Source: a bacterium (GTDB taxonomy: Bacteria; Patescibacteriota; Saccharimonadia; Saccharimonadales; DATKHC01). Taken from it: a stretch of 64,000 bases of DNA. This document shows positions 1 through 64,000 of the stretch, one piece after another (positions within the stretch are counted from its first letter, which is position 1; the number at the start of each line of letters is the position of its first letter). Location of the stretch: NCBI GenBank assembly GCA_021781215.1, contig JAJXXC010000006.1, forward strand, positions 11,029-75,028, read 5' to 3'. A program made the position numbers and the translations under genes. Below the pieces are notes generated by a model, which ran no database searches, was not told the origin of the DNA, and worked only from the letters and a program-made list of their open reading frames with translations.

Positions 1-81
1 AGATATGAATATGCTAATGGTTTTAATTTGCATCTAATAATTTAAGCAAGCTTAATCAAACTTAACAAATAATTATTTAAA

Positions 82-459
82 TTATCTTGATGGCTTTATG
101 CTTCTAATATATATCTGGCTATTTCTACGAGGTTTATTGATTTTTGGCTTCTTGTCTCTAGAGCTGATACGAGATTGCCTATCCATATAATCACTTATTT
201 GTACTATTTTGGCATCTTCTTTTGATTGAGATAAGTATTCGTTTGCTATAGTTTCTTTATAGACGTCAATCTCAGCAACACTTAAAATCCCAATAGCAGC
301 GCTCACGCCTTTAATTCTACCTAGAAATTCATTTGTTACGGCTGAGTTTTCTCCGTATCTATTAGAAAGTATTTTTGAGACGGCAATGTCTGTTGGTGAA
401 GGTCCTGCGTGAATTATATTAACTTCTACGGGATACCAATCGCCTTTCGATACTTCCAT
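82..459 (-). CDS. hypothetical protein with basic C-terminal tail
   Basis: 125-aa ORF with no motif I recognise; K/R-rich C-terminus. Confidence 0.35.
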   Translation of the reverse strand: MEVSKGDWYPVEVNIIHAGPSPTDIAVSKILSNRYGENSAVTNEFLGRIKGVSAAIGILSVAEIDVYKETIANEYLSQSKEDAKIVQISDYMDRQSRISSRDKKPKINKPRRNSQIYIRSIKPSR

Positions 460-564
460 TTCACCTCTTTATGTCTATTAATTTGTAGCTAATTATATAC
501 CAATTAATTAGGTAGATAGTATATTTTATGTTGTAGAATTATCAGTGGTCTAATTGGATATTAG

Positions 565-1611
565 TTATGATTTTGTTTTTTCGTATGCCAAACTTCTCTT
601 AATTATTTCTGGGTAACGCATAAGATCATTATTGCCCCCGCTAATAATACAGACCACAGTCTTATTTTTTATTGAGTCTGCTATAGAATCTAGGCAGGAC
701 ACGGATAATGCTCCAGCCGGTTCGGTAATGATTCCGTCTTCTTGGTAAAGCTCAATCATTGTTGAGCATATTTTTCCGACCGGTATTACCAAAATACTTT
801 TCACTAAGTGCTTAACAATATTGAAGGTTTTAATTCCAACTTTTTTTACTGCAGCACCGTCAACGAATGTATCAATAGTTTCAAGGGTAATAATTTTATT
901 ATTCTTTATGGACTGTTCCATTGCTGCGGCGCCTTCTGGCTCGACTCCTATTATTTCAGTGTTTGTTCCTTTTTGATCAAAATAACTAGATACCCCGGCG
1001 ATTAATCCACCGCCACCGACGGGGCATATGACTATATCAACAATTCCATTCATGTCTTCATATATCTCTTTGGCAATCGTTCCTTGTCCGGCGATAATTA
1101 AATCATCGTCGAAAGGAGGGATAAATATAGAACTGGTTTGTTTGCAATTGGCTATTGCAAGTTCATGGCATTCATCAAAATTGTTGCCAACTAATTTAAT
1201 GCTAATATATTCACCACCCAGATACTTAACTCGGTTGATTTTTTGTTGTTGAGTAGTTATTGGCATAAATATAGTAGCTTTAATTTTTAGTTTTTTTGCG
1301 CTTAAGGCTACCCCCTGAGCATGATTTCCAGCACTGGCCGTAACGATTCCTAAATCTCTCTGAGCTTGATTTAGGCTAGAAATTAGATTATAGGCTCCAC
1401 GGATTTTATATGATCGAGTAGGCTGCAGATCTTCACGTTTTAGATATATTCTTGCGTTATATAAATTAGATAGCCGATCACTGTAATCTAAATCGGTGTG
1501 GGTGACTATATTGGCAATGTTTTTACTAGCTTCTTCAATAAGATCTAGCATAAATTCATCGGGAGTAGCTTCTATAGATTGTTTTGAATAATATTTGGTA
1601 TTTGTAGACAC
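565..1611 (-). CDS. threonine/serine ammonia-lyase (PLP-dependent dehydratase, no ACT domain)
   Basis: PLP-lysine motif SYKIRGAYN and glycine loop CPVGGGGLIAG; 348 aa. Confidence 0.85.
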   Translation of the reverse strand: MSTNTKYYSKQSIEATPDEFMLDLIEEASKNIANIVTHTDLDYSDRLSNLYNARIYLKREDLQPTRSYKIRGAYNLISSLNQAQRDLGIVTASAGNHAQGVALSAKKLKIKATIFMPITTQQQKINRVKYLGGEYISIKLVGNNFDECHELAIANCKQTSSIFIPPFDDDLIIAGQGTIAKEIYEDMNGIVDIVICPVGGGGLIAGVSSYFDQKGTNTEIIGVEPEGAAAMEQSIKNNKIITLETIDTFVDGAAVKKVGIKTFNIVKHLVKSILVIPVGKICSTMIELYQEDGIITEPAGALSVSCLDSIADSIKNKTVVCIISGGNNDLMRYPEIIKRSLAYEKTKS

Positions 1612-1627
1612 GTATTTATATCGAAAG

Positions 1628-2083
1628 TTAATTCGTCTTTCTGTCTTTGAGCATGTCTAGAATTTTAGTTTGATTTTCTAGTTCTTTCATTTGTCGATCT
1701 TGAAGATTAGCTAAGTAGGTTAGTGTTTCGTGATCTGAATCAGCTTTTGCTTCTTGTTGCCCTTGGATAACGTTTTGGCCCACCATAATAATTGGTAGAA
1801 GTACTAACTGAAGAAAGTTCTGAGAAATCCAAGCAATCAGAGTGATTAAACTAGTTGCAATAATCCATTTCGGAAAATCATGTTTAAGGCCCGGAGAAAT
1901 AAGAACTAATATTGCCGGAAGTGACAGTATCGATAGTAGGGCAAATAAATATGCGCTCCACATAGAGCCGACAGCATTAGTTATTTTAAGCGCTAGAGCG
2001 GTGTTAAATTTTCTAAAACCTTCTTCTTCTCGTCTGATTAAATCTTTTGGATGCTTAACGTGATCATTTTTATTTATATCCAT
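1628..2083 (-). CDS. DUF1003-like membrane protein
   Basis: Two central TM helices followed by QN..Q..EAKADSDHE and a coiled C-terminus, as in the DUF1003 family. Confidence 0.5.
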   Translation of the reverse strand: MDINKNDHVKHPKDLIRREEEGFRKFNTALALKITNAVGSMWSAYLFALLSILSLPAILVLISPGLKHDFPKWIIATSLITLIAWISQNFLQLVLLPIIMVGQNVIQGQQEAKADSDHETLTYLANLQDRQMKELENQTKILDMLKDRKTN

Positions 2084-2132
2084 AAATGAATTATATCAAA
2101 TCTATTTAAAATATATTGTTTGTTAGAATTAG

Positions 2133-2714
2133 ATGATGTATGTAGACGATAATTTAATTAGGTGTGAATGGTGTGGTGGTAATAAACTTTATGTAGAGTA
2201 TCATGATCGTGAATGGGGAGTTCCGCTTCATGATGATCAGAAGTTGTTTGAGTTATTAACGCTTGAAGGGGCTCAAGCCGGACTCAGTTGGCTAACCATA
2301 TTAAAACGACGCGATGGTTATCACAGGGCTTTTAATAAATTTAATATCGCCAAAGTCTCTCGGTTCAGTCAAGCCAAGGTTGATGAGTTGATTGATAACC
2401 ATCAAATTATTAGAAATAAACTTAAAATATTATCAGTAATCAAAAACGCAAAGGCAATACTCGATATTCAAGGTAAATTTGGTAGTTTTGATAATTATTT
2501 GTGGCAATATGTTGATAATAAGCCGATGATTTCTGAATCGAGCGGTCCGGGGTTAATTGAGGCTAAAGATATTGCGGTTTTAATTAGTAAAGACTTACGT
2601 AGGCGAGGCATGAATTTTGTTGGTCCAACAATTTGTTATGCCTTCATGCAGGCTAGCGGAATGGTCAATGACCATTCCCTGAATTGCTTCCGGAATAAAC
2701 AACTAGCAGTATAG
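2133..2714 (+). CDS. tag: DNA-3-methyladenine glycosylase I
   Basis: CEWCGG..YHDREWGVP..LFELLTLEGAQAGLSWLTILKRR is the Tag signature. Confidence 0.9.
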   Translation: MMYVDDNLIRCEWCGGNKLYVEYHDREWGVPLHDDQKLFELLTLEGAQAGLSWLTILKRRDGYHRAFNKFNIAKVSRFSQAKVDELIDNHQIIRNKLKILSVIKNAKAILDIQGKFGSFDNYLWQYVDNKPMISESSGPGLIEAKDIAVLISKDLRRRGMNFVGPTICYAFMQASGMVNDHSLNCFRNKQLAV

Positions 2715-2721
2715 GCTGAGT

Positions 2722-3948
2722 CTATTCCCAACGAAAAACTCTAAAGGCAATAGCGTAGACGATAACCGTCCATAGAGCAATCCAGCCCAGCTGTGAACCA
2801 ATTTGAGTTAAATGAAGTCCTTCAGTAGCCAGTAGCCTGACGCCATCAATTACAGGAGTTAACGGCAAGTAGTTAGTTATGTGCTGAAGCCATACTGGCA
2901 TGGCATAACGAGGGAAAAAAGTTCCGGATAAGAACAACATAGGGAAGACGATAATGTTAGCGAGCGGTGCGGCTTGACGTTCGTTTTTAGCCCAACCACC
3001 GATAGCTAAACCGATACCCAGGATCATAATAATACTCAATACTAGAAATAGGGCTATCTCTATATAGTTACCGACTACTCTTAGATTAAATATTGTTATA
3101 GCTGCAATAAACATAATTGCTAATGAGACTAGACCGATTATGGCCTGAGAGATCATGGTTGATAGGAAATACTGCCAAACTCTTATTGGCGTGGTGTGAA
3201 GTCTTCGTAGAATACCTTGTTTTTTAAGTTCTGGAAAAACGTTGACTGGACCAAAAATCCCCAGTCCGATAATCGAAAAGCCTAGTAGGCCGGAGAATGT
3301 ATAGTCGAACTGAGACAGGCTTCTTTGATTAAGTTCTTTTCCGGCGACAGAGAAAGGTGTTGAGGACTTAATAAATTTAGAATTAATACCCTGAAATTCA
3401 GTCTGCAAGATAGACACTAGAGTTTGTCCGGCCTGAGCGTTGTTGTTTGTATAGTAGACTACGGCCTGTCCACTAGGAATACCACTACTATTTTTATTGC
3501 CAAAATTACTAGGCAATAGTAGGGTAGCATCAAGCTGATTACGGTTCATCTTAGTTTGTGCTTCGGCAAGAGTTGTAACTGAAGAATCAATTTTTAATAG
3601 TTTGCTAGCCTGTTCCTGGTTGATGAATTCAGTAGCGTATTGACTGGTAGATTGATTAATTACCCCAACCTTAAACGATACACTATTACCACTTTTACCA
3701 AATATGCCACCAAAGACAAATAAGAAAATTAAAGGGAATAGCACTCCGAAGAATAATGCTAATCGATCACGAAAGAATCTTTTAGTGCTTAACTTGCTAA
3801 AAACTATGACTGTAAAGATCTTTTTTTGCCAGTTCGATAACTGTTTTTTAGCCTTTTTTGGCCTAATTCGTTTATTTATCCTTAGAATTAGTCTAGCTAA
3901 AACTAGTACGATCACTAAAATTATTAACCATGTATATTTTGAATGCAT
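2722..3948 (-). CDS. ABC-2 type transporter permease
   Basis: N-terminal TM, large extracytoplasmic loop and five C-terminal TMs; 4 nt downstream of its ATPase. Confidence 0.75.
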   Translation of the reverse strand: MHSKYTWLIILVIVLVLARLILRINKRIRPKKAKKQLSNWQKKIFTVIVFSKLSTKRFFRDRLALFFGVLFPLIFLFVFGGIFGKSGNSVSFKVGVINQSTSQYATEFINQEQASKLLKIDSSVTTLAEAQTKMNRNQLDATLLLPSNFGNKNSSGIPSGQAVVYYTNNNAQAGQTLVSILQTEFQGINSKFIKSSTPFSVAGKELNQRSLSQFDYTFSGLLGFSIIGLGIFGPVNVFPELKKQGILRRLHTTPIRVWQYFLSTMISQAIIGLVSLAIMFIAAITIFNLRVVGNYIEIALFLVLSIIMILGIGLAIGGWAKNERQAAPLANIIVFPMLFLSGTFFPRYAMPVWLQHITNYLPLTPVIDGVRLLATEGLHLTQIGSQLGWIALWTVIVYAIAFRVFRWE

Positions 3949-3952
3949 ATAA

Positions 3953-4711
3953 TTAATCCCTAAGTTTCTTTCCAGTTAAATCAATGAATACGTCTTCGAG
4001 GCTGGCTTGCTGGACCTCTTGAGATTTAGTGAAACCTTTTTTTAACAAGTCCTTAACTAATTGTCTCGGCGTATCAAGAGCAATAATTCTGCCCTCATCC
4101 ATAATAGCTACTCTATCGCATAATAGTTCTGCCTCTTCCATGTAGTGGGTGGTCATAATTACTGTCGTTCCCCTAGCTTGAATCTTTTGAACTAGATCCC
4201 ATAAGTTTCGTCTTGCTTGTGGATCAAGTCCAGTTGTTGGCTCATCCATAAAAAATACCTTAGGATTATGAACTAAAGCTACCGCTAGGCTCAATCTTTG
4301 TTTTTGTCCACCTGATAAATTTTCGGCATATGAGTTAGCTTTTTCATCTAGCTGTACTTCTTTGAGCAATTCTATTGGGTCAGTCCGCTCACCATAAGTT
4401 GCGGCAAACATTTCAATGATTTCAACCAGTTTTTGTTTATCCAAAAATGCTGGTGTTTGGGGCTGAACGCCAATTATTCGTTTAACTGCCTCGGGGTCTT
4501 TCGCAACATCAATTCCATCTAAAATTGCTTGGCCACCATCGATTGGTCGCAGTGCCTCAATCATCTCAAGGGTAGTAGTTTTCCCAGCACCGTTTGGGCC
4601 GAGGATACCAAAAACTTCACCGTACTTAACCTCAAAGCTAATAGACTTAACTACTTCTTTATCACCATATTTTTTGCTAAGTTTTTTTACTTCCAAGATA
4701 TTCTTTGACAT
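3953..4711 (-). CDS. ABC transporter ATP-binding protein
   Basis: Walker A GPNGAGKTT, signature LSGGQKQRL, Walker B FFMDEPTTGLD. Confidence 0.9.
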   Translation of the reverse strand: MSKNILEVKKLSKKYGDKEVVKSISFEVKYGEVFGILGPNGAGKTTTLEMIEALRPIDGGQAILDGIDVAKDPEAVKRIIGVQPQTPAFLDKQKLVEIIEMFAATYGERTDPIELLKEVQLDEKANSYAENLSGGQKQRLSLAVALVHNPKVFFMDEPTTGLDPQARRNLWDLVQKIQARGTTVIMTTHYMEEAELLCDRVAIMDEGRIIALDTPRQLVKDLLKKGFTKSQEVQQASLEDVFIDLTGKKLRD

Positions 4712-4815
4712 AGAAATATTCTAACAGGTTAGCATAGATACAGTAAGCCAACAGACCATTGTTGTCTGACCTACGTATACCAGTATTATCCTTTAATATA
4801 TACTAGGCAGTAATT

Positions 4816-6630
4816 ATGAAGAAATCTAAATCGCTTAATTCGGCTAAGGGGGTTGCATATACTTCTAGACGCTTGCTAGGAATTTTTTGGCGTGAAGATA
4901 AAAAGACTTTTATTGGCACTACGATTGCGGTCTTAGTTCCTAGCCTAATTCCTTTTATAAATGCATATATCTATGCTCTAATTATTAATTTTGTTATCAG
5001 TTCAGTTTGTTCTGCGCACCATATGTCTTACGACCCTCTATATATTCTAATTTTGATTAGAATATTAATGCTTTTCGTGCAAGACGCTGCTTACACCGCC
5101 CAGCAACGTTATAATTATATTTTTAGTGCTAGAATACCGCTGATATTTTCCCAGGCTATAATGAGACAATTATCACGATTAGATATTCAGCTTATAGAGA
5201 GTAGTGATTTTCAGAATAAGTTCCAAAGTGCTAGGGATAATGCCACATATCGACCATCCACCATGCTTGTCAACATCTTTTATTCAATGCAAAGCTTATT
5301 GCAATTATTGGTAGCAGCTGGCTCGCTATTCTTCCTTAATTGGATATTTGGTGTAATTATTTTACTTACAGCCCTACCAACTTTCTTTTATGAAGCTAAA
5401 AATGCTAAGTATGTATGGGCCATTTGGTCAGATAATTCACCCTACCGTAAAAGGTTTAATTATTTATACTATCAGTTACAATACCCCAGAAGTGTCAAAG
5501 AATTAAAGCTCTTTCAACTAAATGATTATTTTGTAAAACAAGGTGAAAAAATCGGAAATAAGTTTGCTGCCGAAAATATCGCCGCCCTTAATAAACGATT
5601 TTTATCCGGTGTTATAGCTAATTTAGTAAATGTAGCCGGTTATGCAGCCGTCGAAGTTTATATTATTTTTATTACATTAGCTAAAAAAATATCTATCGGA
5701 AGTTTAACTTATTATACGACCGCATTGATTAATTTTCAGAGTGGTGTAAATGGCTTATTTAGAACCGCGTCAAGTGTTTTTGAAGATAGTCAATATGTCA
5801 AAGAAGTTTTCGATATTTTGGATCTTGAACCCAAGTTGATATCTCCACCAGACGCCAAGGTTATTAAGTCTAATCGAACTCCGCGGATTGAGTTTAAAAA
5901 TGTATCATTTGCATATCCAGAATCAAAGACTAAAGTATTGGATAATTTCTCTATTACAATTGAGCCAGGAGATAAAGTAGCATTTGTTGGTGAAAACGGC
6001 GCTGGTAAGTCGACAATTATTAAATTACTCTGTCGTTTTTATGATGTTGATGCCGGAGAAATTCTTATTGACGGGATAAACGTAAAACAATTAAATCTAG
6101 TTGCCTGGTATCAACATATCGGAGTTATATTCCAAGATTTTCTACGATATGAGTATTCATTACGTAAAAATATTTGGTTCGGACAGATAGATAAACCCGA
6201 AGTAATTGAGTCTATTATTGCGGCTGCTGAACAGTCTGGGGCAGATGCAGTAGCGAAATCGTTGGACAAAGGATATGATCAGATGTTGGGTAATGTATTC
6301 GATGGCGGCATTGAACTATCTACTGGTCAGTGGCAAAAAGTTGCTTTGGCTCGTGGTTTTTATCGTAATGCACCAATCCTTATATTGGATGAACCTACAT
6401 CAGCGATAGACGCAAAGGCAGAGCATGAAATTTTCAGAAAAGTTGAAAAATTGACAAGTGATAAGACTGCAATAATTATTTCTCATCGTTTTTCTACAGT
6501 TCGTAACGCTGATAAAATCTATGTTATAGAAGACGGTAGAGCCGTTGAGTCAGGCTCTCATAAAGAGCTAATGAAACTTAACGGAATATATGCCGATTTG
6601 TTTAATCTCCAGGCTGAAGCATATAAATAG
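4816..6630 (+). CDS. fused ABC exporter (permease plus ATPase, MsbA-like)
   Basis: Six-TM N-terminal half; GENGAGKST, LSTGQWQKVALAR, ILDEPTSAID. Confidence 0.85.
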   Translation: MKKSKSLNSAKGVAYTSRRLLGIFWREDKKTFIGTTIAVLVPSLIPFINAYIYALIINFVISSVCSAHHMSYDPLYILILIRILMLFVQDAAYTAQQRYNYIFSARIPLIFSQAIMRQLSRLDIQLIESSDFQNKFQSARDNATYRPSTMLVNIFYSMQSLLQLLVAAGSLFFLNWIFGVIILLTALPTFFYEAKNAKYVWAIWSDNSPYRKRFNYLYYQLQYPRSVKELKLFQLNDYFVKQGEKIGNKFAAENIAALNKRFLSGVIANLVNVAGYAAVEVYIIFITLAKKISIGSLTYYTTALINFQSGVNGLFRTASSVFEDSQYVKEVFDILDLEPKLISPPDAKVIKSNRTPRIEFKNVSFAYPESKTKVLDNFSITIEPGDKVAFVGENGAGKSTIIKLLCRFYDVDAGEILIDGINVKQLNLVAWYQHIGVIFQDFLRYEYSLRKNIWFGQIDKPEVIESIIAAAEQSGADAVAKSLDKGYDQMLGNVFDGGIELSTGQWQKVALARGFYRNAPILILDEPTSAIDAKAEHEIFRKVEKLTSDKTAIIISHRFSTVRNADKIYVIEDGRAVESGSHKELMKLNGIYADLFNLQAEAYK

Positions 6631-6631
6631 T

Positions 6632-6886
6632 CTATAATCCTTCTCTGTATTCGAGACCTTCCCTAACTCCCATTTGATATACCTCGATTTCATTGATACT
6701 ATCACAACCAGCAATTTCAAGTCCTTGGATAATCCCATCATGGAATTTTGCTATAGTGTATAGCTTAAATGACTCAATTTGTTCATCTGTCGCTTCTGGG
6801 AATAAAGCACGTAGGAATAATTCAGGAGACCTATCGGTTTCAATAATTGCTTCGGCGGTAGGTAAATATGGAATGTATTCGGACAT
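6632..6886 (-). CDS. hypothetical small acidic protein
   Basis: 84-aa ORF; antisense ORF 6693..6896 judged spurious. Confidence 0.4.
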   Translation of the reverse strand: MSEYIPYLPTAEAIIETDRSPELFLRALFPEATDEQIESFKLYTIAKFHDGIIQGLEIAGCDSINEIEVYQMGVREGLEYREGL

Positions 6887-6997
6887 TTTTAAATAATAGC
6901 AAACTACTGCTTGTGCTCGTATAGTATTATTTACACTAAAGTTTGTGCGTTATAACTACGTAAAAAGCAATCTAACCAGCATAGAAAACGTAGGAAT

Positions 6998-7234
6998 CTA
7001 TTTAGATAAATCTTTTTTTAGTTGTTCGAATTGTTCTTTAGTTATCTCACCCTTAGCGTAGCGTTCTTTGACTATATCAATTGACCCAGACCCATTACTG
7101 GTGTTCGATTCGTGATTTTTTAATATTCGAACTACAGATAAGACAACAACGATTAGAATAACTAACCAAAACAACATCATAAATATTTCCCATCCACCAT
7201 AATTTCCGTTCATTCCTGGACCGTAATATTCCAT
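6998..7234 (-). CDS. SHOCT-domain small membrane protein
   Basis: One TM helix followed by KERYAKGEITKEQFEQLKKDL (SHOCT motif). Confidence 0.6.
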   Translation of the reverse strand: MEYYGPGMNGNYGGWEIFMMLFWLVILIVVVLSVVRILKNHESNTSNGSGSIDIVKERYAKGEITKEQFEQLKKDLSK

Positions 7235-7356
7235 TATCTATTCCTCCTGTATCTATAATTATACTCTCCGATGCAAATTGTATAATTTAATGATGATGTT
7301 TTGCTGGAGATTATACCCATTTGTATTTAACGAGAACTAAGTTCCAGTAAGTTAAT

Positions 7357-7497
7357 TTAGACTTTATGGTAAAAAACTTTATAGGCAACAAATGCTGCAA
7401 TAATTTGGATAATAGCCATAGTGATGAATAACCCATTGAAGCCGAACGCTCCAATTATTAAACCACCAATACCGGCGCCAATTGCTGCCGCAAACAT
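7357..7497 (-). CDS. possible GlsB/YeaQ/YmgE-like small membrane protein (46 aa, below ORF-track cutoff)
   Basis: Hand translation: MFAAAIGAGIGGLIIGAFGFNGLFITMAIIQIIAAFVAYKVFYHKV; glycine-zipper TM pattern. Confidence 0.35.
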   Translation of the reverse strand: MFAAAIGAGIGGLIIGAFGFNGLFITMAIIQIIAAFVAYKVFYHKV

Positions 7498-7599
7498 ATT
7501 GCCAGCTTAGTACTCATAAAATATATCAAAAAAGAATGGGACTTTCGTCTCTGTCTAAGTGGGGGATATATGTGGCGTCTTTAGTCATGGTTGCATCTA

Positions 7600-7878
7600 T
7601 TAGTTTTCAATCTTTGTAAATCTTGAGACTAGGTTATCTTGCCATTGAACGTATTCTGACCATTGATTTACAGGTCTAATAAAAGTCAGACCTGGACTAT
7701 ACTCAGCTTGATATAGAACACATAACTCATCTGTGGCTTCAAGAGTACCAAAGCCTATAACAAGGTACACCTTGCTCGGATCTTTATAATGTGAATATCG
7801 TACACCTACTTCTATTTGTTTGCTTGCAAACTCAATATCACTAACAATTTGCTCACCAGGTTTGTGTTCCATGCCCAT
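7600..7878 (-). CDS. DUF1653-domain protein
   Basis: YSHYKDPSKVYLVIG..EATDELCVLYQAEY...FIRPVNQW matches the DUF1653 pattern. Confidence 0.6.
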   Translation of the reverse strand: MGMEHKPGEQIVSDIEFASKQIEVGVRYSHYKDPSKVYLVIGFGTLEATDELCVLYQAEYSPGLTFIRPVNQWSEYVQWQDNLVSRFTKIEN

Positions 7879-7979
7879 ATTTTATACTTTAGGTATTGGA
7901 TAAGAAAATGCTTATGCCTGCAAGTTTTCAAACTGCTATTGCTTGCAAATAAGTGTAAAAGGGTGTTTCATATATCAAT

Positions 7980-8408
7980 ATGAAAAATCCCGAGAAAGAT
8001 CTATCGCCTTTTTCTTCAATTATTGATGGAAAGCTGAAAGACAATATAATAACAATTTTTGCTAATCACGTAAATGATGTGGTTATATGTCAAAGCTATG
8101 AGGACATAAAAGATCCAACAGAAATTATTTTATGTGGAGTAATTAAAACAAAAACTACGTTCGTGGGTATAGAAATTGTAAGTTATATTTTTAACGGAGA
8201 AGGGGATTTTGATGGAGGAGAAGTTGTTACTATAACTATAGGCCAGAGAGAATACTTAATTACATCAGAGGGCGTAGTGAGCGATGAAGCACCCATGGAT
8301 TATCTCGGCTGTGATGTTTTGGAAAATTTAGCATATTGGGTTAAACACGCAGATTATCATAAAGATCTCACTGAAATGTCAGTTGCTTTGTCGCAAGACG
8401 AAGAATGA
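7980..8408 (+). CDS. hypothetical acidic protein
   Basis: 142-aa ORF, no recognised motif. Confidence 0.4.
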   Translation: MKNPEKDLSPFSSIIDGKLKDNIITIFANHVNDVVICQSYEDIKDPTEIILCGVIKTKTTFVGIEIVSYIFNGEGDFDGGEVVTITIGQREYLITSEGVVSDEAPMDYLGCDVLENLAYWVKHADYHKDLTEMSVALSQDEE

Positions 8409-8470
8409 TAACACTCGTGCTTTAGTTGGCAACCGCAGACGCTATCTCTACTGAAATTAGAGCTATGGCA

Positions 8471-8797
8471 CTAGGTAGTTCGACCCATATAGTATCTTTG
8501 GTGATTCCCATCAGGCTTTAATATATAAATATCGGTTGTATATCCAAATATATCGGCCGTTTCTTCAAAATACCGTTTTTTAGCTTCTGCCAAAAATATC
8601 ACTTGTTCTTCAGAAACGACATCCGTTGCGTAATTTAGCGTATTAACACCTTCGTTCCATCCAAATATGGCCCATGTACCTAGAAAGTTAGGGACGCTTG
8701 GCCATTCTTCATAATGGTCTGGAACTAGGTCAAGATTTTCTAAGCAAAATAAGGCTTGAGGAAATGTAGGTTTTAACTCACGTTCACTTGCAGTCAT
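8471..8797 (-). CDS. hypothetical protein
   Basis: 108-aa ORF, no recognised motif. Confidence 0.4.
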   Translation of the reverse strand: MTASERELKPTFPQALFCLENLDLVPDHYEEWPSVPNFLGTWAIFGWNEGVNTLNYATDVVSEEQVIFLAEAKKRYFEETADIFGYTTDIYILKPDGNHQRYYMGRTT

Positions 8798-8893
8798 ACT
8801 AAGAGTCTATGATAGATATAAACAGATTGAAAGCATGAGCTGTATAGAGGGCTATCGTGAACGTTATCGCAACCAAGATAAGATTATCGAAGT

Positions 8894-9532
8894 CTAATTT
8901 TGTTGCCCAGACTTAATTGCTTTCCATTTATCTCTTGGACATCTAACTGACCATTCTTTCCAGTGAACCCTGTAGTCACCAAATTCTTCTTCCTCAACCC
9001 AATGAAGTTTAGAGTTGTCAGTAATTCTTTCTGGGAATCTTATACCATTTAAGTGGTCTATCTCATGTTGAGCAACTCTAGCGGAAAACCCCTCAAATAC
9101 ATGAATTATTTCATCACCATTTCGATTAAATGCCCTAACTGTAACTTGTTTCGCTCGTTCAACTATCCCACAGACCCTTGATGTTGAAAAACAGCCCTCT
9201 CGACCTTCTTCTGTCTTGTCCGATTTTTTAGTAATTACGGGATTAATGAATTCTTGTAATTCGGGCTGCTCACCATCTCCAACCGCATTCATTCCAATAA
9301 TTACTATTCGTTTTGAAACACCAATTTGTGGAGCAGCTAGGCCAACTAAGGTTGGATACTTTGCGTCACCTTGTCTTCCGTAAGCAACCCGAAACATCCC
9401 GTCAATAAGCTCTTGGATTTCAGGATTCGTGATACCGGCAGGATTAATAGGTTCTGCAACTAGATTTAGAACTTCACTGTCAGGAGAAACCTGATTATCA
9501 ATAGATTCCTGGGCATACCTTTTTTCAGTCAT
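8894..9532 (-). CDS. def: peptide deformylase
   Basis: Motifs GLAAPQIG, EGCFS and HEIDHLNG. Confidence 0.9.
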   Translation of the reverse strand: MTEKRYAQESIDNQVSPDSEVLNLVAEPINPAGITNPEIQELIDGMFRVAYGRQGDAKYPTLVGLAAPQIGVSKRIVIIGMNAVGDGEQPELQEFINPVITKKSDKTEEGREGCFSTSRVCGIVERAKQVTVRAFNRNGDEIIHVFEGFSARVAQHEIDHLNGIRFPERITDNSKLHWVEEEEFGDYRVHWKEWSVRCPRDKWKAIKSGQQN

Positions 9533-9589
9533 TATTGTATTGTATCAAAAAAACAGAGGATAAGACCCCTGTTATTAGCATAAGCGTTA

Positions 9590-9666
9590 TGGAGGGCCAG
9601 GTGGGACTTGAACCCACGACACCCTGCTTAAGAGGCAGGTGCTCTAACCAGCTGAGCTACTGGCCC
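9590..9666 (-). tRNA. tRNA-Lys (CUU), CCA encoded
   Basis: Hand-folded cloverleaf GGGCCAG..CCTGC-CTCTTAA-GCAGG..GTGGG-TTCAAGT-CCCAC-CTGGCCC-T-CCA. Confidence 0.9.
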
Positions 9667-9788
9667 GTGTTTATGACATTGATGACTATATCAAATTTTA
9701 CTCTAGTAGGGCAAGTTTACTAATAAGGAAAATTAGATATATAATAAGAGACCTATTACTATTTTAAAAAGTTAAGAATATATAAACA

Positions 9789-10616
9789 ATGAAAATATTA
9801 GATGGCAGAGAGTTAGCTAGCTACATCAAGAATCGACAGCTTAGAGAGGTGACTACTCTCAGGATAAACTATAAAAAAATACCGAAATTGGCGATAGTCC
9901 AGATTAAAGATGATCCGGTAATCAATACTTATGTCAGATTAAAAAAGCAATATGGTGATGATATTGGAATCGAGGTCGAGAGTTTTCATCCCAAACAATC
10001 CGATGCAATAGCAACTATAAATAAATTAAATATGGATGATAGCGTCGATGGTATTATCGTGCAGCTACCTATAGAAAATGTTGGGCAAACGGATGAAATT
10101 TTGAATACAGTTAACGCCGACAAGGATGTTGATGCCCTGTCAGATAAGTCGCAATTTGATCCGGCAACGCCAACGGCAATACTATGGTTATTGGCCGGAT
10201 ATAATATTGAACTAAACGGTAAAAATATCCTAATAATAGGCAATGGTAAATTAGTTGGCAGGCCACTCAGCGAGATGTTAGCAAAATCTGGCCAGAAAGT
10301 AACAGTTGCTGATAGAAAAACTAAAAATCTTAAAGACCTTTCCCTCAACTCTAATATAATTATTACGGCTACAGGCAGTCCCGCCATACTTAGTTCAGAT
10401 ATGATTGCTCCAGGTTCAGTTATTGTCGATGCGGGCGTAGCTACGGATAAGGGTAAAAGTGTCGGCGACTTAGATGAATCCGTATATCTAAGGGATGACT
10501 TAATAGTAACTCCAACTAGGGGTGGGGTTGGTCCTTTGACTATATGTTCATTATTTTCAAATGTAATCAAATCTGCTCAGAATTCTATAGACGATAAAAT
10601 ATTGAATAAACTCTAG
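9789..10616 (+). CDS. folD: bifunctional methylenetetrahydrofolate dehydrogenase/cyclohydrolase
   Basis: DGIIVQLP, TPTAILWLL and PTRGGVGPLT motifs; 275 aa. Confidence 0.9.
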   Translation: MKILDGRELASYIKNRQLREVTTLRINYKKIPKLAIVQIKDDPVINTYVRLKKQYGDDIGIEVESFHPKQSDAIATINKLNMDDSVDGIIVQLPIENVGQTDEILNTVNADKDVDALSDKSQFDPATPTAILWLLAGYNIELNGKNILIIGNGKLVGRPLSEMLAKSGQKVTVADRKTKNLKDLSLNSNIIITATGSPAILSSDMIAPGSVIVDAGVATDKGKSVGDLDESVYLRDDLIVTPTRGGVGPLTICSLFSNVIKSAQNSIDDKILNKL

Positions 10617-10775
10617 CTTTTTTATACCAAGTGTGATATATTAGAATAAGTTGTTTAAGAAAAGCTTTGACTGGCCGCTCTCGGACTAAAATCTCAATAA
10701 TCTCTCACTTGTTATATAAGGGGAGATTTTTATATTTTAATCTGTTGTGCTAACATTTATCCAGTACTAATAAAT

Positions 10776-10850
<75 letters not shown>

Positions 10851-10952
10851 TCGGAGAGTTACAGATGAGATTTTATTATAAAATACCTAGACTAAAGATT
10901 TGTGGCCAAATCTCATCTGTTAAATAGTTTGATTCTATTCAATGATAGATTG

Positions 10953-11261
10953 CTAAAGGATTCTGTCTAGGTCTCTGCGTCCGTATAGCATACGCCTAAT
11001 TATCATGACATTATCTATGACAACATAGAATATTAGGTAATTGCCTACAAGAATTCTGCGGTATGGGTATGGTCGGTTGTCTAGTGACTGGTAGGGTGCT
11101 ACGCTCAGTGGATTACTGAGACGTTTTTTAATGGCAGCTTCAGCATTATTAACAAGTGTTTTTGCCGCTAAATTGTTTTTAAGCTCAAATAATAGATAAT
11201 CTGTAATATTATCTAAATCTTCATAGAAAAGTGGAGAGTAACGAAGCTCAAAGTTAGCCAT
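10953..11261 (-). CDS. RelE/ParE-family type II toxin
   Basis: 102 aa with family-typical pattern (YSPLFYEDLDNITDYL...YLIFYVV..NVMIIRRMLYGRRD); overlaps the upstream antitoxin by 8 nt. Confidence 0.65.
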   Translation of the reverse strand: MANFELRYSPLFYEDLDNITDYLLFELKNNLAAKTLVNNAEAAIKKRLSNPLSVAPYQSLDNRPYPYRRILVGNYLIFYVVIDNVMIIRRMLYGRRDLDRIL

Positions 11262-11520
11262 TTATTTTTGCATTAATTTTAGAGAATACATCATCATGCG
11301 TTAGGTTTTCGGCGTGACTATTTGCGTAAATATCAGCTTCGTCAAGAGCACGCTCAATATAATCAAGATGAGATAGTTTACTAAATTTATCAAAACTCAT
11401 GGTCACCATAGAAGCTCTTCCGTTCGTAGTAAAGATAACAGGCTTATTTTTACCACTAACTTCTTGCTCCACTTCTGTAAAGTGATTTCTTAAATCAGAT
11501 ATGGGTCTAATAGTTAACAT
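11254..11520 (-). CDS. Phd/YefM-family antitoxin
   Basis: MLTIRPISDLRNHFTEVEQEV..KPVIFTTNGRASMVTMSFDKF; start moved to the internal ATG at 11520. Confidence 0.7.
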   Translation of the reverse strand: MLTIRPISDLRNHFTEVEQEVSGKNKPVIFTTNGRASMVTMSFDKFSKLSHLDYIERALDEADIYANSHAENLTHDDVFSKINAKING

Positions 11521-11639
11521 AATATATATCCTTTTATAGTTATCATAATTATGATAACACATAATTCAAGATTTGTTTATTTCTTAATGTCTTATTACAT
11601 CTAATAATTTCTCTGACCAAAATCTTATAAACTGATTAA

Positions 11640-11744
11640 TCTAGGTCACCAATTCCCGTAACAGAAGACGAGATTGATGCATGGGAAGAGATTACTTTCA
11701 TTCCAACACACGATTGGCTTGAAAGTAAAAGCATCAAACAGTAG
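11640..11744 (+). pseudogene. start-less C-terminal gene remnant
   Basis: Open frame SRSPIPVTEDEIDAWEEITFIPTHDWLESKSIKQ* with no start codon; begins at a GGTCACCA copy of the tRNA-Glu 3' end. Confidence 0.3.
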
Positions 11745-11767
11745 CGTTAAGACTTATCCAATTTACG

Positions 11768-11858
11768 CTAACTAATACCTCGTACCACCTGAGTAACTCG
11801 GAACAAATAACATTCCAATTCGAGTGGAGCGGGGTCACTATACTCACATGTGCGCCAT
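11768..11858 (+). repeat. cassette-boundary repeat, tRNA-Glu subfamily (left of vapBC)
   Basis: About 80% identical to 12610..12696; contains GGGGTCACTA, which resembles the tRNA-Glu 3' end GGGGTCACCA. Confidence 0.75.
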
Positions 11859-11868
11859 ATATAAGTAC

Positions 11869-11897
11869 TTGACAAATAGTGCCTACATGCCTACACT
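11869..11897 (+). promoter_or_regulatory. putative sigma70-type promoter of vapBC (leaderless geometry)
   Basis: TTGACA-17 nt-TACACT; the -10 box ends 6 nt before the ATG at 11904. Confidence 0.45.
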
Positions 11898-11903
11898 AAG
11901 AGT

Positions 11904-12179
11904 ATGTCAACTATTCAATATACAATTCGTGGGGTTCCACCTGAGATTGATGCTAGGCTTCGTCGTTTAGCTCGCTTAAAAAACCGTAGCCTTAATCAGG
12001 TTGTTCTTGAACAACTGTCTTCTAATAAGTTAATTTTGCCTAAAAGGTCAACTAATATTGTTAAATCTAAGGTCAATACAGATTTTGATGATTTATTTGG
12101 CAGTATTACACCTCTTGAACCAGAAGTAGAAGCAGCTCTAATCTCTCAGCGAGTGGTGAATCCTAAAGATTGGCAATAA
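11904..12179 (+). CDS. vapB: ribbon-helix-helix antitoxin (VapB/FitA-like)
   Basis: N-terminal YTIRGVPPEIDARLRRLARLKNRSLNQVVLEQL; stop lies 1 nt before the PIN gene. Confidence 0.6.
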   Translation: MSTIQYTIRGVPPEIDARLRRLARLKNRSLNQVVLEQLSSNKLILPKRSTNIVKSKVNTDFDDLFGSITPLEPEVEAALISQRVVNPKDWQ

Positions 12180-12180
12180 T

Positions 12181-12573
12181 ATGGACTTCGACCTACTGGT
12201 CTTGGACACAAATTACTATTCAGCCTTGGCGAAAAAAGACATTAGTGTTAATTCACTTATCCGAAATTCAGAAGAAATTGCTTTACCTCATACAGTAATC
12301 GGTGAGTTACTTGGAGGTTTTCGTTATGGAAGCCAATTTGATAAAAACTATAACGATTTAAAACGACTTCTAGCAAAGCCAACATGCAGAGTACTCATGC
12401 CATCCATAGAAACAGCAAATATATATGGTCGACTATATGCTGATCTTAAGAGGCGTGGAAAAATGATTCCTATGAATGATATTTGGATAGCAGCTCTAAC
12501 TATTGAGTACGAAGGAACACTAGCTACGTATGACAAAGATTTCACCGCCATCCAAGGCATTAAGCTTGTTTAG
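12181..12573 (+). CDS. vapC: PIN-domain toxin VapC
   Basis: LVLDTNYY (first acidic residue), mid E/D residues and C-terminal TYDKDF; 130 aa. Confidence 0.8.
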   Translation: MDFDLLVLDTNYYSALAKKDISVNSLIRNSEEIALPHTVIGELLGGFRYGSQFDKNYNDLKRLLAKPTCRVLMPSIETANIYGRLYADLKRRGKMIPMNDIWIAALTIEYEGTLATYDKDFTAIQGIKLV

Positions 12574-12609
12574 CGGCTTTAATAGAAGATAGATTTAGCC
12601 AATCTTTTT

Positions 12610-12696
12610 CGATTAATACTTGGTACCATCTAAGTATTTCAGAACAAATAACCTTCCAATTCGAGTGTAGCGGGGCCACCAGTATACTTATGCCAT
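12610..12696 (+). repeat. cassette-boundary repeat, tRNA-Glu subfamily (right of vapBC)
   Basis: Direct repeat of 11768..11858; contains GGGGCCACCA. Confidence 0.75.
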
Positions 12697-12852
12697 TTCG
12701 ATATATTCTTAATAGACATATAAAAATCTTAGATTTATATTAATGTTTAACCATTAAATGAACGTTTTAACTTCAGTCTATTAATTGACATAAGTTTAAA
12801 TTAGCTATAATCTTAAGCTTAGAAAAATCCATAAAAACAAAAAGGAATATAT

Positions 12853-13563
12853 ATGAATGAACAGAATCTTAACCCTGGAGCTATACCGGCATCAGGTCTT
12901 AGTGAGGAAGATAACCAGAAAGTAAAAGATATTTATTCGCAGCATGGTAGAGCGTCGAGTGATCTAGGATTGGCACAAGATGTTCAGGCGAAAGTGGTAG
13001 CACATGAAGCTGAAATAAATGACCCTGAGCCCGCAAATGGAATCGATCCTAGTAGTGGCGAATACAGAAAACTTGAGCGATGGGAAAGAGACAATAGTTC
13101 GCTACCCAATATGCCTGATTCTACAGGCGCACAGGGAATAGTTGATAACGCTCAAGATAGCTATGACCTATCAGTAATTCGTGGACAAAAGCATTTCGAA
13201 CAACATATGCCCGAATATGTTGAACAAGCAAAAATTGATGCAGCAGCTGAGGGTATATCGATAAATTCTAATGCTCATGAAGAACTTTTAACCCCTAGTG
13301 CACTAGAAGCACAGCTCGGATTGGAACATCTAGACGATATTGAACTTCGATTAAATAGAGCAGAAGCACTTCTTGCAGCATTGCTTCAAGAGTGCCAGCA
13401 AGTACCAAATACATTCACAGTATACGGCAAGAAGACCATGGAGATATCAATCGAGAAAGTAGATAAGGTTTTAGACCAATTTAGAAGTAAAAAAACGATG
13501 GATGACCGAAATATAATTGTATCTGAGATGCGCAATCAGGCATATGATGAAGCATCGAATTAA
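12853..13563 (+). CDS. hypothetical acidic protein
   Basis: 236-aa ORF, no recognised motif. Confidence 0.45.
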   Translation: MNEQNLNPGAIPASGLSEEDNQKVKDIYSQHGRASSDLGLAQDVQAKVVAHEAEINDPEPANGIDPSSGEYRKLERWERDNSSLPNMPDSTGAQGIVDNAQDSYDLSVIRGQKHFEQHMPEYVEQAKIDAAAEGISINSNAHEELLTPSALEAQLGLEHLDDIELRLNRAEALLAALLQECQQVPNTFTVYGKKTMEISIEKVDKVLDQFRSKKTMDDRNIIVSEMRNQAYDEASN

Positions 13564-13762
13564 TAGCTCAACAACAAACTAACAATTAAGCTTCACTTGA
13601 CGTTAGAAGTTTGCTTAATGGATATAGCTATTTCAATAAGCAATGCCACTCATTAATTTCTGTACAGATATTGTTTCGGTTCGAACTGAGGTGGTTCAGT
13701 ATTACACATACGTTTAATGCAGACGTATTAAGAATTACAAAATACATGCTATAGTATGCATC

Positions 13763-14248
13763 ATGAGAAAATTTGAGCAATCTAAAAAACTTGTTGCATC
13801 TGGTCTAGCCTTAACTTTTGGAACATTTATTATGAGCGGAATTGACATTAATAGTTCGGCTGCTACTAAAAATATAGCTAAAACAGAGATTCAATCTACA
13901 GAACACTTGAAATCAAAACTAGAAGTTTGTAGCCAAGCATATAAATCATTATGGAAACCTAATGACCAGTTTATCCTTGGCTTATCGTATCTTGCCCTAC
14001 TAGCCAAACAACTTGGAGTAACGGTTCAAACTCTAGAAACTGGTGAGTTTGGAACAGCTGTTTGTACCCCTGGTTTTAGCTCAAATGTTGTAAACGAAGA
14101 TAAAATAGTTGAAGTTAAAAATGTGAGTGGTGAATGTCTAGTTTTTGGTTATGAGCCAAAAAAACTCCCTACTAAGCCTAACGCTTTATATAATGATTTA
14201 GCCGTAACCTGTGTAATTACTCCTAAGCCAATAGTCATTACAAGTTAA
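13763..14248 (+). CDS. secreted hypothetical protein
   Basis: Sec-type N-terminal signal (KKLVASGLALTFGTFIMSG..SSAA). Confidence 0.5.
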   Translation: MRKFEQSKKLVASGLALTFGTFIMSGIDINSSAATKNIAKTEIQSTEHLKSKLEVCSQAYKSLWKPNDQFILGLSYLALLAKQLGVTVQTLETGEFGTAVCTPGFSSNVVNEDKIVEVKNVSGECLVFGYEPKKLPTKPNALYNDLAVTCVITPKPIVITS

Positions 14249-14399
14249 ATCTACTTTTTTATATTTGCTTATAAGAGATAATCTCTCTAATGATCTCCTT
14301 ATCACTTGAATAGGATAAAGTCACCAAATACGCTACGATACCTAAATTATGAGGATAATGACAATACCGATCTGATATTGTTACCAATAGTCATATTTA

Positions 14400-14428
14400 T
14401 TGACAAATCTCTATTCATTGAGATAATT
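14400..14428 (+). promoter_or_regulatory. putative promoter of 14453 ORF
   Basis: TTGACA-17 nt-ATAATT. Confidence 0.4.
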
Positions 14429-14452
14429 AAGGTACTTTAAATCATAAGCTAA

Positions 14453-14677
14453 ATGAACACACAACAAATACAATCTAAAAAATCAATTACTCCGGCGCAG
14501 GCTCTCTTGCAAAAAGAGGTGACTAGAAAAGAGTTTATAGCTACATCTGGACTTGCAATAGTATCGATTCTGGGTTTTTCTACTATTATTCATTTTCTGA
14601 CTGGTCATGGTAATGGACGGCCAATAGTCGCAAGCTCTAAACAAAGTGGCTATGGATCAAGCTCCTACGGTCGATAA
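14453..14677 (+). CDS. small protein with Tat-signal-like RK motif (paralog of 16017..16352)
   Basis: VTRKEFIATSGLAIVSILGFSTIIHFLTG followed by only about 25 further residues. Confidence 0.55.
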   Translation: MNTQQIQSKKSITPAQALLQKEVTRKEFIATSGLAIVSILGFSTIIHFLTGHGNGRPIVASSKQSGYGSSSYGR

Positions 14678-14717
14678 GAATAACTACTGATTTTTCTGCT
14701 ATCTGATGTTTTATGAG

Positions 14718-15695
14718 CTACTCTTGAGATTGATTTAAGCCAGTTTGTGTTTTAAGGGTGCTCGGGATAATGTCCGTGATCAATTGTTTGTTGGCCTTAA
14801 TTTGTCGAGTAACATTAGGGTGAGTACTGGGGGCTAACGTCCGACGTGTCATCGCATTAGTGGTAGTTATTGTTGGTTTTAATGGTGACTTAGGCATAAT
14901 ATTTTGACCTGTTTGTATAAAAATACCATCTTGTTGTTTTAGCTCATGCCTGTTGATAAGCCACAATAACAGAATGGTAAGGTTATACATAAATATAATA
15001 GGCCCAGCTATTATCAGTTGATCAATAATATTAGCAGTAGGCGCCATTAACATTGAAATAATGAATGCTGAAACTATTATGTATCGTTCGGCTTTAAATA
15101 ATTTTCGGGGTGGTAAAGGTTTAATATGATTAATAAACAGTAAGATGATCGGTAGTTGAAACAGCAGCATCGAACCAAGTAAATAGATCGTTAGAAATGA
15201 CATGTATTCCTGAATGGTAAATAACGGATGGATTTGTTTGGTAGTAAACTGATTACTAAGAAAATGTAGTGCAGCGGGCAACCCGATGTAATAGCCAAAA
15301 CAAAAACCGATTATTGCCAGTATCACCGAAAAAAAACTGTAACGAACTATAGAGCGTCTGACGTGGTCTCGGATGAGAGGTCTTAGAAAGGCCAATAATT
15401 GATAGACTATAACTGGTACACTGGCCGCAATACCTACATACAAACAGACCGAGAATAAAAAGTTTATTCCACCTCCTGGTGATGTATATATAAATTGTTG
15501 ATTATTCGAAGGCCTAAGCAAAAAGCTCACAATATGTTGCTGAACTGAATAGGCTACCATAGAAAATAGCATAATTGAGCCCACTACATATATCAGTCGT
15601 TTCCTTAATTCGTACAAATGTTCAATAAAAGGCTTAACGACTTCGTCTAAATGACTTGTCTCAGCCTTTCTTTTCTGGTGTTTCCTTTTTGTCAT
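14718..15695 (-). CDS. tatC: twin-arginine translocase subunit TatC with about 70-aa C-terminal extension
   Basis: FIEHLYELRKRLIYVV N-terminus and six TM helices; overlaps tatA by 35 nt. Confidence 0.85.
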   Translation of the reverse strand: MTKRKHQKRKAETSHLDEVVKPFIEHLYELRKRLIYVVGSIMLFSMVAYSVQQHIVSFLLRPSNNQQFIYTSPGGGINFLFSVCLYVGIAASVPVIVYQLLAFLRPLIRDHVRRSIVRYSFFSVILAIIGFCFGYYIGLPAALHFLSNQFTTKQIHPLFTIQEYMSFLTIYLLGSMLLFQLPIILLFINHIKPLPPRKLFKAERYIIVSAFIISMLMAPTANIIDQLIIAGPIIFMYNLTILLLWLINRHELKQQDGIFIQTGQNIMPKSPLKPTITTTNAMTRRTLAPSTHPNVTRQIKANKQLITDIIPSTLKTQTGLNQSQE

Positions 15696-15870
15696 CAGTT
15701 TTACTTTCGTGTAGGTCGTCAGAAAATCCTTTTCTGAGTTCTCGCACAGAGTTAGATAGATTCTTTGTTAGTTTTGGTAGGTTTTTGCCACCAAACAAAA
15801 CCAAGATAATCGCTAAAATAATAATAAGTTCTGGAGCGCCTAAATCAAGGAATGCAAAATTTGAAAACAT
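15661..15870 (-). CDS. tatA: twin-arginine translocase subunit TatA/E
   Basis: LGAPELIIILAIILVLFGGKNLPKLTKNLSNSVRELRKGF (TM, FG hinge, amphipathic helix). Confidence 0.85.
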   Translation of the reverse strand: MFSNFAFLDLGAPELIIILAIILVLFGGKNLPKLTKNLSNSVRELRKGFSDDLHESKTDDKKETPEKKG

Positions 15871-15948
15871 ATAAACTCCTAATATAAATTGTTATTCAAA
15901 TAATACCATAACTAAAATAGTTTTCTAGTTATAATCTTATTGTCGTCT

Positions 15949-15978
15949 CTTGACTCTTATGCTTTAACATATGTAGAA
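15949..15978 (+). promoter_or_regulatory. putative promoter of the small-ORF/beta-helix module
   Basis: TTGACT-18 nt-TAGAAT; the segment is partly duplicated at 19145-19235. Confidence 0.4.
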
Positions 15979-16016
15979 TAAAAAGCAGTAGAATAAGACG
16001 TGAGATATTATAAGTT

Positions 16017-16352
16017 ATGGGAACAAATCACTCAGAGTACTCCAGCAATGGTTTGAATAGAGGGCTAGGAACGGATACAGCTACCGCTATGTTTGTCAAT
16101 ATTCGACATGTAGAGATGCGGTCAGCTAGTTTAGCGGCTTCGAGCAACCATCTATCAACCCCAATCCAAAACCTTCTTTCAAAACAGGTATCTCGTAAGC
16201 AGTTTTTGTTAATTTTGGGTTTTAGTATTGTTTCGATTCTGGGCTTCTCTAGCATAGTTCATTTTTTTACCGGGAGACGTCCAGGAAATCATATAGCTCA
16301 GAATACATCTAATACCGCATCTAATTATGGACATAAAATACAAAAATCATGA
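16017..16352 (+). CDS. small protein with Tat-signal-like RK motif
   Basis: VSRKQFLLILGFSIVSILGFSSIVHFFTG; paralog of 14453..14677. Confidence 0.55.
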   Translation: MGTNHSEYSSNGLNRGLGTDTATAMFVNIRHVEMRSASLAASSNHLSTPIQNLLSKQVSRKQFLLILGFSIVSILGFSSIVHFFTGRRPGNHIAQNTSNTASNYGHKIQKS

Positions 16353-16419
16353 GACAGATAATATTTGATACTATTGTTGCGCAAGGCGAGATAGAAGTAA
16401 GTGGCTATAGGCATGATCA

Positions 16420-18843
16420 ATGACCCAGCGCTTACCAATACCTGGTGGCGATGATGGTGATTGGGGAGATATTCTTAATGGATATCTTGGTGTATCACTG
16501 TACAGTGACGGCACTCTAAACCCTAATGTAGTATCTGATTCTCAAGTAGCTAGCTCCGCAGCCATTAATCCTACTAAAATCTCTGGTATTGCGGAAGTGC
16601 GGACAAATAAAAATCAACCTAGTGGTTATGCGGGATTAAATAGCTCTGGTTTTGTGCCAGTGGCTCTTATCCCTGATGCTACGACATCTGTCCCGGGTAT
16701 AGTTCAATTAGCGGGTGACTTGGGTGGTAGCGGTACTACTGCTGTCGCGCCAACTTTGGCTAATACTAGTAATGTTCAAAGTGTAGTGAATAGTATTATT
16801 GCTACTAATACTACAGTGGCTGGGGCTTTGCAAAAGACTAATAATCTAAGCGATGTTAATGATCCTGGATATAGTCGAGCAAACCTCCATGTTCCAGTAC
16901 TGACTCCGGCTGCCTGTGTATCCGTAACTAATGTGGCCAGTCTTTCGGGCCTTAACACCTATGATGGGTATACTTTAGTCACAGGAGATACGGTTCTTTT
17001 AGTCGCTCAATCTACAGCATCTCAGAATGGAGTCTGGATAGTTGCTTCGGGTTCTTGGATACGTCCTACAGAATTTGCTTCAGGTTCAACTATTAAGGGT
17101 AGGTCAATCCTAATTACTAATGGTGCTACCTATGGCAACACTCAATGGTCATTAGATGCTCCTACAGCAGGTATAACTATAGACACTACTTCTCAGACTT
17201 GGAATAACCTAAATACTTTAAATGGTAAGTACACATCTGTTTTTGGTGTAGCCGCACCAACTGGAGCAGCTGCTACAGATGCCGTCAATATCCAAACACA
17301 GATTAATAATGCTTCATCTAATGGTGGTGGAATCGTACAGCTCCAAATAGGTACCTATGCTTTATCATCAACCTCGCGTATTGATTCCACTGTAACTTAT
17401 TATTCCGCTACATCAGGGTCTTATCCTGCTGGGTCATGGCAGGACTCTTCTATTACATCAGCTGATGTCGGCTCTTATGTTATCGGAATAGGCATTAATG
17501 GCCGTTCGCCTAAGATTTTAACGGTTGTTACCTCACCTGTTACCTACTTTACTACTGATATTGCTCCAGGTGGAACGATATCCGCTTCGGCTGTAACTAT
17601 AGTTAATCCTGGCATTGTGTTGCCAGATGGTGTCACTCTCCAAGGAATAGCTGCGCCGTCAGGTGATGTAGAAGCAAAAACTGTATCTGGTGGAACAACT
17701 ATCGTAGATAGTGGCACCGGAGTAAGTATCTTCTTGCGCGGTGGAGATAATATCGCTGCCTATTTCGGACGTTCTAAAATCAAAGATTTAGGAATATGGG
17801 GTTCAGCGACCTATGGTTCAGTTGGAAGTACTTTAGCCGGTATTTGGGCAAACAATAACACTTCATTCTTAGAGATATGGGACTGTGACATCTCCGGTCA
17901 TTATCAGTTTGGGCTAGCGCTAGATTACAATATTAATTCACTAGATTGCCATAATACGGGCTTTAGCTACTGTGGTCACGCCAGTGCTACTAGCCCAACA
18001 GGTGGTGTGGGAACTGATGTTTATAACGGGTTTGCTTCAGCCGCAATTAATTTTTACAATTGTTGGGGATATAATCTATGGGGCTGGTTTATTGCTCTTG
18101 GTAGCGGTGGACAGGGATCAATCTGCCTTTATAGTTGCCAATGGAATGGTATTAAAGCAACTTCTGCTTATCTATCTGGTTCGGGTGTTCAGGTATCTGG
18201 GCCAAATTCTGTATTGGTAGATTGTTGGTCTGAAACATGTGCTTCCTATGATGTAATAGTTGGCTATGGTTATTGCACTATTATTGCGAGTACTTTATTT
18301 GGTGGTGGGGTTGGTGCTGTCCAAGTTGCTGGATCGTCAACAATAGTTAATCTTATAGGTATTGCTAGCTCTGGTCACAGTACTGCCGCGGTCGTTAATT
18401 CTAATGCCGGTCACGTGTCATGGATGAACTGTCATATCTCAGATTCTGTATTCCTAAATGGCGTGGCTACACCAACGCAGGCAGGAGGTATTGGAACAAC
18501 TAGTAATCTCGTGAGTGCCGGAACAGTTCCAGTCCCTAATGCCGTAACGGTAACTACCAATGCTGGAACCATCCCAGTTACGTCCAGTATTAATACATTC
18601 ACTAATTCATCGTCTGCAGCTATGAGTATTACTTTGGCTACCTCTGGAGCCGTCCAAGGACAGCAGACGATCGTACAAGTATACGATTATGCAGGCACTA
18701 CCGAGTCAATCACTTGGGTTAATACCGAGAACTCTACTATTAGTGTTCCAACTACATCTAATGGATCAACAACATCGCCACTAACTGTTGAATTCATATT
18801 TAACGCTAAGACTACGAAGTGGCGCTGTATTCGATCGGTTTAG
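16420..18843 (+). CDS. large signal-less tail-fibre/beta-helix-like surface protein
   Basis: N-terminus MTQRLPIPGGDDGDWGDILNGYL is shared with 19358..21376; NNLSDV..SRANL motif; NGGGIVQLQIGTYAL pectate-lyase-3-like segment; G/S/T/N-rich. Confidence 0.6.
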   Translation: MTQRLPIPGGDDGDWGDILNGYLGVSLYSDGTLNPNVVSDSQVASSAAINPTKISGIAEVRTNKNQPSGYAGLNSSGFVPVALIPDATTSVPGIVQLAGDLGGSGTTAVAPTLANTSNVQSVVNSIIATNTTVAGALQKTNNLSDVNDPGYSRANLHVPVLTPAACVSVTNVASLSGLNTYDGYTLVTGDTVLLVAQSTASQNGVWIVASGSWIRPTEFASGSTIKGRSILITNGATYGNTQWSLDAPTAGITIDTTSQTWNNLNTLNGKYTSVFGVAAPTGAAATDAVNIQTQINNASSNGGGIVQLQIGTYALSSTSRIDSTVTYYSATSGSYPAGSWQDSSITSADVGSYVIGIGINGRSPKILTVVTSPVTYFTTDIAPGGTISASAVTIVNPGIVLPDGVTLQGIAAPSGDVEAKTVSGGTTIVDSGTGVSIFLRGGDNIAAYFGRSKIKDLGIWGSATYGSVGSTLAGIWANNNTSFLEIWDCDISGHYQFGLALDYNINSLDCHNTGFSYCGHASATSPTGGVGTDVYNGFASAAINFYNCWGYNLWGWFIALGSGGQGSICLYSCQWNGIKATSAYLSGSGVQVSGPNSVLVDCWSETCASYDVIVGYGYCTIIASTLFGGGVGAVQVAGSSTIVNLIGIASSGHSTAAVVNSNAGHVSWMNCHISDSVFLNGVATPTQAGGIGTTSNLVSAGTVPVPNAVTVTTNAGTIPVTSSINTFTNSSSAAMSITLATSGAVQGQQTIVQVYDYAGTTESITWVNTENSTISVPTTSNGSTTSPLTVEFIFNAKTTKWRCIRSV

Positions 18844-19220
18844 TAGGGTATATAAAATATTGAATGCTTTCCCATTTTCATAGGTAATTGTAATGCGGTA
18901 TATTCTAAGAAGATAACGAATCTAGGCAGCATATTGTTAAAATCGTAACTGAACTATTAACCAGAGTTTTGAGTCTAATCACGTATTGGCAACTGTAGCA
19001 ATTTAGGTATCAATGTATTTTGTTGTATTGATTGAATAGTTTAGGGCTGATCAGATAGAGCAACGAAGAAGATACTGAACCAGTAGTTGTAATCGTAATA
19101 GTATTGTTAGTTGACTAGCTCCGCTATTGCCGCATTTTTATATTCTTATGCTTTATACGTTTGTAAAATAAAAAGTAGTATAATAACGTGTGTAATATCA
19201 AGGTCAGGGAAACAAATAGC

Positions 19221-19361
19221 ATGGTGCACTTTAGTAGCAGTTTTAATTTAGAACTAAAGACAGCCACCGCTATACCCAATAGTAAAAATCTATCGGATTC
19301 TATAGCTTCAGTCATAGCCAGTATTGTAATTAAACTACAGACGCAGAGCATAAAGTCATGA
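19221..19361 (+). CDS. truncated homolog of the 16017 leader ORF (46 aa)
   Basis: Hand translation MVHFSSSFNLELKTATAIPNSKNLSDSIASVIASIVIKLQTQSIKS; ATGA stop/start overlap with 19358. Confidence 0.3.
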   Translation: MVHFSSSFNLELKTATAIPNSKNLSDSIASVIASIVIKLQTQSIKS

Positions 19362-21376
19362 CCCAGCGTTTACCAGTACCGGGCGGTGATGATGGCGATT
19401 GGGGAGATATTCTTAATGGATTCTTGGATGTGTCACATAACGCTGACGGAACCTTGCAGCCGCAGGCTGTTGCGTCTGCTGGTGCCGTAACTAAGGTTAA
19501 CAACCTCTCCGATTTAACCTCTACTGCTACTGCTCGAGCTAACCTAGGTTTGGGAACGGCAGCTGCATCCGATAAGGTAGCCGCTGGCTCGGCGGGTGTA
19601 TTAGATGCTACCGACCCAACTACAACCAATAGTAGAGCACCAGTTGGTGCGGCTACTGGAGATTTATCGGGAACCTATCCTAGCCCTACAGTAGCTCGAT
19701 TAAATGGAATTGCAGTTTCTGGAACTCCTGGAATCGGAGACTTATTAACTGCCACTAACTCTAGTAATGCAGCATGGCAATCTAAACCCTATGTCTCTAG
19801 GATCAGTGGCACCAGCACCACCATAGCTCCGTTAGCCTATTTTAATATTAAAGATTATGGAGCTAAGATTGATGGAGTTACTGATGACTCAGCTGCTGTA
19901 AATGCTACCATAACTGCTGCCTTTGCAGCAGGAGGAGGTCGAGTTATTATTCCGCCCGGAGTCGTAGCATTAAGTGCGCCAATTATTCACGCTTCGTACG
20001 TTATTCTAGAAGGTTCTGGATCAGATGTTAACGGATCCTCGGGGACTATTCTCAAGCCCCTAAGCAATTACGGAGATGTAATTTCCATTCCTACCGGACT
20101 AACGGGGTTTGCTATCCGGCAGTTATCGATTATATATTCAGGAATGAACCAGTATAGTAGTTCTGCTAGCGCCTCTACGCACGCTGCAATAAAGTTCACT
20201 ATTGCAACATCTTCGGCCACTCAAACAATTCAGGGCTTAATAGAGGACGTGGTAGTAATTGGTATGAAAGTTGCCGTATATATGCCCTGGGTTCTAGGAA
20301 GTAGCCTCAATTATTCTCAGTATTATCAGATAATGCTACAACGCCTTCAATTTGCTTCTAATGGCATCAATCTGCTTATGAATGGTTTTTCCGATTCAAT
20401 TATTAACAGTATAATCTGTAACAATACGTTTGGCGTATTACCTTCTAGTCTAGAGACTCGCGTTGCACCGATAGCATCTACTGCTACTCCGTCAGGAACT
20501 TATACCATAGCGTCACAGAATTGGATTAATGACCTTGGAAATAGTCTAATTGATAAATTAGAGGTGTATGGTGGTACGGGTGATGGTATTGTTTTCCAAG
20601 ACTGCATAACAACTACTATTCGGGCCTGTGAGTCAGGGTCCCTGACGGGAAATGGAGTAACTATGCTTGGTTGTAACTCTCAGACCTGTTTGTATGGTCT
20701 TCATGTCGGTCTTGTTAGCGGGCATGGAGTATATGTAACTGATTCAGCTACCAGCAATAATCCTTCTGTAGATTGTCAATTTTTTGGACTGAACGTTAAT
20801 ACAGCCAATTTGCACGGGGTCTATGTTCATGCCGCAGTTTCAGCTGCTGAACGCTTAGGCTTTTATGGCTGCCAGATAAATAATAATAGTCTCTCTGCTG
20901 CTAATACTTACAATGGGCTCGAGCTAGAAGCTTCTAGCGTAGTAGTAGTTGGAGGTACTTACGGTGATTATCAAGTCACGCATACGCAGAGATACGGGAT
21001 TAATAATCGCTATTCTGGGTCTTCTGGGCTAACGGTTATAGGCGTCGAGATGAAGAACAACTTAACTGGCCCAATGGCTCAGCCTAACGACACCACGGGC
21101 CGGATGATTGCTAATATCGGGCTAAACAATACCGCTTTTAGCACCTATACTCCAGGAGTACCTGCTGTTGGATCATCAAACGCAATCGGCAACGGTAATG
21201 CCTATGATATTACTATATATATGTCAGGAACTGCTCCGTCTGGAGTCCATATCGTCGATGTTAACGGGACTGATCAAAACTTAGCAGGCAATCCAACTGT
21301 TGTACATTTGCATCCCAATGAGAGAATATATTTCAACACTACATCTCCCGGGGCCTGGATGTGGTACGGCGAATAA
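19358..21376 (+). CDS. pectate-lyase-superfamily (right-handed beta-helix) tail-fibre-like protein
   Basis: YFNIKDYGAKIDGVTDDSAAVNATITAAFAAGGGRVIIPPG (Pectate_lyase_3 signature); NNLSDLTSTATARANLGLG fibre motif; no signal peptide. Confidence 0.7.
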   Translation: MTQRLPVPGGDDGDWGDILNGFLDVSHNADGTLQPQAVASAGAVTKVNNLSDLTSTATARANLGLGTAAASDKVAAGSAGVLDATDPTTTNSRAPVGAATGDLSGTYPSPTVARLNGIAVSGTPGIGDLLTATNSSNAAWQSKPYVSRISGTSTTIAPLAYFNIKDYGAKIDGVTDDSAAVNATITAAFAAGGGRVIIPPGVVALSAPIIHASYVILEGSGSDVNGSSGTILKPLSNYGDVISIPTGLTGFAIRQLSIIYSGMNQYSSSASASTHAAIKFTIATSSATQTIQGLIEDVVVIGMKVAVYMPWVLGSSLNYSQYYQIMLQRLQFASNGINLLMNGFSDSIINSIICNNTFGVLPSSLETRVAPIASTATPSGTYTIASQNWINDLGNSLIDKLEVYGGTGDGIVFQDCITTTIRACESGSLTGNGVTMLGCNSQTCLYGLHVGLVSGHGVYVTDSATSNNPSVDCQFFGLNVNTANLHGVYVHAAVSAAERLGFYGCQINNNSLSAANTYNGLELEASSVVVVGGTYGDYQVTHTQRYGINNRYSGSSGLTVIGVEMKNNLTGPMAQPNDTTGRMIANIGLNNTAFSTYTPGVPAVGSSNAIGNGNAYDITIYMSGTAPSGVHIVDVNGTDQNLAGNPTVVHLHPNERIYFNTTSPGAWMWYGE

Positions 21377-21430
21377 CGATAAGAAAATTGAGACCTAAAA
21401 ACCATCAAGATTCTTTGTAGTAAGTAGGGG

Positions 21431-21799
21431 CTAAACTTGACGTCTTCTTTTATGTATTTGAGTTAAAACAATAAGCAGGCAAGCTGCTGCAGCAATCGTT
21501 ATTATGATAGCCGCCCAGAGTCCTGTATCGAACCCCTTGTTAGTAGAAATCGTAGCAACAACGCCTTTAGGTGTCGATATACCTTGGTGCTGCTGTGTTG
21601 ATGGAACAGTCTGGGGTTGAGTTGATGAAGTGGGTGAAGTAGCAGCCGAACCAGTGCTAGTAGGCGTAGAACCAGTATTTGTAGCTGCGGAACCAGTGCT
21701 CGTAGTCGTCGTAGTACTGTTAGTTGAATAGGCTCCACCGGTACTATAAGTATTAGCACCATATACACTAGCTATCAGGGTATCTATCATTAAAGTCAT
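21431..21799 (-). CDS. Ser/Thr-rich, C-terminally anchored surface protein
   Basis: S/T-rich low-complexity region, then C-terminal TM LWAAIIITIAAAACLLIVL and a KRRRQV tail. Confidence 0.5.
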   Translation of the reverse strand: MTLMIDTLIASVYGANTYSTGGAYSTNSTTTTTSTGSAATNTGSTPTSTGSAATSPTSSTQPQTVPSTQQHQGISTPKGVVATISTNKGFDTGLWAAIIITIAAAACLLIVLTQIHKRRRQV

Positions 21800-21954
21800 A
21801 ATATTATTTTCACCATATCTCTATTAATACATAAAAATAATACATCTAGAAATACAATATAACAAGGTAATGTATATAATTAACTAAGCTACATACTATA
21901 GAAATAAGTATTTCGCCTAAAGATCCACAATCTATTTCATGTCTACATGGTTAG

Positions 21955-22728
21955 TTAATTAGCATCTCGACGCAAGAATAATATCCAGCCAATTATCCAA
22001 CCTATAATTAAATAGGCTAAAACTATTAGAGCTGAACGACCAGCAGAAAGTTCACTCGCACCTGATTTCAAAAGACCGTTGTTGAGTACGCCTGATAATG
22101 CGGTGAATGGTAAATATTGCTGTTGATTAGCGTTTAACAAAAGTCCAATCAGTGGCTCTACAGTAACAGGTAGTAAAAACAGAGATACTATTGCTGCTAC
22201 TAGGTTGCGGAAAAATATTGCTAATAATACTGCTATCATGGCATATGCCCAGCAGTAGAATAGAACACGCCAGATAAACTCTCGATAATAGAATATCTGA
22301 CTAGCATATGAAAGGTGATGGGCGTGAAGACCTAATATGACTAATGATGGAGATAATAGCTCAACAAAGGCTGAGAATATTATGGTAAATCCGGTGATTG
22401 CGATAATTTTAGCGAGTAATGTTTTGTTTCGACTATTAGACGAAGTTAAGGTGTACATGATGGTTCCATATCTGTATTCATGGGCCATTAACAACACAGC
22501 AATTATTGAGCTAAATAAAATCGGAGGAGCGATTCCTCTAGCTCTTGCGGCTTGAATTACTAGGTAGAGAGGGTTTTTAAGACTTATTAAATCATGTGAA
22601 GATCCTGCTCTCCAGCCAATAATATAGAAGTTATAAAAGATTATATAAACTAGGGCCAGGCCAATTAATATATAGGTCGAACGAATGCTAAATAGTTTAC
22701 GAAACTCGGCTTTAATTGCTGCAATCAT
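21955..22728 (-). CDS. ABC-2 family permease
   Basis: Six TM helices; 4-nt overlap with the upstream ATPase. Confidence 0.7.
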   Translation of the reverse strand: MIAAIKAEFRKLFSIRSTYILIGLALVYIIFYNFYIIGWRAGSSHDLISLKNPLYLVIQAARARGIAPPILFSSIIAVLLMAHEYRYGTIMYTLTSSNSRNKTLLAKIIAITGFTIIFSAFVELLSPSLVILGLHAHHLSYASQIFYYREFIWRVLFYCWAYAMIAVLLAIFFRNLVAAIVSLFLLPVTVEPLIGLLLNANQQQYLPFTALSGVLNNGLLKSGASELSAGRSALIVLAYLIIGWIIGWILFLRRDAN

Positions 22729-23642
22729 GATTTTTTACCTTTTGAATTATGAGCTAAAAACTCTTCTTTTCCCTCAGTAAGTTCAAGGAATACATCTTCC
22801 AAAGAGGCATTACGGGATGCTAGTTCTAGAATTGTTATGCCTGCGATATGTGCTAATTTTCCAATCTCATCAGTCTTAGCTCCAAAAATTTCGATACCGT
22901 TGTCTACTACTGAGAATGTCAATTTTTTATCAGATAACATGGACTCAAGTTTTGACATATTTTCCGAACGAATAAAAACACTGGACTTAGTGTTGCTGGC
23001 AATCAAGTCTTTGATTGAAGTATTCGCAATTAACTTACCTTTGCCAATTACTATGACATTATCAGCCATTTGTGACATTTCGCTTAGTAAATGGCTGGAT
23101 ACAAAAACGGCATTACCTTCGCTAGCATAGGATTTAAGAAATTCACGTAACCAGACAATTCCTTCCGGATCTAGTCCATTAGCCGGTTCATCTAAAATTA
23201 AGTATTTTGGTTTCGATAAAATTGCCGCAGCAATTCCTAGACGCTGACTCATGCCTAGGCTAAATTTTCCTGGGCTTTTTCTACCAACATCCTTTAGGCC
23301 AACTATATCTAGCACTTCATTGACCCTAGATAACGGTATATTGCCAGCAGTAGCTAAGATTTTCAAATGGTTTCTGGCTGTTCTAGTCGGGTGAAATGCT
23401 TTGGCCTCAAGTAATATTCCTACAACTTTAGAGGGCTGTGAATATTCATGCAGTTTCTTACCATCATAAGTAGTAGATCCGCTACCATTATCTAGGCCTA
23501 ACATTAAACGCATAGTCGTTGATTTGCCCGCACCGTTGGGCCCAAGAAAACCAGTAACCTTACCGGTGGAAATTTCAAAAGATATATCGTTAACTGCCGT
23601 TGATTTTCGAAAGCGTTTGCTTAAATGAGAGGCTTTTATCAC
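22725..23642 (-). CDS. ABC transporter ATP-binding protein
   Basis: GPNGAGKST, FSLGMSQRL, LILDEPANGLD. Confidence 0.9.
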   Translation of the reverse strand: MIKASHLSKRFRKSTAVNDISFEISTGKVTGFLGPNGAGKSTTMRLMLGLDNGSGSTTYDGKKLHEYSQPSKVVGILLEAKAFHPTRTARNHLKILATAGNIPLSRVNEVLDIVGLKDVGRKSPGKFSLGMSQRLGIAAAILSKPKYLILDEPANGLDPEGIVWLREFLKSYASEGNAVFVSSHLLSEMSQMADNVIVIGKGKLIANTSIKDLIASNTKSSVFIRSENMSKLESMLSDKKLTFSVVDNGIEIFGAKTDEIGKLAHIAGITILELASRNASLEDVFLELTEGKEEFLAHNSKGKKS

Positions 23643-23688
23643 TTTTTTATAATAGCACTAATATCTTAAGCCGTTATAAATATAATAA

Positions 23689-24624
23689 CTAAACCAAGCA
23701 CATCTGCAGCATATATTGACCTAGCGCAAGATAGGGTTTTGAATCCTGTTGTTTTAATCCAATTAGTGAGATTACATCATCTGAGGGTTTGTACTCACGC
23801 GTACCTAAGTAATTTAGTTCTTTAATAGACATCTCATTAGTAAGCGTTGCGTGGATAACTGAATCTATTAAAATAATACTTTCGAGAAATTGATAAATAG
23901 TTTTTTCGTCATACTCTATGTCCAGACTATTAAATAGCTCGAGGCATAAGTGTCGCAGGTTTTGTACAACTAGTATCTTTTCCTCATCACTCGACTGTTC
24001 AGTCAGTTGATTGCATTCATCTATCGCAGCCTCTATCGTTTCGACAGTACCTTTAATGTCTTCTACTTGTTTTTGATCATAAGATTCTAAGTAGACATCA
24101 AGCAATTTCTTAAAGTCCTGAAATGTATCATCTTCGGGTATGGTTTCATTTGCCGGAACCGTATCCGAATCGATGAGTTCCAGATTTCCTATGTCTTGAC
24201 CAAGTGTTTCCAGGGTATCAATAGGCATATTTGCATCTTCCAAGCTCTCAACTGCAAACGATGACTTATCTTCTATGCTTTCTAAAGTATCATCTAGCTC
24301 ATCTTCAACTACAGGCATTTCAATCACGACCTCAGCATTAATTATTGGTTGCAATTGCTGGGGCTTTTCAACGTCTATATCTTCAAGAAGTAGGGGGTCT
24401 TCGCCTAAATCATTCGGCGTATCCATGACGAGTTCGTTAGCTTTAGGTTTTCGTGGTAATAACTGGTCTTTTATTAATTGTCTAGTTTGGGCCGAAGGAG
24501 CTGGTTTCGTCGGTCTGTTAATTATTTTACGGTCAAATGAGCTAGGTTTTGGTTTTTCTGTTGTCTGTTTTATATAAATGGATTTAGCAATTTTTTGTAC
24601 TATAGCTTCTTCGGCTAACGGCAA
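23689..24624 (-). CDS. acidic hypothetical protein (TTG start as listed; frame stays open upstream to the A10 tract)
   Basis: 311-aa ORF; 46 additional in-frame sense codons lie upstream, up to 24768. Confidence 0.5.
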   Translation of the reverse strand: MPLAEEAIVQKIAKSIYIKQTTEKPKPSSFDRKIINRPTKPAPSAQTRQLIKDQLLPRKPKANELVMDTPNDLGEDPLLLEDIDVEKPQQLQPIINAEVVIEMPVVEDELDDTLESIEDKSSFAVESLEDANMPIDTLETLGQDIGNLELIDSDTVPANETIPEDDTFQDFKKLLDVYLESYDQKQVEDIKGTVETIEAAIDECNQLTEQSSDEEKILVVQNLRHLCLELFNSLDIEYDEKTIYQFLESIILIDSVIHATLTNEMSIKELNYLGTREYKPSDDVISLIGLKQQDSKPYLALGQYMLQMCLV

Positions 24625-24764
24625 GTCTTCAGAACTTGGGCGCGTAACAGTGCTCAGTTCTATTTTTGACTCAGTATTTTTTTCTTGTTCGCGTGGTTTA
24701 TCGACAATTTTAGTCGATAGTCTTTCGTTGGAAGGTCCTAAATTATCGGGTGGTTTAGCTAGAT

Positions 24765-25088
24765 CTACTTTTTTTTTTCTTGTTCGCGCAGAAGAGTTTT
24801 ATCACTTAATCGAGCTGAAAAGTTGCTATCCATTGCCTCTAGGTTTTTAAATGTTTCAGCAACTCCATTTATGCCTCTTTCTCTATAGGCAGTGCTAACC
24901 ATATTGCCAACTGGGCATTGATCGTTACTAAGCATTTGTGCAACTGTGCCTCTGTAGTTTCCAAAGGATACTTCTAGCATAGCTTCTTCTGCCCCAATGC
25001 CGTATTGCTCAATCATCAAAGGCTCATTCAGGGTTCCGTCTGGATAGAATATGGTTTCTTGAATTGTTGGTGAGCCCTCATGTGCCAT
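24765..25088 (-). CDS. hypothetical protein, possibly the N-terminal part of a frameshifted gene
   Basis: 107-aa ORF ending ..REQEKKK* inside GAA-AAA-AAA-AAG-TAG. Confidence 0.5.
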   Translation of the reverse strand: MAHEGSPTIQETIFYPDGTLNEPLMIEQYGIGAEEAMLEVSFGNYRGTVAQMLSNDQCPVGNMVSTAYRERGINGVAETFKNLEAMDSNFSARLSDKTLLREQEKKK

Positions 25089-25239
25089 GCGTCTATCATA
25101 AGCAGTATGGGTATAAAAGTCCAGAGTTCATGGTAGGTGTAGCTAGAGTATGAACATAAGATTTTAAACAGTTTGACCAGCGCTAATACACTATAATAAA
25201 ATGTTAATGGTTATGTTATTATTTAAAAAGGAAAAATAA

Positions 25240-25920
25240 ATGAACAAATACATTCATAAATTAGGACTACCGGTTATGATATTGTTGGCAGTAATGACCA
25301 GTGGTTTAGTGGCTTCTGCTCTGCCAATCCAGGCCAAAGCCCACGCTAATCCTGCCGGCACTAATGCTACTAGTAACAATACTAATGCTGCCAACAACGC
25401 CAATGTTGCAGCTAGAAGCAACGGTAGTGCGAACCAAAACGCAGCCGCAGCCAATCAAGTCACGAATCAAGGCTCTGTCAATGGACAGATGCACCTTGCA
25501 GCAGCTCAGCTTAAAGCTTGTCAGAATCGTGAAAATGCCGTGAATACTATTATTTCAAGGATTAACACACGGACTAAAAATCAGCTGAATTTATTTGGAA
25601 CTATCGCTACACGCGTTGAGAATTTTTATGTTCAAAAAGGCAACACGCTTAGTAACTATAATCAATTAGTTACAGATGTAAATTCTGCCGAAGCCTTGGC
25701 ATATAACGATCTTGCTACTACGAATGCTAACAGTAGTTTTAGCTGTACGTCCAGCAACCCAAAGGGAATGGTCACAGCTTTTCAGGGTTATTTAAAAACA
25801 GAACTAAGTGATTTACAAAATTATCGTACGGCAGTCAAAAACCTAATAGTTGGAGTAGCATCTGTTAATGGCGTTACAGTTTCAACATCTAGCCAATCAA
25901 CTACACAAGGAGGTCAATAA
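25240..25920 (+). CDS. secreted Asn/Ala-rich protein
   Basis: Signal peptide LLAVMTSGLVASALPIQAKA; N/A-rich low-complexity region; ends 2 nt before the pilin gene. Confidence 0.55.
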   Translation: MNKYIHKLGLPVMILLAVMTSGLVASALPIQAKAHANPAGTNATSNNTNAANNANVAARSNGSANQNAAAANQVTNQGSVNGQMHLAAAQLKACQNRENAVNTIISRINTRTKNQLNLFGTIATRVENFYVQKGNTLSNYNQLVTDVNSAEALAYNDLATTNANSSFSCTSSNPKGMVTAFQGYLKTELSDLQNYRTAVKNLIVGVASVNGVTVSTSSQSTTQGGQ

Positions 25921-25922
25921 GC

Positions 25923-26240
25923 ATGAAAAAACAACGATCCGGTTTTGCAATTGTTGAACTGATAATTATAATAGTTGTTTTGGCAATTATCGCTAGTGCC
26001 GGTTATTATATTTGGCACAAGACAAAAGCTAAGACACCAACACACACTACAAGCACAACTAGCAGTAAGATAAGTACCTCAGCTTTAAATTATCAGTCAC
26101 CCTCAGTCACTACCGTAACACCGCCACAAGTTAATACTTCTTCGGATCTTAACAGCGCTATGCAGGCTCTAAATCAAGCTAGTATCAGCTCAAATAATGT
26201 CGACAGCGCTCAACTCAGCACCCAGGCTAGTGGCTTCTAG
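25923..26240 (+). CDS. type IV pilin-like protein (prepilin N-terminal cleavage/methylation domain)
   Basis: MKKQRSG/FAIVELIIIIVVLAIIASAGY class III signal. Confidence 0.75.
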   Translation: MKKQRSGFAIVELIIIIVVLAIIASAGYYIWHKTKAKTPTHTTSTTSSKISTSALNYQSPSVTTVTPPQVNTSSDLNSAMQALNQASISSNNVDSAQLSTQASGF

Positions 26241-26314
26241 TTACTTATTGCTTATGTTTACTTAGGCAATGCATCGTGTTATTATTTTTGCAAATAAATA
26301 AGATAGGAATTTAA

Positions 26315-26785
26315 ATGAATAGTGTAATTATCTTCTGCGCGCAATATCTTTATTTGGCTGTAATTTTAGGTCTTGGTATCGCCTGGCTTAAAACTACTAA
26401 GAACCAAAAAACTAAATTTATTTTAGCAACCGTTGTGGCCGGAGTTATTGCATTTATAATATCGAGGATTGCTAGTCGGCTTTATTACGACCCAAGACCA
26501 TTCGTATCACAGCATGTCAAACCATTAATAGCTCATGCTGCAGATAACGGCTTCCCATCAGATCACGCATTACTTACTATGACATTAACCGCTATCACCT
26601 ATTTTTTCAGCAAAAAGATTTCTGCATGCATGTTAGTTCTTACTATTATTGTAGGCATAGCTAGGGTATTAGCAAAAGTTCATTCGCCGCTAGATATTGG
26701 TACGGGTTGGTTAATCGGTATCGTTGGCGCGCTAGCAGGCTACTACCTAGTCGGTTATGTTTGGGCTAAAAAACAATCTAAATAA
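26315..26785 (+). CDS. PAP2-family phosphatase (undecaprenyl-diphosphatase-like)
   Basis: YYDPRPF, FPSDH and ARVLAKVHSPLD motifs. Confidence 0.75.
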   Translation: MNSVIIFCAQYLYLAVILGLGIAWLKTTKNQKTKFILATVVAGVIAFIISRIASRLYYDPRPFVSQHVKPLIAHAADNGFPSDHALLTMTLTAITYFFSKKISACMLVLTIIVGIARVLAKVHSPLDIGTGWLIGIVGALAGYYLVGYVWAKKQSK

Positions 26786-26925
26786 CAGCACTTCATATTC
26801 ACTAGCTCTAGTTATTGGTTTGCTTATGCCAAAAAATTGTGCAGCGTAATGGTTTTTTAGTTTCAGCAAACCTAAAGCTAAGTATGAGACTATTGTTCTT
26901 AATCATTATAAAAGGATCATAAAAT

Positions 26926-27399
26926 ATGTTTAATTCTAAGAAACTAGTTGCGGGTTTGGCTGTTTTTTTTGTTTTCGTAGTATATAGCCTCGGTATACGT
27001 CACGAAACTCCTATCCTTAGCAAGCCACAGTCACTAAAAAATACAAATGGTAATTCATCGGGTGGAGTATCGGGTGGAACAACTACCGCGTCTAGCAACA
27101 CGCCAGCTAGCCCCACTAATCAATATAAAGACGGAACCTATACGGGGAATACCTATAACGCATATTATGGTAACGTTCAGGTGGCGGTTACAATTAGTGG
27201 CGGCAAGATAACCAATGTAAAATTCCTTCAATACCCAAATAGCCACTCTACCTCAGTGTTTATTAATCAGCAGGCTATGCCTTATTTGCAGCAGGAAACT
27301 ATTCAATCTCAAAATGCTAATGTTCAACTAATTTCCGGAGCTACTTTTACTTCTCAGGCGTTTGTTCAATCATTAACTTCTGCACTTTCCAAAGCCTAG
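26926..27399 (+). CDS. extracytoplasmic FMN-binding domain protein (flavinylation substrate)
   Basis: N-terminal TM anchor; ISGATFTSQAF flavinylation motif. Confidence 0.75.
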   Translation: MFNSKKLVAGLAVFFVFVVYSLGIRHETPILSKPQSLKNTNGNSSGGVSGGTTTASSNTPASPTNQYKDGTYTGNTYNAYYGNVQVAVTISGGKITNVKFLQYPNSHSTSVFINQQAMPYLQQETIQSQNANVQLISGATFTSQAFVQSLTSALSKA

Positions 27400-27402
27400 C
27401 CG

Positions 27403-28137
27403 ATGAAAAAGACTGAGATTATTATGGGGATGCCCATCACCGTAGAAATAGTTGGCAATATAGATGACACTAAGCTAGAGGCCGTATTCAGTTATTTTAA
27501 GTCTGTTGACGAGAAATATAGCACCTATAAGCCAACCAGCGAGATATCTCAGATTAATCATGGCCTACCAAAAGAACAGTGGAGTGCAGAGATGAGCCTG
27601 GTCTTAGATTTATGTGAACAGACTAAAAAATTAACTAATGGCTATTTTGATATAAACCATAACGGTAATCTTGATCCGTCGGGCTTAGTTAAGGGGTGGT
27701 CGATTAACAATGCAGCCCAAAAACTTCTGGACCTTGGAGAGGTTAATTTTTATATCGAAGCCGGTGGGGATATTCAAGTATATGGTTTAAATGACAGCGA
27801 TAAACCATGGGAAATTGGTATACGTAATCCTTTTAATATCGATGAGATTATTAAAGTTGTCAGATTAAAAAATGAGGGAATTGCAACCTCTGGAACTTAT
27901 ATCCGAGGCGAACATATATATAATCCATTTGATAAAAATCCGAAGCCGAGCAATGTTAAGAGTCTAACCGTAATAGGTCCTAATGTATATGAGGCAGACA
28001 GGTATGCGACTGCAGCTTTTGCTATGGGAGAGTCTGGCATTGGTTTTATTGATTCAATTCCAGGACTCGAAGGCTATGCAGTAGATGTTAATAAAATAGC
28101 CACTTTTACAAAGGGCTTTGAAAGGTATGTGGTATAA
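27403..28137 (+). CDS. apbE: FAD:protein FMN transferase ApbE
   Basis: MGMPITVEI start, EAGGDIQVYG, ATSGTY, ADRYATA. Confidence 0.8.
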   Translation: MKKTEIIMGMPITVEIVGNIDDTKLEAVFSYFKSVDEKYSTYKPTSEISQINHGLPKEQWSAEMSLVLDLCEQTKKLTNGYFDINHNGNLDPSGLVKGWSINNAAQKLLDLGEVNFYIEAGGDIQVYGLNDSDKPWEIGIRNPFNIDEIIKVVRLKNEGIATSGTYIRGEHIYNPFDKNPKPSNVKSLTVIGPNVYEADRYATAAFAMGESGIGFIDSIPGLEGYAVDVNKIATFTKGFERYVV

Positions 28138-29659
28138 GATGTTTAAATTCATAGATTCATTAGTAGACAAGATTACTATGTACAAGTTAATAATGTATTA
28201 TCTTGTGGCTTTAATATTAGTGGCTATTGGTCTTAGTATATTTAAGGATTTGCAATATAATCCGTATTACATAGCAATTTCAGCCCTAGTTCTTGTTACC
28301 GCAAGCTGGACTATCAATAAAATATTCGCTAATTTTTTTAGTGCTCCAACCAATAGTGAGTCATCAATTATTACTGGGTTAATATTGACTTTAATTATTG
28401 CCCCTAACCCAACTGGCTATTCATTTATGTTTTTATTAGCTGCGGCAGGACTGGCTATAGCCTCAAAGTATTTACTAACTATTCGAAATAAACATCTGTT
28501 TAACCCCGCAGCTATTGCCGTAGTATTAACTGCCCTTGGGGCTAGGCAAAGTGCTACCTGGTGGGTGGGCACGGCTGCAATGCTACCATTTGTGTTAATC
28601 GGCGGTGTGTTAATTGTTAGGAAAATTCGTAGAACTAAAATGGTTCTAGCATTTTTTATATCTAGCGCTCTAGCGACCATTGCCTATTCTCTAATATCTA
28701 GAGTCAGTGTAATGACCAGCTTACATAATCTAGTCTTCAGCTCCGCTATGTTTTTCTTAGGTTTCGTGATGTTAACTGAGCCTATTACCTCTCCTACTAC
28801 TTCGAAAAAACAAACCTGGTATGCAGTTTTGGTAGGATTATTATTGCCACCCCAGGTCCATCTATTTAGTTTTTATTCATCACCTGAAATAACCTTAGTT
28901 ATAGGTAACTTGTTTGCATATATTGTAAGTCCTAAGACCAAACTCTTTTTAGCTCTTAAAGAAAAAGTTCGGATAGCTGCTACTAGTGTAGATTTCGTAT
29001 TTATACCAAGTCATAAGCTAGTTTATCAAGCTGGACAATATATGGAATGGACTCTACCCCATCAAAAAACTGACCTAAGAGGCAATCGTCGTTATTTCAC
29101 TTTGGCGTCATCTCCAACCGAGGATGATATTAGAATCGGAGTTAAATTTTTTGAAAATGGTAGTAGTTTTAAGGAAGCATTACTGGATGCAAATTATGAG
29201 ACACCAATAGTAGCTTCGCAAATCTCTGGTGATTTCGTATTGCCAAAAGATAAGTCACTTAAATTAGTCTTCATCGCAGGTGGTATTGGTATTACGCCTT
29301 TTAGGAGCATGATAAAATATTTGGTTGATAAAAAAGACATTAGAACAGTAACTCTGTTGTACTCAGTTAGAAATGAAAAAGAAATTTCTTATAGAGATAT
29401 ATTTGAAAGCGCCAGAAGTACGATTGGTCTAAAAACAGTCTACGCAATTACTGACAATAATCCCGTAGTTACTAAATCTAATATCCACCTTGGAAAAATA
29501 ACTCCTAAATTCATTAGAACTGAAGTGCCTGATTTTTCGGATAGAATTTTTTATATCTCAGGCACCAATTCAATGGTCCATTCGGTTCAAGAAATGCTAG
29601 CTCAACTTGGAGTGCCTAAGCACCAAATTAAGACGGACTATTTCCCTGGATATGCCTAG
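28118..29659 (+). CDS. membrane NqrB/RnfD-like domain fused to FNR-type FAD/NAD(P)-binding reductase
   Basis: About 270-aa polytopic N-terminal part with LFNPAA; C-terminal part has RRYFTLASSP and GGIGITPF; alternative start at ATG 28139. Confidence 0.7.
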   Translation: MKGMWYKMFKFIDSLVDKITMYKLIMYYLVALILVAIGLSIFKDLQYNPYYIAISALVLVTASWTINKIFANFFSAPTNSESSIITGLILTLIIAPNPTGYSFMFLLAAAGLAIASKYLLTIRNKHLFNPAAIAVVLTALGARQSATWWVGTAAMLPFVLIGGVLIVRKIRRTKMVLAFFISSALATIAYSLISRVSVMTSLHNLVFSSAMFFLGFVMLTEPITSPTTSKKQTWYAVLVGLLLPPQVHLFSFYSSPEITLVIGNLFAYIVSPKTKLFLALKEKVRIAATSVDFVFIPSHKLVYQAGQYMEWTLPHQKTDLRGNRRYFTLASSPTEDDIRIGVKFFENGSSFKEALLDANYETPIVASQISGDFVLPKDKSLKLVFIAGGIGITPFRSMIKYLVDKKDIRTVTLLYSVRNEKEISYRDIFESARSTIGLKTVYAITDNNPVVTKSNIHLGKITPKFIRTEVPDFSDRIFYISGTNSMVHSVQEMLAQLGVPKHQIKTDYFPGYA

Positions 29660-29780
29660 GGAATTATCCACTTATTAAGTAGTTGGAATCAAAATATTTT
29701 AGTATTTTTATAGCTGATTTATGCCCTGAAAATATGTTATAGTTTTCAAGGTTAGTATTGCTAAGATAAAATTAAAATCA

Positions 29781-30440
29781 ATGCAAACAGACAACAAACA
29801 CCTTCACGCAACTCAGGATAGCCCAGTCGTTAGACACGCACCGAGTCGCGGTGAGAAGGACAAACGTACAAAAATAGTTGATTCAAGTTTTGAATGGGGA
29901 ACAGCCATAATTAAAGCCATAGTCGCAATCGTAGTTTTTACTCTGACATTAATCTATGTCATTACGCCTATTTCGGTCAGCGGAATATCTATGGAGCCAA
30001 CGCTGCATACTGGAAATATAATGCTGGTATATAAATGGCCACAAACTTGGGCTCGACTAACCGGTACTCAATATATTCCAGCTCGCACTAACATTATTAT
30101 TATTGCCAAGAATTCGGTTTCGGGTGAGCAGCTAATTAAAAGAGTTATTGCATTGCCAAGAGAACGAGTAAATATTGCCAATAATAATCTAACGGTCTAT
30201 AGCCAAAATAATCCGCAGGGTATTAATCCGGATAATGCTCCGTGTTGTAAGAATTTATTAGAACCGACCGGTACTTTTTCAACCATTGTTCCTAATGGTC
30301 AAATATTTGCCATGGGAGACAATCGTAACCCTGGCGCTTCTATCGATTCTCGCTCTAGTATTGGTAATATTGAGTCTAGCCAAATAGTGGGTAGAGTCGT
30401 AATGAGAATCTATCCATTCAATCAAATAAAGATTTTTTAA
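29781..30440 (+). CDS. lepB: signal peptidase I
   Basis: SGISMEPTL (Ser), IKRVIALPRE (Lys), GDNRNPGASIDSR. Confidence 0.85.
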   Translation: MQTDNKHLHATQDSPVVRHAPSRGEKDKRTKIVDSSFEWGTAIIKAIVAIVVFTLTLIYVITPISVSGISMEPTLHTGNIMLVYKWPQTWARLTGTQYIPARTNIIIIAKNSVSGEQLIKRVIALPRERVNIANNNLTVYSQNNPQGINPDNAPCCKNLLEPTGTFSTIVPNGQIFAMGDNRNPGASIDSRSSIGNIESSQIVGRVVMRIYPFNQIKIF

Positions 30441-30444
30441 AAGA

Positions 30445-31392
30445 CTATAAGCTAGTAAAAATATCGTCGGAATTATTAGCTTCGGGTTTGGTTGGAGCCT
30501 CATAAGTGTGCAGACCGTGTAGTTTATAAGCCTTGCGTCGTTTAAACATGAGCCTAATTAAACCGAGTATAGCTATTAAGATTATAGTTGATATTCCCAG
30601 CACGATGAAAACAGCAGCCGAACCACTATTTCTATAGATCAGACTCTTTAAAAACAAGGCTCCAGTTAAATCTATGCCCATATTAACAGTTTGATTAACG
30701 AATATCTGTTGGCCATTGTCTAGTAGGATTTGTATTTGAACACTATGGCTCCCACCATCCAAGTAGTTCCTGTTAAAGGGATTGAGTTCGCTGCTGCTGT
30801 ATAGGGCGCTTTTTTGGTTATCGGCATAATAACTAACCGACTTAATACCAACTCCGTTAATTGGCTTAACGGCATGAACTGCGATTTGATCAGTGGCGCC
30901 AGATAATATATTTGAATCGTCCAGCTGCAATATACCGCTAAGCCCCCCAAAAGATACGGCGCAGGCGTTAGTAGGTATGCATTGACTGTTGGGTACGATA
31001 AGTAGGGCTACTGCAGCTTGATAGGGGGCGGCATTGACTCCGATCCCCTGAATAATAATATCGTTACTGAGTTTGGATATTTTACCAATGTAAGTCCAGG
31101 TATTGGAATTTGCTGACACATGGCCAATGTACTCACATTGATTAGACAGAGGATTATTTAAATATAGGCTGAGATCTATGGGATTGGATTTATAATTTAG
31201 CTTTAAATAAGCATTGCCTAGGGGAACGTTGGAGTTGGTAATATCCTCAAGTGTCGATAAATTTTGATTAGTGTTACCGCAGAATGTTGAATTAATCGAC
31301 TGGTTAGCGGCGTAAGAAATTTTTGGTAAAAACAATACTGTAAAAAAAGCCATAAAGACTATTGGCAATAATCTATGGTTATTTATTTTCAT
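30445..31392 (-). CDS. secreted protein with C-terminal TM anchor
   Basis: Signal peptide ending SYAANQ; C-terminal TM AAVFIVLGISTIILIAILGLI followed by KRRK. Confidence 0.5.
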   Translation of the reverse strand: MKINNHRLLPIVFMAFFTVLFLPKISYAANQSINSTFCGNTNQNLSTLEDITNSNVPLGNAYLKLNYKSNPIDLSLYLNNPLSNQCEYIGHVSANSNTWTYIGKISKLSNDIIIQGIGVNAAPYQAAVALLIVPNSQCIPTNACAVSFGGLSGILQLDDSNILSGATDQIAVHAVKPINGVGIKSVSYYADNQKSALYSSSELNPFNRNYLDGGSHSVQIQILLDNGQQIFVNQTVNMGIDLTGALFLKSLIYRNSGSAAVFIVLGISTIILIAILGLIRLMFKRRKAYKLHGLHTYEAPTKPEANNSDDIFTSL

Positions 31393-31505
31393 AAGCTTTA
31401 TTGTAATTGTTTTGAAATTAATAATGAAATAGATAGAACGAAACTTTAATATTTGATAGAATAGTAGTTTAAAGCGTATATATAAAATTTAAAGTAAGGT
31501 GCTAG

Positions 31506-32969
31506 ATGGCTAGAACTAAAACAAAACCAACTCATAAAAACTTAATTTTAACCATTGTTGCATTGGCTCAGTTTATGGTTGTGTTAGATGTATCGATAGT
31601 TAACGTCGCGCTCCCTGCAATTTATGGAACGCTCCATTTTACTTCAACCAGTAATCTACAGTGGATAGTCACAGCATATACATTAGCATTTGGTGGTTTT
31701 TTGTTACTTGGTGGTAGGGCTGCAGACTTATTCGGTCGGAAAAAAGTTTTTATTAGTGGAGTTATAGTATTTTCAATTACTTCATTGCTGACCGGCTTGT
31801 CAGTTAATTCTAACATGATAGAAATCACTAGGGCTCTACAAGGATTAGCCGCTGCCTTTATGTCACCGGCAGCTCTATCAATCGTGATTACTAATTTCAA
31901 AGAAGGTCATGAACGTAATATAGCCCTGAGTATATGGGGTGGTATTGCCGCAGGTGGTGCCGCAGCAGGTGTTTTGATTGGGGGTATATTAACTCAGTAT
32001 TTAAGCTGGAGATGGAATTTTTTTATTAATGTTCCAGTAGGTATTTTGGTCGCTCTTGCAGCCGCTTATTATATCGAAGAAAGTGATGCCGGTTTGGATC
32101 ATAAACACTTGGACTTAAAAGGTGCTTTAATGGTTACCTTGGGATTAATGACTTTGGTTTATGGTTTTACTAAGGCACCGTCATTGGGTTGGTCTAGCCA
32201 TCAGGTCATAGGGGTATTTGCTGCCAGCGTTATATTACTCATTGGCTTTGTAATTAATGAGTCTAGAGTCGAGCATCCGTTGGTTCCGTTTAGTGTGTTT
32301 AGAATTAGTAACATTGCAGCGGCTAACTTAACTCAATTACCGGTAACGGCATCACTATTTTCAATGTTCTTCTTTATATCGCTCTACGTTCAACAGGTAT
32401 TACATTATTCACCAGTTAAAACCGGCCTTGGATTTATACCTGTTACTATCGTTATTGGCGTTATGGCCTCCCAGATGTCTAAGGTTATAGCCAAGATAGG
32501 CTATAAGAGGCTATTAATGATTGCTCCATTATTTATGGCTACTGGACTTTACTGGTTATCAAAAATCAGAGCTAATGGTACTTATTTTCATGATGTCTTT
32601 CCGGGGTTGGTGATAATTGCGATTGGTCTTGGTATCGTCTTCGTATCAATTACAGTTGCAGCGACTACAGGTGTACCAAAAGACAAGGCAGGATTAGCCT
32701 CCGGTTTGCTAAATACTTCACAGCAAATTGGTGGAGCTATTGGATTAGCTATCCTATCAGGAGTCTCAGCCGGCAGTATTACTAGTTATATGAAACATCA
32801 TGTTAACGGCGCAAATTTAATAGCTAAGGCTCAGGTCTATGGTTCAAAGTATGCATTTTTAACTGGAGTTGGTTTTGCAATCATAGCCTTTTTGTTAGCA
32901 ACTTTTTTAATTAGAGAAGACCGATCTAAGCCAATAATTATTGATCCATCCTCAGTGGCAGGTGTCTGA
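31506..32969 (+). CDS. MFS transporter (DHA2/EmrB-like, 14 TM)
   Basis: LDVSIVNVALP and GRAADLFGRKK motifs; 487 aa. Confidence 0.85.
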   Translation: MARTKTKPTHKNLILTIVALAQFMVVLDVSIVNVALPAIYGTLHFTSTSNLQWIVTAYTLAFGGFLLLGGRAADLFGRKKVFISGVIVFSITSLLTGLSVNSNMIEITRALQGLAAAFMSPAALSIVITNFKEGHERNIALSIWGGIAAGGAAAGVLIGGILTQYLSWRWNFFINVPVGILVALAAAYYIEESDAGLDHKHLDLKGALMVTLGLMTLVYGFTKAPSLGWSSHQVIGVFAASVILLIGFVINESRVEHPLVPFSVFRISNIAAANLTQLPVTASLFSMFFFISLYVQQVLHYSPVKTGLGFIPVTIVIGVMASQMSKVIAKIGYKRLLMIAPLFMATGLYWLSKIRANGTYFHDVFPGLVIIAIGLGIVFVSITVAATTGVPKDKAGLASGLLNTSQQIGGAIGLAILSGVSAGSITSYMKHHVNGANLIAKAQVYGSKYAFLTGVGFAIIAFLLATFLIREDRSKPIIIDPSSVAGV

Positions 32970-33050
32970 GAGTAAGTATTATTCATATTTTTTATCTAAT
33001 TTTTTGCTAAACTAGATTTAGAATAATTATTTTCTAGGGGGTGGTACAGG

Positions 33051-34346
33051 ATGGCATTTACCAAGCAGACTATTAAGGACTATGATCTAACTGGCAAGAG
33101 GATTTTAATTCGTACTGACTATAATGTTCCTTTGGATAAAGCGGGTGATGTAGCTGATGATTATCGAATACGTAAATCATTACCAACAATTGAATATCTC
33201 TTAAGTAAAAATTGTTCAATCATTATCTGTTCTCATCTAGGCCGACCCGATGGTAGAGTAGTTCCCGGTCTTAGCTTAAAGTCAGTGGCAAAAAGACTGT
33301 CAGACTTAATTAAAAAACCCGTAGAATTTGTAAATGAATCAATCGGCGAAGATGTCAGGATTGCTAGTGCAAGACTAAAACCTGGACAGATTTTAATGCT
33401 GGAAAATTTAAGGTTTCATAGGCAAGAAGAAGCAAATGATCCAATTTTTTCTAAACAATTAGCATCAATTGCTAATGTCTTTGTCCAGGATGGGTTTGGT
33501 GTAGTACATCGTAGTCATGCATCAACAGTTGGCGTTACTAAATTTTTACCAGCCGTCGCGGGTTTGTTAGTTTATGATGAAGTGAATATCTTAACCGAAT
33601 CAATGCTGAACCCTTCTCGTCCACTAGTAGCTATTATTGGTGGCGCTAAGATAAAAGATAAAATAGATATTTTAAAGAGATTCATAGATATTGCTGATGT
33701 TTTAGTTGTCGGTGGTGCCATGGCTAACACCTTTATCATGGCTAAGGGAATTGATATTGGTGAGTCATTAGTCGATAAAAACGAGCTGCCTTTAGCTAAC
33801 GATATTATTGATTTAGCTATTTCGAAAGCAAAAACCCAAAAGTTTACTTTCTATATTCCTCAAGATGGTGTGGTGTCGGATGATTTGGCTAACCCCACCT
33901 ACACTCGAATAGTCGATTGGGATTCCCATATTGTTGCTGATATCGAAGCCTATCCAAAACAACCAAAAATATACAGTTATGAAATCAAAAAGCATGAAAA
34001 AATTCTAGACATTGGCCCATTTTCCGGAGCTTTTATTGCTGGAGCTATTCAGTTAGCTAATACCGTGCTATGGAATGGTCCCCTAGGTGTCACTGAGACC
34101 AAGGCGATGATTGGGCCAATTGGTCCATTTTCACACGGTACCGAGTTAGTAATTGAAGCCCTGCTGGGACAGTATGGCACTAAGCCCTATAGCGTTATCG
34201 GTGGTGGTGATACTGTTGGATATATCGAAGGTCTTAAGCTGGAGGATGCATTTAATCATGTATCAACTGGTGGTGGGGCGAGCCTTGATCTATTAAGTGG
34301 CAGGAAACTTCCTGGAGTCGAAGCTCTTTTAAAAGTTGATCATTAG
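33051..34346 (+). CDS. pgk: phosphoglycerate kinase
   Basis: RTDYNVPL, SHLGRP, GGAKIKDKI, GGGDT, STGGGASL. Confidence 0.9.
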   Translation: MAFTKQTIKDYDLTGKRILIRTDYNVPLDKAGDVADDYRIRKSLPTIEYLLSKNCSIIICSHLGRPDGRVVPGLSLKSVAKRLSDLIKKPVEFVNESIGEDVRIASARLKPGQILMLENLRFHRQEEANDPIFSKQLASIANVFVQDGFGVVHRSHASTVGVTKFLPAVAGLLVYDEVNILTESMLNPSRPLVAIIGGAKIKDKIDILKRFIDIADVLVVGGAMANTFIMAKGIDIGESLVDKNELPLANDIIDLAISKAKTQKFTFYIPQDGVVSDDLANPTYTRIVDWDSHIVADIEAYPKQPKIYSYEIKKHEKILDIGPFSGAFIAGAIQLANTVLWNGPLGVTETKAMIGPIGPFSHGTELVIEALLGQYGTKPYSVIGGGDTVGYIEGLKLEDAFNHVSTGGGASLDLLSGRKLPGVEALLKVDH

Positions 34347-34370
34347 AGTGATATAATACTGCTTAAGCTT

Positions 34371-35144
34371 ATGAGTAAAAAAATAGTTATTGCTAATTGG
34401 AAAATGCATCTGAATGCCAGCCAGGCCAGTTTATTACTACACCGTTTACAGGAAAGAATTAGAATCCATCGAGAAGTAGAAGTTGTAATAGCTCCTAGCA
34501 TGTTAGTTCTTCAACCACTTAGTGTTCAGATAGATAGACGAAAATTTAGATTAGCCGCTCAAAATGCTTATCACCAAGATAAGGGAGCCTTTACCGGCGA
34601 AGTTAGTTTTACTATGCTTCAAGACTTAGCTCACTATGTAATTATTGGCCATTCGGAGAGAAGGATATACTTTAACGAAAATTTGGACATAGTATCCAAA
34701 AAGGTCTCGGCTTGTGTGCGCAATGGTATCACGCCAATATTGTGCGTGGGTGAGACTAAGCAGGAAAGAAAGCTGGGCGAAGCTAAGCGAGTAATCCACG
34801 ATCAAATCTACACAGCCTTAAGTGGACTAACTACTAGTGAAGTCTCGAATATGATTATTGCTTATGAGCCGGTATGGGCAATTTCAACATTTGGCGGAGA
34901 AGTTGCGACCCCTGCGCAAGTCGGCCGAGTTTTGGAATTTATCAGAATGCAGGTAGAAGAACTTTATGGCAAGCAGGCTGCCAAGAAGATCCGAATTATT
35001 TATGGTGGCAGTGTTGATGACAAAACTGTTGGTGGTTTCTTGCAAATAGAACAGTGCGACGGAGTCTTAGTCGGTAATGCTAGTCTAAATTACATTAAAT
35101 TTGCGGGCATTGTAGATGAGGCCTATAGGCAAAGCCTAGTATAG
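34371..35144 (+). CDS. tpiA: triosephosphate isomerase
   Basis: IANWKMH, GHSERR, AYEPVWAI, YGGSV. Confidence 0.9.
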   Translation: MSKKIVIANWKMHLNASQASLLLHRLQERIRIHREVEVVIAPSMLVLQPLSVQIDRRKFRLAAQNAYHQDKGAFTGEVSFTMLQDLAHYVIIGHSERRIYFNENLDIVSKKVSACVRNGITPILCVGETKQERKLGEAKRVIHDQIYTALSGLTTSEVSNMIIAYEPVWAISTFGGEVATPAQVGRVLEFIRMQVEELYGKQAAKKIRIIYGGSVDDKTVGGFLQIEQCDGVLVGNASLNYIKFAGIVDEAYRQSLV

Positions 35145-35205
35145 ATAAAAACACTACATTTTAAGGTCGTGATTCAGACCGAAAGCTTGGTAAAATATAA
35201 ACTAC

Positions 35206-37362
35206 GTGGACGATTTTTTAATTGGATTAAATGAAGAACAGCAAAGGGCAGCTCAAACACTTGACGGGCCTTTATTAATTTTGGCTGGAGCTGGTTCGGG
35301 TAAGACTAAAACCTTGACTCATCGAATGGCTTACCTCATTTCATCGGGCAAGGCAAATCATGCCAATATCCTAGCCGTGACCTTTACCAATAAGGCAGCC
35401 AAAGAGATGCGAGTTAGGCTTAGCCACTTACTCGGTAGAAGTGAAAATGATCGAACGTTCATGCCGTATCTTGGAACTTTCCATAGTATTTGTGTTAGGT
35501 TACTTCGACAAGACGGTGAAGCAGTCGGGATTTCTAAGAATTTCATTATATTTGATGACAGTGATCAGCAAAGTGCCATCAAGCAAGCCATTAAGCAACT
35601 CAGAATTGACGACAAGGCTATTACGCCCAGGGCTGTATCGTCAATTATTAGTAATAATAAAAATGATCTGATTAACCCAAATCAATTCGCTAATTTAGCT
35701 AGTGGTTTGGTCCAAAAAGCAGCCGCACAAATCTATCCAATTTATGAAAGAATCCTAAGGGATGCTAATGCTCTAGATTTTGATGATCTTATCTCGAAAA
35801 CCGTGGAACTTTTAGCTAATCACTCCGAGATTAGAGATAAGTGGTCTAACCAATTTAAATACATCATGATTGACGAGTATCAAGACACAAACATAGCCCA
35901 GTACAGATTAGTCAAGCTACTAACTAATACTAATAAAAACGTTGCCGTAGTTGGTGACGATTGGCAAAGTATTTACTCTTGGAGGGGTGCTGATTTTAAG
36001 AATATTTTAAATTTTGAGAAGGATTTTAAAGACGTATCGATCATTAAATTAGAACAAAATTATCGGAGCACTGAAGCCATCTTAGATGCCGCTCATGCAG
36101 TGATTGAGAAAAACACCCAACGCTCTACTAAGCGATTATGGACTGCAGAAAAGGGTGGTAAACCGGTGCATGTTCTCCAATTAATTAATGAAAGAGCAGA
36201 AGCTGAGACTGTAGTTAATCGGATTCAAACAGCTGTTGACGCCAAAATCTGGAGCTATCAGGACTATGCGGTTCTCTATCGAACCAATGCTCAGAGCCGA
36301 GCTATTGAAGATGTATTCGTCCGCTACGGTATTCCATATCGAATAGTCGGTGGTCCACGTTTCTATGACCGAAAGGAAATCAAGGACGTGATGGCGTATC
36401 TAAGATTAGTTTTTCAGTCTGAAGATAAAATAAGTTTTGATCGAGTAGTAAATGTTCCGGCGCGGAGTATAGGCTCTAAGTCTTTGCAGGATTTTTATAG
36501 TTGGGCAGCTGTAAACGACTATTCCTTAAATCATGCCCTGTCTGTGGTTCAAGAGCATCCAACCCTAAAACCAAGAGCCAAACAAGGATTTAGTGATTTT
36601 TATGATATCTTAGCTACCACTAGAGAACTTGTTGATAGCGTGCCTCTGTCAAATCTATTGGATGGTCTAATCAGAAGGCTTGATTATATAAACTACCTAA
36701 GTGATGGCACAATTCAGGGTGATTCTAGGGCCGAGAACGTTAAGGAACTGTTGAGTGTGACTAAAGATTATCAGGATCTAGGGTTAGATGGATTTCTAGA
36801 AGAGGTAGCGCTGGTTAGTGATATAGATAATCGAGATGTTACTAATAATGCCGTGACGCTGATGACTCTTCATGCTGCTAAGGGTTTGGAATTTCCGATT
36901 GTATTTATGGTAGGCATGGAAGAAAGTCTATTTCCCCATAGCAGAGCACTCTATAGTCAAGCAGAAATGGAGGAAGAAAGACGGCTGTGCTACGTTGGTA
37001 TGACCAGGGCCAAGCGAGAGCTTTACTTAACCTACGCAACTAGTAGATTGCTCTACGGTGGTCAACAACATAATATTCCATCTAGATTCTTGAGTGATAT
37101 TAATGCGGTTGCTGAGACTGACAATGTTTCCAATGCACAATTATGGCAGACTTCACTTGAGCAAAAAACCCAAAAATCAATCGATAATATTGAGCCAGTC
37201 TATTTACCAGAATTATTTGAGGGCGATATTATTAGACACAAAATTTTTGGTGAAGGTAGAGTTGTTGAGGTTGAAGGGGACAATCTAGTAATCTATTTTA
37301 AGAGTCGTGGATCTAAGAAGATTAATATTAATTTCGCCCCGATCGAGAAAATAAATGAATAG
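35206..37362 (+). CDS. pcrA: UvrD/PcrA-family ATP-dependent DNA helicase (GTG start)
   Basis: LNEEQQRA, AGAGSGKT, DEYQDTN, QNYRST, TLHAAKGLEF, VGMTRAK. Confidence 0.9.
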   Translation: MDDFLIGLNEEQQRAAQTLDGPLLILAGAGSGKTKTLTHRMAYLISSGKANHANILAVTFTNKAAKEMRVRLSHLLGRSENDRTFMPYLGTFHSICVRLLRQDGEAVGISKNFIIFDDSDQQSAIKQAIKQLRIDDKAITPRAVSSIISNNKNDLINPNQFANLASGLVQKAAAQIYPIYERILRDANALDFDDLISKTVELLANHSEIRDKWSNQFKYIMIDEYQDTNIAQYRLVKLLTNTNKNVAVVGDDWQSIYSWRGADFKNILNFEKDFKDVSIIKLEQNYRSTEAILDAAHAVIEKNTQRSTKRLWTAEKGGKPVHVLQLINERAEAETVVNRIQTAVDAKIWSYQDYAVLYRTNAQSRAIEDVFVRYGIPYRIVGGPRFYDRKEIKDVMAYLRLVFQSEDKISFDRVVNVPARSIGSKSLQDFYSWAAVNDYSLNHALSVVQEHPTLKPRAKQGFSDFYDILATTRELVDSVPLSNLLDGLIRRLDYINYLSDGTIQGDSRAENVKELLSVTKDYQDLGLDGFLEEVALVSDIDNRDVTNNAVTLMTLHAAKGLEFPIVFMVGMEESLFPHSRALYSQAEMEEERRLCYVGMTRAKRELYLTYATSRLLYGGQQHNIPSRFLSDINAVAETDNVSNAQLWQTSLEQKTQKSIDNIEPVYLPELFEGDIIRHKIFGEGRVVEVEGDNLVIYFKSRGSKKININFAPIEKINE

Positions 37363-37837
37363 CCCTTCGCGTTTTATCGGTAATATTCTTTTCTGGTTAG
37401 CCTGGCCATTGTTGTTTATATACTTAAGGGATTCTAGAAGAAGTCGAGTTATTATTAGCGACGGCAAACAAATCCTAATTGTTAAAAATTGGTTAGGGCC
37501 TAATCGATACACTCTACCGGGAGGTGGGCTTAAAAAAAATGAAGAGCCCACCGATGGAACAACTAGAGAAGTTGAAGAAGAAACAGGAGTCATTACGCAT
37601 CCAAATAGCCTTAGCTTAATAAAGCCGGAGTATACTGTAGTCGAATACGGGCATAAGTATAAATTCATTGGTTATTTATTGAAGGTTGATAAACTCCCTA
37701 AAATTTCTAGACAAAAATTCGAAATCGCTGAGATTAAATGGGTTAGAATCGAAGATGTTTTAGCTAAATATAAGCTGACTGCTGCCACTAAAGAGCTGAT
37801 TGAAACTTGGTTAGAAATCAACCATTTGGTAGACTAG
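37355..37837 (+). CDS. NUDIX hydrolase
   Basis: Canonical Nudix box GGGLKKNEEPTDGTTREVEEETGV. Confidence 0.85.
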   Translation: MNSPSRFIGNILFWLAWPLLFIYLRDSRRSRVIISDGKQILIVKNWLGPNRYTLPGGGLKKNEEPTDGTTREVEEETGVITHPNSLSLIKPEYTVVEYGHKYKFIGYLLKVDKLPKISRQKFEIAEIKWVRIEDVLAKYKLTAATKELIETWLEINHLVD

Positions 37838-37883
37838 AAGCTAGCCTACCTAATGAATTATTTACATTTAGGCTTAAACGAAT

Positions 37884-39119
37884 ATGAAGCATAAATCCAA
37901 AAAAATCTACGCTAAAGCCATTGCTGGATTTTCTATCATAAAGCGACGAGACTATCGGCACCCAGTATTCATCCCGCTGGTCGGTGGAATTATTTTATTT
38001 TTCTTGGGATTGGTGACGTTTATTTACTTTAATGGAACAACGGTTAATACAAGTAGCTCTAGGGTTGTAGAGGTTTATAACAATGGCAGACTAGAGATAA
38101 TTCCTACAACAGCTACGACAGTTGGTGACTTAATGAGACGCTTGAACATTACTCTTAATCCCGGTGATATTGTTGACCCAAGTGAAAATACACCGATATT
38201 AAATAATGGCTTTAGGGTTAATATCTATCGAGTTCATCCAGTTACAATTATTGAAAATGGACAAAGTAAGGTCGTACTTACAGCGGACGTTAATCCAAGA
38301 GTTATCGCCAAAGCAGCGGGTTATACAATATATCCGCAAGATTATGTCAACGATGTTACTAGCCCGGCAGAATTAGGTAAAAATATTATAGGACAAGTGA
38401 TTTCAATAGTTCCGGCTACTCAGATCAATCTATCTCTTTATGGTACAAAAGTTAGCCTAAGGACCCATGCTAAAACCGTAGCTGATTTATTGAGTCAAAA
38501 TAAGATTAAGACAACTGCAAGTGGCGCCAATGTATTGCCGGCCCTTAATACCCCCGTAACCTTGGGTATGCAGGTCCTAGTAGTACCAGTTGATCAGCAG
38601 CTAGTGTCTCAACAGCAGCCAATCGCATTTACTACCCAGTATACTGATAACCCAGATTTACCTTATGACACCACTAAGGTTTATCAGGCCGGTGTCAACG
38701 GCCTAGAATTAGTTGTCGAGCAAGTGTCAACAAAGAACGGTGGTGTCATTAACACTCCTATTCAAACAGTAGTTATTAATCAACCCATAGCTCAATTAGT
38801 ATATAGAGGTACCGGCATCTCGTCGGTTAATGGCGGCAATAATATAACCTGGCTTAGGAGCTCTAATATTAATAGTTCTGACTATACTTACGTTAACTAT
38901 ATTGTTAATCATGAGTCTCATTGGAACCCAGGCGATGTAAATTATAGAGGCTGTATAGGTCTGGGCCAATTCTGTAATCCATTAAATCTAACCACAGCTT
39001 GCCCTAACTGGCAGATTGATGCTGTATGTCAGCTCAACACGTTTAATAATTATGCCGTAAGAAGATATGGCTCCTGGGCTGCAGCTGCCAGTTTCTGGGC
39101 ATCTCATGGGTGGTGGTAG
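37884..39119 (+). CDS. RpfB/YabE-like cell-wall protein (DUF348 repeats, G5, C-terminal transglycosylase-like domain)
   Basis: N-terminal TM, repeated beta-rich modules, a G5-like YQAGVNGLELV segment, and C-terminal NHESHWNPGDVNYRGCIGLGQF. Confidence 0.6.
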   Translation: MKHKSKKIYAKAIAGFSIIKRRDYRHPVFIPLVGGIILFFLGLVTFIYFNGTTVNTSSSRVVEVYNNGRLEIIPTTATTVGDLMRRLNITLNPGDIVDPSENTPILNNGFRVNIYRVHPVTIIENGQSKVVLTADVNPRVIAKAAGYTIYPQDYVNDVTSPAELGKNIIGQVISIVPATQINLSLYGTKVSLRTHAKTVADLLSQNKIKTTASGANVLPALNTPVTLGMQVLVVPVDQQLVSQQQPIAFTTQYTDNPDLPYDTTKVYQAGVNGLELVVEQVSTKNGGVINTPIQTVVINQPIAQLVYRGTGISSVNGGNNITWLRSSNINSSDYTYVNYIVNHESHWNPGDVNYRGCIGLGQFCNPLNLTTACPNWQIDAVCQLNTFNNYAVRRYGSWAAAASFWASHGWW

Positions 39120-39122
39120 ATT

Positions 39123-39914
39123 ATGAATAATAGTCCCAAAAAGTCACTTGGACAGCACTGGTTAAATGATCAACAGACACTCAATAATATCGCTAGCTAT
39201 GCTGACATTAGTAAACAAGATTATGTCCTAGAAATAGGCCCTGGACTTGGTAATTTAACTTCTTTGATTTCAGACCAGGCGGGGAGCGTTCTGGCCGTTG
39301 AAATAGATCAGGACCTGTTTAATAATTTAAAGACCGCCAACAAAGAATCCAACACAGAATTTGTTAATCAGGATATTTTAAAATTTGATCTGACAAAGCT
39401 ACCTAAGAACTATAAATTGGTGGCTAATATCCCATATTACCTAACTTCGCACCTAATTAGATTATTGGTTGAGTCAACCAATCCTCCGATCAAAGTGGTC
39501 TTATTAATTCAGAAAGAAGTTGCCGAGAGAATTGCCGCTGGCCCTGGCTCTATGTCTACCTTGTCGGTTGTAGCTCAACAGTATTATCGGGTAGATAAAA
39601 AAGATATTGTTCCAGCAAAACTATTCACTCCACCACCAAAGATAGATTCGCAGGTTATCGTCTTGACTAGAAGGCCTAGTCCGGTCATCGTGACCAATAA
39701 TGATAAGGCTTTGTTTAGGTTGGTTAGGGTAGGATTTTCGGCTAGAAGAAAGACTCTTGAAAACTCATTAAGTAACGGGCTTAGACAAGATAAACAGAAG
39801 ATTAGAGAACTAATTGCCGAATCGTTATTAGATGCTAGTATTCGTCCACAAATGCTATCACTTGAAGACTGGGCCAGGCTATTTAAAGTATTCGAGGCGC
39901 ATGGTCTGATTTGA
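39123..39914 (+). CDS. rsmA: 16S rRNA (adenine1518/1519-N6)-dimethyltransferase
   Basis: LGQHWL, EIGPGLGNLT, NIPYY. Confidence 0.9.
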   Translation: MNNSPKKSLGQHWLNDQQTLNNIASYADISKQDYVLEIGPGLGNLTSLISDQAGSVLAVEIDQDLFNNLKTANKESNTEFVNQDILKFDLTKLPKNYKLVANIPYYLTSHLIRLLVESTNPPIKVVLLIQKEVAERIAAGPGSMSTLSVVAQQYYRVDKKDIVPAKLFTPPPKIDSQVIVLTRRPSPVIVTNNDKALFRLVRVGFSARRKTLENSLSNGLRQDKQKIRELIAESLLDASIRPQMLSLEDWARLFKVFEAHGLI

Positions 39915-39978
39915 GTCCCCTACCCCAGCCATATGATATACTTAACATGTTAAGTAATAATTTATTTAAAAAAATTTT

Positions 39979-40422
39979 ATGTTTCAATCACCAGAAAATA
40001 TAGATATAATATTAGAACATATTACTTCCCTGATGACAAGTAAATATGATCAGCTTTTATTGGAGCAGTTAGGGGTAGGCTATGCTCAATATAAAATATT
40101 GGTGCAATTTGAAGAAAGCCATATAAACCGGCAGAACATTATAGCTAAAAATCTTGGTCAAACTGAAGCCAGCATTACCAGACAAATTAAAATACTTAGC
40201 CGCAAGGGTTTGATCACTAGAGGGGTGGATCCTAATAGCAAAAAGACCAGAATAGTGACTCTTACTTTTTTAGGTAGAAGAATTCAGCAGGCCGCGAGAG
40301 ACATTGTTAATAAACAAAACCATGACCTTCTTATCGACTTAGACGACAAAGACAAGACTAGATTATTATCTGATTTAAACAAGCTGCATGATCAGCTTTG
40401 TTTAAAAAATAGTCACTCATAA
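39979..40422 (+). CDS. MarR-family transcriptional regulator
   Basis: Winged-helix pattern QYKILVQF..IAKNLGQTEASITRQIKILSRKGLITR. Confidence 0.7.
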   Translation: MFQSPENIDIILEHITSLMTSKYDQLLLEQLGVGYAQYKILVQFEESHINRQNIIAKNLGQTEASITRQIKILSRKGLITRGVDPNSKKTRIVTLTFLGRRIQQAARDIVNKQNHDLLIDLDDKDKTRLLSDLNKLHDQLCLKNSHS

Positions 40423-40455
40423 ACCAAAGTACGCGAGTTTCCTATTCTTAACTAT

Positions 40456-40698
40456 CTATAAGGATATTTTTATCTGAGGTTTTGGTCTATCGTTTAAGAT
40501 ATTTGAAGCAGCAAGATATGATGCTTGAGCCAGATTAGAATCTACATCATTGGAAAATATTAAACCAGGATATCTATTTGCCGTTTGATCACTTTTAGCT
40601 AACTCCACTTTATCAAAGAGTATCGGTGTAGTATTTTGGTCAATCCCTTCTAGCGATAATATATCTACCATATGGCCAATTTTTTTGCTTCTTTCCAT
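40456..40698 (-). CDS. hypothetical protein
   Basis: 80-aa ORF. Confidence 0.35.
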   Translation of the reverse strand: MERSKKIGHMVDILSLEGIDQNTTPILFDKVELAKSDQTANRYPGLIFSNDVDSNLAQASYLAASNILNDRPKPQIKISL

Positions 40699-40754
40699 TT
40701 AGATATATTATCACAAGAATGACATCTTGTCAATGGATACAGGAGTTGGTGTTA

Positions 40755-40782
40755 TGGACAATATGGGAAAATAGTGTATAAT
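40755..40782 (+). promoter_or_regulatory. putative ssrA promoter
   Basis: TGGACA-16 nt-TATAAT; the -10 box ends 11 nt before the tmRNA 5' GGGG. Confidence 0.5.
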
Positions 40783-40793
40783 TAGCTATACAT

Positions 40794-41179
40794 GGGGCTG
40801 AATTTAAGCTCGACGTTGGACATTATCAACTAAATCGGCGAGTCGCTTACTGAGCGTTATACGGTAAAAGCCAATAAATGCAAATACATTTATTAGTCGC
40901 GTAAAGTCATTCTTTACTCCGCAAAGTTATGCTTTCGCAACCTTTGCAGCTTAAACGTTGCAAACGCAAACCAGAATGACGTCAGATAGTTCGGTTTTGT
41001 GTCATTTATCTGAATGCTTAGTATTTAGTGCCCCTAAATACTACTAAGACTTAGGGCTTAGGTACCTAGTTTTTGATTATTTGTTCTCTAGGAACTGAAA
41101 ATTACAAATAATCTACACTCGTAGAAGATTAGTTAAGGTAATCCTTCGGACGTGGGTGTGATACCCACCAGCTCCACCA
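40794..41179 (+). ncRNA. ssrA: tmRNA (SsrA), 386 nt
   Basis: 5' GGGGCTGAATTTAAGCTCGACG pairs with 3' CAGCTCCACCA (includes the G3:U pair); T arm GTGGG-TGTGATA-CCCAC; internal tag frame ends ..FAA-TAA. Confidence 0.9.
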
Positions 41180-41191
41180 TAAGCATTATTA

Positions 41192-41214
41192 CCTCTGTTA
41201 ATTCAGGGGTTTTT
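41192..41214 (+). terminator. ssrA intrinsic terminator
   Basis: CCTCTG-TTAATT-CAGGGG hairpin followed by TTTTT. Confidence 0.7.
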
Positions 41215-41237
41215 GATTTTTATAACACGTTAGTATA

Positions 41238-41266
41238 TTGACAACTCCACGAAATAAAAGTTAAAT
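41238..41266 (+). promoter_or_regulatory. putative promoter of cassette gene 41312
   Basis: TTGACA-17 nt-TTAAAT. Confidence 0.4.
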
Positions 41267-41311
41267 TAGGCTAAGTAACTCTAACAAAACGAAATTAAAA
41301 AGGAAAAGCTA

Positions 41312-42223
41312 ATGTCAGAAGAAGTAAATGATAGTCAGGAACTAGTATATTTACCTAAACAATCAATATTGGGTGGTGGTGAGGATGAAGTTGATAGTGG
41401 CCCATTTCCAAAATCACCAGATGATGAGCCAACACAAGAACTTCCTATTGTTAGACCACTAGCATCCGAACAACCAACGCAGGAAGTACCTATAGTTACT
41501 CCTCCAAACACACTACCTAAGGGCGATTTGGAGTCCTTAGGCGATCAACCTGAAGATACTCGAATGAAAAATGTTGATAAGTCACATGTTGAGGCGTTAG
41601 CCTACGGAAGAAGCCCGTCGATTCCGAGACATGCTGACACTTATGCAGCAGAATCAGGTAACAAATATGAGCTTCAAATAGTAGCTGAAAGAGCCGGCAA
41701 ATCTATAGAGGAAATTGAAGAGATAATCAACGACGATATTAGTGCAAGCTTGACTTATGGTCGTCAGATGATTGAACATCAGTTGGATTTTGGTGAAAAA
41801 CTTGAGTTGAATCAAGAAGTCTTTTTAGCAATTTGTAAAATTGCTGATGCCTTAAGGGAAAAATCTAGTTCGAGTTTACCCGTGGCTATTTATCGTAGAA
41901 GACTTTATGACAACACTTTAATACTAATTAGAGGACATGATTTCGCTGGAAGAGTAGTAGGGTCTGTAATGGATCTTGAAGTATATGACCCGCAAACTAG
42001 TAGTACGAAGATATGGACTGCTTCTCCGTATAGAAGCACTCTTGTAGGTGGAGATTTAACCTACGCAGATAATGGCGTCTTTACTTTGGTTGAAACTACA
42101 GAAAACGAAGGAAAATTTATTCGGGTTAATAAGGAAAGTGTTAAGCCGTTGGATGAAGACGATGTAAGCCAGCTAAAGAATCTTGCGGATTCAATATTGC
42201 TTCGGCAAAATGACTTCAAATAA
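41312..42223 (+). CDS. hypothetical acidic protein (cassette 1)
   Basis: 303-aa ORF with internal PTQE(L/V)PIV duplication; AGGAAA SD-like element upstream. Confidence 0.5.
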   Translation: MSEEVNDSQELVYLPKQSILGGGEDEVDSGPFPKSPDDEPTQELPIVRPLASEQPTQEVPIVTPPNTLPKGDLESLGDQPEDTRMKNVDKSHVEALAYGRSPSIPRHADTYAAESGNKYELQIVAERAGKSIEEIEEIINDDISASLTYGRQMIEHQLDFGEKLELNQEVFLAICKIADALREKSSSSLPVAIYRRRLYDNTLILIRGHDFAGRVVGSVMDLEVYDPQTSSTKIWTASPYRSTLVGGDLTYADNGVFTLVETTENEGKFIRVNKESVKPLDEDDVSQLKNLADSILLRQNDFK

Positions 42224-42273
42224 ATAATAATTTAGTATGTATCACATGCCTAACGCTAAAGTTATATAGTCGT

Positions 42274-42432
42274 TTAGACCTTAGACGATTCTTTTGGTAT
42301 TTCTGCTGTTATCCAAATATCATCAGTCCTGCAGACATAGTGAGTGCGATTATATTGCTTAGAATCCCTGGGGTTATGGCTAGTTTCCTCAGTAATTATT
42401 TCCATTGGTGTATTGCATTTAGGGCAGTTCAT
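42274..42432 (-). CDS. possible zinc-ribbon small protein (52 aa, below ORF-track cutoff)
   Basis: Hand translation MNCPKCNTPMEIITEETSHNPRDSKQYNRTHYVCRTDDIWITAEIPKESSKV; CPKC...VC pattern. Confidence 0.35.
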   Translation of the reverse strand: MNCPKCNTPMEIITEETSHNPRDSKQYNRTHYVCRTDDIWITAEIPKESSKV

Positions 42433-42446
42433 TACTTATATTATAT

Positions 42447-42585
42447 ACCTAAGTTCAATACGCTCTATCCCACTCTGAACCAATAATATTCTTACATCTA
42501 CTCAGCTCTTCGTAAATTTGGTGCCAATTTTCTAATAGTTGCTCCACTATAAACATTGTTGTCTCTGTTAATGCATAGATTTTCG
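42447..42585 (+). repeat. ssrA-3'-end-mimic cassette repeat, copy 1 (diverged)
   Basis: ..GAACCAATAAT..TAAATTTGGTGCCAATTTTCTAATAGTTGCTCCACTATAAAC..TCTCTGTTAAT. Confidence 0.8.
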
Positions 42586-42595
42586 TTATGTGCCA

Positions 42596-42624
42596 TTGAC
42601 AAAACTAATAGAGTATGTTAATTT
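42596..42624 (+). promoter_or_regulatory. putative promoter, leaderless geometry
   Basis: TTGACA-17 nt-TAATTT; the -10 box ends 6 nt before the ATG at 42631. Confidence 0.45.
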
Positions 42625-42630
42625 CTGTTT

Positions 42631-42912
42631 ATGTTAGAAAACGCTAAATCAGAACAATTGGACAAAGGATACGAAATACTTAAACTTAAACTTCGGACTG
42701 CAAGACTAATGAAAGCATCGGGTTTTTTAGGAAGTATTTCTTGCGGCGTGCAGGCAGTAGAACATGGTCATGGACGTGTTCAGGATGCGCTTATAGCAGG
42801 AGTTGCTCTTTATGGTGCTTTACTTGGCGTAGGCATATCAGAAACTCATAAAGCTAAGTTAGAACTAATACGAATAGAGCCGAATAGGACAAACTGGGAA
42901 ACAAATGAATAG
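42631..42912 (+). CDS. small membrane-associated hypothetical protein (cassette)
   Basis: 93-aa ORF with two hydrophobic segments. Confidence 0.45.
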   Translation: MLENAKSEQLDKGYEILKLKLRTARLMKASGFLGSISCGVQAVEHGHGRVQDALIAGVALYGALLGVGISETHKAKLELIRIEPNRTNWETNE

Positions 42913-42918
42913 GCTCAA

Positions 42919-42977
42919 TATACTTAGTCATACACAAACTTCTTAAGTATTTACCTGTTTTAATTCAGAGGTTTTTT
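42919..42977 (+). repeat. collapsed cassette repeat (left end joined to terminator end)
   Basis: TATACTTAGTCATACACAAAC followed by ACCTGTTTTAATTCAGAGGTTTTTT; the central arm is missing. Confidence 0.55.
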
Positions 42978-43054
42978 GTATTTAATTTGTAATTATTAAG
43001 ATTGAGAGAAAGCACATCATAGCGTAAACTATAAGTGTTATTAAAAAATTGACT

Positions 43055-43207
43055 ATGCCAAATAAAAAATCTTTTAAACCAAACGGTATAAATCAACGGT
43101 TTAAGAAAGTATTTTCACCATTTCTAATTATAATTTGTATTTTAGCATCAATCGCCTTCCTGCTTTTTGTATGGGCTTTGGCTCATACCAAAAACATAGG
43201 ATATTAA
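43055..43207 (+). CDS. possible 50-aa single-TM peptide
   Basis: Hand translation MPNKKSFKPNGINQRFKKVFSPFLIIICILASIAFLLFVWALAHTKNIGY. Confidence 0.3.
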   Translation: MPNKKSFKPNGINQRFKKVFSPFLIIICILASIAFLLFVWALAHTKNIGY

Positions 43208-43281
43208 GAACAGCTGTATCTTTAGTATGGTCTAAGCATATATATTATCTACTGTAGTATTATCGTATAGATGAGTGCTTA

Positions 43282-43433
43282 ATCTTAAGTTATACAAAAC
43301 TCTTTTTGTTCTTATTCTATTCGAAACCAATAATACCCCCCCATCTAATCAGTTCTTCATAAATTGGGTGCCAATTTTTTAGTATATGCTCCACCATAAG
43401 CATTATGACCTCTGGTAATTCAGGGTTTTTTTG
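43282..43433 (+). repeat. ssrA-3'-end-mimic cassette repeat, copy 3 (full length)
   Basis: ..CCATCTAATCAGTTCTTCATAAATTGGGTGCCAATTTTTTAGTATATGCTCCACCATAAGCATTATGACCTCTGGTAATTCAGGGTTTTTTT. Confidence 0.9.
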
Positions 43434-43456
43434 TTTATTTTGCTATTATTAATCCA

Positions 43457-43891
43457 ATGGAAGAATATGATAAAGATTTATATTTTGTTGCAATAAAAGT
43501 CTTTTTAAGAGATGGTAACAAACTGCTAATAATTCATGACATTTTCGGTGATTGGGATTTACCTGGTGGACGAATTAAGAAAGATGAATTTAATACTTCC
43601 CTTGAATTAGTTCTAAATAGAAAAATGAAAGAGGAAATAGGAGAGGAGGTCGAGTATGGCGAACCTAAACAGAATGGTATTTTCTTTCGAGTAGAACGTT
43701 TAGAATATGGCATCAATCAAAACGTGAGAATATTTGCGGTGGGTTATGATGCTGAGTATAAAGGTGGTGAAGTCACCCTTGGAAAACATATAAGCGATTT
43801 TAAATGGGTTGATATTAATAATTTTAATCCTAAGGAATATTTTAGAGGTGGATGGTTAAGGGGTGTTGAAGACTACTTAATATCCAAATAA
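43457..43891 (+). CDS. divergent NUDIX-like hydrolase (cassette)
   Basis: GGRIKKDE...NRKMKEEIGEEV is a loosened Nudix box. Confidence 0.5.
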   Translation: MEEYDKDLYFVAIKVFLRDGNKLLIIHDIFGDWDLPGGRIKKDEFNTSLELVLNRKMKEEIGEEVEYGEPKQNGIFFRVERLEYGINQNVRIFAVGYDAEYKGGEVTLGKHISDFKWVDINNFNPKEYFRGGWLRGVEDYLISK

Positions 43892-43922
43892 GCATTATGA
43901 CCTATGTATATGAGGTCTTTTT
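43889..43922 (+). repeat. right-end-only repeat fragment plus terminator
   Basis: TAAGCATTATGACCT, then hairpin GACCT-ATGTATATG-AGGTC and TTTTT. Confidence 0.5.
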
Positions 43923-43946
43923 CTTTTATTTGGTATTATATAGATT

Positions 43947-44507
43947 ATGAAAAGTATAGTCTTGTTTGGTGATAGCTTCTTAGCAAATATTGATAAAGCA
44001 GCGACTCTGAAACTACAAGATAAAATACCTAATTCTGTTATATATAACTGTGCAACTGGCGGATTTGATACTAGTGATTGTCTAATTAGAGCTTCTCTAG
44101 TCTCTAAAATGAAAGCAGACTATATTATTATTTCAATAGGTACTAATGACGCTTCACCCTGGAAACAAGTTCCTCTAGAAGTTTTTAAGTCAAATTTAAT
44201 AAAAATTATAGACATTTTGAAAGATTCGAAACTTGTCTACTTTCTCCCTCCACCAGTTGATGAATCTAAACACGACCCAGCTAAGATACGAAAAAACGAG
44301 ACCATGAATGAGTATCGTGAGTCAGTAAGAAAAATATTAGGTGATAAGGTAGTTTACTTAAACTCAGACGACTTCTATGGCAAACTCGGTAAACATGGAA
44401 TTGAGTACCATATTTCTGATGGAGTCCATCTTAATCAAGTTGGTTATGTAACTCTATTTAATGAGCTCTCGAAATTGTTTACTAAATTGTTAAATTCTAG
44501 TGCCTAA
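43947..44507 (+). CDS. SGNH/GDSL hydrolase (cassette)
   Basis: GDSF block I, GTNDA block III, DGVHLN block V. Confidence 0.8.
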   Translation: MKSIVLFGDSFLANIDKAATLKLQDKIPNSVIYNCATGGFDTSDCLIRASLVSKMKADYIIISIGTNDASPWKQVPLEVFKSNLIKIIDILKDSKLVYFLPPPVDESKHDPAKIRKNETMNEYRESVRKILGDKVVYLNSDDFYGKLGKHGIEYHISDGVHLNQVGYVTLFNELSKLFTKLLNSSA

Positions 44508-44657
44508 CACTTAAGTTGTACAAACCCTCTTATCTCTATTCCAATCTGAACCAATAATCTCTCCCCATCTAATCAGTTCTTCATAAATTTGGTGCCAATT
44601 TTTTAGCAGATGATCCACTATAAGCATTACGGCCTCTGTTAATTCAGGGGTTTTTTG
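44507..44657 (+). repeat. ssrA-3'-end-mimic cassette repeat, copy 4 (full length)
   Basis: ACACTTAAGTTGTACAAAC...CCATCTAATCAGTTCTTCATAAATTTGGTGCCAATTTTTTAGCAGATGATCCACTATAAGCATTACGGCCTCTGTTAATTCAGGGGTTTTTT. Confidence 0.9.
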
Positions 44658-44691
44658 TTATATATACAGAAGATAAGTTAAACTTAATGCA

Positions 44692-45543
44692 ATGAATAAA
44701 TCCGAAGATAGCGCAGTAATTAAGTACTATAAAACCAAAGAATCGCTTTGGGGTTATAACTTGATTCTTAAGGGTGTTAAACATTTTGGATATTACCCTA
44801 AAGGAAAAGAAAATATATCTATTGCAGACGCACAAGAAATAATGAGTATTGAGGTAGGTAAACAGTTAAACTTAAGCAAGGATTCATTAGTTCTTGACGC
44901 TGGTTGTGGAGAGGGCCCAGTGTCGGTGGCTATTGCTCAGAAATATAAATATCGTCTAGAGGGTCTAGATTTGTTGGACTTTAATGTTGAACACGCAAAC
45001 GAGAGAGCTAAAAAGGCTGGTGTAAGTGATAGAGCACACTTTCAAGTAGGTAATTATTCGAAGCTAGATTTTCCCGATAATCATTTTGATGGAGTGTTTA
45101 TGGTTGAGACTTTCGTACATGCCCCAGATTACAAAAAAGTCTTAAAAGAGATTCGTAGAGTGTTAAAACCTGGCGGCAAGTTGGTTATTGCTGAATATAC
45201 TAAATCACCAGACGAAGAACTAACACCTAGGCAGAGGAGAATACTTGAAAATATCATAGTGTTTTCATCTATGCCTAGTTTCAGATACTTCATTAATGAT
45301 AAGTTTGCGGAATTAATTTCAGCTGAAGGATTTAATGACGTCAAGACGTCTAACATTAGTCAGAGAATTGAGCCAATGACTAAAAAACTATATTATATTG
45401 CGATAATTCCATATCAGATAATCCGTCTTTTTAAACTTCAAAAACACTTCATAAATACAATGTGGGGGGTATATCATTACCCGTATAATAAAATAGGCAT
45501 TTGGAGGTATAACATTACCACTTGCACTAAACCTAACAGATAG
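44692..45543 (+). CDS. class I SAM-dependent methyltransferase (cassette)
   Basis: Motif I VLDAGCGEGPVS; post-I LEGLDL; motif III-like LKPGGKLVIAEY. Confidence 0.8.
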   Translation: MNKSEDSAVIKYYKTKESLWGYNLILKGVKHFGYYPKGKENISIADAQEIMSIEVGKQLNLSKDSLVLDAGCGEGPVSVAIAQKYKYRLEGLDLLDFNVEHANERAKKAGVSDRAHFQVGNYSKLDFPDNHFDGVFMVETFVHAPDYKKVLKEIRRVLKPGGKLVIAEYTKSPDEELTPRQRRILENIIVFSSMPSFRYFINDKFAELISAEGFNDVKTSNISQRIEPMTKKLYYIAIIPYQIIRLFKLQKHFINTMWGVYHYPYNKIGIWRYNITTCTKPNR

Positions 45544-45554
45544 GTTGGTGTTCA

Positions 45555-45704
45555 ACACTTAAGTTACATAATTTCTCTTTGTTTTAGCCCATACGGAATC
45601 AATAATACCCCTCCATCTAATCAGTTCATCATAGATTTGGTGCCAATTTTTTAGCAGATGATCCACCATAAGCACTATGACCTCTGTTAATTCAGGAATT
45701 TTTG
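45555..45704 (+). repeat. ssrA-3'-end-mimic cassette repeat, copy 5 (full length)
   Basis: ACACTTAAGTTACATAA...CCATCTAATCAGTTCATCATAGATTTGGTGCCAATTTTTTAGCAGATGATCCACCATAAGCACTATGACCTCTGTTAATTCAGGAATTTTT. Confidence 0.9.
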
Positions 45705-45752
45705 TATTGGTTATGCTTGTGGAAATATACCTAAGGTATCACAATATAAATC

Positions 45753-46592
45753 ATGCGTTCCACTGAACACAGACTAGGCGGTGAATTACCAGAAGCCGAA
45801 GTTAGTAATGAGCAAATTGATGCTCGTTTAAATGAGTGGCTTGAACTCGCAAGAGCACACCCCGGTGAATTAGTCATAGTATATGAAGATATCCATCGCG
45901 TAGATTTATCTATGGCAAGAATTCGTAATGATATTGACGAGGTAGTACCTAGTAGAACTTTAGCTGGGATTACTATCGCCGAATCACCTACTATATCTAA
46001 CAACGGTTACGGGATGAGTGAGCATGACCATGCTTTATCTCTAGATATAACCCAAATATACGAATCGTTTCAATTATACAGGTTATGGTTAGGAGAGAAG
46101 TATGGAGAATTACCAAAAGTTCAAGTAGTATTTGGTAATGAAGCAGTTGCTGACTGGTTCATGCGAAGTAGTCATTTGCCTTATGTTGAACCATATATAT
46201 ACGTACTGATGGTTAAGCGTTTAGGTTTTGAACCTAAAACTACACCCGAAATAATAGCATCGGTTGCTGACTACAGAGCTAAGGTTATAATTAATCTGGC
46301 AGAGTTAGTGCTCAAACAGACTGATATTAATACAAAAATTGATAAAATTTATAAGAGTGTAGGAGGGAGGGCACAATCACTGCATAGTGGTCTAGCTATT
46401 GGGATGGCACCAGAAAGTTTCATGGAGGCAGGTTTCAGAACATATCAAAATCGCTTAGATAGAGATAATAATGCCAAACACATCGATAGATTAAAGCGAG
46501 AATTAATTAGTTTAGACATAGTAAAAGAAGAATTTTATCAGACGATTGCAGAAATATTTGGTTTAAGTTTAGACTTGCCTCGACCCGAGTAG
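45753..46592 (+). CDS. hypothetical protein (cassette)
   Basis: 279-aa ORF, no recognised motif. Confidence 0.5.
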   Translation: MRSTEHRLGGELPEAEVSNEQIDARLNEWLELARAHPGELVIVYEDIHRVDLSMARIRNDIDEVVPSRTLAGITIAESPTISNNGYGMSEHDHALSLDITQIYESFQLYRLWLGEKYGELPKVQVVFGNEAVADWFMRSSHLPYVEPYIYVLMVKRLGFEPKTTPEIIASVADYRAKVIINLAELVLKQTDINTKIDKIYKSVGGRAQSLHSGLAIGMAPESFMEAGFRTYQNRLDRDNNAKHIDRLKRELISLDIVKEEFYQTIAEIFGLSLDLPRPE

Positions 46593-46595
46593 ATT

Positions 46596-46732
46596 ATCTA
46601 TATCTCCTATACAGTTCCACCTTGTATCAATGATTCCATTCCATCTAATTAGTTCTTCATAAATTTGGTGCCAATTTTTCAATAGATACTCCACCATATA
46701 CAATGCCACCTCCGTCAATTCAGAGGTTTTTG
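46596..46732 (+). repeat. ssrA-3'-end-mimic cassette repeat, copy 6
   Basis: ..CCATCTAATTAGTTCTTCATAAATTTGGTGCCAATTTTTCAATAGATACTCCACCATATACAATGCCACCTCCGTCAATTCAGAGGTTTTT. Confidence 0.85.
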
Positions 46733-46754
46733 TTATTTTAAGCATATAAATAGA

Positions 46755-46783
46755 TTGACAAATAATAATATATAGTGTAGAAT
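46755..46783 (+). promoter_or_regulatory. putative promoter, leaderless geometry
   Basis: TTGACA-17 nt-TAGAAT; the -10 box ends 6 nt before the ATG at 46790. Confidence 0.45.
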
Positions 46784-46789
46784 ATCTTT

Positions 46790-47062
46790 ATGAATAATAA
46801 AGGTCGAGAAATAATTTCAAGAGCAGTGAATGGTGTTATGTATAGTCCGCATCCAAACGGAGAGGAACATGTTAGGTATTTTAGACTAAGAGGCTTATCC
46901 TCGATTCCAGAATCCGTACTAAATCATCTAGATGAAGCTGGATTGATGGAAACTCCCGGTATTATTTCTCCTGATATTCCTGTCGATACACCCATATTAA
47001 GGATAATTGGCTTAACTACTGATGGGATATTATTTGAGGATATACACGTTCCCAAAAGATAG
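46790..47062 (+). CDS. hypothetical protein (cassette)
   Basis: 90-aa ORF. Confidence 0.45.
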   Translation: MNNKGREIISRAVNGVMYSPHPNGEEHVRYFRLRGLSSIPESVLNHLDEAGLMETPGIISPDIPVDTPILRIIGLTTDGILFEDIHVPKR

Positions 47063-47099
47063 TCTTCTCTTTTGATATTCAATCTCTTGTTTATACTCT

Positions 47100-47216
47100 A
47101 TCTACTCATCCCAGAGTAAATATTTTCATCTTCTTATTTCTTCAAATATAAGGTGTGAATTATTTTCGAGGTGCTCCACCATGAGCATTACGGCCTCTGT
47201 TAATTCAGAGGTTTTT
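47100..47216 (+). repeat. ssrA-3'-end-mimic cassette repeat, copy 7 (decayed arm, intact right end)
   Basis: GGTGCTCCACCATGAGCATTACGGCCTCTGTTAATTCAGAGGTTTTT; the arm still reads MVEHLENNSHLIFEEIRR* on the minus strand. Confidence 0.75.
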
Positions 47217-47264
47217 ATTGTTAATATGCTTGTAATTTGTGGTACTGGGGCCTAATATACCAAT

Positions 47265-47699
47265 ATGGACTTAGATAAACTAAGGAAATTTGAATCAGAT
47301 AGAAAAGATGAAGAAGATTTATATATACAAATTGGAAGTATAGTTTTAAATCCCGACGCTAGCTTAAATGACTATGTCTTAGCTACAATAAGTGTGTTAA
47401 GTCGACAAGAAAATGGACCCATAAGCCGCCACCTTTTAGAGTACGTAACTAAAGGTGTTGCCCAGTATGCATTTTGGGATAACGACAGTAGCGGAAAACC
47501 TATATTCGAATATGGTAACGATGCAGAACATGTAAGAAAACAGACTATAAGATCATTCGCTGATTTATATGAGCAATATTTCATAACACAAGATTTATCA
47601 CCCAGCAGTGAGACTAGTGGAAAAATTTCTATAACAGATAGTGGTTTAAATGCCCTTAGGAGTGTTATGCCAGAAGAAGATTTATCTAGAGTCGATTGA
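47265..47699 (+). CDS. hypothetical protein (cassette)
   Basis: 144-aa ORF. Confidence 0.45.
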   Translation: MDLDKLRKFESDRKDEEDLYIQIGSIVLNPDASLNDYVLATISVLSRQENGPISRHLLEYVTKGVAQYAFWDNDSSGKPIFEYGNDAEHVRKQTIRSFADLYEQYFITQDLSPSSETSGKISITDSGLNALRSVMPEEDLSRVD

Positions 47700-47733
47700 G
47701 AATCTGGAATAATTCTTAAAAAAATAATGCCCA

Positions 47734-47850
47734 ACATTCAAGTTATATAACCTCTCTTATACCTATTCCAATCAGAACCAATAATCTCTCTCCATCTAAT
47801 CAGTTCTTCATAAATTTGGTGCCAATTTTTTAATAGATGATTCGCTATTA
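47734..47850 (+). repeat. ssrA-3'-end-mimic cassette repeat, copy 8 (no CCA core or terminator)
   Basis: ACATTCAAGTTATATAACC...CCATCTAATCAGTTCTTCATAAATTTGGTGCCAATTTTTTAATAGATGATTCGC. Confidence 0.8.
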
Positions 47851-47868
47851 ACTTATAAGTTTTTATAT

Positions 47869-48603
47869 ATGGTAGGGCTGTCTAGTATAATAGTATCAAT
47901 GAACCAATTTTCTGCTCACCCAGGCCAACCACATAGATCTCATCGAGGTAACTGGCTAAGAGCTTCTGTACTAGGAGTTGATGACGGTATTGTATCTGTT
48001 TCAAGTTTAATGTTGGGAGTTTCTACTGCTCATGCCAATAGCTCAATAATATTAACTGCGGGAATTGCCGGGTTAGTCGCCGGAGCTCTATCAATGGCAA
48101 CGGGAGAATATGTGTCAGTAAGCTCGCAGCGTGACTCAGAAAAAGCAGATATTCTTATGGAAACTCGTTCTCTAGAAGACAACCCGGACGAAGAACTTGC
48201 AGAGCTAACAGCTATATATGAACATAGAGGCTTAGATCCTAAATTAGCCAAGGCTGTGGCAGAACAATTACATGCACACGATGCGGTTTCTGCACACCTA
48301 AGAGACGAAATAGGTATAGATGGTGATTCTTTAGCAAGGCCAGCTCAGGCAGCCTTAGCATCTGCATTGGCATTCTCTATTGGCGCGATAGTACCCATAA
48401 TCGCAACCTTAGCTGTTAACGGGAATACAAAAATTTTGGCTATTGTAATTGCATCACTAGTGGCATTAGGCATATCTGGGGCTATTGGGGCATTGCTTGG
48501 TGGTGGTAATAGATTATGGGCAGCGGCTAGGGTATTTATCGGAGGCGGTGCTGCGATGGCTATTACTGCACTCATTGGACATGTTATTGGAAGAAGTGTA
48601 TGA
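47869..48603 (+). CDS. VIT1/CCC1-family iron/manganese transporter (cassette)
   Basis: WLRASVLGVDDGIVSVSSLMLGV, a central acidic cytoplasmic helix region and C-terminal TMs. Confidence 0.8.
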   Translation: MVGLSSIIVSMNQFSAHPGQPHRSHRGNWLRASVLGVDDGIVSVSSLMLGVSTAHANSSIILTAGIAGLVAGALSMATGEYVSVSSQRDSEKADILMETRSLEDNPDEELAELTAIYEHRGLDPKLAKAVAEQLHAHDAVSAHLRDEIGIDGDSLARPAQAALASALAFSIGAIVPIIATLAVNGNTKILAIVIASLVALGISGAIGALLGGGNRLWAAARVFIGGGAAMAITALIGHVIGRSV

Positions 48604-48713
48604 CACTAAAGTTATACAAACCCTATTCCAATCAGTCCTAGATAAATAGAGTGCCAATTTTTTTAAGACATGCTCACCGTGACTATTCAGCCTCTGTAAA
48701 TTAAGAGGTTTTG
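48603..48713 (+). repeat. ssrA-3'-end-mimic cassette repeat, copy 9 (terminal, degenerate, internally deleted)
   Basis: ACACTAAAGTTATACAAACCCTATTCCAATCAG..GTGCCAATTTTTTTAAGACATGCTCACCG..CCTCTGTAAATTAAGAGGTTTT. Confidence 0.7.
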
Positions 48714-48718
48714 TATAT

Positions 48719-48934
48719 CTATTCTGTGAAACGATTTTTCGTCAAAGGGTTGTCTCTTACTAAGTTATTGAGAGTTGCTTTCAAAGTAGAGCGGTCTGAT
48801 AAGGTTGGGCTAAGGCCGTGTTGGAGTAGGTATACGCCAGCATAAGCAACAGCGAAAGCACCAACGCCGGCAGCTGCTCTAACTAGTTTGCTATCTTTAT
48901 TTTCTGAAAGGTAAGCTTTTTGTTTTTCAAACAT
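48719..48934 (-). CDS. small membrane protein
   Basis: 71-aa ORF with one TM (AAGVGAFAVAYAGVYLL). Confidence 0.4.
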   Translation of the reverse strand: MFEKQKAYLSENKDSKLVRAAAGVGAFAVAYAGVYLLQHGLSPTLSDRSTLKATLNNLVRDNPLTKNRFTE

Positions 48935-49034
48935 ATGCTTATATTAACATAAGCATGATAAATTGTCAACTAAGTCAATATTTCAACTATTTGAGAGTAA
49001 CATTACAAATATCTATTTTAAGCTTACTTTTAAA

Positions 49035-49244
49035 TCAGAGTTTTTTGCTCCTAAGTCTTTTAGCAATTTGCCTAAATTGTTGTCTTGACGAATCAACATG
49101 CTTTAATACCATTGCAATAGGCTTTATTGGCGCGTATTGAAAAATGCCATCACTGGGTTCATAGGTATTTGCAATGTATTCCGTGGAATCAACTTTGGGA
49201 CTTCCTTTTGATTTGTTTATTTTAATATGTATTCGGTGAGACAT
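49035..49244 (-). CDS. hypothetical small basic protein
   Basis: 69-aa ORF. Confidence 0.3.
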   Translation of the reverse strand: MSHRIHIKINKSKGSPKVDSTEYIANTYEPSDGIFQYAPIKPIAMVLKHVDSSRQQFRQIAKRLRSKKL

Positions 49245-49474
49245 AATATCTCCTTCCGCTATTGCTTTGTAAAAACAAAGCCTACTTCTCTTAATAATAT
49301 CCAGTAATCCGGAGTTATTAAAAAAGGTACCCTGCTAGTCATTAGTATAGCTTATATAGCTATTAAAATGCCTATCTATTTAATTGATCTGTTAACGACT
49401 ACTAATACAAGATAAACGTCTTTAAATCGTGTTGACATTTAGAGTAATTAATACAAGAATGAAGTTACTAACTA

Positions 49475-49816
49475 ATGGAGGTGATTATGAAACCTACACT
49501 TTACTTAACAGGAATAACTCGGTTTATAATTGGCTTAGCCGAAGCCATACTAGTATTGAGAATAGTACTAAGACTGTTTGCAGCTAATCCATCAGCATCG
49601 TTCGTGCACTGGATTTATACGACTAGTGATACATTACTCGAGCCCTTTAGGGGAATCTTCCAAATCGGTGTGATTCATAAATCATATGTTCTAGATTTTA
49701 CAGCCCTCTTCGCTCTAATTGTTTATGGCCTATTGGGTGCACTTTTAGTGTATCTAGTTTTCTTTTTAGAGAATACAATGGCTACAGCTAGCACTAGAAC
49801 AACAAAAGAAAAATAG
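49475..49816 (+). CDS. YggT-family membrane protein
   Basis: LRIVLRLFAANP..FVHWIYTTSDTLLEPFRGIF matches the YggT pattern; GGAGGTG SD. Confidence 0.6.
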   Translation: MEVIMKPTLYLTGITRFIIGLAEAILVLRIVLRLFAANPSASFVHWIYTTSDTLLEPFRGIFQIGVIHKSYVLDFTALFALIVYGLLGALLVYLVFFLENTMATASTRTTKEK

Positions 49817-49879
49817 TTGAATTATAATCAGATCTTGATAATAGCCAAGGTATAGTGAGGTATCTGGTTCTTGATGGAA

Positions 49880-49907
49880 TTGACAAATTATAAAATTAGT
49901 ATAGAAT
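49880..49907 (+). promoter_or_regulatory. putative promoter of 49918 ORF
   Basis: TTGACA-16 nt-TAGAAT. Confidence 0.4.
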
Positions 49908-49917
49908 ATAATATCTC

Positions 49918-50208
49918 ATGGATACAAGAGAAACTGTTATTGCTAGAAATAGCCTTAGGAAAAAACGCAATGAATGTGCGGCTTGGAGCTCACTATTTAT
50001 GGGTCTTACCGTTGCCTGTATTTCGGTTGCGCTAGATATGCCAAAATATCAGGATGGTGGTAAGCCCGATCTTATTGGCATAGCCACTGTTAGTGCAGTT
50101 GCGTTCGTTTATGAGGCGCTTAAATCAGTGGCTTATTCAAAAGAAGCGGAATCTTTTAACACTGTATTAAATCAACAAAGTTATACTAATAAATCGCAAC
50201 AACAATAA
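49918..50208 (+). CDS. small two-TM hypothetical protein
   Basis: 96-aa ORF. Confidence 0.4.
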   Translation: MDTRETVIARNSLRKKRNECAAWSSLFMGLTVACISVALDMPKYQDGGKPDLIGIATVSAVAFVYEALKSVAYSKEAESFNTVLNQQSYTNKSQQQ

Positions 50209-50261
50209 ATCCTCGGCACTTTTATAACGAAACTATTTTATAATTTGATTCGACTATTTTT

Positions 50262-50927
50262 TTAAAACTTGTTGTTAAGAGACATAATTTCAATGAAAAC
50301 TTCAGCTATCTCATTTTTGAGTTTTATCACTTCGGGCAGATCGTGTGAGTATTTTTTCATTTCTGAGATTTGCTTATCGTAACCGGTGATTAACTCCTCT
50401 TGAGTCATATTGATTTGCCTAATATATTTGCCATTATTTAAAATATGGGTAATTTCTGGCATCAATTTGTCTAGACCCTTAACGAACCGTGCTTCTATGG
50501 TATCAAGAGCTTCATAGCTAGTCGTCGTGTTAGCTAACCATGGGAAACTTTTTCCGAATTCTTTGATAATCCTAGCAAGAGCCTCGGCCTCACGTTTATT
50601 TTTTGCTTGCTTTTCCTCTTCGCTAATTCGGACAGTAATGGTATCACCAGCATAAACTTCGACTAAATCATGGATTAGGGCATACTGAGCTATTTTTCCA
50701 ATATCCAGATCAGGCCTAAGCCTATCTGCTATTGCGCATCCCAAAACGCTAAGCATTATGCTGTGATCGGAATCTGTTTCTGGCCTAGATCCATCTTCGT
50801 GGAATGTAGATCTTTCCACCCTAGAGAATTTTAACAAAAGCTGTCCAAGATTAATTACATCAGATACCTTGACTGTAGACTTCAATTTGATAGGTGTTTT
50901 TTTAGCCATCAATTTTAGTTTATCCAT
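50262..50927 (-). CDS. HD-domain phosphohydrolase (YfbR-like)
   Basis: TDSDHSIML ... IHDLVEVYAGD metal-binding H..HD..D pattern. Confidence 0.7.
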   Translation of the reverse strand: MDKLKLMAKKTPIKLKSTVKVSDVINLGQLLLKFSRVERSTFHEDGSRPETDSDHSIMLSVLGCAIADRLRPDLDIGKIAQYALIHDLVEVYAGDTITVRISEEEKQAKNKREAEALARIIKEFGKSFPWLANTTTSYEALDTIEARFVKGLDKLMPEITHILNNGKYIRQINMTQEELITGYDKQISEMKKYSHDLPEVIKLKNEIAEVFIEIMSLNNKF

Positions 50928-50994
50928 TTTTCACCTAACATTGCAAGAGATTCAATTTTTTTGTGGGCTTAAGTAACCAACGATGTCTTATAAA

Positions 50995-51621
50995 TTAGAA
51001 CCCAACGATTTCTTTAATTAGAATGACTGTCACCCTATTATTCGTTTCTTTTCGATAGATTAGAATTTTGTTTAATGAAGAGTGCCTGTTGTAGGCCTTT
51101 AGCGCTCTTTCGTCTTCCAGCTGAAGAACATAATTTTCTATGCGGTTGAACCCCTCATTTAGATTCTCAACAATCTTCTTAGTGCTAACTAACCAAATTA
51201 CATGATTGGCTCCAAAAACATAGTTGGGGATTTGGCTACCGCTAGCAGAAGCTATTAATGCTTGACCGTCTTCGGTTATTGCATGAACGCTGCCAAGCAC
51301 ATATTCTGAGGCGGAGCCAATTCGTTTCATTTCCAGTATCTTATCTTCTTGCCCCTGGAGTTCTGTAAATTTCTTCCTAGTTGATATGTAGTCACCGGAT
51401 TCATTTATGATTTCGTTTAATCCAGCTTGGCTGACAGTTACAGAACTTACGGTAAATACTTCAGAGCCCTTTGGTATGATGCTCAGCACTTTTTCTTTGG
51501 CAGCCTCTAAGTTGTCTGTCACGATAACCTCAAATCCATTTTTCCTAAGTGCATCAGTAGCATTTGCTAAAGACTCTTCATTGGCTAATTGATCAAACTT
51601 ATTATTTAGGTTCAGTGACAT
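50995..51621 (-). CDS. LUD-domain protein (YkgG/LutC-like)
   Basis: Size and pattern (GSEVFTVSS..GLNE...SVHAITEDGQALIASASGSQ) fit the LUD family. Confidence 0.5.
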   Translation of the reverse strand: MSLNLNNKFDQLANEESLANATDALRKNGFEVIVTDNLEAAKEKVLSIIPKGSEVFTVSSVTVSQAGLNEIINESGDYISTRKKFTELQGQEDKILEMKRIGSASEYVLGSVHAITEDGQALIASASGSQIPNYVFGANHVIWLVSTKKIVENLNEGFNRIENYVLQLEDERALKAYNRHSSLNKILIYRKETNNRVTVILIKEIVGF

Positions 51622-51689
51622 TGGTCTACCCTTTTGTTATATTATTTATTAGGTGTTACAATATCGATACTATACTAAGTAAAGTGAGC

Positions 51690-52028
51690 ATGCAAGTTAA
51701 AATAATCGAAAAATCAAAGATTGAGAAGCATCCGGGCTGTGTTGCAGAGGCACTATCAATTATCGGTAATAAATGGACCGCATTATTAGTCATGGAATTA
51801 GCTAAGGGGACTACCCGGTTTAGCCAACTAGAGGCTTCACTAAAGGGTATTAGTCCTAGAACTCTCTCGCAAAGACTAGATTATTTAGTTGATAAATCGA
51901 TTATATCTAAGCAGAATTTTTCAGAAATGCCTCCTAGGGTTGAATATTTACTAACTAAAAAAGGCTATGATTTGATTCCAATTCTACAAAGTATGGCATC
52001 TTGGGGTAACAAATATTATCAAGATTAG
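51690..52028 (+). CDS. HxlR-family transcriptional regulator
   Basis: C..AEALSIIGNKWTALLVMEL..GTTRFSQL...ISPRTLSQRL..LV...I......E.PPRVEYLLTKKG; start moved to the ATG at 51690. Confidence 0.8.
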   Translation: MQVKIIEKSKIEKHPGCVAEALSIIGNKWTALLVMELAKGTTRFSQLEASLKGISPRTLSQRLDYLVDKSIISKQNFSEMPPRVEYLLTKKGYDLIPILQSMASWGNKYYQD

Positions 52029-52067
52029 CTTGTTATATTTTTTCAATAAACTAATCTAATTTTTGGC

Positions 52068-53849
52068 ATGAAACAAATTATAAGAATTATCAGATTTACT
52101 AAGGAGCTATGGCCTTTTTATATAGGCGTAGGTATCTTGACCATCCTTTTGGCGTTGATGGCACAGCTTCAGCCGCTATTTACTAAGGGAGCGATCGACC
52201 AAATAACCAAGATATTGGGCGGTGGTAAGGCAGACATTATGATTGTGGCCTTATTCGCATTGCTAATTTTTGTAACCGATTTTATGTCGACTATATTTAG
52301 TAATATTGCAGGTTACTACGGCGATATCCTAAGCGTCAAAATAGCGCGAATAATGAGTCGTAAATATTTCGAACACTTACTTAATCTGCCCCAAACTTAT
52401 TTCGATACCGAGTTAACCGGAACGATTATTAATCGAATGAACCGTGGAGTGACTCAGATAAGTAATTTCATGAACATGTTAAGTAACAATTTCCTTCAAT
52501 TTATATTTAGCACGGTCTTTACCCTAGTAATCGTTCTATATTATTCCTGGCAGGTTGGTTTAATGCTCGGTGTCTTGTATCCAATATTTGTTTGGCTAAC
52601 AACTCGAAGCAGTGAAAAGTGGCAGGGTTATCAAAAAACTATTAATACTGAGCAAGATATTGCTAACGGGCGTTTTGCCGAAGCTATTGGACAAGTGAGA
52701 GTAGTTAAGAGCTTTACCCAAGAAAAACGGGAACTTAAATTATTTACCAAACACTATGATAAATCAGTAGCAACAACTTACCCCCAAAGTAGATATTGGC
52801 ATAAACAGGACATTAAAAGACGGGTTATTTTAAACCTAATCTTCTTTATGATCTTTGCTTATATCTTTATTGAAACCGCACATCGAGTCTACGGTATCGG
52901 CACCATGGTTCTATTAATTCAGTATGCGCTACTGGTTAGAATCCCTATCTTTAGTATTAGTTTTTTGGTTGATCAAACCCAAAGGGCTTTAGCGAATACC
53001 AAAGATTATTTTCAGGCCATGGATATCGAACCTGAAATAACTGATTCGGTGAATGCCAAGAAACTGAATGTATCTAAGGGGGTTGTTGAGTTTAAGGACG
53101 TTAGTTTTGCATATCAGGAAAAAGAGCCGGTGCTAAAAGACATGAATTTTATATTACCCGAAAACAGCAAGACTGCCTTAGTTGGAGAAAGTGGTCAGGG
53201 TAAAACCACTATTACCAGTCTGCTACTTAGGTTATATACCTTAGACAATGGCAGTATTCTAATTGATAATCAAGACATTAAAGAAGTAACCCAGCAGTCG
53301 CTTAGAGATAATATTGCCGTCGTTTTTCAAGAACCGGCATTGTTTAGCGGTACGATTAAAGAAAATATAGCCTATGCTAATCCATCTGCTAGTAGCGAAC
53401 AGGTTATAGCCGCAGCTAAGGCTGCTAATGCGGATGAATTTATCGATAAATTAGAAAATGGCTACGATACCGAAATAGGTGAACGAGGTCTTAAGCTAAG
53501 TGGTGGACAGAAACAAAGAATTGCTATAGCCAGAGCCCTACTTAAGGATGCGCCGATCTTAATTCTTGATGAAGCAACTAGTAGTTTGGACAGCAAGAGT
53601 GAAAAATTAGTCCAACAAGCTTTGAATCGGTTAATGAACAGTCGTACCACTTTAATTATTGCCCACAGATTAAGCACGATCCAATCGGTTGATCAAATAG
53701 TTACACTTAAAAATGGTCGGGTTGATGAGATCGGCAGCCCAGAAGAATTAAGTAGTAGCCAGGGAATTTATCAGCAATTACTAGAGTTACAACAGACCCA
53801 TACTAAGGCTACTAAAAAGAAACTTCAAGAGTTTGAGATAACATCTTAA
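52068..53849 (+). CDS. fused ABC exporter (permease plus ATPase)
   Basis: GESGQGKTT, LSGGQKQRIAIARAL, ILDEATSSLD. Confidence 0.85.
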   Translation: MKQIIRIIRFTKELWPFYIGVGILTILLALMAQLQPLFTKGAIDQITKILGGGKADIMIVALFALLIFVTDFMSTIFSNIAGYYGDILSVKIARIMSRKYFEHLLNLPQTYFDTELTGTIINRMNRGVTQISNFMNMLSNNFLQFIFSTVFTLVIVLYYSWQVGLMLGVLYPIFVWLTTRSSEKWQGYQKTINTEQDIANGRFAEAIGQVRVVKSFTQEKRELKLFTKHYDKSVATTYPQSRYWHKQDIKRRVILNLIFFMIFAYIFIETAHRVYGIGTMVLLIQYALLVRIPIFSISFLVDQTQRALANTKDYFQAMDIEPEITDSVNAKKLNVSKGVVEFKDVSFAYQEKEPVLKDMNFILPENSKTALVGESGQGKTTITSLLLRLYTLDNGSILIDNQDIKEVTQQSLRDNIAVVFQEPALFSGTIKENIAYANPSASSEQVIAAAKAANADEFIDKLENGYDTEIGERGLKLSGGQKQRIAIARALLKDAPILILDEATSSLDSKSEKLVQQALNRLMNSRTTLIIAHRLSTIQSVDQIVTLKNGRVDEIGSPEELSSSQGIYQQLLELQQTHTKATKKKLQEFEITS

Positions 53850-53856
53850 AAACACT

Positions 53857-53884
53857 TTGTAAAATTTAATACTTATGCTATAAT
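53857..53884 (+). promoter_or_regulatory. putative typA promoter
   Basis: TTGTAA-16 nt-TATAAT. Confidence 0.4.
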
Positions 53885-53929
53885 AGTAAATAATATTTTC
53901 AGAATAGCGCTGGGAAGGCGCTTTTTTAT

Positions 53930-55753
53930 ATGAATCAGAATTCACAAAAAATTAGAAACATTGCGATTATTGCTCACGTTGACCACGGCAAAACTACTCT
54001 CGTCGATGGTCTATTAAAGCAATCTAAAACATTTAGAGATAATCAGGCTGAGATGAGCCAACATCTAATTATGGATAGTGGTGACCAGGAAAAAGAACGT
54101 GGTATTACTATCACCGCTAAAATTACTGCTGTTCAGCACGAGGATTACAGAATCAATATTATCGACACACCGGGACATGCAGACTTTAGTGGTGAAGTTG
54201 AGCGAACGCTTAATATGGCGGATGGCTGCTTGTTAATAGTTGATGCACAAGAAGGCCCAATGCCTCAAACAAAATTTGTACTGACTAAGGCTCTAGCTAA
54301 TAATCTAAAACCAATCGTAATTATAAATAAAATAGATAAACCAAGCGCAAGAATCGCAGAAGTAGAAGATGAAGTAGCCGATCTATTTCTTGAATTAGCA
54401 GTGCATGAAGATCAGTTGCATTATCCAGTTTATTACAGCGTAGGACGAGCCGGTAAGGCCTGGGAAAAAATACCAGCTAATTTTGAAGAGGAAGGTGATC
54501 TATCGGTTATATTCGATGCAATAATCAATCGAATTCCGGCACCAGATGTCTCTATCGACAAGCCATTACAAATGCTAGTATCAGCCCTTGCTTGGGATAC
54601 ATTTAAGGGTAAATATGCAATTGGGCGAATTACGAGCGGTCAATTAAGGCCAAATGATCAAGTTACACTATGTAAAAAAGACGGAACTATGGTCAAGGCT
54701 AAAATCGATAACTTAATGCTTAGCCAGGGGACTGAAAGAGTAGAAATTGATCATGGTATTGCCGGCGACATCGTTGCAGTCACTGGTATATCCGATGTCC
54801 AGATCGGTGAAACAATCGCTGACTACAACAATCCGGTTGCATTGCCAGTACTGGAAGTTGAAGCACCGACTCTTAAAATTTACTTAGGCCCTAACACTAG
54901 TCCATTCAAGGGCACAGAAGGCCAGTTCACCACCAGTAGACAAATTGGTGATCGACTAAACAAGGAGCTTGAATCAAATGTTGGTCTACGGGTTAAAGAA
55001 GAAGGAATCGGTTTTCTAATTAGCGGTAGAGGCGAATTACATCTAAGCGTTCTAATTGAAACCCTAAGACGAGAAGGTTACGAATTCGAAGTTGGTCGAC
55101 CCCAAGTAGTTACTGTAGAAAAAGACGGAAAAATTGAAGAGCCAATCGAAGAATTGATTATAGAAATACCAGCTGATTACGTAGGAAATGTTCAAATGGA
55201 GCTCGGGACACGTAAGGCCGAATTAAAGGAACAATTCACTAGCCCTAAGGGAATTACCAAATTAGTCTACGAATTGCCTACAAGAGCTTTATTGGGGCTT
55301 AGGGATAGGCTTATGACCAACACTAAAGGTACGGCCGTGATTAATAGTTTAATGATTGGCTATCAGCCACTAGGTTCAAGTTTGGCTCAGACTCGTAATG
55401 GAGTTTTGATTGCTTACGAAACTGGTGTTACTACCCCATATTCTTTGCAAAGTGCTGAAGCAAGAGGTGTTTGTTTTGTTGGGCCAGCAGTTAAGGTTTA
55501 TGCCGGACAAATAGTTGGACTAAATAACCGGTCAGATGATCTAGAGATTAATGTTTGTAAGGCCAAGCATTTAACTAACATGAGAAGTAGTTCTAGCGAT
55601 GGTGTGGTTCAGCTAACGCCACCGATAATATATAGCCTTGAGCAGTGCATTAGCTTTATCGAAGAGGATGAGTTATTGGAAGTAACTCCACAATCTCTTC
55701 GACTTCGCAAAAAAGAACTAGATGCCAATAAACGAAAACGCAATAAAAACTAG
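53930..55753 (+). CDS. typA: translational GTPase TypA/BipA
   Basis: [29 protein letters not shown]; 607 aa. Confidence 0.9.
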
Positions 55754-55785
55754 ACCCTTCAAGTCGGCTATCTAAAGCTGAAAAT

Positions 55786-56277
55786 TTATTCCCTAATCGA
55801 TGAAGTATCGGGTGTAACTATTGTTAAGTCGCCACCGTTACAAAGTGTTTCTGCAACTATATTGAGGCTGATTAAGACGGCATCCCCAACATATAATAGC
55901 TTTCTTGATGGATATGATTCTTCTGGGTAGTACTGCGCCTTAACTATCGGCAGGGCTGTATCCGGGTCAATAGTTATGTCTTCTCTTATAGGGTTGTCAT
56001 AGGCACCTTTTGTAAACTTGGTGCCAATTATAGCCGTTTCACCGATTCTAAGTCGTAATTCAAGTTTTGGTTTCACTCCGTGGACTAAATCAACCATATT
56101 TCGTTCACTAGTCTGATATTCGATATCGCTGAGATTTAGGATTCTATTATGGCTAGGCCCGTAGCCACCGTACCACAAGCGTAGAGGGGACGTTAATGAG
56201 TTTAATTGATAACTAACTTTTTCACTGTCGAATGTTTCCATAATAATAAAGATATAGCTATAGCCTACGGATTGCAA
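55786..56277 (-). CDS. hypothetical protein
   Basis: 163-aa ORF. Confidence 0.4.
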   Translation of the reverse strand: MQSVGYSYIFIIMETFDSEKVSYQLNSLTSPLRLWYGGYGPSHNRILNLSDIEYQTSERNMVDLVHGVKPKLELRLRIGETAIIGTKFTKGAYDNPIREDITIDPDTALPIVKAQYYPEESYPSRKLLYVGDAVLISLNIVAETLCNGGDLTIVTPDTSSIRE

Positions 56278-56477
56278 ACATGAGCTTAATCAGTACCACT
56301 GGTCTCATAAATGCATTTTCACCTGTCATGGGTTGACGCACAATAAATCTTATGCTACGATATAAATCGTTGTTTTTTATGAATCCGGGTTTGTTAATAA
56401 TATGAGTTACTCGATTTCGTAGAAGAAGCAATTGAAGTAACAATATTAATTAATAAACATTTAAGGATTCTATTTTT

Positions 56478-57677
56478 ATGTCTTCATATAATTATCGTTC
56501 TAATCAAAGAACAAATACTAACCGTAATAGTCAACGCGGCGGACGTTACGCACCAAGAAATAATCGCCGAATGGGTCAATACATTGATCCATCTAGATTT
56601 GTTAAAGCCGCTAAACCGGTCGAAACTCTGGAGTATATTGCTAAATACCAATTTAGTGATTTCGCCGTTGACGATTTAGTTAAAAGAAACGTCGCAGCTA
56701 AGGGTTACGTAACCCCTACACCAATTCAAGACCAGACCATTCCATTAGGCCTAGAAGGCAAGGATGTAATCGGTATTGCAAGCACTGGTACCGGTAAAAC
56801 AGCGGCATTCGCGTTACCGATACTTACTAAATTAATTAGAGACAAAAATAGCAAGGCTTTAATCGTTGCCCCTACAAGGGAATTAGCCCAGCAAATCGAA
56901 GACGAATGTCGTTCATTAGCCAAGGGCAGCGGATTAACTGGTGCCTTACTTATTGGAGGAACTCAAATGGGTCCTCAGCTTAGAGACTTGTCTTCAAATC
57001 CTAGCATTGTTGTCGGTACTCCCGGTAGAATCAAGGACCATATCGAAAGGCGAACTCTTAAAATCGCTAACTTTAACATGGTTGTCTTAGACGAAGTCGA
57101 CAGGATGTTGGACATGGGTTTTATTAATGACGTAAGAGAAATTCTTAGTCAACTAGCTCCAGTCAGACAGTCATTATTCTTCTCAGCAACTATGGATTCA
57201 AAAGTTAAGTCACTAATCGAGAGCTTTTCTAAAGAACCAATCATGATTTCACTTAAGACTGGTGAGGCCAGCGAAAATGTTAACCAAGATGTTGTTAGAT
57301 ATTCAGGTGATAGTGAAAAACTTGAAAAGCTACACGATATTTTGATTAGCCAACAAGTAGAAAAATCTATTATATTTAGCGAAACTCAAAGAAGTGTCGA
57401 AAAGCTTAGCAATATGCTAATCGAAAGAGGCTTTAAGGCAGATGCAATTCACGGTGGTAAAACCCAGGGACAAAGGCAAAGAGCGTTGAATAGATTCAAG
57501 GCTAACGAGATTAAGATTTTAGTAGCAACCGACGTTGCCGCAAGAGGCATCGATGTAGCTGATGTTACTCACGTGATTAACTTCTCTCAACCACAGTCTT
57601 ACGAAGATTATATTCACCGAATTGGTCGTGCTGGTCGTGCTGGTCGAATCGGACACGCTCTGACTTTTGTAAATTAA
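56478..57677 (+). CDS. DEAD-box ATP-dependent RNA helicase
   Basis: Q motif TPTPIQ, ASTGTGKT, DEVD, SAT, HRIGRAGRAG; basic N-terminal tail. Confidence 0.9.
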   Translation: MSSYNYRSNQRTNTNRNSQRGGRYAPRNNRRMGQYIDPSRFVKAAKPVETLEYIAKYQFSDFAVDDLVKRNVAAKGYVTPTPIQDQTIPLGLEGKDVIGIASTGTGKTAAFALPILTKLIRDKNSKALIVAPTRELAQQIEDECRSLAKGSGLTGALLIGGTQMGPQLRDLSSNPSIVVGTPGRIKDHIERRTLKIANFNMVVLDEVDRMLDMGFINDVREILSQLAPVRQSLFFSATMDSKVKSLIESFSKEPIMISLKTGEASENVNQDVVRYSGDSEKLEKLHDILISQQVEKSIIFSETQRSVEKLSNMLIERGFKADAIHGGKTQGQRQRALNRFKANEIKILVATDVAARGIDVADVTHVINFSQPQSYEDYIHRIGRAGRAGRIGHALTFVN

Positions 57678-57689
57678 ATAATCGAATTT

Positions 57690-57765
57690 GGTGGCGCCTC
57701 CCAGACTCGAACTGGGGACACAAGGCTCTTCAGGCCTCTGCTCTACCAACTGAGCTAAAGCGCCA
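57690..57765 (-). tRNA. tRNA-Phe (GAA), CCA encoded
   Basis: GGCGCTT..GAGGC-CTGAAGA-GCCTT..CCCAG-TTCGAGT-CTGGG-AGGCGCC-A-CCA. Confidence 0.9.
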
Positions 57766-57862
57766 ATCAGTTTATTCTATTAGAAAATGGCGCTTTTCTC
57801 AATAGTGAAACTTGATTGCGGCATCTTTAAACGATATAATTTCTCTAGTCGTTTATAGATAT

Positions 57863-57938
57863 GCGAGTGTAGCTCAGCTGATAGAGCGCTTCCTTGCCAA
57901 GGAAGAGGCCACGGGTTTGAATCCCGTCACTCGCACCA
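57863..57938 (+). tRNA. tRNA-Gly (GCC), CCA encoded
   Basis: GCGAGTG..CTTCC-TTGCCAA-GGAAG..ACGGG-TTTGAAT-CCCGT-CACTCGC-A-CCA. Confidence 0.9.
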
Positions 57939-57950
57939 ATTTGCATTATT

Positions 57951-57972
57951 AGCCCCATCTAGGGGCTTTTTG
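57951..57972 (+). terminator. intrinsic terminator after tRNA-Gly
   Basis: AGCCCC-ATCT-AGGGGCT hairpin followed by TTTTT. Confidence 0.65.
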
Positions 57973-58096
57973 TTTAATTGGATAATGGCTTTATAGGTGT
58001 TAATTGGTTTAAAACTTAACTTTTTATCGTAAAGCACAGTATTGGCATTAGAAAAACACAGAGTCTATCTGCAGATACTTTTATTATTTAGCTTTT

Positions 58097-58330
58097 TTAT
58101 GTCAGCTTTTTTGTTGTACGTTTTTTGGACATAGTTAACTTGTGCGATTTATCCTGAGCCCTACTTGCCTTACTCGGCTGGCCGTCAAACCCGAGCAGCC
58201 AAATTGCTATTGGAAAGCAGACAACAGCGGCCATTAAACTGTAAATCTGTTCGCCTATCGTGAGGGCACTGTTGCCATATAATGAAGTAATAAATAATAA
58301 TGTTCCTAGGATTGCTCCCATTCCGAACAC
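58097..58330 (-). CDS. small two-TM membrane protein
   Basis: 77-aa ORF with a basic C-terminus. Confidence 0.4.
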   Translation of the reverse strand: MFGMGAILGTLLFITSLYGNSALTIGEQIYSLMAAVVCFPIAIWLLGFDGQPSKASRAQDKSHKLTMSKKRTTKKLT

Positions 58331-58670
58331 GTTAAATAATATTGTTGATAGAGTTTTGTTGATAGCTTAAACCTCTTGATTATTAGAATACTCTAGATAT
58401 CCATATTTTCAATGAAGTTATTATGTTAAAAAAAGATTCGAAATAACAAGATCACTGATCCAGGATGATTATCATTAAACATTTAGTGCCTTCCCCGACG
58501 CACCATTAGATTCCTAATAAGGTGCGTATCCTTACCCGCTTGCCACCCAAAAGTGAACGTTCTTACTGACTATTTTAGATTTAGATCTATCCGCTATTGT
58601 GACCATTGTCATAGAACTTGGGAGTATGTGGGCATATAAATACTAAGAGCAAATTAAATAGGAGGTTTTT

Positions 58671-59306
58671 ATGAATAAACTAACAGCTTGGATAATCACG
58701 GGCATTATAGTTGTAGGGATTGGCGCTACGGTCGTTGGTGTACTTATAGCCAATCGATCTTCGAATAATAAATTAGCAAGCACAACATCTTCTTCGACTA
58801 CTGCTACAATCTCTACGGATGAGCCATTACAAACACAGCAGCAAATAACTCTAAAAGACTGTCTTGCTGATACTTGCTTAAGAGTACCTGATCTTAGCTA
58901 TCCGGTAGCATCATTGCCAAGTAGCGTACAGACTGCATTATCCCAGTCTTTGGATAATGAGTACAAGATGCAGTCCTATTATCAGGCAGTCATCGATACC
59001 TTAGGGAGCCAAAGGCCTTTTGCGATGATAATTGGGGCCGAGACACAGCACGTTGCCGTAATTAACTCTTTGTATGAAAAATATGGTCTAAAATTAGAAC
59101 CCAATCAATGGGCCAATAAAACATACAATATAACCACTCTTACTAACGCATGTCAGACTGCAGCTGGTTATGAGCGTGACACGGTTAATTTGTATAATGC
59201 TTTATTGCCACAAGTAGCTAACTACCCAGACATAAGCCAAGTATTTACAAATATAAATGATGCCGCTAAAACCAGTCATTTGCCAGCCTTTGAAAAATGT
59301 TCTTGA
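58671..59306 (+). CDS. membrane-anchored DUF2202/ferritin-like protein
   Basis: N-terminal TM; EYKMQSYYQAVIDTLGSQRPFAMIIGAETQHVAVINSLYEKYGL resembles DUF2202; AGGAGG SD. Confidence 0.5.
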   Translation: MNKLTAWIITGIIVVGIGATVVGVLIANRSSNNKLASTTSSSTTATISTDEPLQTQQQITLKDCLADTCLRVPDLSYPVASLPSSVQTALSQSLDNEYKMQSYYQAVIDTLGSQRPFAMIIGAETQHVAVINSLYEKYGLKLEPNQWANKTYNITTLTNACQTAAGYERDTVNLYNALLPQVANYPDISQVFTNINDAAKTSHLPAFEKCS

Positions 59307-59427
59307 GACTCAGTACATTAAAAACTCGCATGCAGCCACTAAATCCATTGATCATATGACACTTTAATAAACTTGCAGCGTCTATTTAGCATCTGTGTTT
59401 TTATAGACTTAAGCGTAGAATTATAAT

Positions 59428-60540
59428 GTGGCTAAAAAACAAATAAGTAGAAGGGTACGCCGGCACTATATCCTAATAGGCCTACCCACTGCAGTGTTCT
59501 TAGTAGCAACAATAATTTTGTTGTATTGGTATTTTTCGGTAACTACTCCGAATCTACCTAAACCACCCCTAAAAGAGCTAGCTAAATCTCATAATATTGA
59601 ACTTGGTACTCACGTATCGCTTAGCCGGATTACCGACAAGCCCTATGTCAATATTGTTGTTTCTCAGTTTTCATTTATGACGATTGATGGTGAGGCGAAT
59701 TGGATTTCACTGCATCCGTCTCCACAGGTTTATAACTATGCTAAAGCCGATAAGTTGGTTGCTTTTGCTAAAGCCAATAATATGCCAATTCAAATACACC
59801 ACTTAGTATGGGGTGAACAAAAGTTTTTACCCAATTGGTTGAAAAATGGCCATTTTAATAAATCCCAACTCCTAGGTATTATTCACCAATATATTACTAA
59901 TGTGGTCAATCACTTTAAGAATAAAGTTGCAGTCTGGTCGGTCGTCAACGAAGCATTCACTAGGTCTCAACACACATATGGTCTGAGCGACTGGTGGGCG
60001 AATAATACTGGGGGCGAGACTACTTATATTGACGATTCATTTGTTTGGGCTCATCAAACAGATCCAAATGCTAAGCTAATCCTTAACGATTTCAATAATG
60101 AGACTGAAAATAATATCTCAAACTCAGAATATAGTTATATCAAAACCGCTAAAGCCAAGGGTATACCGATTAATGGAATTGGCATGCAAATGCATATTAA
60201 TGCAGCCAATCCGCCAAGTATAGGTGCTATGGTCAAAAATATGAAACGCTTTGCCGCTATAGGTGTCCCGGTATATATTACTGAATTCGATGTTAACTTA
60301 AATTCCGTAAAGGGAAGCAGTGCCTATAAAAATAAGCTACAAGCACAAATAACTTACAACGTAGTGAGGGCTTGCATTGAATCAGGGTCTTGCATAAGTT
60401 TCGATAATTTTGGAATAACCAACAAAGAAAGTTTTTTGAAATGGCTTGGACATACCGATTCACATTCCTTTTTATTCAACAGCCGATATCAACCTAAGGC
60501 GGCCTTTTATTCATTCCGTCAGGCATGGATGCAGAAATAA
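59428..60540 (+). CDS. glycoside hydrolase family 10 (endo-1,4-beta-xylanase-like), membrane-anchored (GTG start)
   Basis: WSVVNEAF (acid/base Glu) and YITEFDVN (nucleophile Glu). Confidence 0.75.
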   Translation: MAKKQISRRVRRHYILIGLPTAVFLVATIILLYWYFSVTTPNLPKPPLKELAKSHNIELGTHVSLSRITDKPYVNIVVSQFSFMTIDGEANWISLHPSPQVYNYAKADKLVAFAKANNMPIQIHHLVWGEQKFLPNWLKNGHFNKSQLLGIIHQYITNVVNHFKNKVAVWSVVNEAFTRSQHTYGLSDWWANNTGGETTYIDDSFVWAHQTDPNAKLILNDFNNETENNISNSEYSYIKTAKAKGIPINGIGMQMHINAANPPSIGAMVKNMKRFAAIGVPVYITEFDVNLNSVKGSSAYKNKLQAQITYNVVRACIESGSCISFDNFGITNKESFLKWLGHTDSHSFLFNSRYQPKAAFYSFRQAWMQK

Positions 60541-60636
60541 ACTCTTAGCCTCAGGTCAAAATTTTTAAAGACTAGAACCTATAAGTTTTTTAAAAATTAC
60601 TTGAGTCTAGTCAAGGTGTACTATTTAATTAGATTA

Positions 60637-61110
60637 ATGGAACATATTATTACTAAATTTATGGGACGGAAACTTATTATAGTGTCTCAGGGGCCGTCAA
60701 TAATTTCACTAGCATTCGATACCCAGCCTGAATTTAAATATTATTTGAATAATTCATATCAGAATAATCGATCTAACTTATTAACATCTGCTGTTAATGA
60801 GCTTGATGAATACTTAAAGGGCAAAAGAAAAACATTTGATATTAAATTCTCGTTTTCAGGAACAAAATTTCAAACATTAGTTTGGGCTGAGGTTAGCAAA
60901 ATTCCTTATGGCAGAACATTGTCGTATCTTGACATAGCTAATAATATTTTAAGACCTAAGGCCTATAGAGCTGTTGCTAATGCCGTTGGTAAAAACCCGA
61001 TTAGCATAATTATTCCCTGCCATCGGGTTATAAGATTAAACGGTGAAATCGGGGGTTATTCCGGGGGATTAGATATAAAGAAATCATTGCTCCTGCATGA
61101 GGCTCTTTAG
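60637..61110 (+). CDS. ogt: methylated-DNA--protein-cysteine methyltransferase
   Basis: IPYGRTLSY, NPISIIIPCHRVI, GGYSGGL; start set at the ATG at 60637. Confidence 0.85.
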   Translation: MEHIITKFMGRKLIIVSQGPSIISLAFDTQPEFKYYLNNSYQNNRSNLLTSAVNELDEYLKGKRKTFDIKFSFSGTKFQTLVWAEVSKIPYGRTLSYLDIANNILRPKAYRAVANAVGKNPISIIIPCHRVIRLNGEIGGYSGGLDIKKSLLLHEAL

Positions 61111-61157
61111 CTAGTTAATTTGAATTTTAGTCTGCATTGTCTGTTATAATTTATCGA

Positions 61158-61733
61158 ATGAAAAGACTGATTTTGGCATCATCCTCTCCGAGTAGGAAAT
61201 CTATTCTGGAACAAGCTGGGGTCGATTTTGAAGCGGATCCAAGTAGTTACGACGAAGATATGACCATAGATCTAGCTCCAGCTGAATTAGCTAAGCTGTT
61301 ATCGATGGGCAAGGCTAAAGATGTAGTAGCTAGGCACAAGAATGCAGTTGTTTTGGGGGCAGATAGTTTTGGAGTGTTTGAAGGCAATTTGTTAGGCAAG
61401 CCACATACTCTGGTTAAAGCTAGGCAAATGTTACAAATGCTTAGCGGAAATTGGCATGAATTTATTACCGGATTCACTATTATCGATAGCGATAGTGGTA
61501 AAACTTTTTCGGATTCAGTAACTACTAAATTATTATTTAAGCAATTAACCAGTGATGAAATAGATAGGTATTTAGCTAAAGAAGATGTATTGGAACTTGC
61601 AGGGGCCTACAGTATCCAAACACTGGGCGCAGTTATGGTCAAAAGGATTGAGGGGAGCTATAGCAATGTTTACGGCTTACCTATTTTTGAAGTCGCTGAA
61701 GCCTTGAAGAATTTTGGAATAGATTTTTTGTAA
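61158..61733 (+). CDS. maf: Maf-family nucleoside triphosphate pyrophosphatase
   Basis: LILASSSPSRKSIL, GADS, AGAYSIQ; start set at the ATG at 61158. Confidence 0.85.
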   Translation: MKRLILASSSPSRKSILEQAGVDFEADPSSYDEDMTIDLAPAELAKLLSMGKAKDVVARHKNAVVLGADSFGVFEGNLLGKPHTLVKARQMLQMLSGNWHEFITGFTIIDSDSGKTFSDSVTTKLLFKQLTSDEIDRYLAKEDVLELAGAYSIQTLGAVMVKRIEGSYSNVYGLPIFEVAEALKNFGIDFL

Positions 61734-61777
61734 AATTAATTCTATTTTTATTGATATAATTATCTGTAAGTTATGAT

Positions 61778-61851
61778 GGCGCTGTGGCGGAGTGGTTACG
61801 CAGAGGTCTGCAAAACCTTTTACGCCGGTTCAATTCCGGTCGGCGCCTCCA
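61778..61851 (+). tRNA. tRNA-Cys (GCA), CCA encoded
   Basis: GGCGCTG..GAGGT-CTGCAAA-ACCTT..GCCGG-TTCAATT-CCGGT-CGGCGCC-T-CCA. Confidence 0.85.
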
Positions 61852-61884
61852 AATAACTACAATCTTAAGTTATAATAATCTAAT

Positions 61885-61970
61885 GCCTGGGTGGCGGAAT
61901 TGGTATACGCGTTCGACTTAAAATCGAATGTTCAAAAGACGTGCGGGTTCAAGTCCCGCCCCAGGCACCA
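61885..61970 (+). tRNA. tRNA-Leu (UAA), long variable arm, CCA encoded
   Basis: GCCTGGG..TTCGA-CTTAAAA-TCGAA, variable arm, GCGGG-TTCAAGT-CCCGC-CCCAGGC-A-CCA. Confidence 0.9.
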
Positions 61971-61980
61971 ATTTACAGCA

Positions 61981-63417
61981 ATGAAAACATTTATCACAAC
62001 TTCAATTCCTTATGTTAATGGTCCACCACATCTTGGGCACGCCATGGAGTTTACTATTGCTGATGTTTTGGCAAGATATGCAAGATTAAGGGGAGATGAG
62101 GTAATTTTAAGTATTGGCACCGATGAACACGGTGGCAAAATTGCCGAGAAAGCCGAATCCCTAAAACTTACTCCACAAGAATTTACTGATCAAATGAGCC
62201 AGAAATTTCAGGATTTAGCAACTACGCTAGAGATTTCTAACGATCGATTCATCAGAACTACCGACAAGGACCACGAGGCTAGAGTTCAAAAAATCTGGGA
62301 GTCAATCAAAGACGATCTGTATATTAAACAATATCAGGCTTGGTATTGCACCGGAGATGAGGCTTTTTTCTCAGACGCGGTAGTGAAAAAGAATAACAAT
62401 GTCTGTCCGGAGCATAATCGACCATATGAAAAAATCGTAGAAGAAAACTATTTCTTTAAATTATCGAAGTATAATCAACGGATTAAAGATTTAATCGTTT
62501 CGAATGAATTTTTAATAATCCCTGAAACCAAACGAAATGAAATACTTAGTTTATTGGATGAAGGACTAGAAGATATCAGCGTCTCCAGACCTAAATCTAA
62601 AATATATTGGGGTATACCAGTTCCGGGTGATGAAAGCCAAGTTATTTATGTTTGGTTCGAGGCACTACTCAACTATATTACTGTTCTCGGTTTTCCCGAT
62701 AAATCCGATTTTAAAGACTATTGGCCAGCTAGTTATCAGGTTATAGGTAAGGATATAATTCGATTCCATGCAGCCATTTGGCCAGCGATATTGATGTCAC
62801 TGGGAATTGCTACTCCCAAAAAACTTTATGTCCATGGTTTTATAAATGTTGATAACCTAAAGATGAGTAAATCTTTGGGCAATTCAATTGATCCATTCGC
62901 AATCGTTGATCAATACGGTGCAGATGCGTTCAGATATTTTTTCTTAAGACATATTCCAAGCTATGATGATGGCAATTTTTCCTGGGAGGCAATGGCTAGC
63001 TCCTATCAGAATGAACTCGGAAATGAACTTGGAAATGCGGTTCAAAGAACTGCGGTGATGGTCAAAAATTATCTAGCCAGCGAGTTGCCGGAACCGGAGT
63101 CTAAAAAAGCCTACGATCAGGAAATCGGAAGTTTAATTGAGAACTGTAGATTCGACAAGGCTTTGGAACAAATTTGGCTAAGAGTTAAAAATTTAAATCA
63201 ATTCATTGAAGATCAAAAACCGTGGTCTTTATATAAAGCCGGCGAACAAAAAAAGTTAGTCTTGGTTTTAAACTCGCAAATTAAGGCACTTAGATATATT
63301 GCTGACTTACTACAGCCATTTATGCCTGACGTATCTGATAAAATTTCACTAATCTTTAATAGCAAACAGCTCAACCTTCCCGAACGAACTTTATTTCCAA
63401 GACGAGATCTTGATTAA
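61981..63417 (+). CDS. metG: methionine--tRNA ligase
   Basis: PYVNGPPHLGH (HIGH) and KMSKSLGN (KMSKS); start set after tRNA-Leu at the ATG at 61981. Confidence 0.9.
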   Translation: MKTFITTSIPYVNGPPHLGHAMEFTIADVLARYARLRGDEVILSIGTDEHGGKIAEKAESLKLTPQEFTDQMSQKFQDLATTLEISNDRFIRTTDKDHEARVQKIWESIKDDLYIKQYQAWYCTGDEAFFSDAVVKKNNNVCPEHNRPYEKIVEENYFFKLSKYNQRIKDLIVSNEFLIIPETKRNEILSLLDEGLEDISVSRPKSKIYWGIPVPGDESQVIYVWFEALLNYITVLGFPDKSDFKDYWPASYQVIGKDIIRFHAAIWPAILMSLGIATPKKLYVHGFINVDNLKMSKSLGNSIDPFAIVDQYGADAFRYFFLRHIPSYDDGNFSWEAMASSYQNELGNELGNAVQRTAVMVKNYLASELPEPESKKAYDQEIGSLIENCRFDKALEQIWLRVKNLNQFIEDQKPWSLYKAGEQKKLVLVLNSQIKALRYIADLLQPFMPDVSDKISLIFNSKQLNLPERTLFPRRDLD

Positions 63418-63418
63418 G

Positions 63419-64000
63419 ATGCAGCTAATAGATAGCCATTGTCACATCCATTCTCCGGAATATCAATTTGATATCGAACAAGTCTACCAATCTGCCTACC
63501 AGTCAGGAGTAAATAAATTTATTTGTATAGGCACCGATCTAGTCGATAGCTTGCAAGCGGTTAATTTTGCAATTTCTCATGACAATACTTGGTCTAGTGT
63601 AGGCATCCATCCTCACGAAGCCGATAAATTTAATAACCTACATAAATTGACTGAATTAGAAAAACTTGCAGCTATGAATAAAGTTGTGGCTATTGGTGAG
63701 TGCGGACTAGATTACCACTACAGCCATTCATCTAAGAAATCACAGCGAGAAATACTAGAGTTTCAGATAGATTTAGCAATCAAACAACAGCTGCCGATGA
63801 GCTTTCATGTTAGGGAGGCCTTTGAAGATTTTTGGCCTATATTCGATAATTTTCGTGGGGTAAGGGGCGTACTCCATAGTTTTACCGATTCACAGGCAAA
63901 TTTAGCCATGGCAGTCGATAGAGGGCTATTTATCGGAGTAAACGGGATTGCAACTTTTACCAAAGACCACGGCCAACTCGATATGTATAAACAGATTCCA
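63419..64000 (+). CDS. TatD-family metal-dependent hydrolase (3' end outside window)
   Basis: MQLIDSHCHI, GECGLDYHY, SFHVREA; the frame stays open to the window end. Confidence 0.85.
   Translation, partial: MQLIDSHCHIHSPEYQFDIEQVYQSAYQSGVNKFICIGTDLVDSLQAVNFAISHDNTWSSVGIHPHEADKFNNLHKLTELEKLAAMNKVVAIGECGLDYHYSHSSKKSQREILEFQIDLAIKQQLPMSFHVREAFEDFWPIFDNFRGVRGVLHSFTDSQANLAMAVDRGLFIGVNGIATFTKDHGQLDMYKQIP

Follow-up and report, generated by a model that had tools for sequence, protein, structure and literature searches.

On balance, and with moderate confidence, we interpret the region downstream of the tmRNA gene ssrA in a clade of Candidatus Saccharibacteria as an accretion array of miniature, integrase-less mobile cassettes anchored at this gene. 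Comparison of related loci demonstrated, as far as can be judged from sequence, that the array recurs with differing content, that cassette position varies with an exact boundary at a shared block, and that a cassette encoding a 144-aa protein has been transferred horizontally. The features of the window (the whole 64-kb stretch of DNA that was analysed) were as follows.

39979..40422, + strand: MarR-family gene (Pfam MarR); left flank conserved in six of seven lineages
40794..41179, + strand: tmRNA gene ssrA, intact (Rfam RF00023, 87.9 bits)
41171..41220, + strand: native shared block, comprising the last 9 nt of ssrA (GCTCCACCA), trailer and terminator hairpin (profile positions 115-164, terminator scan, alignment); proposed primary recombination site
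41312..42223, + strand: cassette 1, acidic 303-aa protein of no family (ORF and family search)
42240..42590, + strand: module R1, main part 42444-42590
42631..43207, + strand: cassette 2, 93-aa membrane protein, R2 and 52-aa membrane ORF (ORFs, profile search)
42951-42981, + strand: copy R2, terminator-only, inside cassette 2
43275..43436, + strand: module R3, full length (nhmmer E 1.5e-42)
43457..44507, + strand: cassette 3, Nudix (43457-43891), R4 and GDSL/SGNH hydrolase (43947-44507) (family search)
43888-43927, + strand: copy R4, partial right part with variant hairpin, inside cassette 3
44500..44659, + strand: module R5, full length, reference copy (nhmmer E 4e-46)
44514..44627, - strand: mini-ORF of R5, 38 aa, MLIVDHLLKNWHQIYEELIRWGEIIGSDWNRDKRVCTT (open frame, pN/pS 0.34)
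42458-42556, 43320-43409, 45562-45675, 46572-46700, 47129-47218 (subtype 2) and 47741-47851, - strand: equivalent mini-ORFs in other modules
44692..45543, + strand: cassette 4, class I SAM methyltransferase (family search)
45548..45710, + strand: module R6, full length; closest relative is a copy from another lineage
45753..46592, + strand: cassette 5, 279-aa protein of no family (family search)
46576..46737, + strand: module R7 (profile search)
46790..47062, + strand: cassette 6, 90-aa protein (family search)
47062..47222, + strand: module R8, arm subtype 2 (profile search)
47265..47699, + strand: cassette 7, 144-aa protein; same cassette in lineages L018, L042 and L008
47728..47854, + strand: module R9, truncated, without ssrA-end copy or terminator (profile search)
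47869..48603, + strand: cassette 8, VIT1/CCC1 family (family search)
48595..48714, + strand: module R10, most distal and most degraded copy (profile match 48627-48714)
49475..49816, + strand: YggT-family gene; right flank, conserved wherever a contig reaches it (four lineages)

An nhmmer-type profile was built from the repeats of the window and then run against the window and related loci. Eight modules of ~150-170 nt were matched downstream of ssrA with E values of 1e-10 to 1e-46 (R1 over its main part, R10 over the match given, the other six over the full intervals listed), together with two terminator-only or partial copies and the native end of ssrA. All copies were on the + strand, co-oriented with ssrA, and neither the profile nor the repeat search returned a further copy in the window outside the array. 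The right part of the module consists of the last 9 nt of ssrA, the trailer and the terminator; in relatives, the aligned block reaches ~20 nt further, to TTATGCTTG, and the shared block of ~65 bp is identical to the ssrA 3' end, trailer and terminator (GCTCCACCA...CCTCTGTTAATTCAGAGG TTTTT...TTATGCTTG). The similarity of the left arm to the tmRNA body was no higher than chance. The left-end motif of R1 is duplicated and this module is interrupted by a 52-aa zinc-ribbon-like ORF (42274-42432, minus strand), and arm subtype 2 was found twice in lineage L006. These results agree with a preliminary description of the locus, which had placed a tmRNA gene upstream of repeats at these positions, derived their right end from the last 8-9 nt of ssrA plus its terminator and considered the left arm absent from ssrA. 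The tmRNA gene was not called by ARAGORN, though Rfam RF00023 matched it over its full length.

Among the cargo, the previously suggested Nudix, GDSL/SGNH hydrolase, class I methyltransferase and VIT1 annotations were upheld, and the other ORFs were without a family. The cassettes bring terminators, and probably promoters, of their own. The best TTGACA-type promoter matches (41238, 46755 and 47862) fall at cassette 5' ends, with the top match, TTGACA-17-TAGAAT at 46755-46783, lying 5' of the cassette 6 cargo. The earlier attribution of promoters to several cassettes is only partly supported, as promoter-like sites overall numbered 36 against 36.2 expected from shuffles.

It was found that the left arm (~105 nt) is a conserved antisense mini-ORF of 38 aa, overlooked in the preliminary description. 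From an ATG with an SD-like AGAGG it runs for 38 codons to a conserved stop, and the start codon is located in the ssrA-end copy. The frame stays open, codons show synonymous variation and pN/pS is 0.34, a substitution pattern that shows coding constraint and purifying selection. Relatives of the mini-ORF formed ~40 clusters of small ORFs in a library of 1.84 billion proteins, and no large protein among these representatives carried its sequence. The predicted fold is a single helix (pLDDT 82). Because its transcript would overlap the cargo mRNA 3' end entirely in antisense, the mini-ORF could, speculatively, be an accessory or maintenance factor.

The array architecture recurs in seven Saccharibacteria lineages, in which at least 35 modules were counted; the gene sets between the flanks differ and the module is the same. 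The common flanks are MarR-ssrA on one side and usually YggT on the other. The tmRNA gene is immediately upstream, with other cargo, in L006/7, L008-17, L018, L029, L026/22 and L042/43; the MarR gene is absent between KsgA and ssrA in L029, and contigs reached the YggT flank in the window, L006/7, L018 and L029. In the window and in related loci with enough context, modules are restricted to the downstream side of ssrA and are not scattered at ordinary terminators. Lineages differ in the order of genes downstream of ssrA and in cassette content, as the preliminary description had anticipated. Within one species, array order was constant across samples, and turnover is therefore slow. Partial tandem module copies without cargo were observed in L031.

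The 144-aa cassette ranks seventh in the window by module count (ninth by gene), first in L018 and L042 and second in L008. DNA homology among its copies begins exactly at GCTCCACCA, upstream of which L018 has the tmRNA body and the other copies a module arm. For the same genome pairs, pS was 0.21-0.47 in this cassette versus 0.57-0.86 in flanking core genes; by this measure the copies of the cassette separated far more recently than their hosts. The far lower divergence, varied position and exact boundary together indicate that cassettes move horizontally. The youngest pair, L008/L018 (dS 0.24), is at positions 2 and 1, and the window copy is older, distal and has a truncated module, which fits ssrA-proximal insertion. 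The most degraded modules are the distal ones, and the distal half of the L006 array has none; this decay with distance from ssrA is a non-monotonic trend, R1 being worse preserved than R3-R6.

Each cassette consists of its own 5' region, which probably includes a promoter, between one and three genes as cargo, the antisense mini-ORF and the ~65-bp block. Under the accretion model, a cassette circle with one module would recombine through this block with the same block at the ssrA end or, alternatively, inside the array. Insertion would regenerate ssrA and shift older cassettes distally, where their modules would decay, and two blocks reacting in the opposite sense would excise a cassette. Catalysis would be due to a tyrosine or large serine site-specific recombinase whose gene lies in another part of the genome or on a helper element, and mobilization would resemble that of integrase-less cis-mobilizable elements and psi-SCC elements. 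As previously stated, neither an integrase nor a transposase was found in the window (all long ORFs read, Pfam on those unassigned). The ~8-10-kb flanks of the related loci likewise yielded no tyrosine or serine recombinase, and IMG/VR no phage or element with the module or core. No circle junction, empty site or mappable crossover point was seen. These negative findings, the constant array order within a species and the non-monotonic module decay count against the model, and site-specific recombination leaves the presence of a protein-coding mini-ORF in every module unexplained.

The arrays and mobile cassettes would be equally real if recombination were RecA-dependent, a possible but clearly less probable explanation. 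Modules (~170 bp) and the 65-bp ssrA flank would then serve as portable homology, with cassettes entering by natural transformation and inserting, residents looping out and no dedicated recombinase involved. Saccharibacteria are generally known to have competence and type IV pilus genes, which is consistent with this route, as are the lack of a recombinase near the arrays, the exact stretches of up to 37 nt common to modules and the breaking of short-read assemblies at modules as at ordinary repeats. However, modules are on average only ~82 % identical (81.7 % within genomes and 81.8 % between) and lack the within-genome homogenization expected from frequent exchange or gene conversion. They do not cluster by genome, the nearest neighbours of many belonging to other lineages, and therefore travel with cassettes rather than being homogenized in place. 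The sharp start of 144-aa cassette homology in each context, the proximal-to-distal decay and the fact that the youngest cassettes adjoin ssrA, where homology is shortest (65 bp), likewise argue against RecA.

It is improbable that the array represents successive full-size integrative elements of the ssrA-GI or tycheposon type that lost their integrases, were cut to one or two genes and are no longer mobile. Precedents exist for tandem islands with displaced ssrA-end repeats, for fragmented integrases and for islands without an integrase (PMC3146451; bioRxiv 10.1101/2020.12.28.424599), and the static arrays within species would agree with such decay. However, each of the modules in all seven lineages would need trimming to the same ~105-nt arm, and integrase fragments were absent from the arrays of the window and related loci. 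Rather than the remnant of a gene, the arm is a complete ORF that is under purifying selection and whose stop position is conserved, and it was found in no large protein of the library; the unit common to lineages at low dS is a 0.6-kb cassette, not a larger island. Similarly improbable is that the module itself, a small gene with its 5' region, is a selfish or functional unit spreading to 3' ends or terminators as a MITE-like element or small-gene family, with cargo variation coming from unrelated island dynamics. The coherent mini-gene, its purifying selection and the cargo-free copies in L031 would suit this, but cargo and module move together, the shared cassette retaining its own module and 5' boundary in four lineages. 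Moreover, other terminators in the window and related loci lack modules, all copies have a single orientation relative to ssrA, and the match of the right part to the ssrA flank would be left without reason. Chimeric joining of unrelated fragments during assembly or binning is very improbable: short-read assemblies do break at these repeats, but independent NCBI, ENA and Logan assemblies of one population agree in gene order, and the same architecture was recovered for six other lineages from independent JGI and ENA assemblies, with contigs of 112-190 kb among them.

The earlier statement that such an architecture is undescribed was too broad, being preceded by Dehalococcoides (PMC3146451) and the tycheposons (bioRxiv 10.1101/2020.12.28.424599); the literature searched contained no miniature cassette form that lacks an integrase and has a conserved module, and this form appears to be undescribed. 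In Dehalococcoides, tandem islands lie directly behind the single-copy tmRNA gene, each delimited by a directly repeated copy of the ssrA 3' end, and differ in content from strain to strain; about half lack an integration module, and mobilization of these in trans by accretion has been proposed (PMC3146451). Those islands are ~10-30 kb, and many have an integration module of six genes (PMC3146451). One of these encodes the serine recombinase DsiB and overlaps attL at its 3' end, and the repeat is only ~20 bp. The units described here are 0.5-1.4 kb, none has a recombinase, the repeat is ~170 bp and it is the 5' end of the antisense mini-ORF that overlaps the ssrA copy. Prochlorococcus tycheposons likewise target tRNA/tmRNA genes in a streamlined genome, successive integrations pushing older elements distally and leaving partial tDNA repeats, and carry niche-related cargo (bioRxiv 10.1101/2020.12.28.424599). 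They differ in having their own tyrosine or large serine recombinase, usually a replication module and irregular island remnants, and in lacking a conserved cassette-borne module and mini-ORF. SCCmec composite islands and psi-SCC elements at the rlmH/orfX 3' end are also tandem cassettes at a conserved single-copy gene, with short direct repeats of its 3' end between them (general knowledge; PMC3146451), some without recombinase genes and with Ccr supplied in trans. Unlike the present cassettes, they span kilobases to tens of kilobases, with repeats of 15-18 bp, a protein-coding target and no conserved module or mini-ORF.

The preliminary description likened the locus to integrons, and the lineage comparison supports its cassette platform anchored at ssrA, but not an attC-like site or IntI. 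Integrons and CALINs are likewise arrays of mostly single-gene, co-oriented, functionally unrelated cassettes, each ending in a family-specific repeat, there of ~60-150 bp; new cassettes enter at a primary site on one side, and arrays may occur without a nearby integrase. A role of the module as an attC site was rejected, its fold being neither stable nor conserved and shuffled sequences folding better. There is no IntI, attI or attC bulged hairpin, the ssrA 3' end is the proposed primary site and the repeat is protein-coding. Because it has no attC-like fold and no IntI, and its cassettes are equipped with terminators and probably promoters of their own, the array is an integron analogue and not a member of the integron family; it resembles a gene-capture site in the manner of integrons, assembled from other components.

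An intact, full-length tmRNA gene (ssrA) was identified by Rfam at 40794–41179 on the + strand (87.9 bits). ARAGORN made no call for this gene despite the Rfam score, and tmRNA-based island finders that depend on ARAGORN would overlook such loci. Repeats downstream of the gene were mapped with a repeat search, by scanning for motifs and with a profile HMM trained on the copies, and every repeat listed in the preliminary description was recovered. Eight copies with a left arm were found, together with two terminator-only or partial copies and the native copy at the ssrA end. Every copy lies on the ssrA strand, and none was found in the remainder of the 64-kb window.

Copies of the ssrA-end repeat in the window
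41171–41220, + strand, native ssrA copy of the block (profile HMM/motif scans)
42444–42590, + strand, module copy with left arm (main part of R1, the first module)
42951–42981, + strand, terminator-only or partial copy
43275–43436, + strand, module copy with left arm
43888–43927, + strand, terminator-only or partial copy
44500–44659, + strand, module copy with left arm
45548–45710, + strand, module copy with left arm
46576–46737, + strand, module copy with left arm
47062–47222, + strand, module copy with left arm
47728–47854, + strand, module copy with left arm
48595–48714, + strand, module copy with left arm

The Nudix, GDSL/SGNH, class I methyltransferase and VIT1 annotations proposed earlier for the cargo were supported by Pfam, and the other cargo was unassignable. 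No known defence system was found among the cassettes using Pfam and PADLOC, save for generic methyltransferase and Nudix matches. All long ORFs in the 64-kb window were read, and those unassigned were searched against Pfam; no integrase or transposase was found, in agreement with the preliminary description. The promoters that it claimed for several cassettes received only partial support: the strongest TTGACA-type matches (41238, 46755 and 47862) are at the 5′ ends of cassettes, but a promoter scan showed no enrichment over shuffled sequences (36 sites against 36.2 expected).

Several further features were observed in the window. R1 is interrupted, with its left-end motif occurring twice (42247–42265 and 42443–42461, within 42240–42461). 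Between the two motifs is a minus-strand ORF (42274–42432) for a 52-aa CxxC zinc-ribbon-like protein with weak Pfam hints of Zn_ribbon_recom and Ogr_Delta (E 0.06–0.16), which could be a nested insertion or the second gene of an ancestral longer module. A 27-nt motif, CATTTAGA...ATTA..ACAAGAATGA, is located just beyond both array ends, upstream of the ssrA promoter (40696–40722) and upstream of YggT (49436–49462), the two copies being 81% identical, with a weaker copy at 48932–48958; it may be a common regulatory motif or may have arisen by chance. Away from the array, two large paralogues of 807 and 672 aa (16420–18843 and 19358–21376) share the N-terminus MTQRLP(I/V)PGGDDGDWGDILNG, carry weak DUF5907 repeats and resemble surface or tail-fibre-like proteins. 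The interval 10953–12573 encodes two apparent toxin–antitoxin pairs, judged by reading translations only: a RelE/ParE-like toxin with an antitoxin, and an antitoxin with a PIN/VapC-like toxin.

An alignment of 28 module copies from four genomes split the module into a right part of ~65 bp and a left part of ~105 nt. The right part matches the native ssrA 3′ flank exactly: its elements are GCTCCACCA, made up of the last five acceptor-stem bases and ACCA, then TAAGCATTATGA, a terminator hairpin (CCTCTG-TTAATT-CAGAGG), a T-run and, in most copies, GTTTTGGTTATGCTTG. The left part was found as two sequence subtypes, each present in more than one lineage. The strongly diverged member L031 retains the layout of arm and GCTCCACCA, with a different trailer and hairpin. 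The left arm had been described as absent from ssrA, and its similarity to the tmRNA body was indeed no better than chance; a decayed tmRNA 3′ domain was likewise rejected as its origin, with alignment scores equal to those of shuffles.

Single-stranded DNA folding of the module was weaker than that of shuffled sequences on both strands (z +1.8 and +1.4), and in RNAalifold on 15 copies the only structures were the small stem of the terminator and one of 4+4 bp, with the covariation term close to zero. An attC-like bulged hairpin (R″-L″/L′-R′) was therefore rejected, and the module is not attC-like. A MITE- or REP-type repeat was also rejected: the module has no terminal inverted repeats and no stable fold, and in every locus seen the copies share one orientation and are confined to the region downstream of ssrA. 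Two shorter symmetries were observed, namely a palindrome, CATAA-GCA-TTATG, directly after the CCA end (window 41180–41196 and all modules), and an inverted pair, AAGCAT...ATGCTT, that encloses the terminator in a segment of ~51 bp, as long as a serine-integrase att site. Neither is supported by covariation.

Read on the minus strand, nearly all module copies have an open frame through the left arm. The CCA end of ssrA, reverse-complemented, supplies its ATG start, such that CTCCACCAT-AAGCAT reads ATGCTT-ATG-GTG-GAG on the opposite strand; the AGAGG before the start derives from the distal half of the terminator stem, and the conserved stop lies within the left-end motif. Among 13 full copies of 33 codons each, two stops were found in this frame, compared with 17–60 in the other five frames. 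The same copies gave a pN/pS of 0.34, with synonymous variation in Leu, Ser/Thr, Arg, Gly, Tyr and Asp codons, and the entropy by codon position was 0.30/0.34/0.49. A frame kept open, an excess of synonymous change, and a conserved start and stop are the features of a small-protein gene family, and the left arm is predicted from these patterns to be a conserved mini-gene for a 38-aa protein.

A profile search of 1.84 billion representative proteins returned ~40 clusters, essentially all of 38–99-aa ORFs, with the conserved pattern V..NWH..E..RW...W.R.K..Y(I/V)(T/P)-stop. No recombinase-sized protein carrying the segment was found in this search. The left arm as the tail or head of an integrase (an SSV-like split int or a DsiB-like overlap) was rejected, as both word-based and full profile searches gave ORFs of 38–99 aa. 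Two longer matches, of 154 and 198 aa, were low-complexity or read-through sequence; the same cluster also included a protein of 828 aa, an FtsX-type permease placed there in error. The mini-protein was modelled by AlphaFold as a single long helix (pLDDT 82), too simple for a fold search, and matched no known family in Pfam or PADLOC. The contigs of the diverged family members P0016 and P0017 are too short to reveal their context.

To compare the locus across relatives, as the preliminary description had proposed, ENA, JGI and Logan assemblies were used. Six further Saccharibacteria lineages (L006/7, L008-17, L018, L029, L026/22 and L042/43) have a tmRNA gene followed by the same modules, with cargo that is almost entirely different; between 2 and at least 13 cargo genes are present per array. 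Genome records that share the tmRNA 3′ end, together with protein names in the database, place the group in Candidatus Saccharibacteria / Saccharimonadales. Where the array was sequenced in full, in L006/7, L018, L029 and the window, it lies in a conserved frame, PGK-TIM-UvrD-Nudix-G5-KsgA-(MarR)-ssrA ... YggT; the gene before ssrA is MarR in six lineages and KsgA in L029. In L018, UvrD is broken into three ORFs (14207–16368 of a 190-kb contig), either by long-read frameshift error or as a pseudogene, so its dN/dS is meaningless. At every locus with enough context the modules are downstream of ssrA, and none was seen elsewhere at such loci. The arm pattern had no match in GTDB species-representative genomes, and the array was absent from three other Saccharibacteria with an identical tmRNA 3′ end, which indicates restriction to a sub-clade.

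No integrase is encoded in the ~40 cassettes examined from the seven lineages, and none was found beside the arrays of the six other lineages. The sole DDE transposase (rve/rve_3, 317 aa) belongs to a polymorphic IS that, with an HTH protein, occupies the distal end of the L008 array (L008:1–2011). It is missing from L009, an otherwise identical array from another sample, and this was the only within-species polymorphism seen. The window sequence is matched by NCBI MAG GCA_027356125.1; other assemblies of the same strain keep the same order, and no within-population polymorphism was detected. In Logan SRR17201898, the MarR-ssrA contig (L002) stops at the terminator T-run (window 41186–41215), and the cassette 1 contig (L035) begins 30 nt earlier, equal to the k−1 overlap at the native terminator. 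This suggests that the de Bruijn graph branches at exactly the proposed primary site and hints weakly at heterogeneity in the population.

Evidence for movement came from a cassette encoding a 144-aa protein (47265–47699). Counted by modules, it takes seventh place in the window; in L018 and L042 it is the first cassette behind ssrA and in L008 the second, with 79–86% amino-acid identity across lineages. In a three-way DNA alignment, homology starts exactly at GCTCCACCA: to the left is tmRNA body in L018 and module arm in the other two, and to the right homology spans the cassette's own 5′ region, gene and module. The cassette pS was 0.43–0.47 for the window against L008 or L018 and 0.21 for L008 against L018, below that of the flanking core genes in the same genome pairs, which were saturated (0.57–0.86). 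This indicates horizontal spread after the lineages split. The locus is an ssrA-anchored array of horizontally mobile cassettes, each with a conserved module. A 59%-identical homologue of the 144-aa protein is chromosomal and without a module, between an SBP_bac_5 gene and a nucleoside deoxyribosyltransferase-like gene (L039:10001–10450 and L040:2241–2690); it points to possible recruitment of cargo from ordinary genes and may be the source gene of the cassette. Two distant paralogues of the family were also observed in the L018 array.

We consider the most likely mechanism, and a probable one, to be site-specific recombination between the block on a cassette circle and that at the ssrA end. 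The ~65-bp block of the circular cassette would recombine with the same block at the ssrA end, restoring ssrA and shifting older cassettes distally, with the recombinase acting in trans. Such action in trans has been proposed for psi-SCC elements. It has also been proposed for the integrase-less Dehalococcoides ssrA-GIs (PMC3146451). The site-specific model is weakest in that neither the window nor any related locus yielded a recombinase; searches of IMG/VR for a phage or satellite donor with the core, the arm plus core and the peptide were all without a match.

The chief rival, RecA-dependent exchange with the modules as portable homology, is considerably less probable. It is opposed by the sharp homology boundary at GCTCCACCA, by the position of the youngest copies of the 144-aa cassette, which adjoin ssrA, and by a lack of homogenization within genomes: module identity was 81.7% within and 81.8% between genomes with no clustering by genome, and many copies had their nearest neighbour in another lineage. 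Truncation or degradation affects the distal modules, and L006 has none in the distal half of its array. Decay of full-size islands is unlikely: the mini-ORF of the arm is complete and under selection, and what the lineages share is the 0.6-kb unit itself. A module spreading by itself is unlikely given that cargo and module move together, and an assembly artefact is unlikely given the concordance of independent assemblies.

Saccharibacteria and other CPR bacteria have genomes of <1 Mb with few recognizable mobile elements, and the question arises of how they obtain niche genes. The locus is a small, recurring hotspot of gene exchange whose units are clearly bounded, and one of its cassettes has demonstrably passed between lineages. 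The antisense 38-aa ORF adds a predicted new small-protein family with an unusual overlap with the tmRNA-end copy, and the module sequence is a tag for retrieving the flexible gene pool of array-bearing organisms from metagenomes. Should a recombinase be found, cassette capture in the style of integrons would have a second solution, reached independently, and genetic tools for this intractable phylum would gain a small att module and target that are well defined.

A tentative reading is a distinct and so far unrecognized cassette-capture system, with an ssrA site, a mini-protein module and possibly a new recombinase, that arose in ultra-small Saccharibacteria without descent from integrons. 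The tmRNA 3′ end would be its primary site, each ~170-bp module would encode the conserved helical 38-aa protein with a start codon from the ssrA CCA end, and mobility would depend on a possibly new recombinase or on the mini-protein with host factors. The integron-type platform of the preliminary description holds in function, since the array behaves like an integron or CALIN, with co-oriented, mostly single-gene cassettes of variable content. It does not hold in machinery: no IntI gene was found in the window or beside the other arrays, there is no attI and no attC fold, and the cassettes are self-contained, unlike those of integrons. As in tDNA islands, the target tmRNA is full length and GCTCCACCA with the trailer is repeated at the end of each unit, but no integrase gene lies within the ~40 cassettes examined. 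The array is a candidate for a cis-mobilizable element (CIME) or accretion array, whose units would carry functional att sites and be mobilized by the integrase of a related element; the observations are flanking att-like blocks, an absence of recombinase genes and horizontal movement of one cassette. The suggestion that the ssrA/repeat architecture is undescribed was too strong, because the array belongs architecturally with known tDNA-anchored accretion arrays, the Dehalococcoides ssrA-GIs (PMC3146451) and tycheposons (bioRxiv 10.1101/2020.12.28.424599). In the literature searched, no description was found of the miniature form: an entirely integrase-less array of 0.5–1.4-kb cassettes with one or two genes, a conserved 170-bp module encoding a predicted small protein that overlaps the ssrA-end copy, and the presence of such miniature arrays in CPR bacteria.

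Follow-up and report, generated by a model that had tools for sequence, protein, structure and literature searches.

Between ssrA and yggT in a Candidatus Saccharibacteria genome, small genes alternate with repeats that each carry a short open reading frame (ORF) on the minus strand, and the question is what this frame encodes. An earlier note had proposed that the repeat arm is under protein-coding selection, either as a free-standing cassette-borne peptide (toxin or accessory factor) or as the relic of a larger gene. Our analysis points to the second of these, the larger gene being that of a large serine recombinase (LSR).

The array at the tmRNA gene

All of the repeat ORFs quoted in the earlier note are present in the window (the whole 64,000-nucleotide stretch analyzed), with matching coordinates and translations. 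The "CCA-end mimic" on which they begin duplicates, letter for letter, the 3' end of a tmRNA gene, the gene that defines the locus and that the earlier reading had overlooked. It was found as a full-length match to Rfam RF00023 on the plus strand (87.9 bits; E value, 9.6e-33); an ARAGORN scan of the window did not call it. The gene ends exactly at the repeated core, and its last bases are copied in every repeat. Since the repeat ORFs start on a copy of the CCA end owned by the tmRNA gene, the locus is a cassette array at ssrA. Its features are as follows.

40794..41179, plus: tmRNA gene (ssrA), the integration target; last bases CTCCACCA
41170..41214, plus: tmRNA-proximal junction, attB-like or attL-like; core CTCCACCATAAG (41172-41183) and terminator hairpin (41191-41210), without a tail arm
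41312-42223, plus: cargo, unknown protein of 303 aa
42444..42589, minus: arm c1; ORF 42455-42556, Trp19 changed to Cys, early end; core and degenerate hairpin; nhmmer, 106.7 bits
42631-42912, plus: cargo, 93 aa
43286..43435, minus: arm c3; ORF 43317-43403 (MLMVEHILKNWHPIYEELIRWGGIIGFE, then stop), premature stop at codon 27; core and hairpin
43457-43891, plus: cargo, NUDIX
43947-44507, plus: cargo, GDSL hydrolase
44506..44659, minus: arm c4; intact 38-codon tail 44511-44627 (MLIVDHLLKNWHQIYEELIRWGEIIGSDWNRDKRVCTT, then stop), identical to database protein P0001; core and hairpin
44692-45543, plus: cargo, SAM methyltransferase
45555..45708, minus: arm c5; intact tail 45559-45675 with GTG start; core and hairpin
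45753-46592, plus: cargo, unknown protein of 279 aa
46584..46736, minus: arm c6; 2-nt deletion near codon 29; read-through ORF 46569-46745, which includes MVEYLLKNWH... and is identical to P0019
46790-47062, plus: cargo, 90 aa
47101..47219, minus: arm c7; divergent sub-family (MVEHLENNSHLIFEEIRR, then stop) with in-frame stops; ORF quoted earlier at 47126-47188
47265-47699, plus: cargo, 144 aa
47734..47886, minus: arm c8; tail codons intact (KLIANHLLKNWHQIYEELIRWREIIGSDWNRYKRGYIT, then stop); core, start codon and hairpin lost
47869-48603, plus: cargo, VIT1
48629..48713, minus: arm c9; degenerate last copy with hairpin 48689-48710; distal array end

The motif CTCCACCATAAGCAT occurs nine times at three or fewer mismatches (expected, 1.47), a count reached in none of 100 shuffles. 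The repeat family of ~150 nt has seven to eight members between 42.4 and 48.7 kb, each with an ORF on the minus strand. The interval from ssrA to yggT contains at least eight small cargo cassettes, every one with an orphan tail segment at its end, and every large gene of the cargo region (41225..48628) is on the plus strand. Many cassettes seem to have promoter-like sites of their own. The hairpin of the arms has a GC-rich stem with a T-run after it and behaves as a terminator for both ssrA and the cassette genes; the AGAGG that the earlier note derived from a terminator stem was indeed found within it, 5 to 6 nt before the ATG. No LSR gene was found at the ssrA array in the window, where orphan tails alone are present. 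In related Saccharibacteria loci the same array again separates ssrA from yggT, with other cargo. One presence/absence polymorphism of a cassette was examined (L019 versus L021), and its breakpoint falls in the shared hairpin-plus-core stretch and not cleanly at the core.

Two tRNA genes in the window carry comparable sites.

10776..12682, plus: second, paralogous system, with tRNA-Glu (10776-10850), two toxin-antitoxin cassettes and two arms
11737-11842 and 12563-12682: tRNA-Glu-type arms, whose tail ORFs are on the minus strand; each arm ends in a copy of the tRNA-Glu 3' end
57930..58064, minus: remnant, 45 codons long, from the 3' end of a tRNA-Gly-specific LSR gene, adjoining and overlapping the 3' end of tRNA-Gly (57863-57938)

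The tRNA-Glu-type arms had been described as a sub-family with the same residue spacing, and they do encode MTPLHSNWNVICSELLRW... and MAPLHSNWKVICSEILRW..., respectively, in the same register to the acceptor end.

Continuity with large serine recombinase genes

Seven independent LSR genes (L007, L009, L010, L011, which equals L012, L013, P0023, and P0024) all run at their ends into the antisense strand of the tmRNA 3' end, reading ...SL-(M/L)VE-L... there in the frame of the micro-ORF. Both ends are visible in two LSR elements of ~5.8 kb each (L007 and L011), and each has at its far end an intact tail ORF that can be joined in frame (L007:11026-11142 and L011:5714-5821). The ORF family is widespread, with 94 clusters among 1.84 billion representative proteins. 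An exhaustive profile search, a check of the kind proposed in the earlier note, also turned up ORFs that run uninterrupted from the LSR C-terminus into the tail: P0066 (L023:3-668), P0073, P0033, P0062, P0052, and P0095, and, for the tRNA-Glu type, P0063 (L024:9704-10648). The window's tRNA-Glu system matches the L024 ORF (tblastn E value, 3e-9). When the L007 C-terminus and tail were rejoined in silico, its alignments to P0066 (47% over 135 aa; E value, 1e-46) and to P0073 (33% over 128 aa) were gap-free across the junction. A complete, full-length LSR continuous with its tail was not among the sequences recovered, P0066 and P0073 being cut by contig ends and P0063 being an N-terminally deleted remnant, and viral contigs yielded no circular attP form. 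One deletion intermediate, L002:3798, has kept ~35 codons of the LSR C-terminus, which share the frame of the tail. The window's tRNA-Gly remnant, 62% identical to the L007 tRNA-Gly LSR (tblastn E value, 1.8e-11), is also counted as such an intermediate.

Collectively, the continuous frame, the contiguous ORFs and the gap-free rejoining place attP inside the LSR gene; we therefore consider it probable that the micro-ORF is the 3'-terminal ~36 codons of an LSR coding sequence that is split on integration. The crossover core would be the complement of the target's acceptor/CCA end (CTCCACCATAAG of ssrA, GGGGTCACCA of tRNA-Glu in the second family), and the frame would be set on that end as xTG-GTG-NNN, with GTG as the complement of C72-A73-C74. 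On integration at the ssrA 3' end, the gene body would stay at attL, reading ~13 to 16 codons antisense into the tmRNA gene, while the tail segment would go to attR, on the far side of the element, beside the ssrA-end copy and the terminator hairpin. When the gene is not split, as on an excised circle or across a tandem junction, a single ORF would contain both body and tail. The catalytic domain, zinc ribbon and coiled coil, which are the canonical LSR parts, all precede the core, and the tail may therefore be dispensable; the ORF of the tRNA-Gly-type LSR stops directly after the core.

Selection on the tail and competing explanations

The inference of protein-coding selection was borne out on a larger set. 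Among intact copies, dN/dS in frame was 0.32 in the window-type clade and 0.25 in a second clade, compared with 0.6 to 1.7 in other frames, and changes at codon positions 1/2/3 were unevenly distributed, with a third-position excess (21/22/32 and 18/21/39, respectively). Arg18 is invariant and is coded by AGA, AGG, CGA, and CGG; Arg29 uses five different codons. Such codon-level conservation would follow if selection acts on the tail within the whole recombinase. Across loci, however, stops, frameshifts or truncation have disrupted 21 of the 43 arms, and orphan tails are therefore not uniformly maintained. AlphaFold returned a confident single helix (pLDDT, 83.6), and the tail is predicted to be one long amphipathic helix.

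An alternative is an independent small gene at each cassette end, with its own start and a ~4-kDa helical product such as a recombination directionality factor or recombinase regulator, for which the LSR frame match would be secondary. The purifying selection and the helix agree with this, as do the ATG and upstream AGAGG of window-type/clade-A copies, the annotation of many copies by gene callers as 35- to 41-aa proteins, and the conserved stop position (after ...GYIT or ...PEG). However, the ATG is forced by the complement of CCA+T and the AGAGG by the terminator stem; the start position varies (ATG, ATA, TTG, CTG, GTG, or AAG); the L011 tail copy has neither an ATG nor a Shine-Dalgarno-like sequence, and the tRNA-Glu-type arms also lack the latter; and no promoter-like site stands out for the minus strand. 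Together with the broken arms and the contiguous LSR-plus-tail ORFs, this makes an independent gene unlikely, although it is compatible with a split recombinase gene. Of the earlier interpretation, then, the coding signature stands and the fallback of a larger-gene relic was essentially right, the frame being continuous with an LSR gene wherever one is present, but a free-standing peptide as the main reading does not stand, and the tmRNA gene had been missed.

Part of the conservation acts on the DNA and not on the protein. Codons 7 to 10 (AAA-AAT-TGG-CAC) show no variation in 21 copies, synonymous sites included, and lie 15 to 27 nt from the core, where a recombinase half-site would be expected. 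This, and the persistence of arms beside cassettes without any recombinase, could suggest that the arm is conserved purely as an extended recombinase-binding (P-arm) site with an incidental open frame. LSR att sites measure ~40 to 50 bp, but conservation of the arm extends over ~115 nt. After codon 11 a third-position excess persists (36/34/51), conserved Arg residues swap between the AGR and CGN families, the peptide pattern is kept at low nucleotide identity in two clades and the tRNA-Glu family, and the same residues belong to continuous LSR ORFs. We thus regard conservation as DNA alone as very improbable; under the split-gene explanation, the first ~30 bp would be constrained at the DNA level in addition, probably as a recombinase half-site. 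An attC-like or RNA element acting as a folded single strand, suggested by the superficial integron likeness (one-way arrays of single-gene cassettes, ~150-nt repeats and an adjoining fixed site) and by a hairpin in each repeat, is largely refuted already and hardly credible, since RNAalifold on 18 intact arms gave 0 pairs, no covariation and no consensus structure, the sole hairpin is the terminator, an Rfam scan gave no match on the arms, and the window has no tyrosine integrase.

Related systems and growth of the array

Tycheposons of Prochlorococcus (Hackl et al., bioRxiv 10.1101/2020.12.28.424599) are islands that successive integrations have built at the tRNA and tmRNA genes of a host with a streamlined genome; they contain partial tRNA repeats, decayed elements and stranded cargo. 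They resemble the present array in their target genes, successive integrations and remnants, but mostly use tyrosine recombinases (a minority use LSRs) and carry replication modules; the text searched describes neither a split recombinase gene nor a conserved tail segment. The closest precedent is the Dehalococcoides ssrA islands (PMC3146451, McMurdie et al. 2011). There, as here, an LSR (the CcrB-like DsiB) targets the single-copy tmRNA gene, units are arranged one after another downstream of ssrA with copies of its 3' end as their boundaries, some without any integration module, and the 3' end of dsiB always overlaps attL; the authors of that study speculated that the circle or the adjacent island provides a "requisite 3' gene fragment" (PMC3146451). 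Those islands insert at positions 333/334, within the T-loop, and have a 20-bp repeat, span 10 to 30 kb with a six-gene integration module, and have a divergent overlapping C-terminal part (PMC3146451). In contrast, the core here is the acceptor/CCA end plus 4 nt, cassettes measure 0.5 to 1.4 kb and the LSR element ~5.8 kb without a six-gene module, and the segment after the core forms a conserved family under codon constraint, with members at tRNA targets too.

SSV-type archaeal integrases (work attributed to She et al. and others) reportedly have attP inside the int gene, which is partitioned on integration into tRNA genes. There too the pieces mark both element ends and orphan fragments accumulate, but these are tyrosine recombinases whose int(N)/int(C) separation disrupts the enzyme, whereas here the serine recombinase loses no more than a C-terminal tail of ~36 residues and its body is intact. 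Integration-dependent immunity in mycobacteriophages, said to have been described by Broussard et al. in 2013, reportedly places attP inside the repressor gene. It likewise changes the C-terminus of a phage protein between free and integrated states, although the gene is a repressor losing a degradation tag and the integrase a tyrosine recombinase. Integrons (IntI/attC) and cis-mobilizable elements formed by accretion share the unidirectional arrays of small, mostly single-gene units, the conserved recombination repeat beside a fixed site and the cargo that differs between strains; unlike in integrons, there is no IntI or attC fold here, the repeat consists of a recombinase coding piece, a tmRNA-end copy and a terminator, and many cassettes seem to bear their own promoter-like sites.

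Canonical LSRs recombine attP with attB only, and these rules by themselves leave the accumulation of LSR-less cassettes unexplained. If the array-building enzyme is the LSR, as is presumed here, such cassettes may travel with an LSR element that uses a more distal attR for its excision (accretion/cis-mobilization). Excision of this kind would restore a full-length recombinase using the tail of that cassette, and the tail may tune recombinase activity or directionality by integration state.

The tmRNA gene and the cassettes downstream of it

Rfam placed a full-length tmRNA gene (ssrA) at 40794-41179 on the forward strand (87.9 bits), with the 3' terminal bases CTCCACCA, while ARAGORN did not call this gene in the window. 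An unusually long tag frame recognized by eye at 40875-40952 (ANTFISRVKSFFTPQSYAFATFAA, then stop) may account for the ARAGORN miss. The earlier note had described repeats carrying a mimic of a CCA end, together with a minus-strand micro-ORF, hereafter the tail. All ORFs quoted there are present, with coordinates and translations as it gave them. The mimic is in fact a literal copy of the 3' end of the Rfam-called ssrA gene. The free-standing micro-protein is not supported as the main reading. Read along the forward strand, a repeat begins with an arm of ~115 nt, continues with the core CTCCACCATAAG and closes with a terminator-like hairpin and a T-run. Core and hairpin first occur directly 3' of the tmRNA gene (41170-41214), where the arm is missing. 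The motif CTCCACCATAAGCAT occurs 9 times in the window at ≤3 mismatches, against 1.47 expected.

Copies of the ~150-nt repeat in the window
42444-42589: repeat copy
43286-43435: repeat copy
44506-44659: repeat copy
45555-45708: repeat copy
46584-46736: repeat copy
47101-47219: repeat copy
47734-47886: repeat copy
48629-48713: repeat copy, degenerate

The larger genes between 41.3 and 48.6 kb all lie on the forward strand, one or two per unit, and their products are mutually unrelated (NUDIX, GDSL hydrolase, methyltransferase, VIT1 and several unknowns). Collectively, the core copies of the tmRNA 3' end and the unrelated, one-strand cargo show that small cassettes have integrated at the ssrA 3' end to form an array here. 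The core, 7-13 nt long depending on the lineage, is common to the tmRNA end, the arm junctions and the junction in the large serine recombinase (LSR) genes of related loci. The hairpin beside each core may be either the native ssrA terminator (B') or a remnant of the LSR P' arm. At two junctions within the array (42953-42983 and 43888-43927), the hairpin occurs without arm or core, the second also carrying TAAGCATTATGACC, so either some cassettes hold two genes or arms were deleted. The only sizeable minus-strand gene candidate within the array is an ORF in the first cassette (42274-42432), with a zinc-ribbon-like CxxC...C motif (MNCPKCNTPMEI...YVCRTDDIW).

A second island lies at tRNA-Glu (10776-12682), its cassettes being toxin-antitoxin pairs, each closed by an arm whose terminus repeats the tRNA-Glu 3' end. 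The sequence GGTCACCA also occurs as a bare copy at about 11645-11652.

Cassettes of the tRNA-Glu island
10953-11562, minus strand: ParE/Phd pair
11904-12573: VapB/PIN-like pair, assigned by eye

At the tRNA-Gly site (57930-58064, minus strand), the last 45 codons of an LSR gene (...NANTVLYDKKLSFKPINTYKAIIQLNKKPLDGANNANWCE, then stop) overlap the tRNA-Gly 3' end and contain the hairpin by which tRNA-Gly is now terminated. The tRNA-Gly-specific LSR type has its stop immediately behind the core and uses another frame (TGG TGC GAG). Elsewhere in the window, an 81%-identical 95-nt repeat (16420-16514 and 19358-19452) marks the 5' ends of two large adjacent ORFs of 807 and 672 aa, where GC content is slightly raised (0.42); their products are probably paralogous surface or secreted proteins.

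A DNA-pattern scan located the repeat family in Candidatus Saccharibacteria. A match in Arcobacter (L003) and the only one among viral contigs, in a phage terminase/portal fragment (L008), were rejected as chance. Related contigs carry arrays with different cargo at the same hotspot (MarR-ssrA ... yggT). Two near-identical contigs from related samples, L019 (5527-7759) and L021 (2066-3098), differ by two ssrA-proximal cassettes; the breakpoint falls in the shared hairpin-plus-core stretch, where two polymorphic bases (CAT vs AGT) misfit a simple core crossover. In a Saccharibacteria MAG (L002:2969-7490), the tmRNA points away from the arm array, and this inverted relative orientation points to an inversion event, perhaps one between att sites. 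A divergent arm sub-family (MVEHLENNSHLIFEEIRRW...) lacking the NWH motif (window 47101-47219, L005:11874-11989 and L005:9331-9412) occurs in several genomes and is broken or truncated in every case.

Codon-level constraint on the tail

An unbiased nhmmer census over all fetched loci yielded 43 distinct arms. At codon positions 1/2/3, intact copies of the window-type clade showed 21/22/32 minimum changes, and those of a second clade 18/21/39. By the NG86 method, dN/dS was 0.32 and 0.25, respectively, in the ORF frame and 0.6-1.7 in the two other frames, as estimated from intact copies only by a pairwise method that is not tree-aware. Arg18 is invariant as a residue while its codon is AGA, AGG, CGA or CGG; Arg29 uses five codons, and Leu and Ile positions drift among their own codons. 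RNAalifold found 0 consensus pairs in 18 arms, and an attC-like or other RNA structure of the arm was rejected on this result. Together, the in-frame dN/dS, the Arg codon switches and the lack of RNA pairing demonstrate that the protein-level signal in the tail is real. This bears out the protein-coding selection that the earlier note had proposed, both in the codon-aware comparison and in the freedom from the compensatory structure that would have spoken against it. A search with the peptide profile, also suggested there, matched 22 small proteins among the 5.8 billion sequences of a word-indexed database, and exhaustive HMMER matched 94 clusters among 1.84 billion representatives.

The note had counted frequent frame-breaking indels against coding; the frame is intact down to the conserved stop (...GYIT or ...PEG) in about 22 of the 43 arms, and the others carry stops, 1-2-nt indels or truncations. 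Broken arms tend to be commoner far from ssrA in three loci (L014, L022 and L002). Codons 7-10 (AAA AAT TGG CAC) showed no change in 21 copies, synonymous sites included, which points to an added DNA-level constraint 15-27 nt from the core, the expected position of a recombinase half-site. The stretch AAAAATTGGCAC is a candidate for contact by the LSR zinc ribbon.

The purifying selection and the switches between Arg codon families would also suit a separate small gene, and a free tail peptide with a role of its own is conceivable. However, its start codon is variable (ATG, ATA, TTG, CTG, GTG or AAG at that position), an SD-like AGAGG occurs only in copies that have it as part of the terminator stem, and the frame is broken in many arms. 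The coding arm of the earlier note stands, most probably as the severed 3' part of a recombinase gene; its cassette-borne micro-protein is not supported. The ORF as a tyrosine integrase N-terminus was rejected, since Pfam showed no integrase among 30 window proteins and the word-indexed profile search gave short proteins only.

Recombinase genes that run into the tmRNA end

In the related locus L007, a 518-aa LSR with a Resolvase domain adjoins ssrA on the opposite strand. Its C-terminus reads ...KKDLRFSRKSL-MVE-LVGITPTSEGLS, then stop; the gene passes ATG GTG GAG in the micro-ORF frame and continues into antisense tmRNA. A metagenome scan using this LSR gave five further loci with the same layout, and two database fragments also show an LSR running into antisense tmRNA. 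In total, seven independent LSR genes, from L007 and the related loci and fragments, share it. The L007 LSR matched PF00239 (E 2.3e-12) and, weakly, PF07508; CxxC...CxxC motifs and two long predicted helices were also present, and a second LSR in L007 has Resolvase, Recombinase and Zn_ribbon_recom domains in precomputed Pfam. The features of the class (catalytic, recombinase, zinc ribbon and coiled coil) were thus found in related loci; in the window, no LSR body was found beyond the 45-codon remnant at tRNA-Gly.

In L007 as in L011, the LSR element measures ~5.8 kb; attL and attR, which bound such elements, have a short core in common with the target. An intact tail ORF at its far end (L007:11026-11142; L011:5714-5821) would join the LSR in frame; the L011 copy starts CTG GTG GAA, with neither ATG nor an SD-like sequence. 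A hairpin that gives ssrA a replacement terminator is embedded in the LSR pre-core codons (KKDLRFSRKSL; L007:16755-16800 and equivalents in L009, L010 and L013), and between lineages the changes in its stem (CGG...AGC vs CGA...AGT) are compensatory and at the same time leave the protein unaltered.

The exhaustive search recovered the LSR C-terminus and tail as a continuous ORF in six database proteins (P0066, P0073, P0033, P0062, P0052 and P0095); a chimeric LSR-plus-tail query of the word-indexed database had returned integrated-form fragments only. P0066 (...RVRCQQLVFPGGISFNADKKVGTSQLSALYSLKPNKKDLRNDRKSLLEELIQDNWHPIELELGHWREVLAIPWMRAKNNYVP; L023:3-668) is separated by one cassette from ssrA (2115-2523). 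When the L007 C-terminus and tail were rejoined in silico, the product aligned without a gap at the junction to P0066 (47% over 135 aa, E 1e-46) and to P0073 (33% over 128 aa). In a tRNA-Glu-type protein, P0063 (L024:9704-10648; ...SPLYSLISSDNTLLQANNSVL-VTPLHSNWKVICSEILRW...), the zinc-ribbon and coiled-coil remnant of an LSR runs on into a tail that is almost identical to the tRNA-Glu arms of the window. A deletion intermediate at L002:3798 keeps ~35 LSR codons in frame with a tail, and the 45-codon remnant at tRNA-Gly in the window is another such intermediate. The residue after Val varies across the 94 clusters (E or D, T, A and others), a pattern to be expected of a frame anchored on the CCA end: GTG would be the complement of C72-A73-C74, and the next codon would read acceptor-stem bases of different tRNA targets. 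Database and locus searches recovered no full-length unsplit LSR and no circular form of the element; viral contigs scanned with the LSR gave no match, nor did PDB sequences searched with the rejoined LSR (E <= 0.01). Overall, these sequence comparisons partly support the interpretation in the earlier note: the micro-ORF is coding, most probably as a detached recombinase gene end and not as a cassette-borne micro-protein.

Locus L023 also carries a duplicated 19-nt tmRNA 3' fragment (about 1566-1584). Between it and the tmRNA gene, a small insert (within 1540-2115) encodes an HNH_3-domain protein (1822-2079) and seems to have entered that tmRNA end independently.

A probable split recombinase gene and its relation to known systems

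The sequences show attP inside the 3' end of the LSR gene. On integration, the gene is parted into a body at attL and a tail at attR, and unsplit forms exist at tandem junctions. No LSR was found at ssrA in the window, and the arms there are accordingly orphan tails. LSR elements would enter at ssrA, sometimes bringing neighboring cassettes through excision at a more distal attR (accretion), and would later leave or decay; the array would grow in this way. The tail of a co-excised cassette would complete the recombinase, which would explain why many orphan tails are intact while others rot. Here we infer the crossover point, the link between enzyme and array, and any function of the tail. Canonical LSRs recombine at a central dinucleotide within sites of ~40-50 bp and, without a directionality factor, only attP with attB; this rule does not predict a build-up of cassettes that lack an LSR.

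The tail is predicted to form one long amphipathic helix (pLDDT 83.6), with Trp, Ile and Leu at roughly heptad spacing by eye. LSR directionality depends on the coiled coil, which such a helix could modulate; an AlphaFold model of an LSR C-terminal fragment with the tail had a pLDDT of 63.7, too low to place the tail. The free LSR would end in the conserved Trp-rich helix and the integrated LSR in a short antisense-tRNA-encoded stub, a swap that could serve as a built-in switch of activity or directionality. Each cargo cassette would carry a spare tail exon, and excision through any downstream attR would restore the full-length recombinase. It is possible, though we think it rather unlikely, that all of this characterizes an LSR clade of Saccharibacteria, and probably other Patescibacteria: attP in the enzyme's own 3' coding region at tRNA/tmRNA acceptor or CCA ends, the C-terminus swap as a switch and a spare tail exon per cassette, forming an integron-like system with a serine recombinase.

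The array resembles an integron, but it has neither the recombinase nor a folded attC: Pfam found no integrase domain, as of an IntI tyrosine recombinase, among 30 window proteins, and the only stem-loop is terminator-like. Archaeal SSV-type integrases also have attP inside the recombinase gene, which is partitioned on integration, as in the split and contiguous states seen here; those enzymes, however, are tyrosine recombinases, whereas the present one is a serine recombinase. Tycheposons, which form tRNA/tmRNA islands in genomes that are streamlined, have a similar ecology. Among known systems, the ssrA islands of Dehalococcoides come closest; their recombinase 3' end overlaps attL, as in the seven LSR genes. 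Their authors suggested that DsiB might be fully functional only on the circle or beside an island that has the requisite 3' gene fragment, and some of the tandem islands lack an integration module (PMC3146451). The systems differ in that Dehalococcoides insertion is in the T-loop, with a 20-bp direct repeat, whereas here the core starts in the last 8-9 nt of the tmRNA and continues 4 nt downstream; unit size, the extension to tRNA genes and the conserved, codon-constrained tail also set them apart. The six-gene Dehalococcoides integration module (DsiB, the small serine recombinase DsiA, and RecF-like, ParB-like, Mom-like and large proteins) has no counterpart in the L007 element, where precomputed Pfam shows only NYN, DUF5681 and the LSR. 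We found no published account of such a system in Saccharibacteria or Patescibacteria.

These findings explain a codon-conserved gene annotated as dozens of unrelated hypothetical 38-aa proteins, and they lend sequence-level support to a recombinase completed by a 3' fragment across its attachment site, which was only speculation for dsiB. They also document serine recombinases that target tRNA and tmRNA ends; serine recombinases with tRNA targets have been stated not to be known (PMC7192596). The interest lies mainly in a possible integration-state-dependent C-terminus of a serine integrase. Large serine recombinases are the enzyme family most used for genome engineering, and a C-terminal swap, should it control activity, would give that family a natural, self-encoded device for directionality. 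If true, the proposed system would provide a route for single-gene cargo trade among ultra-small CPR genomes.
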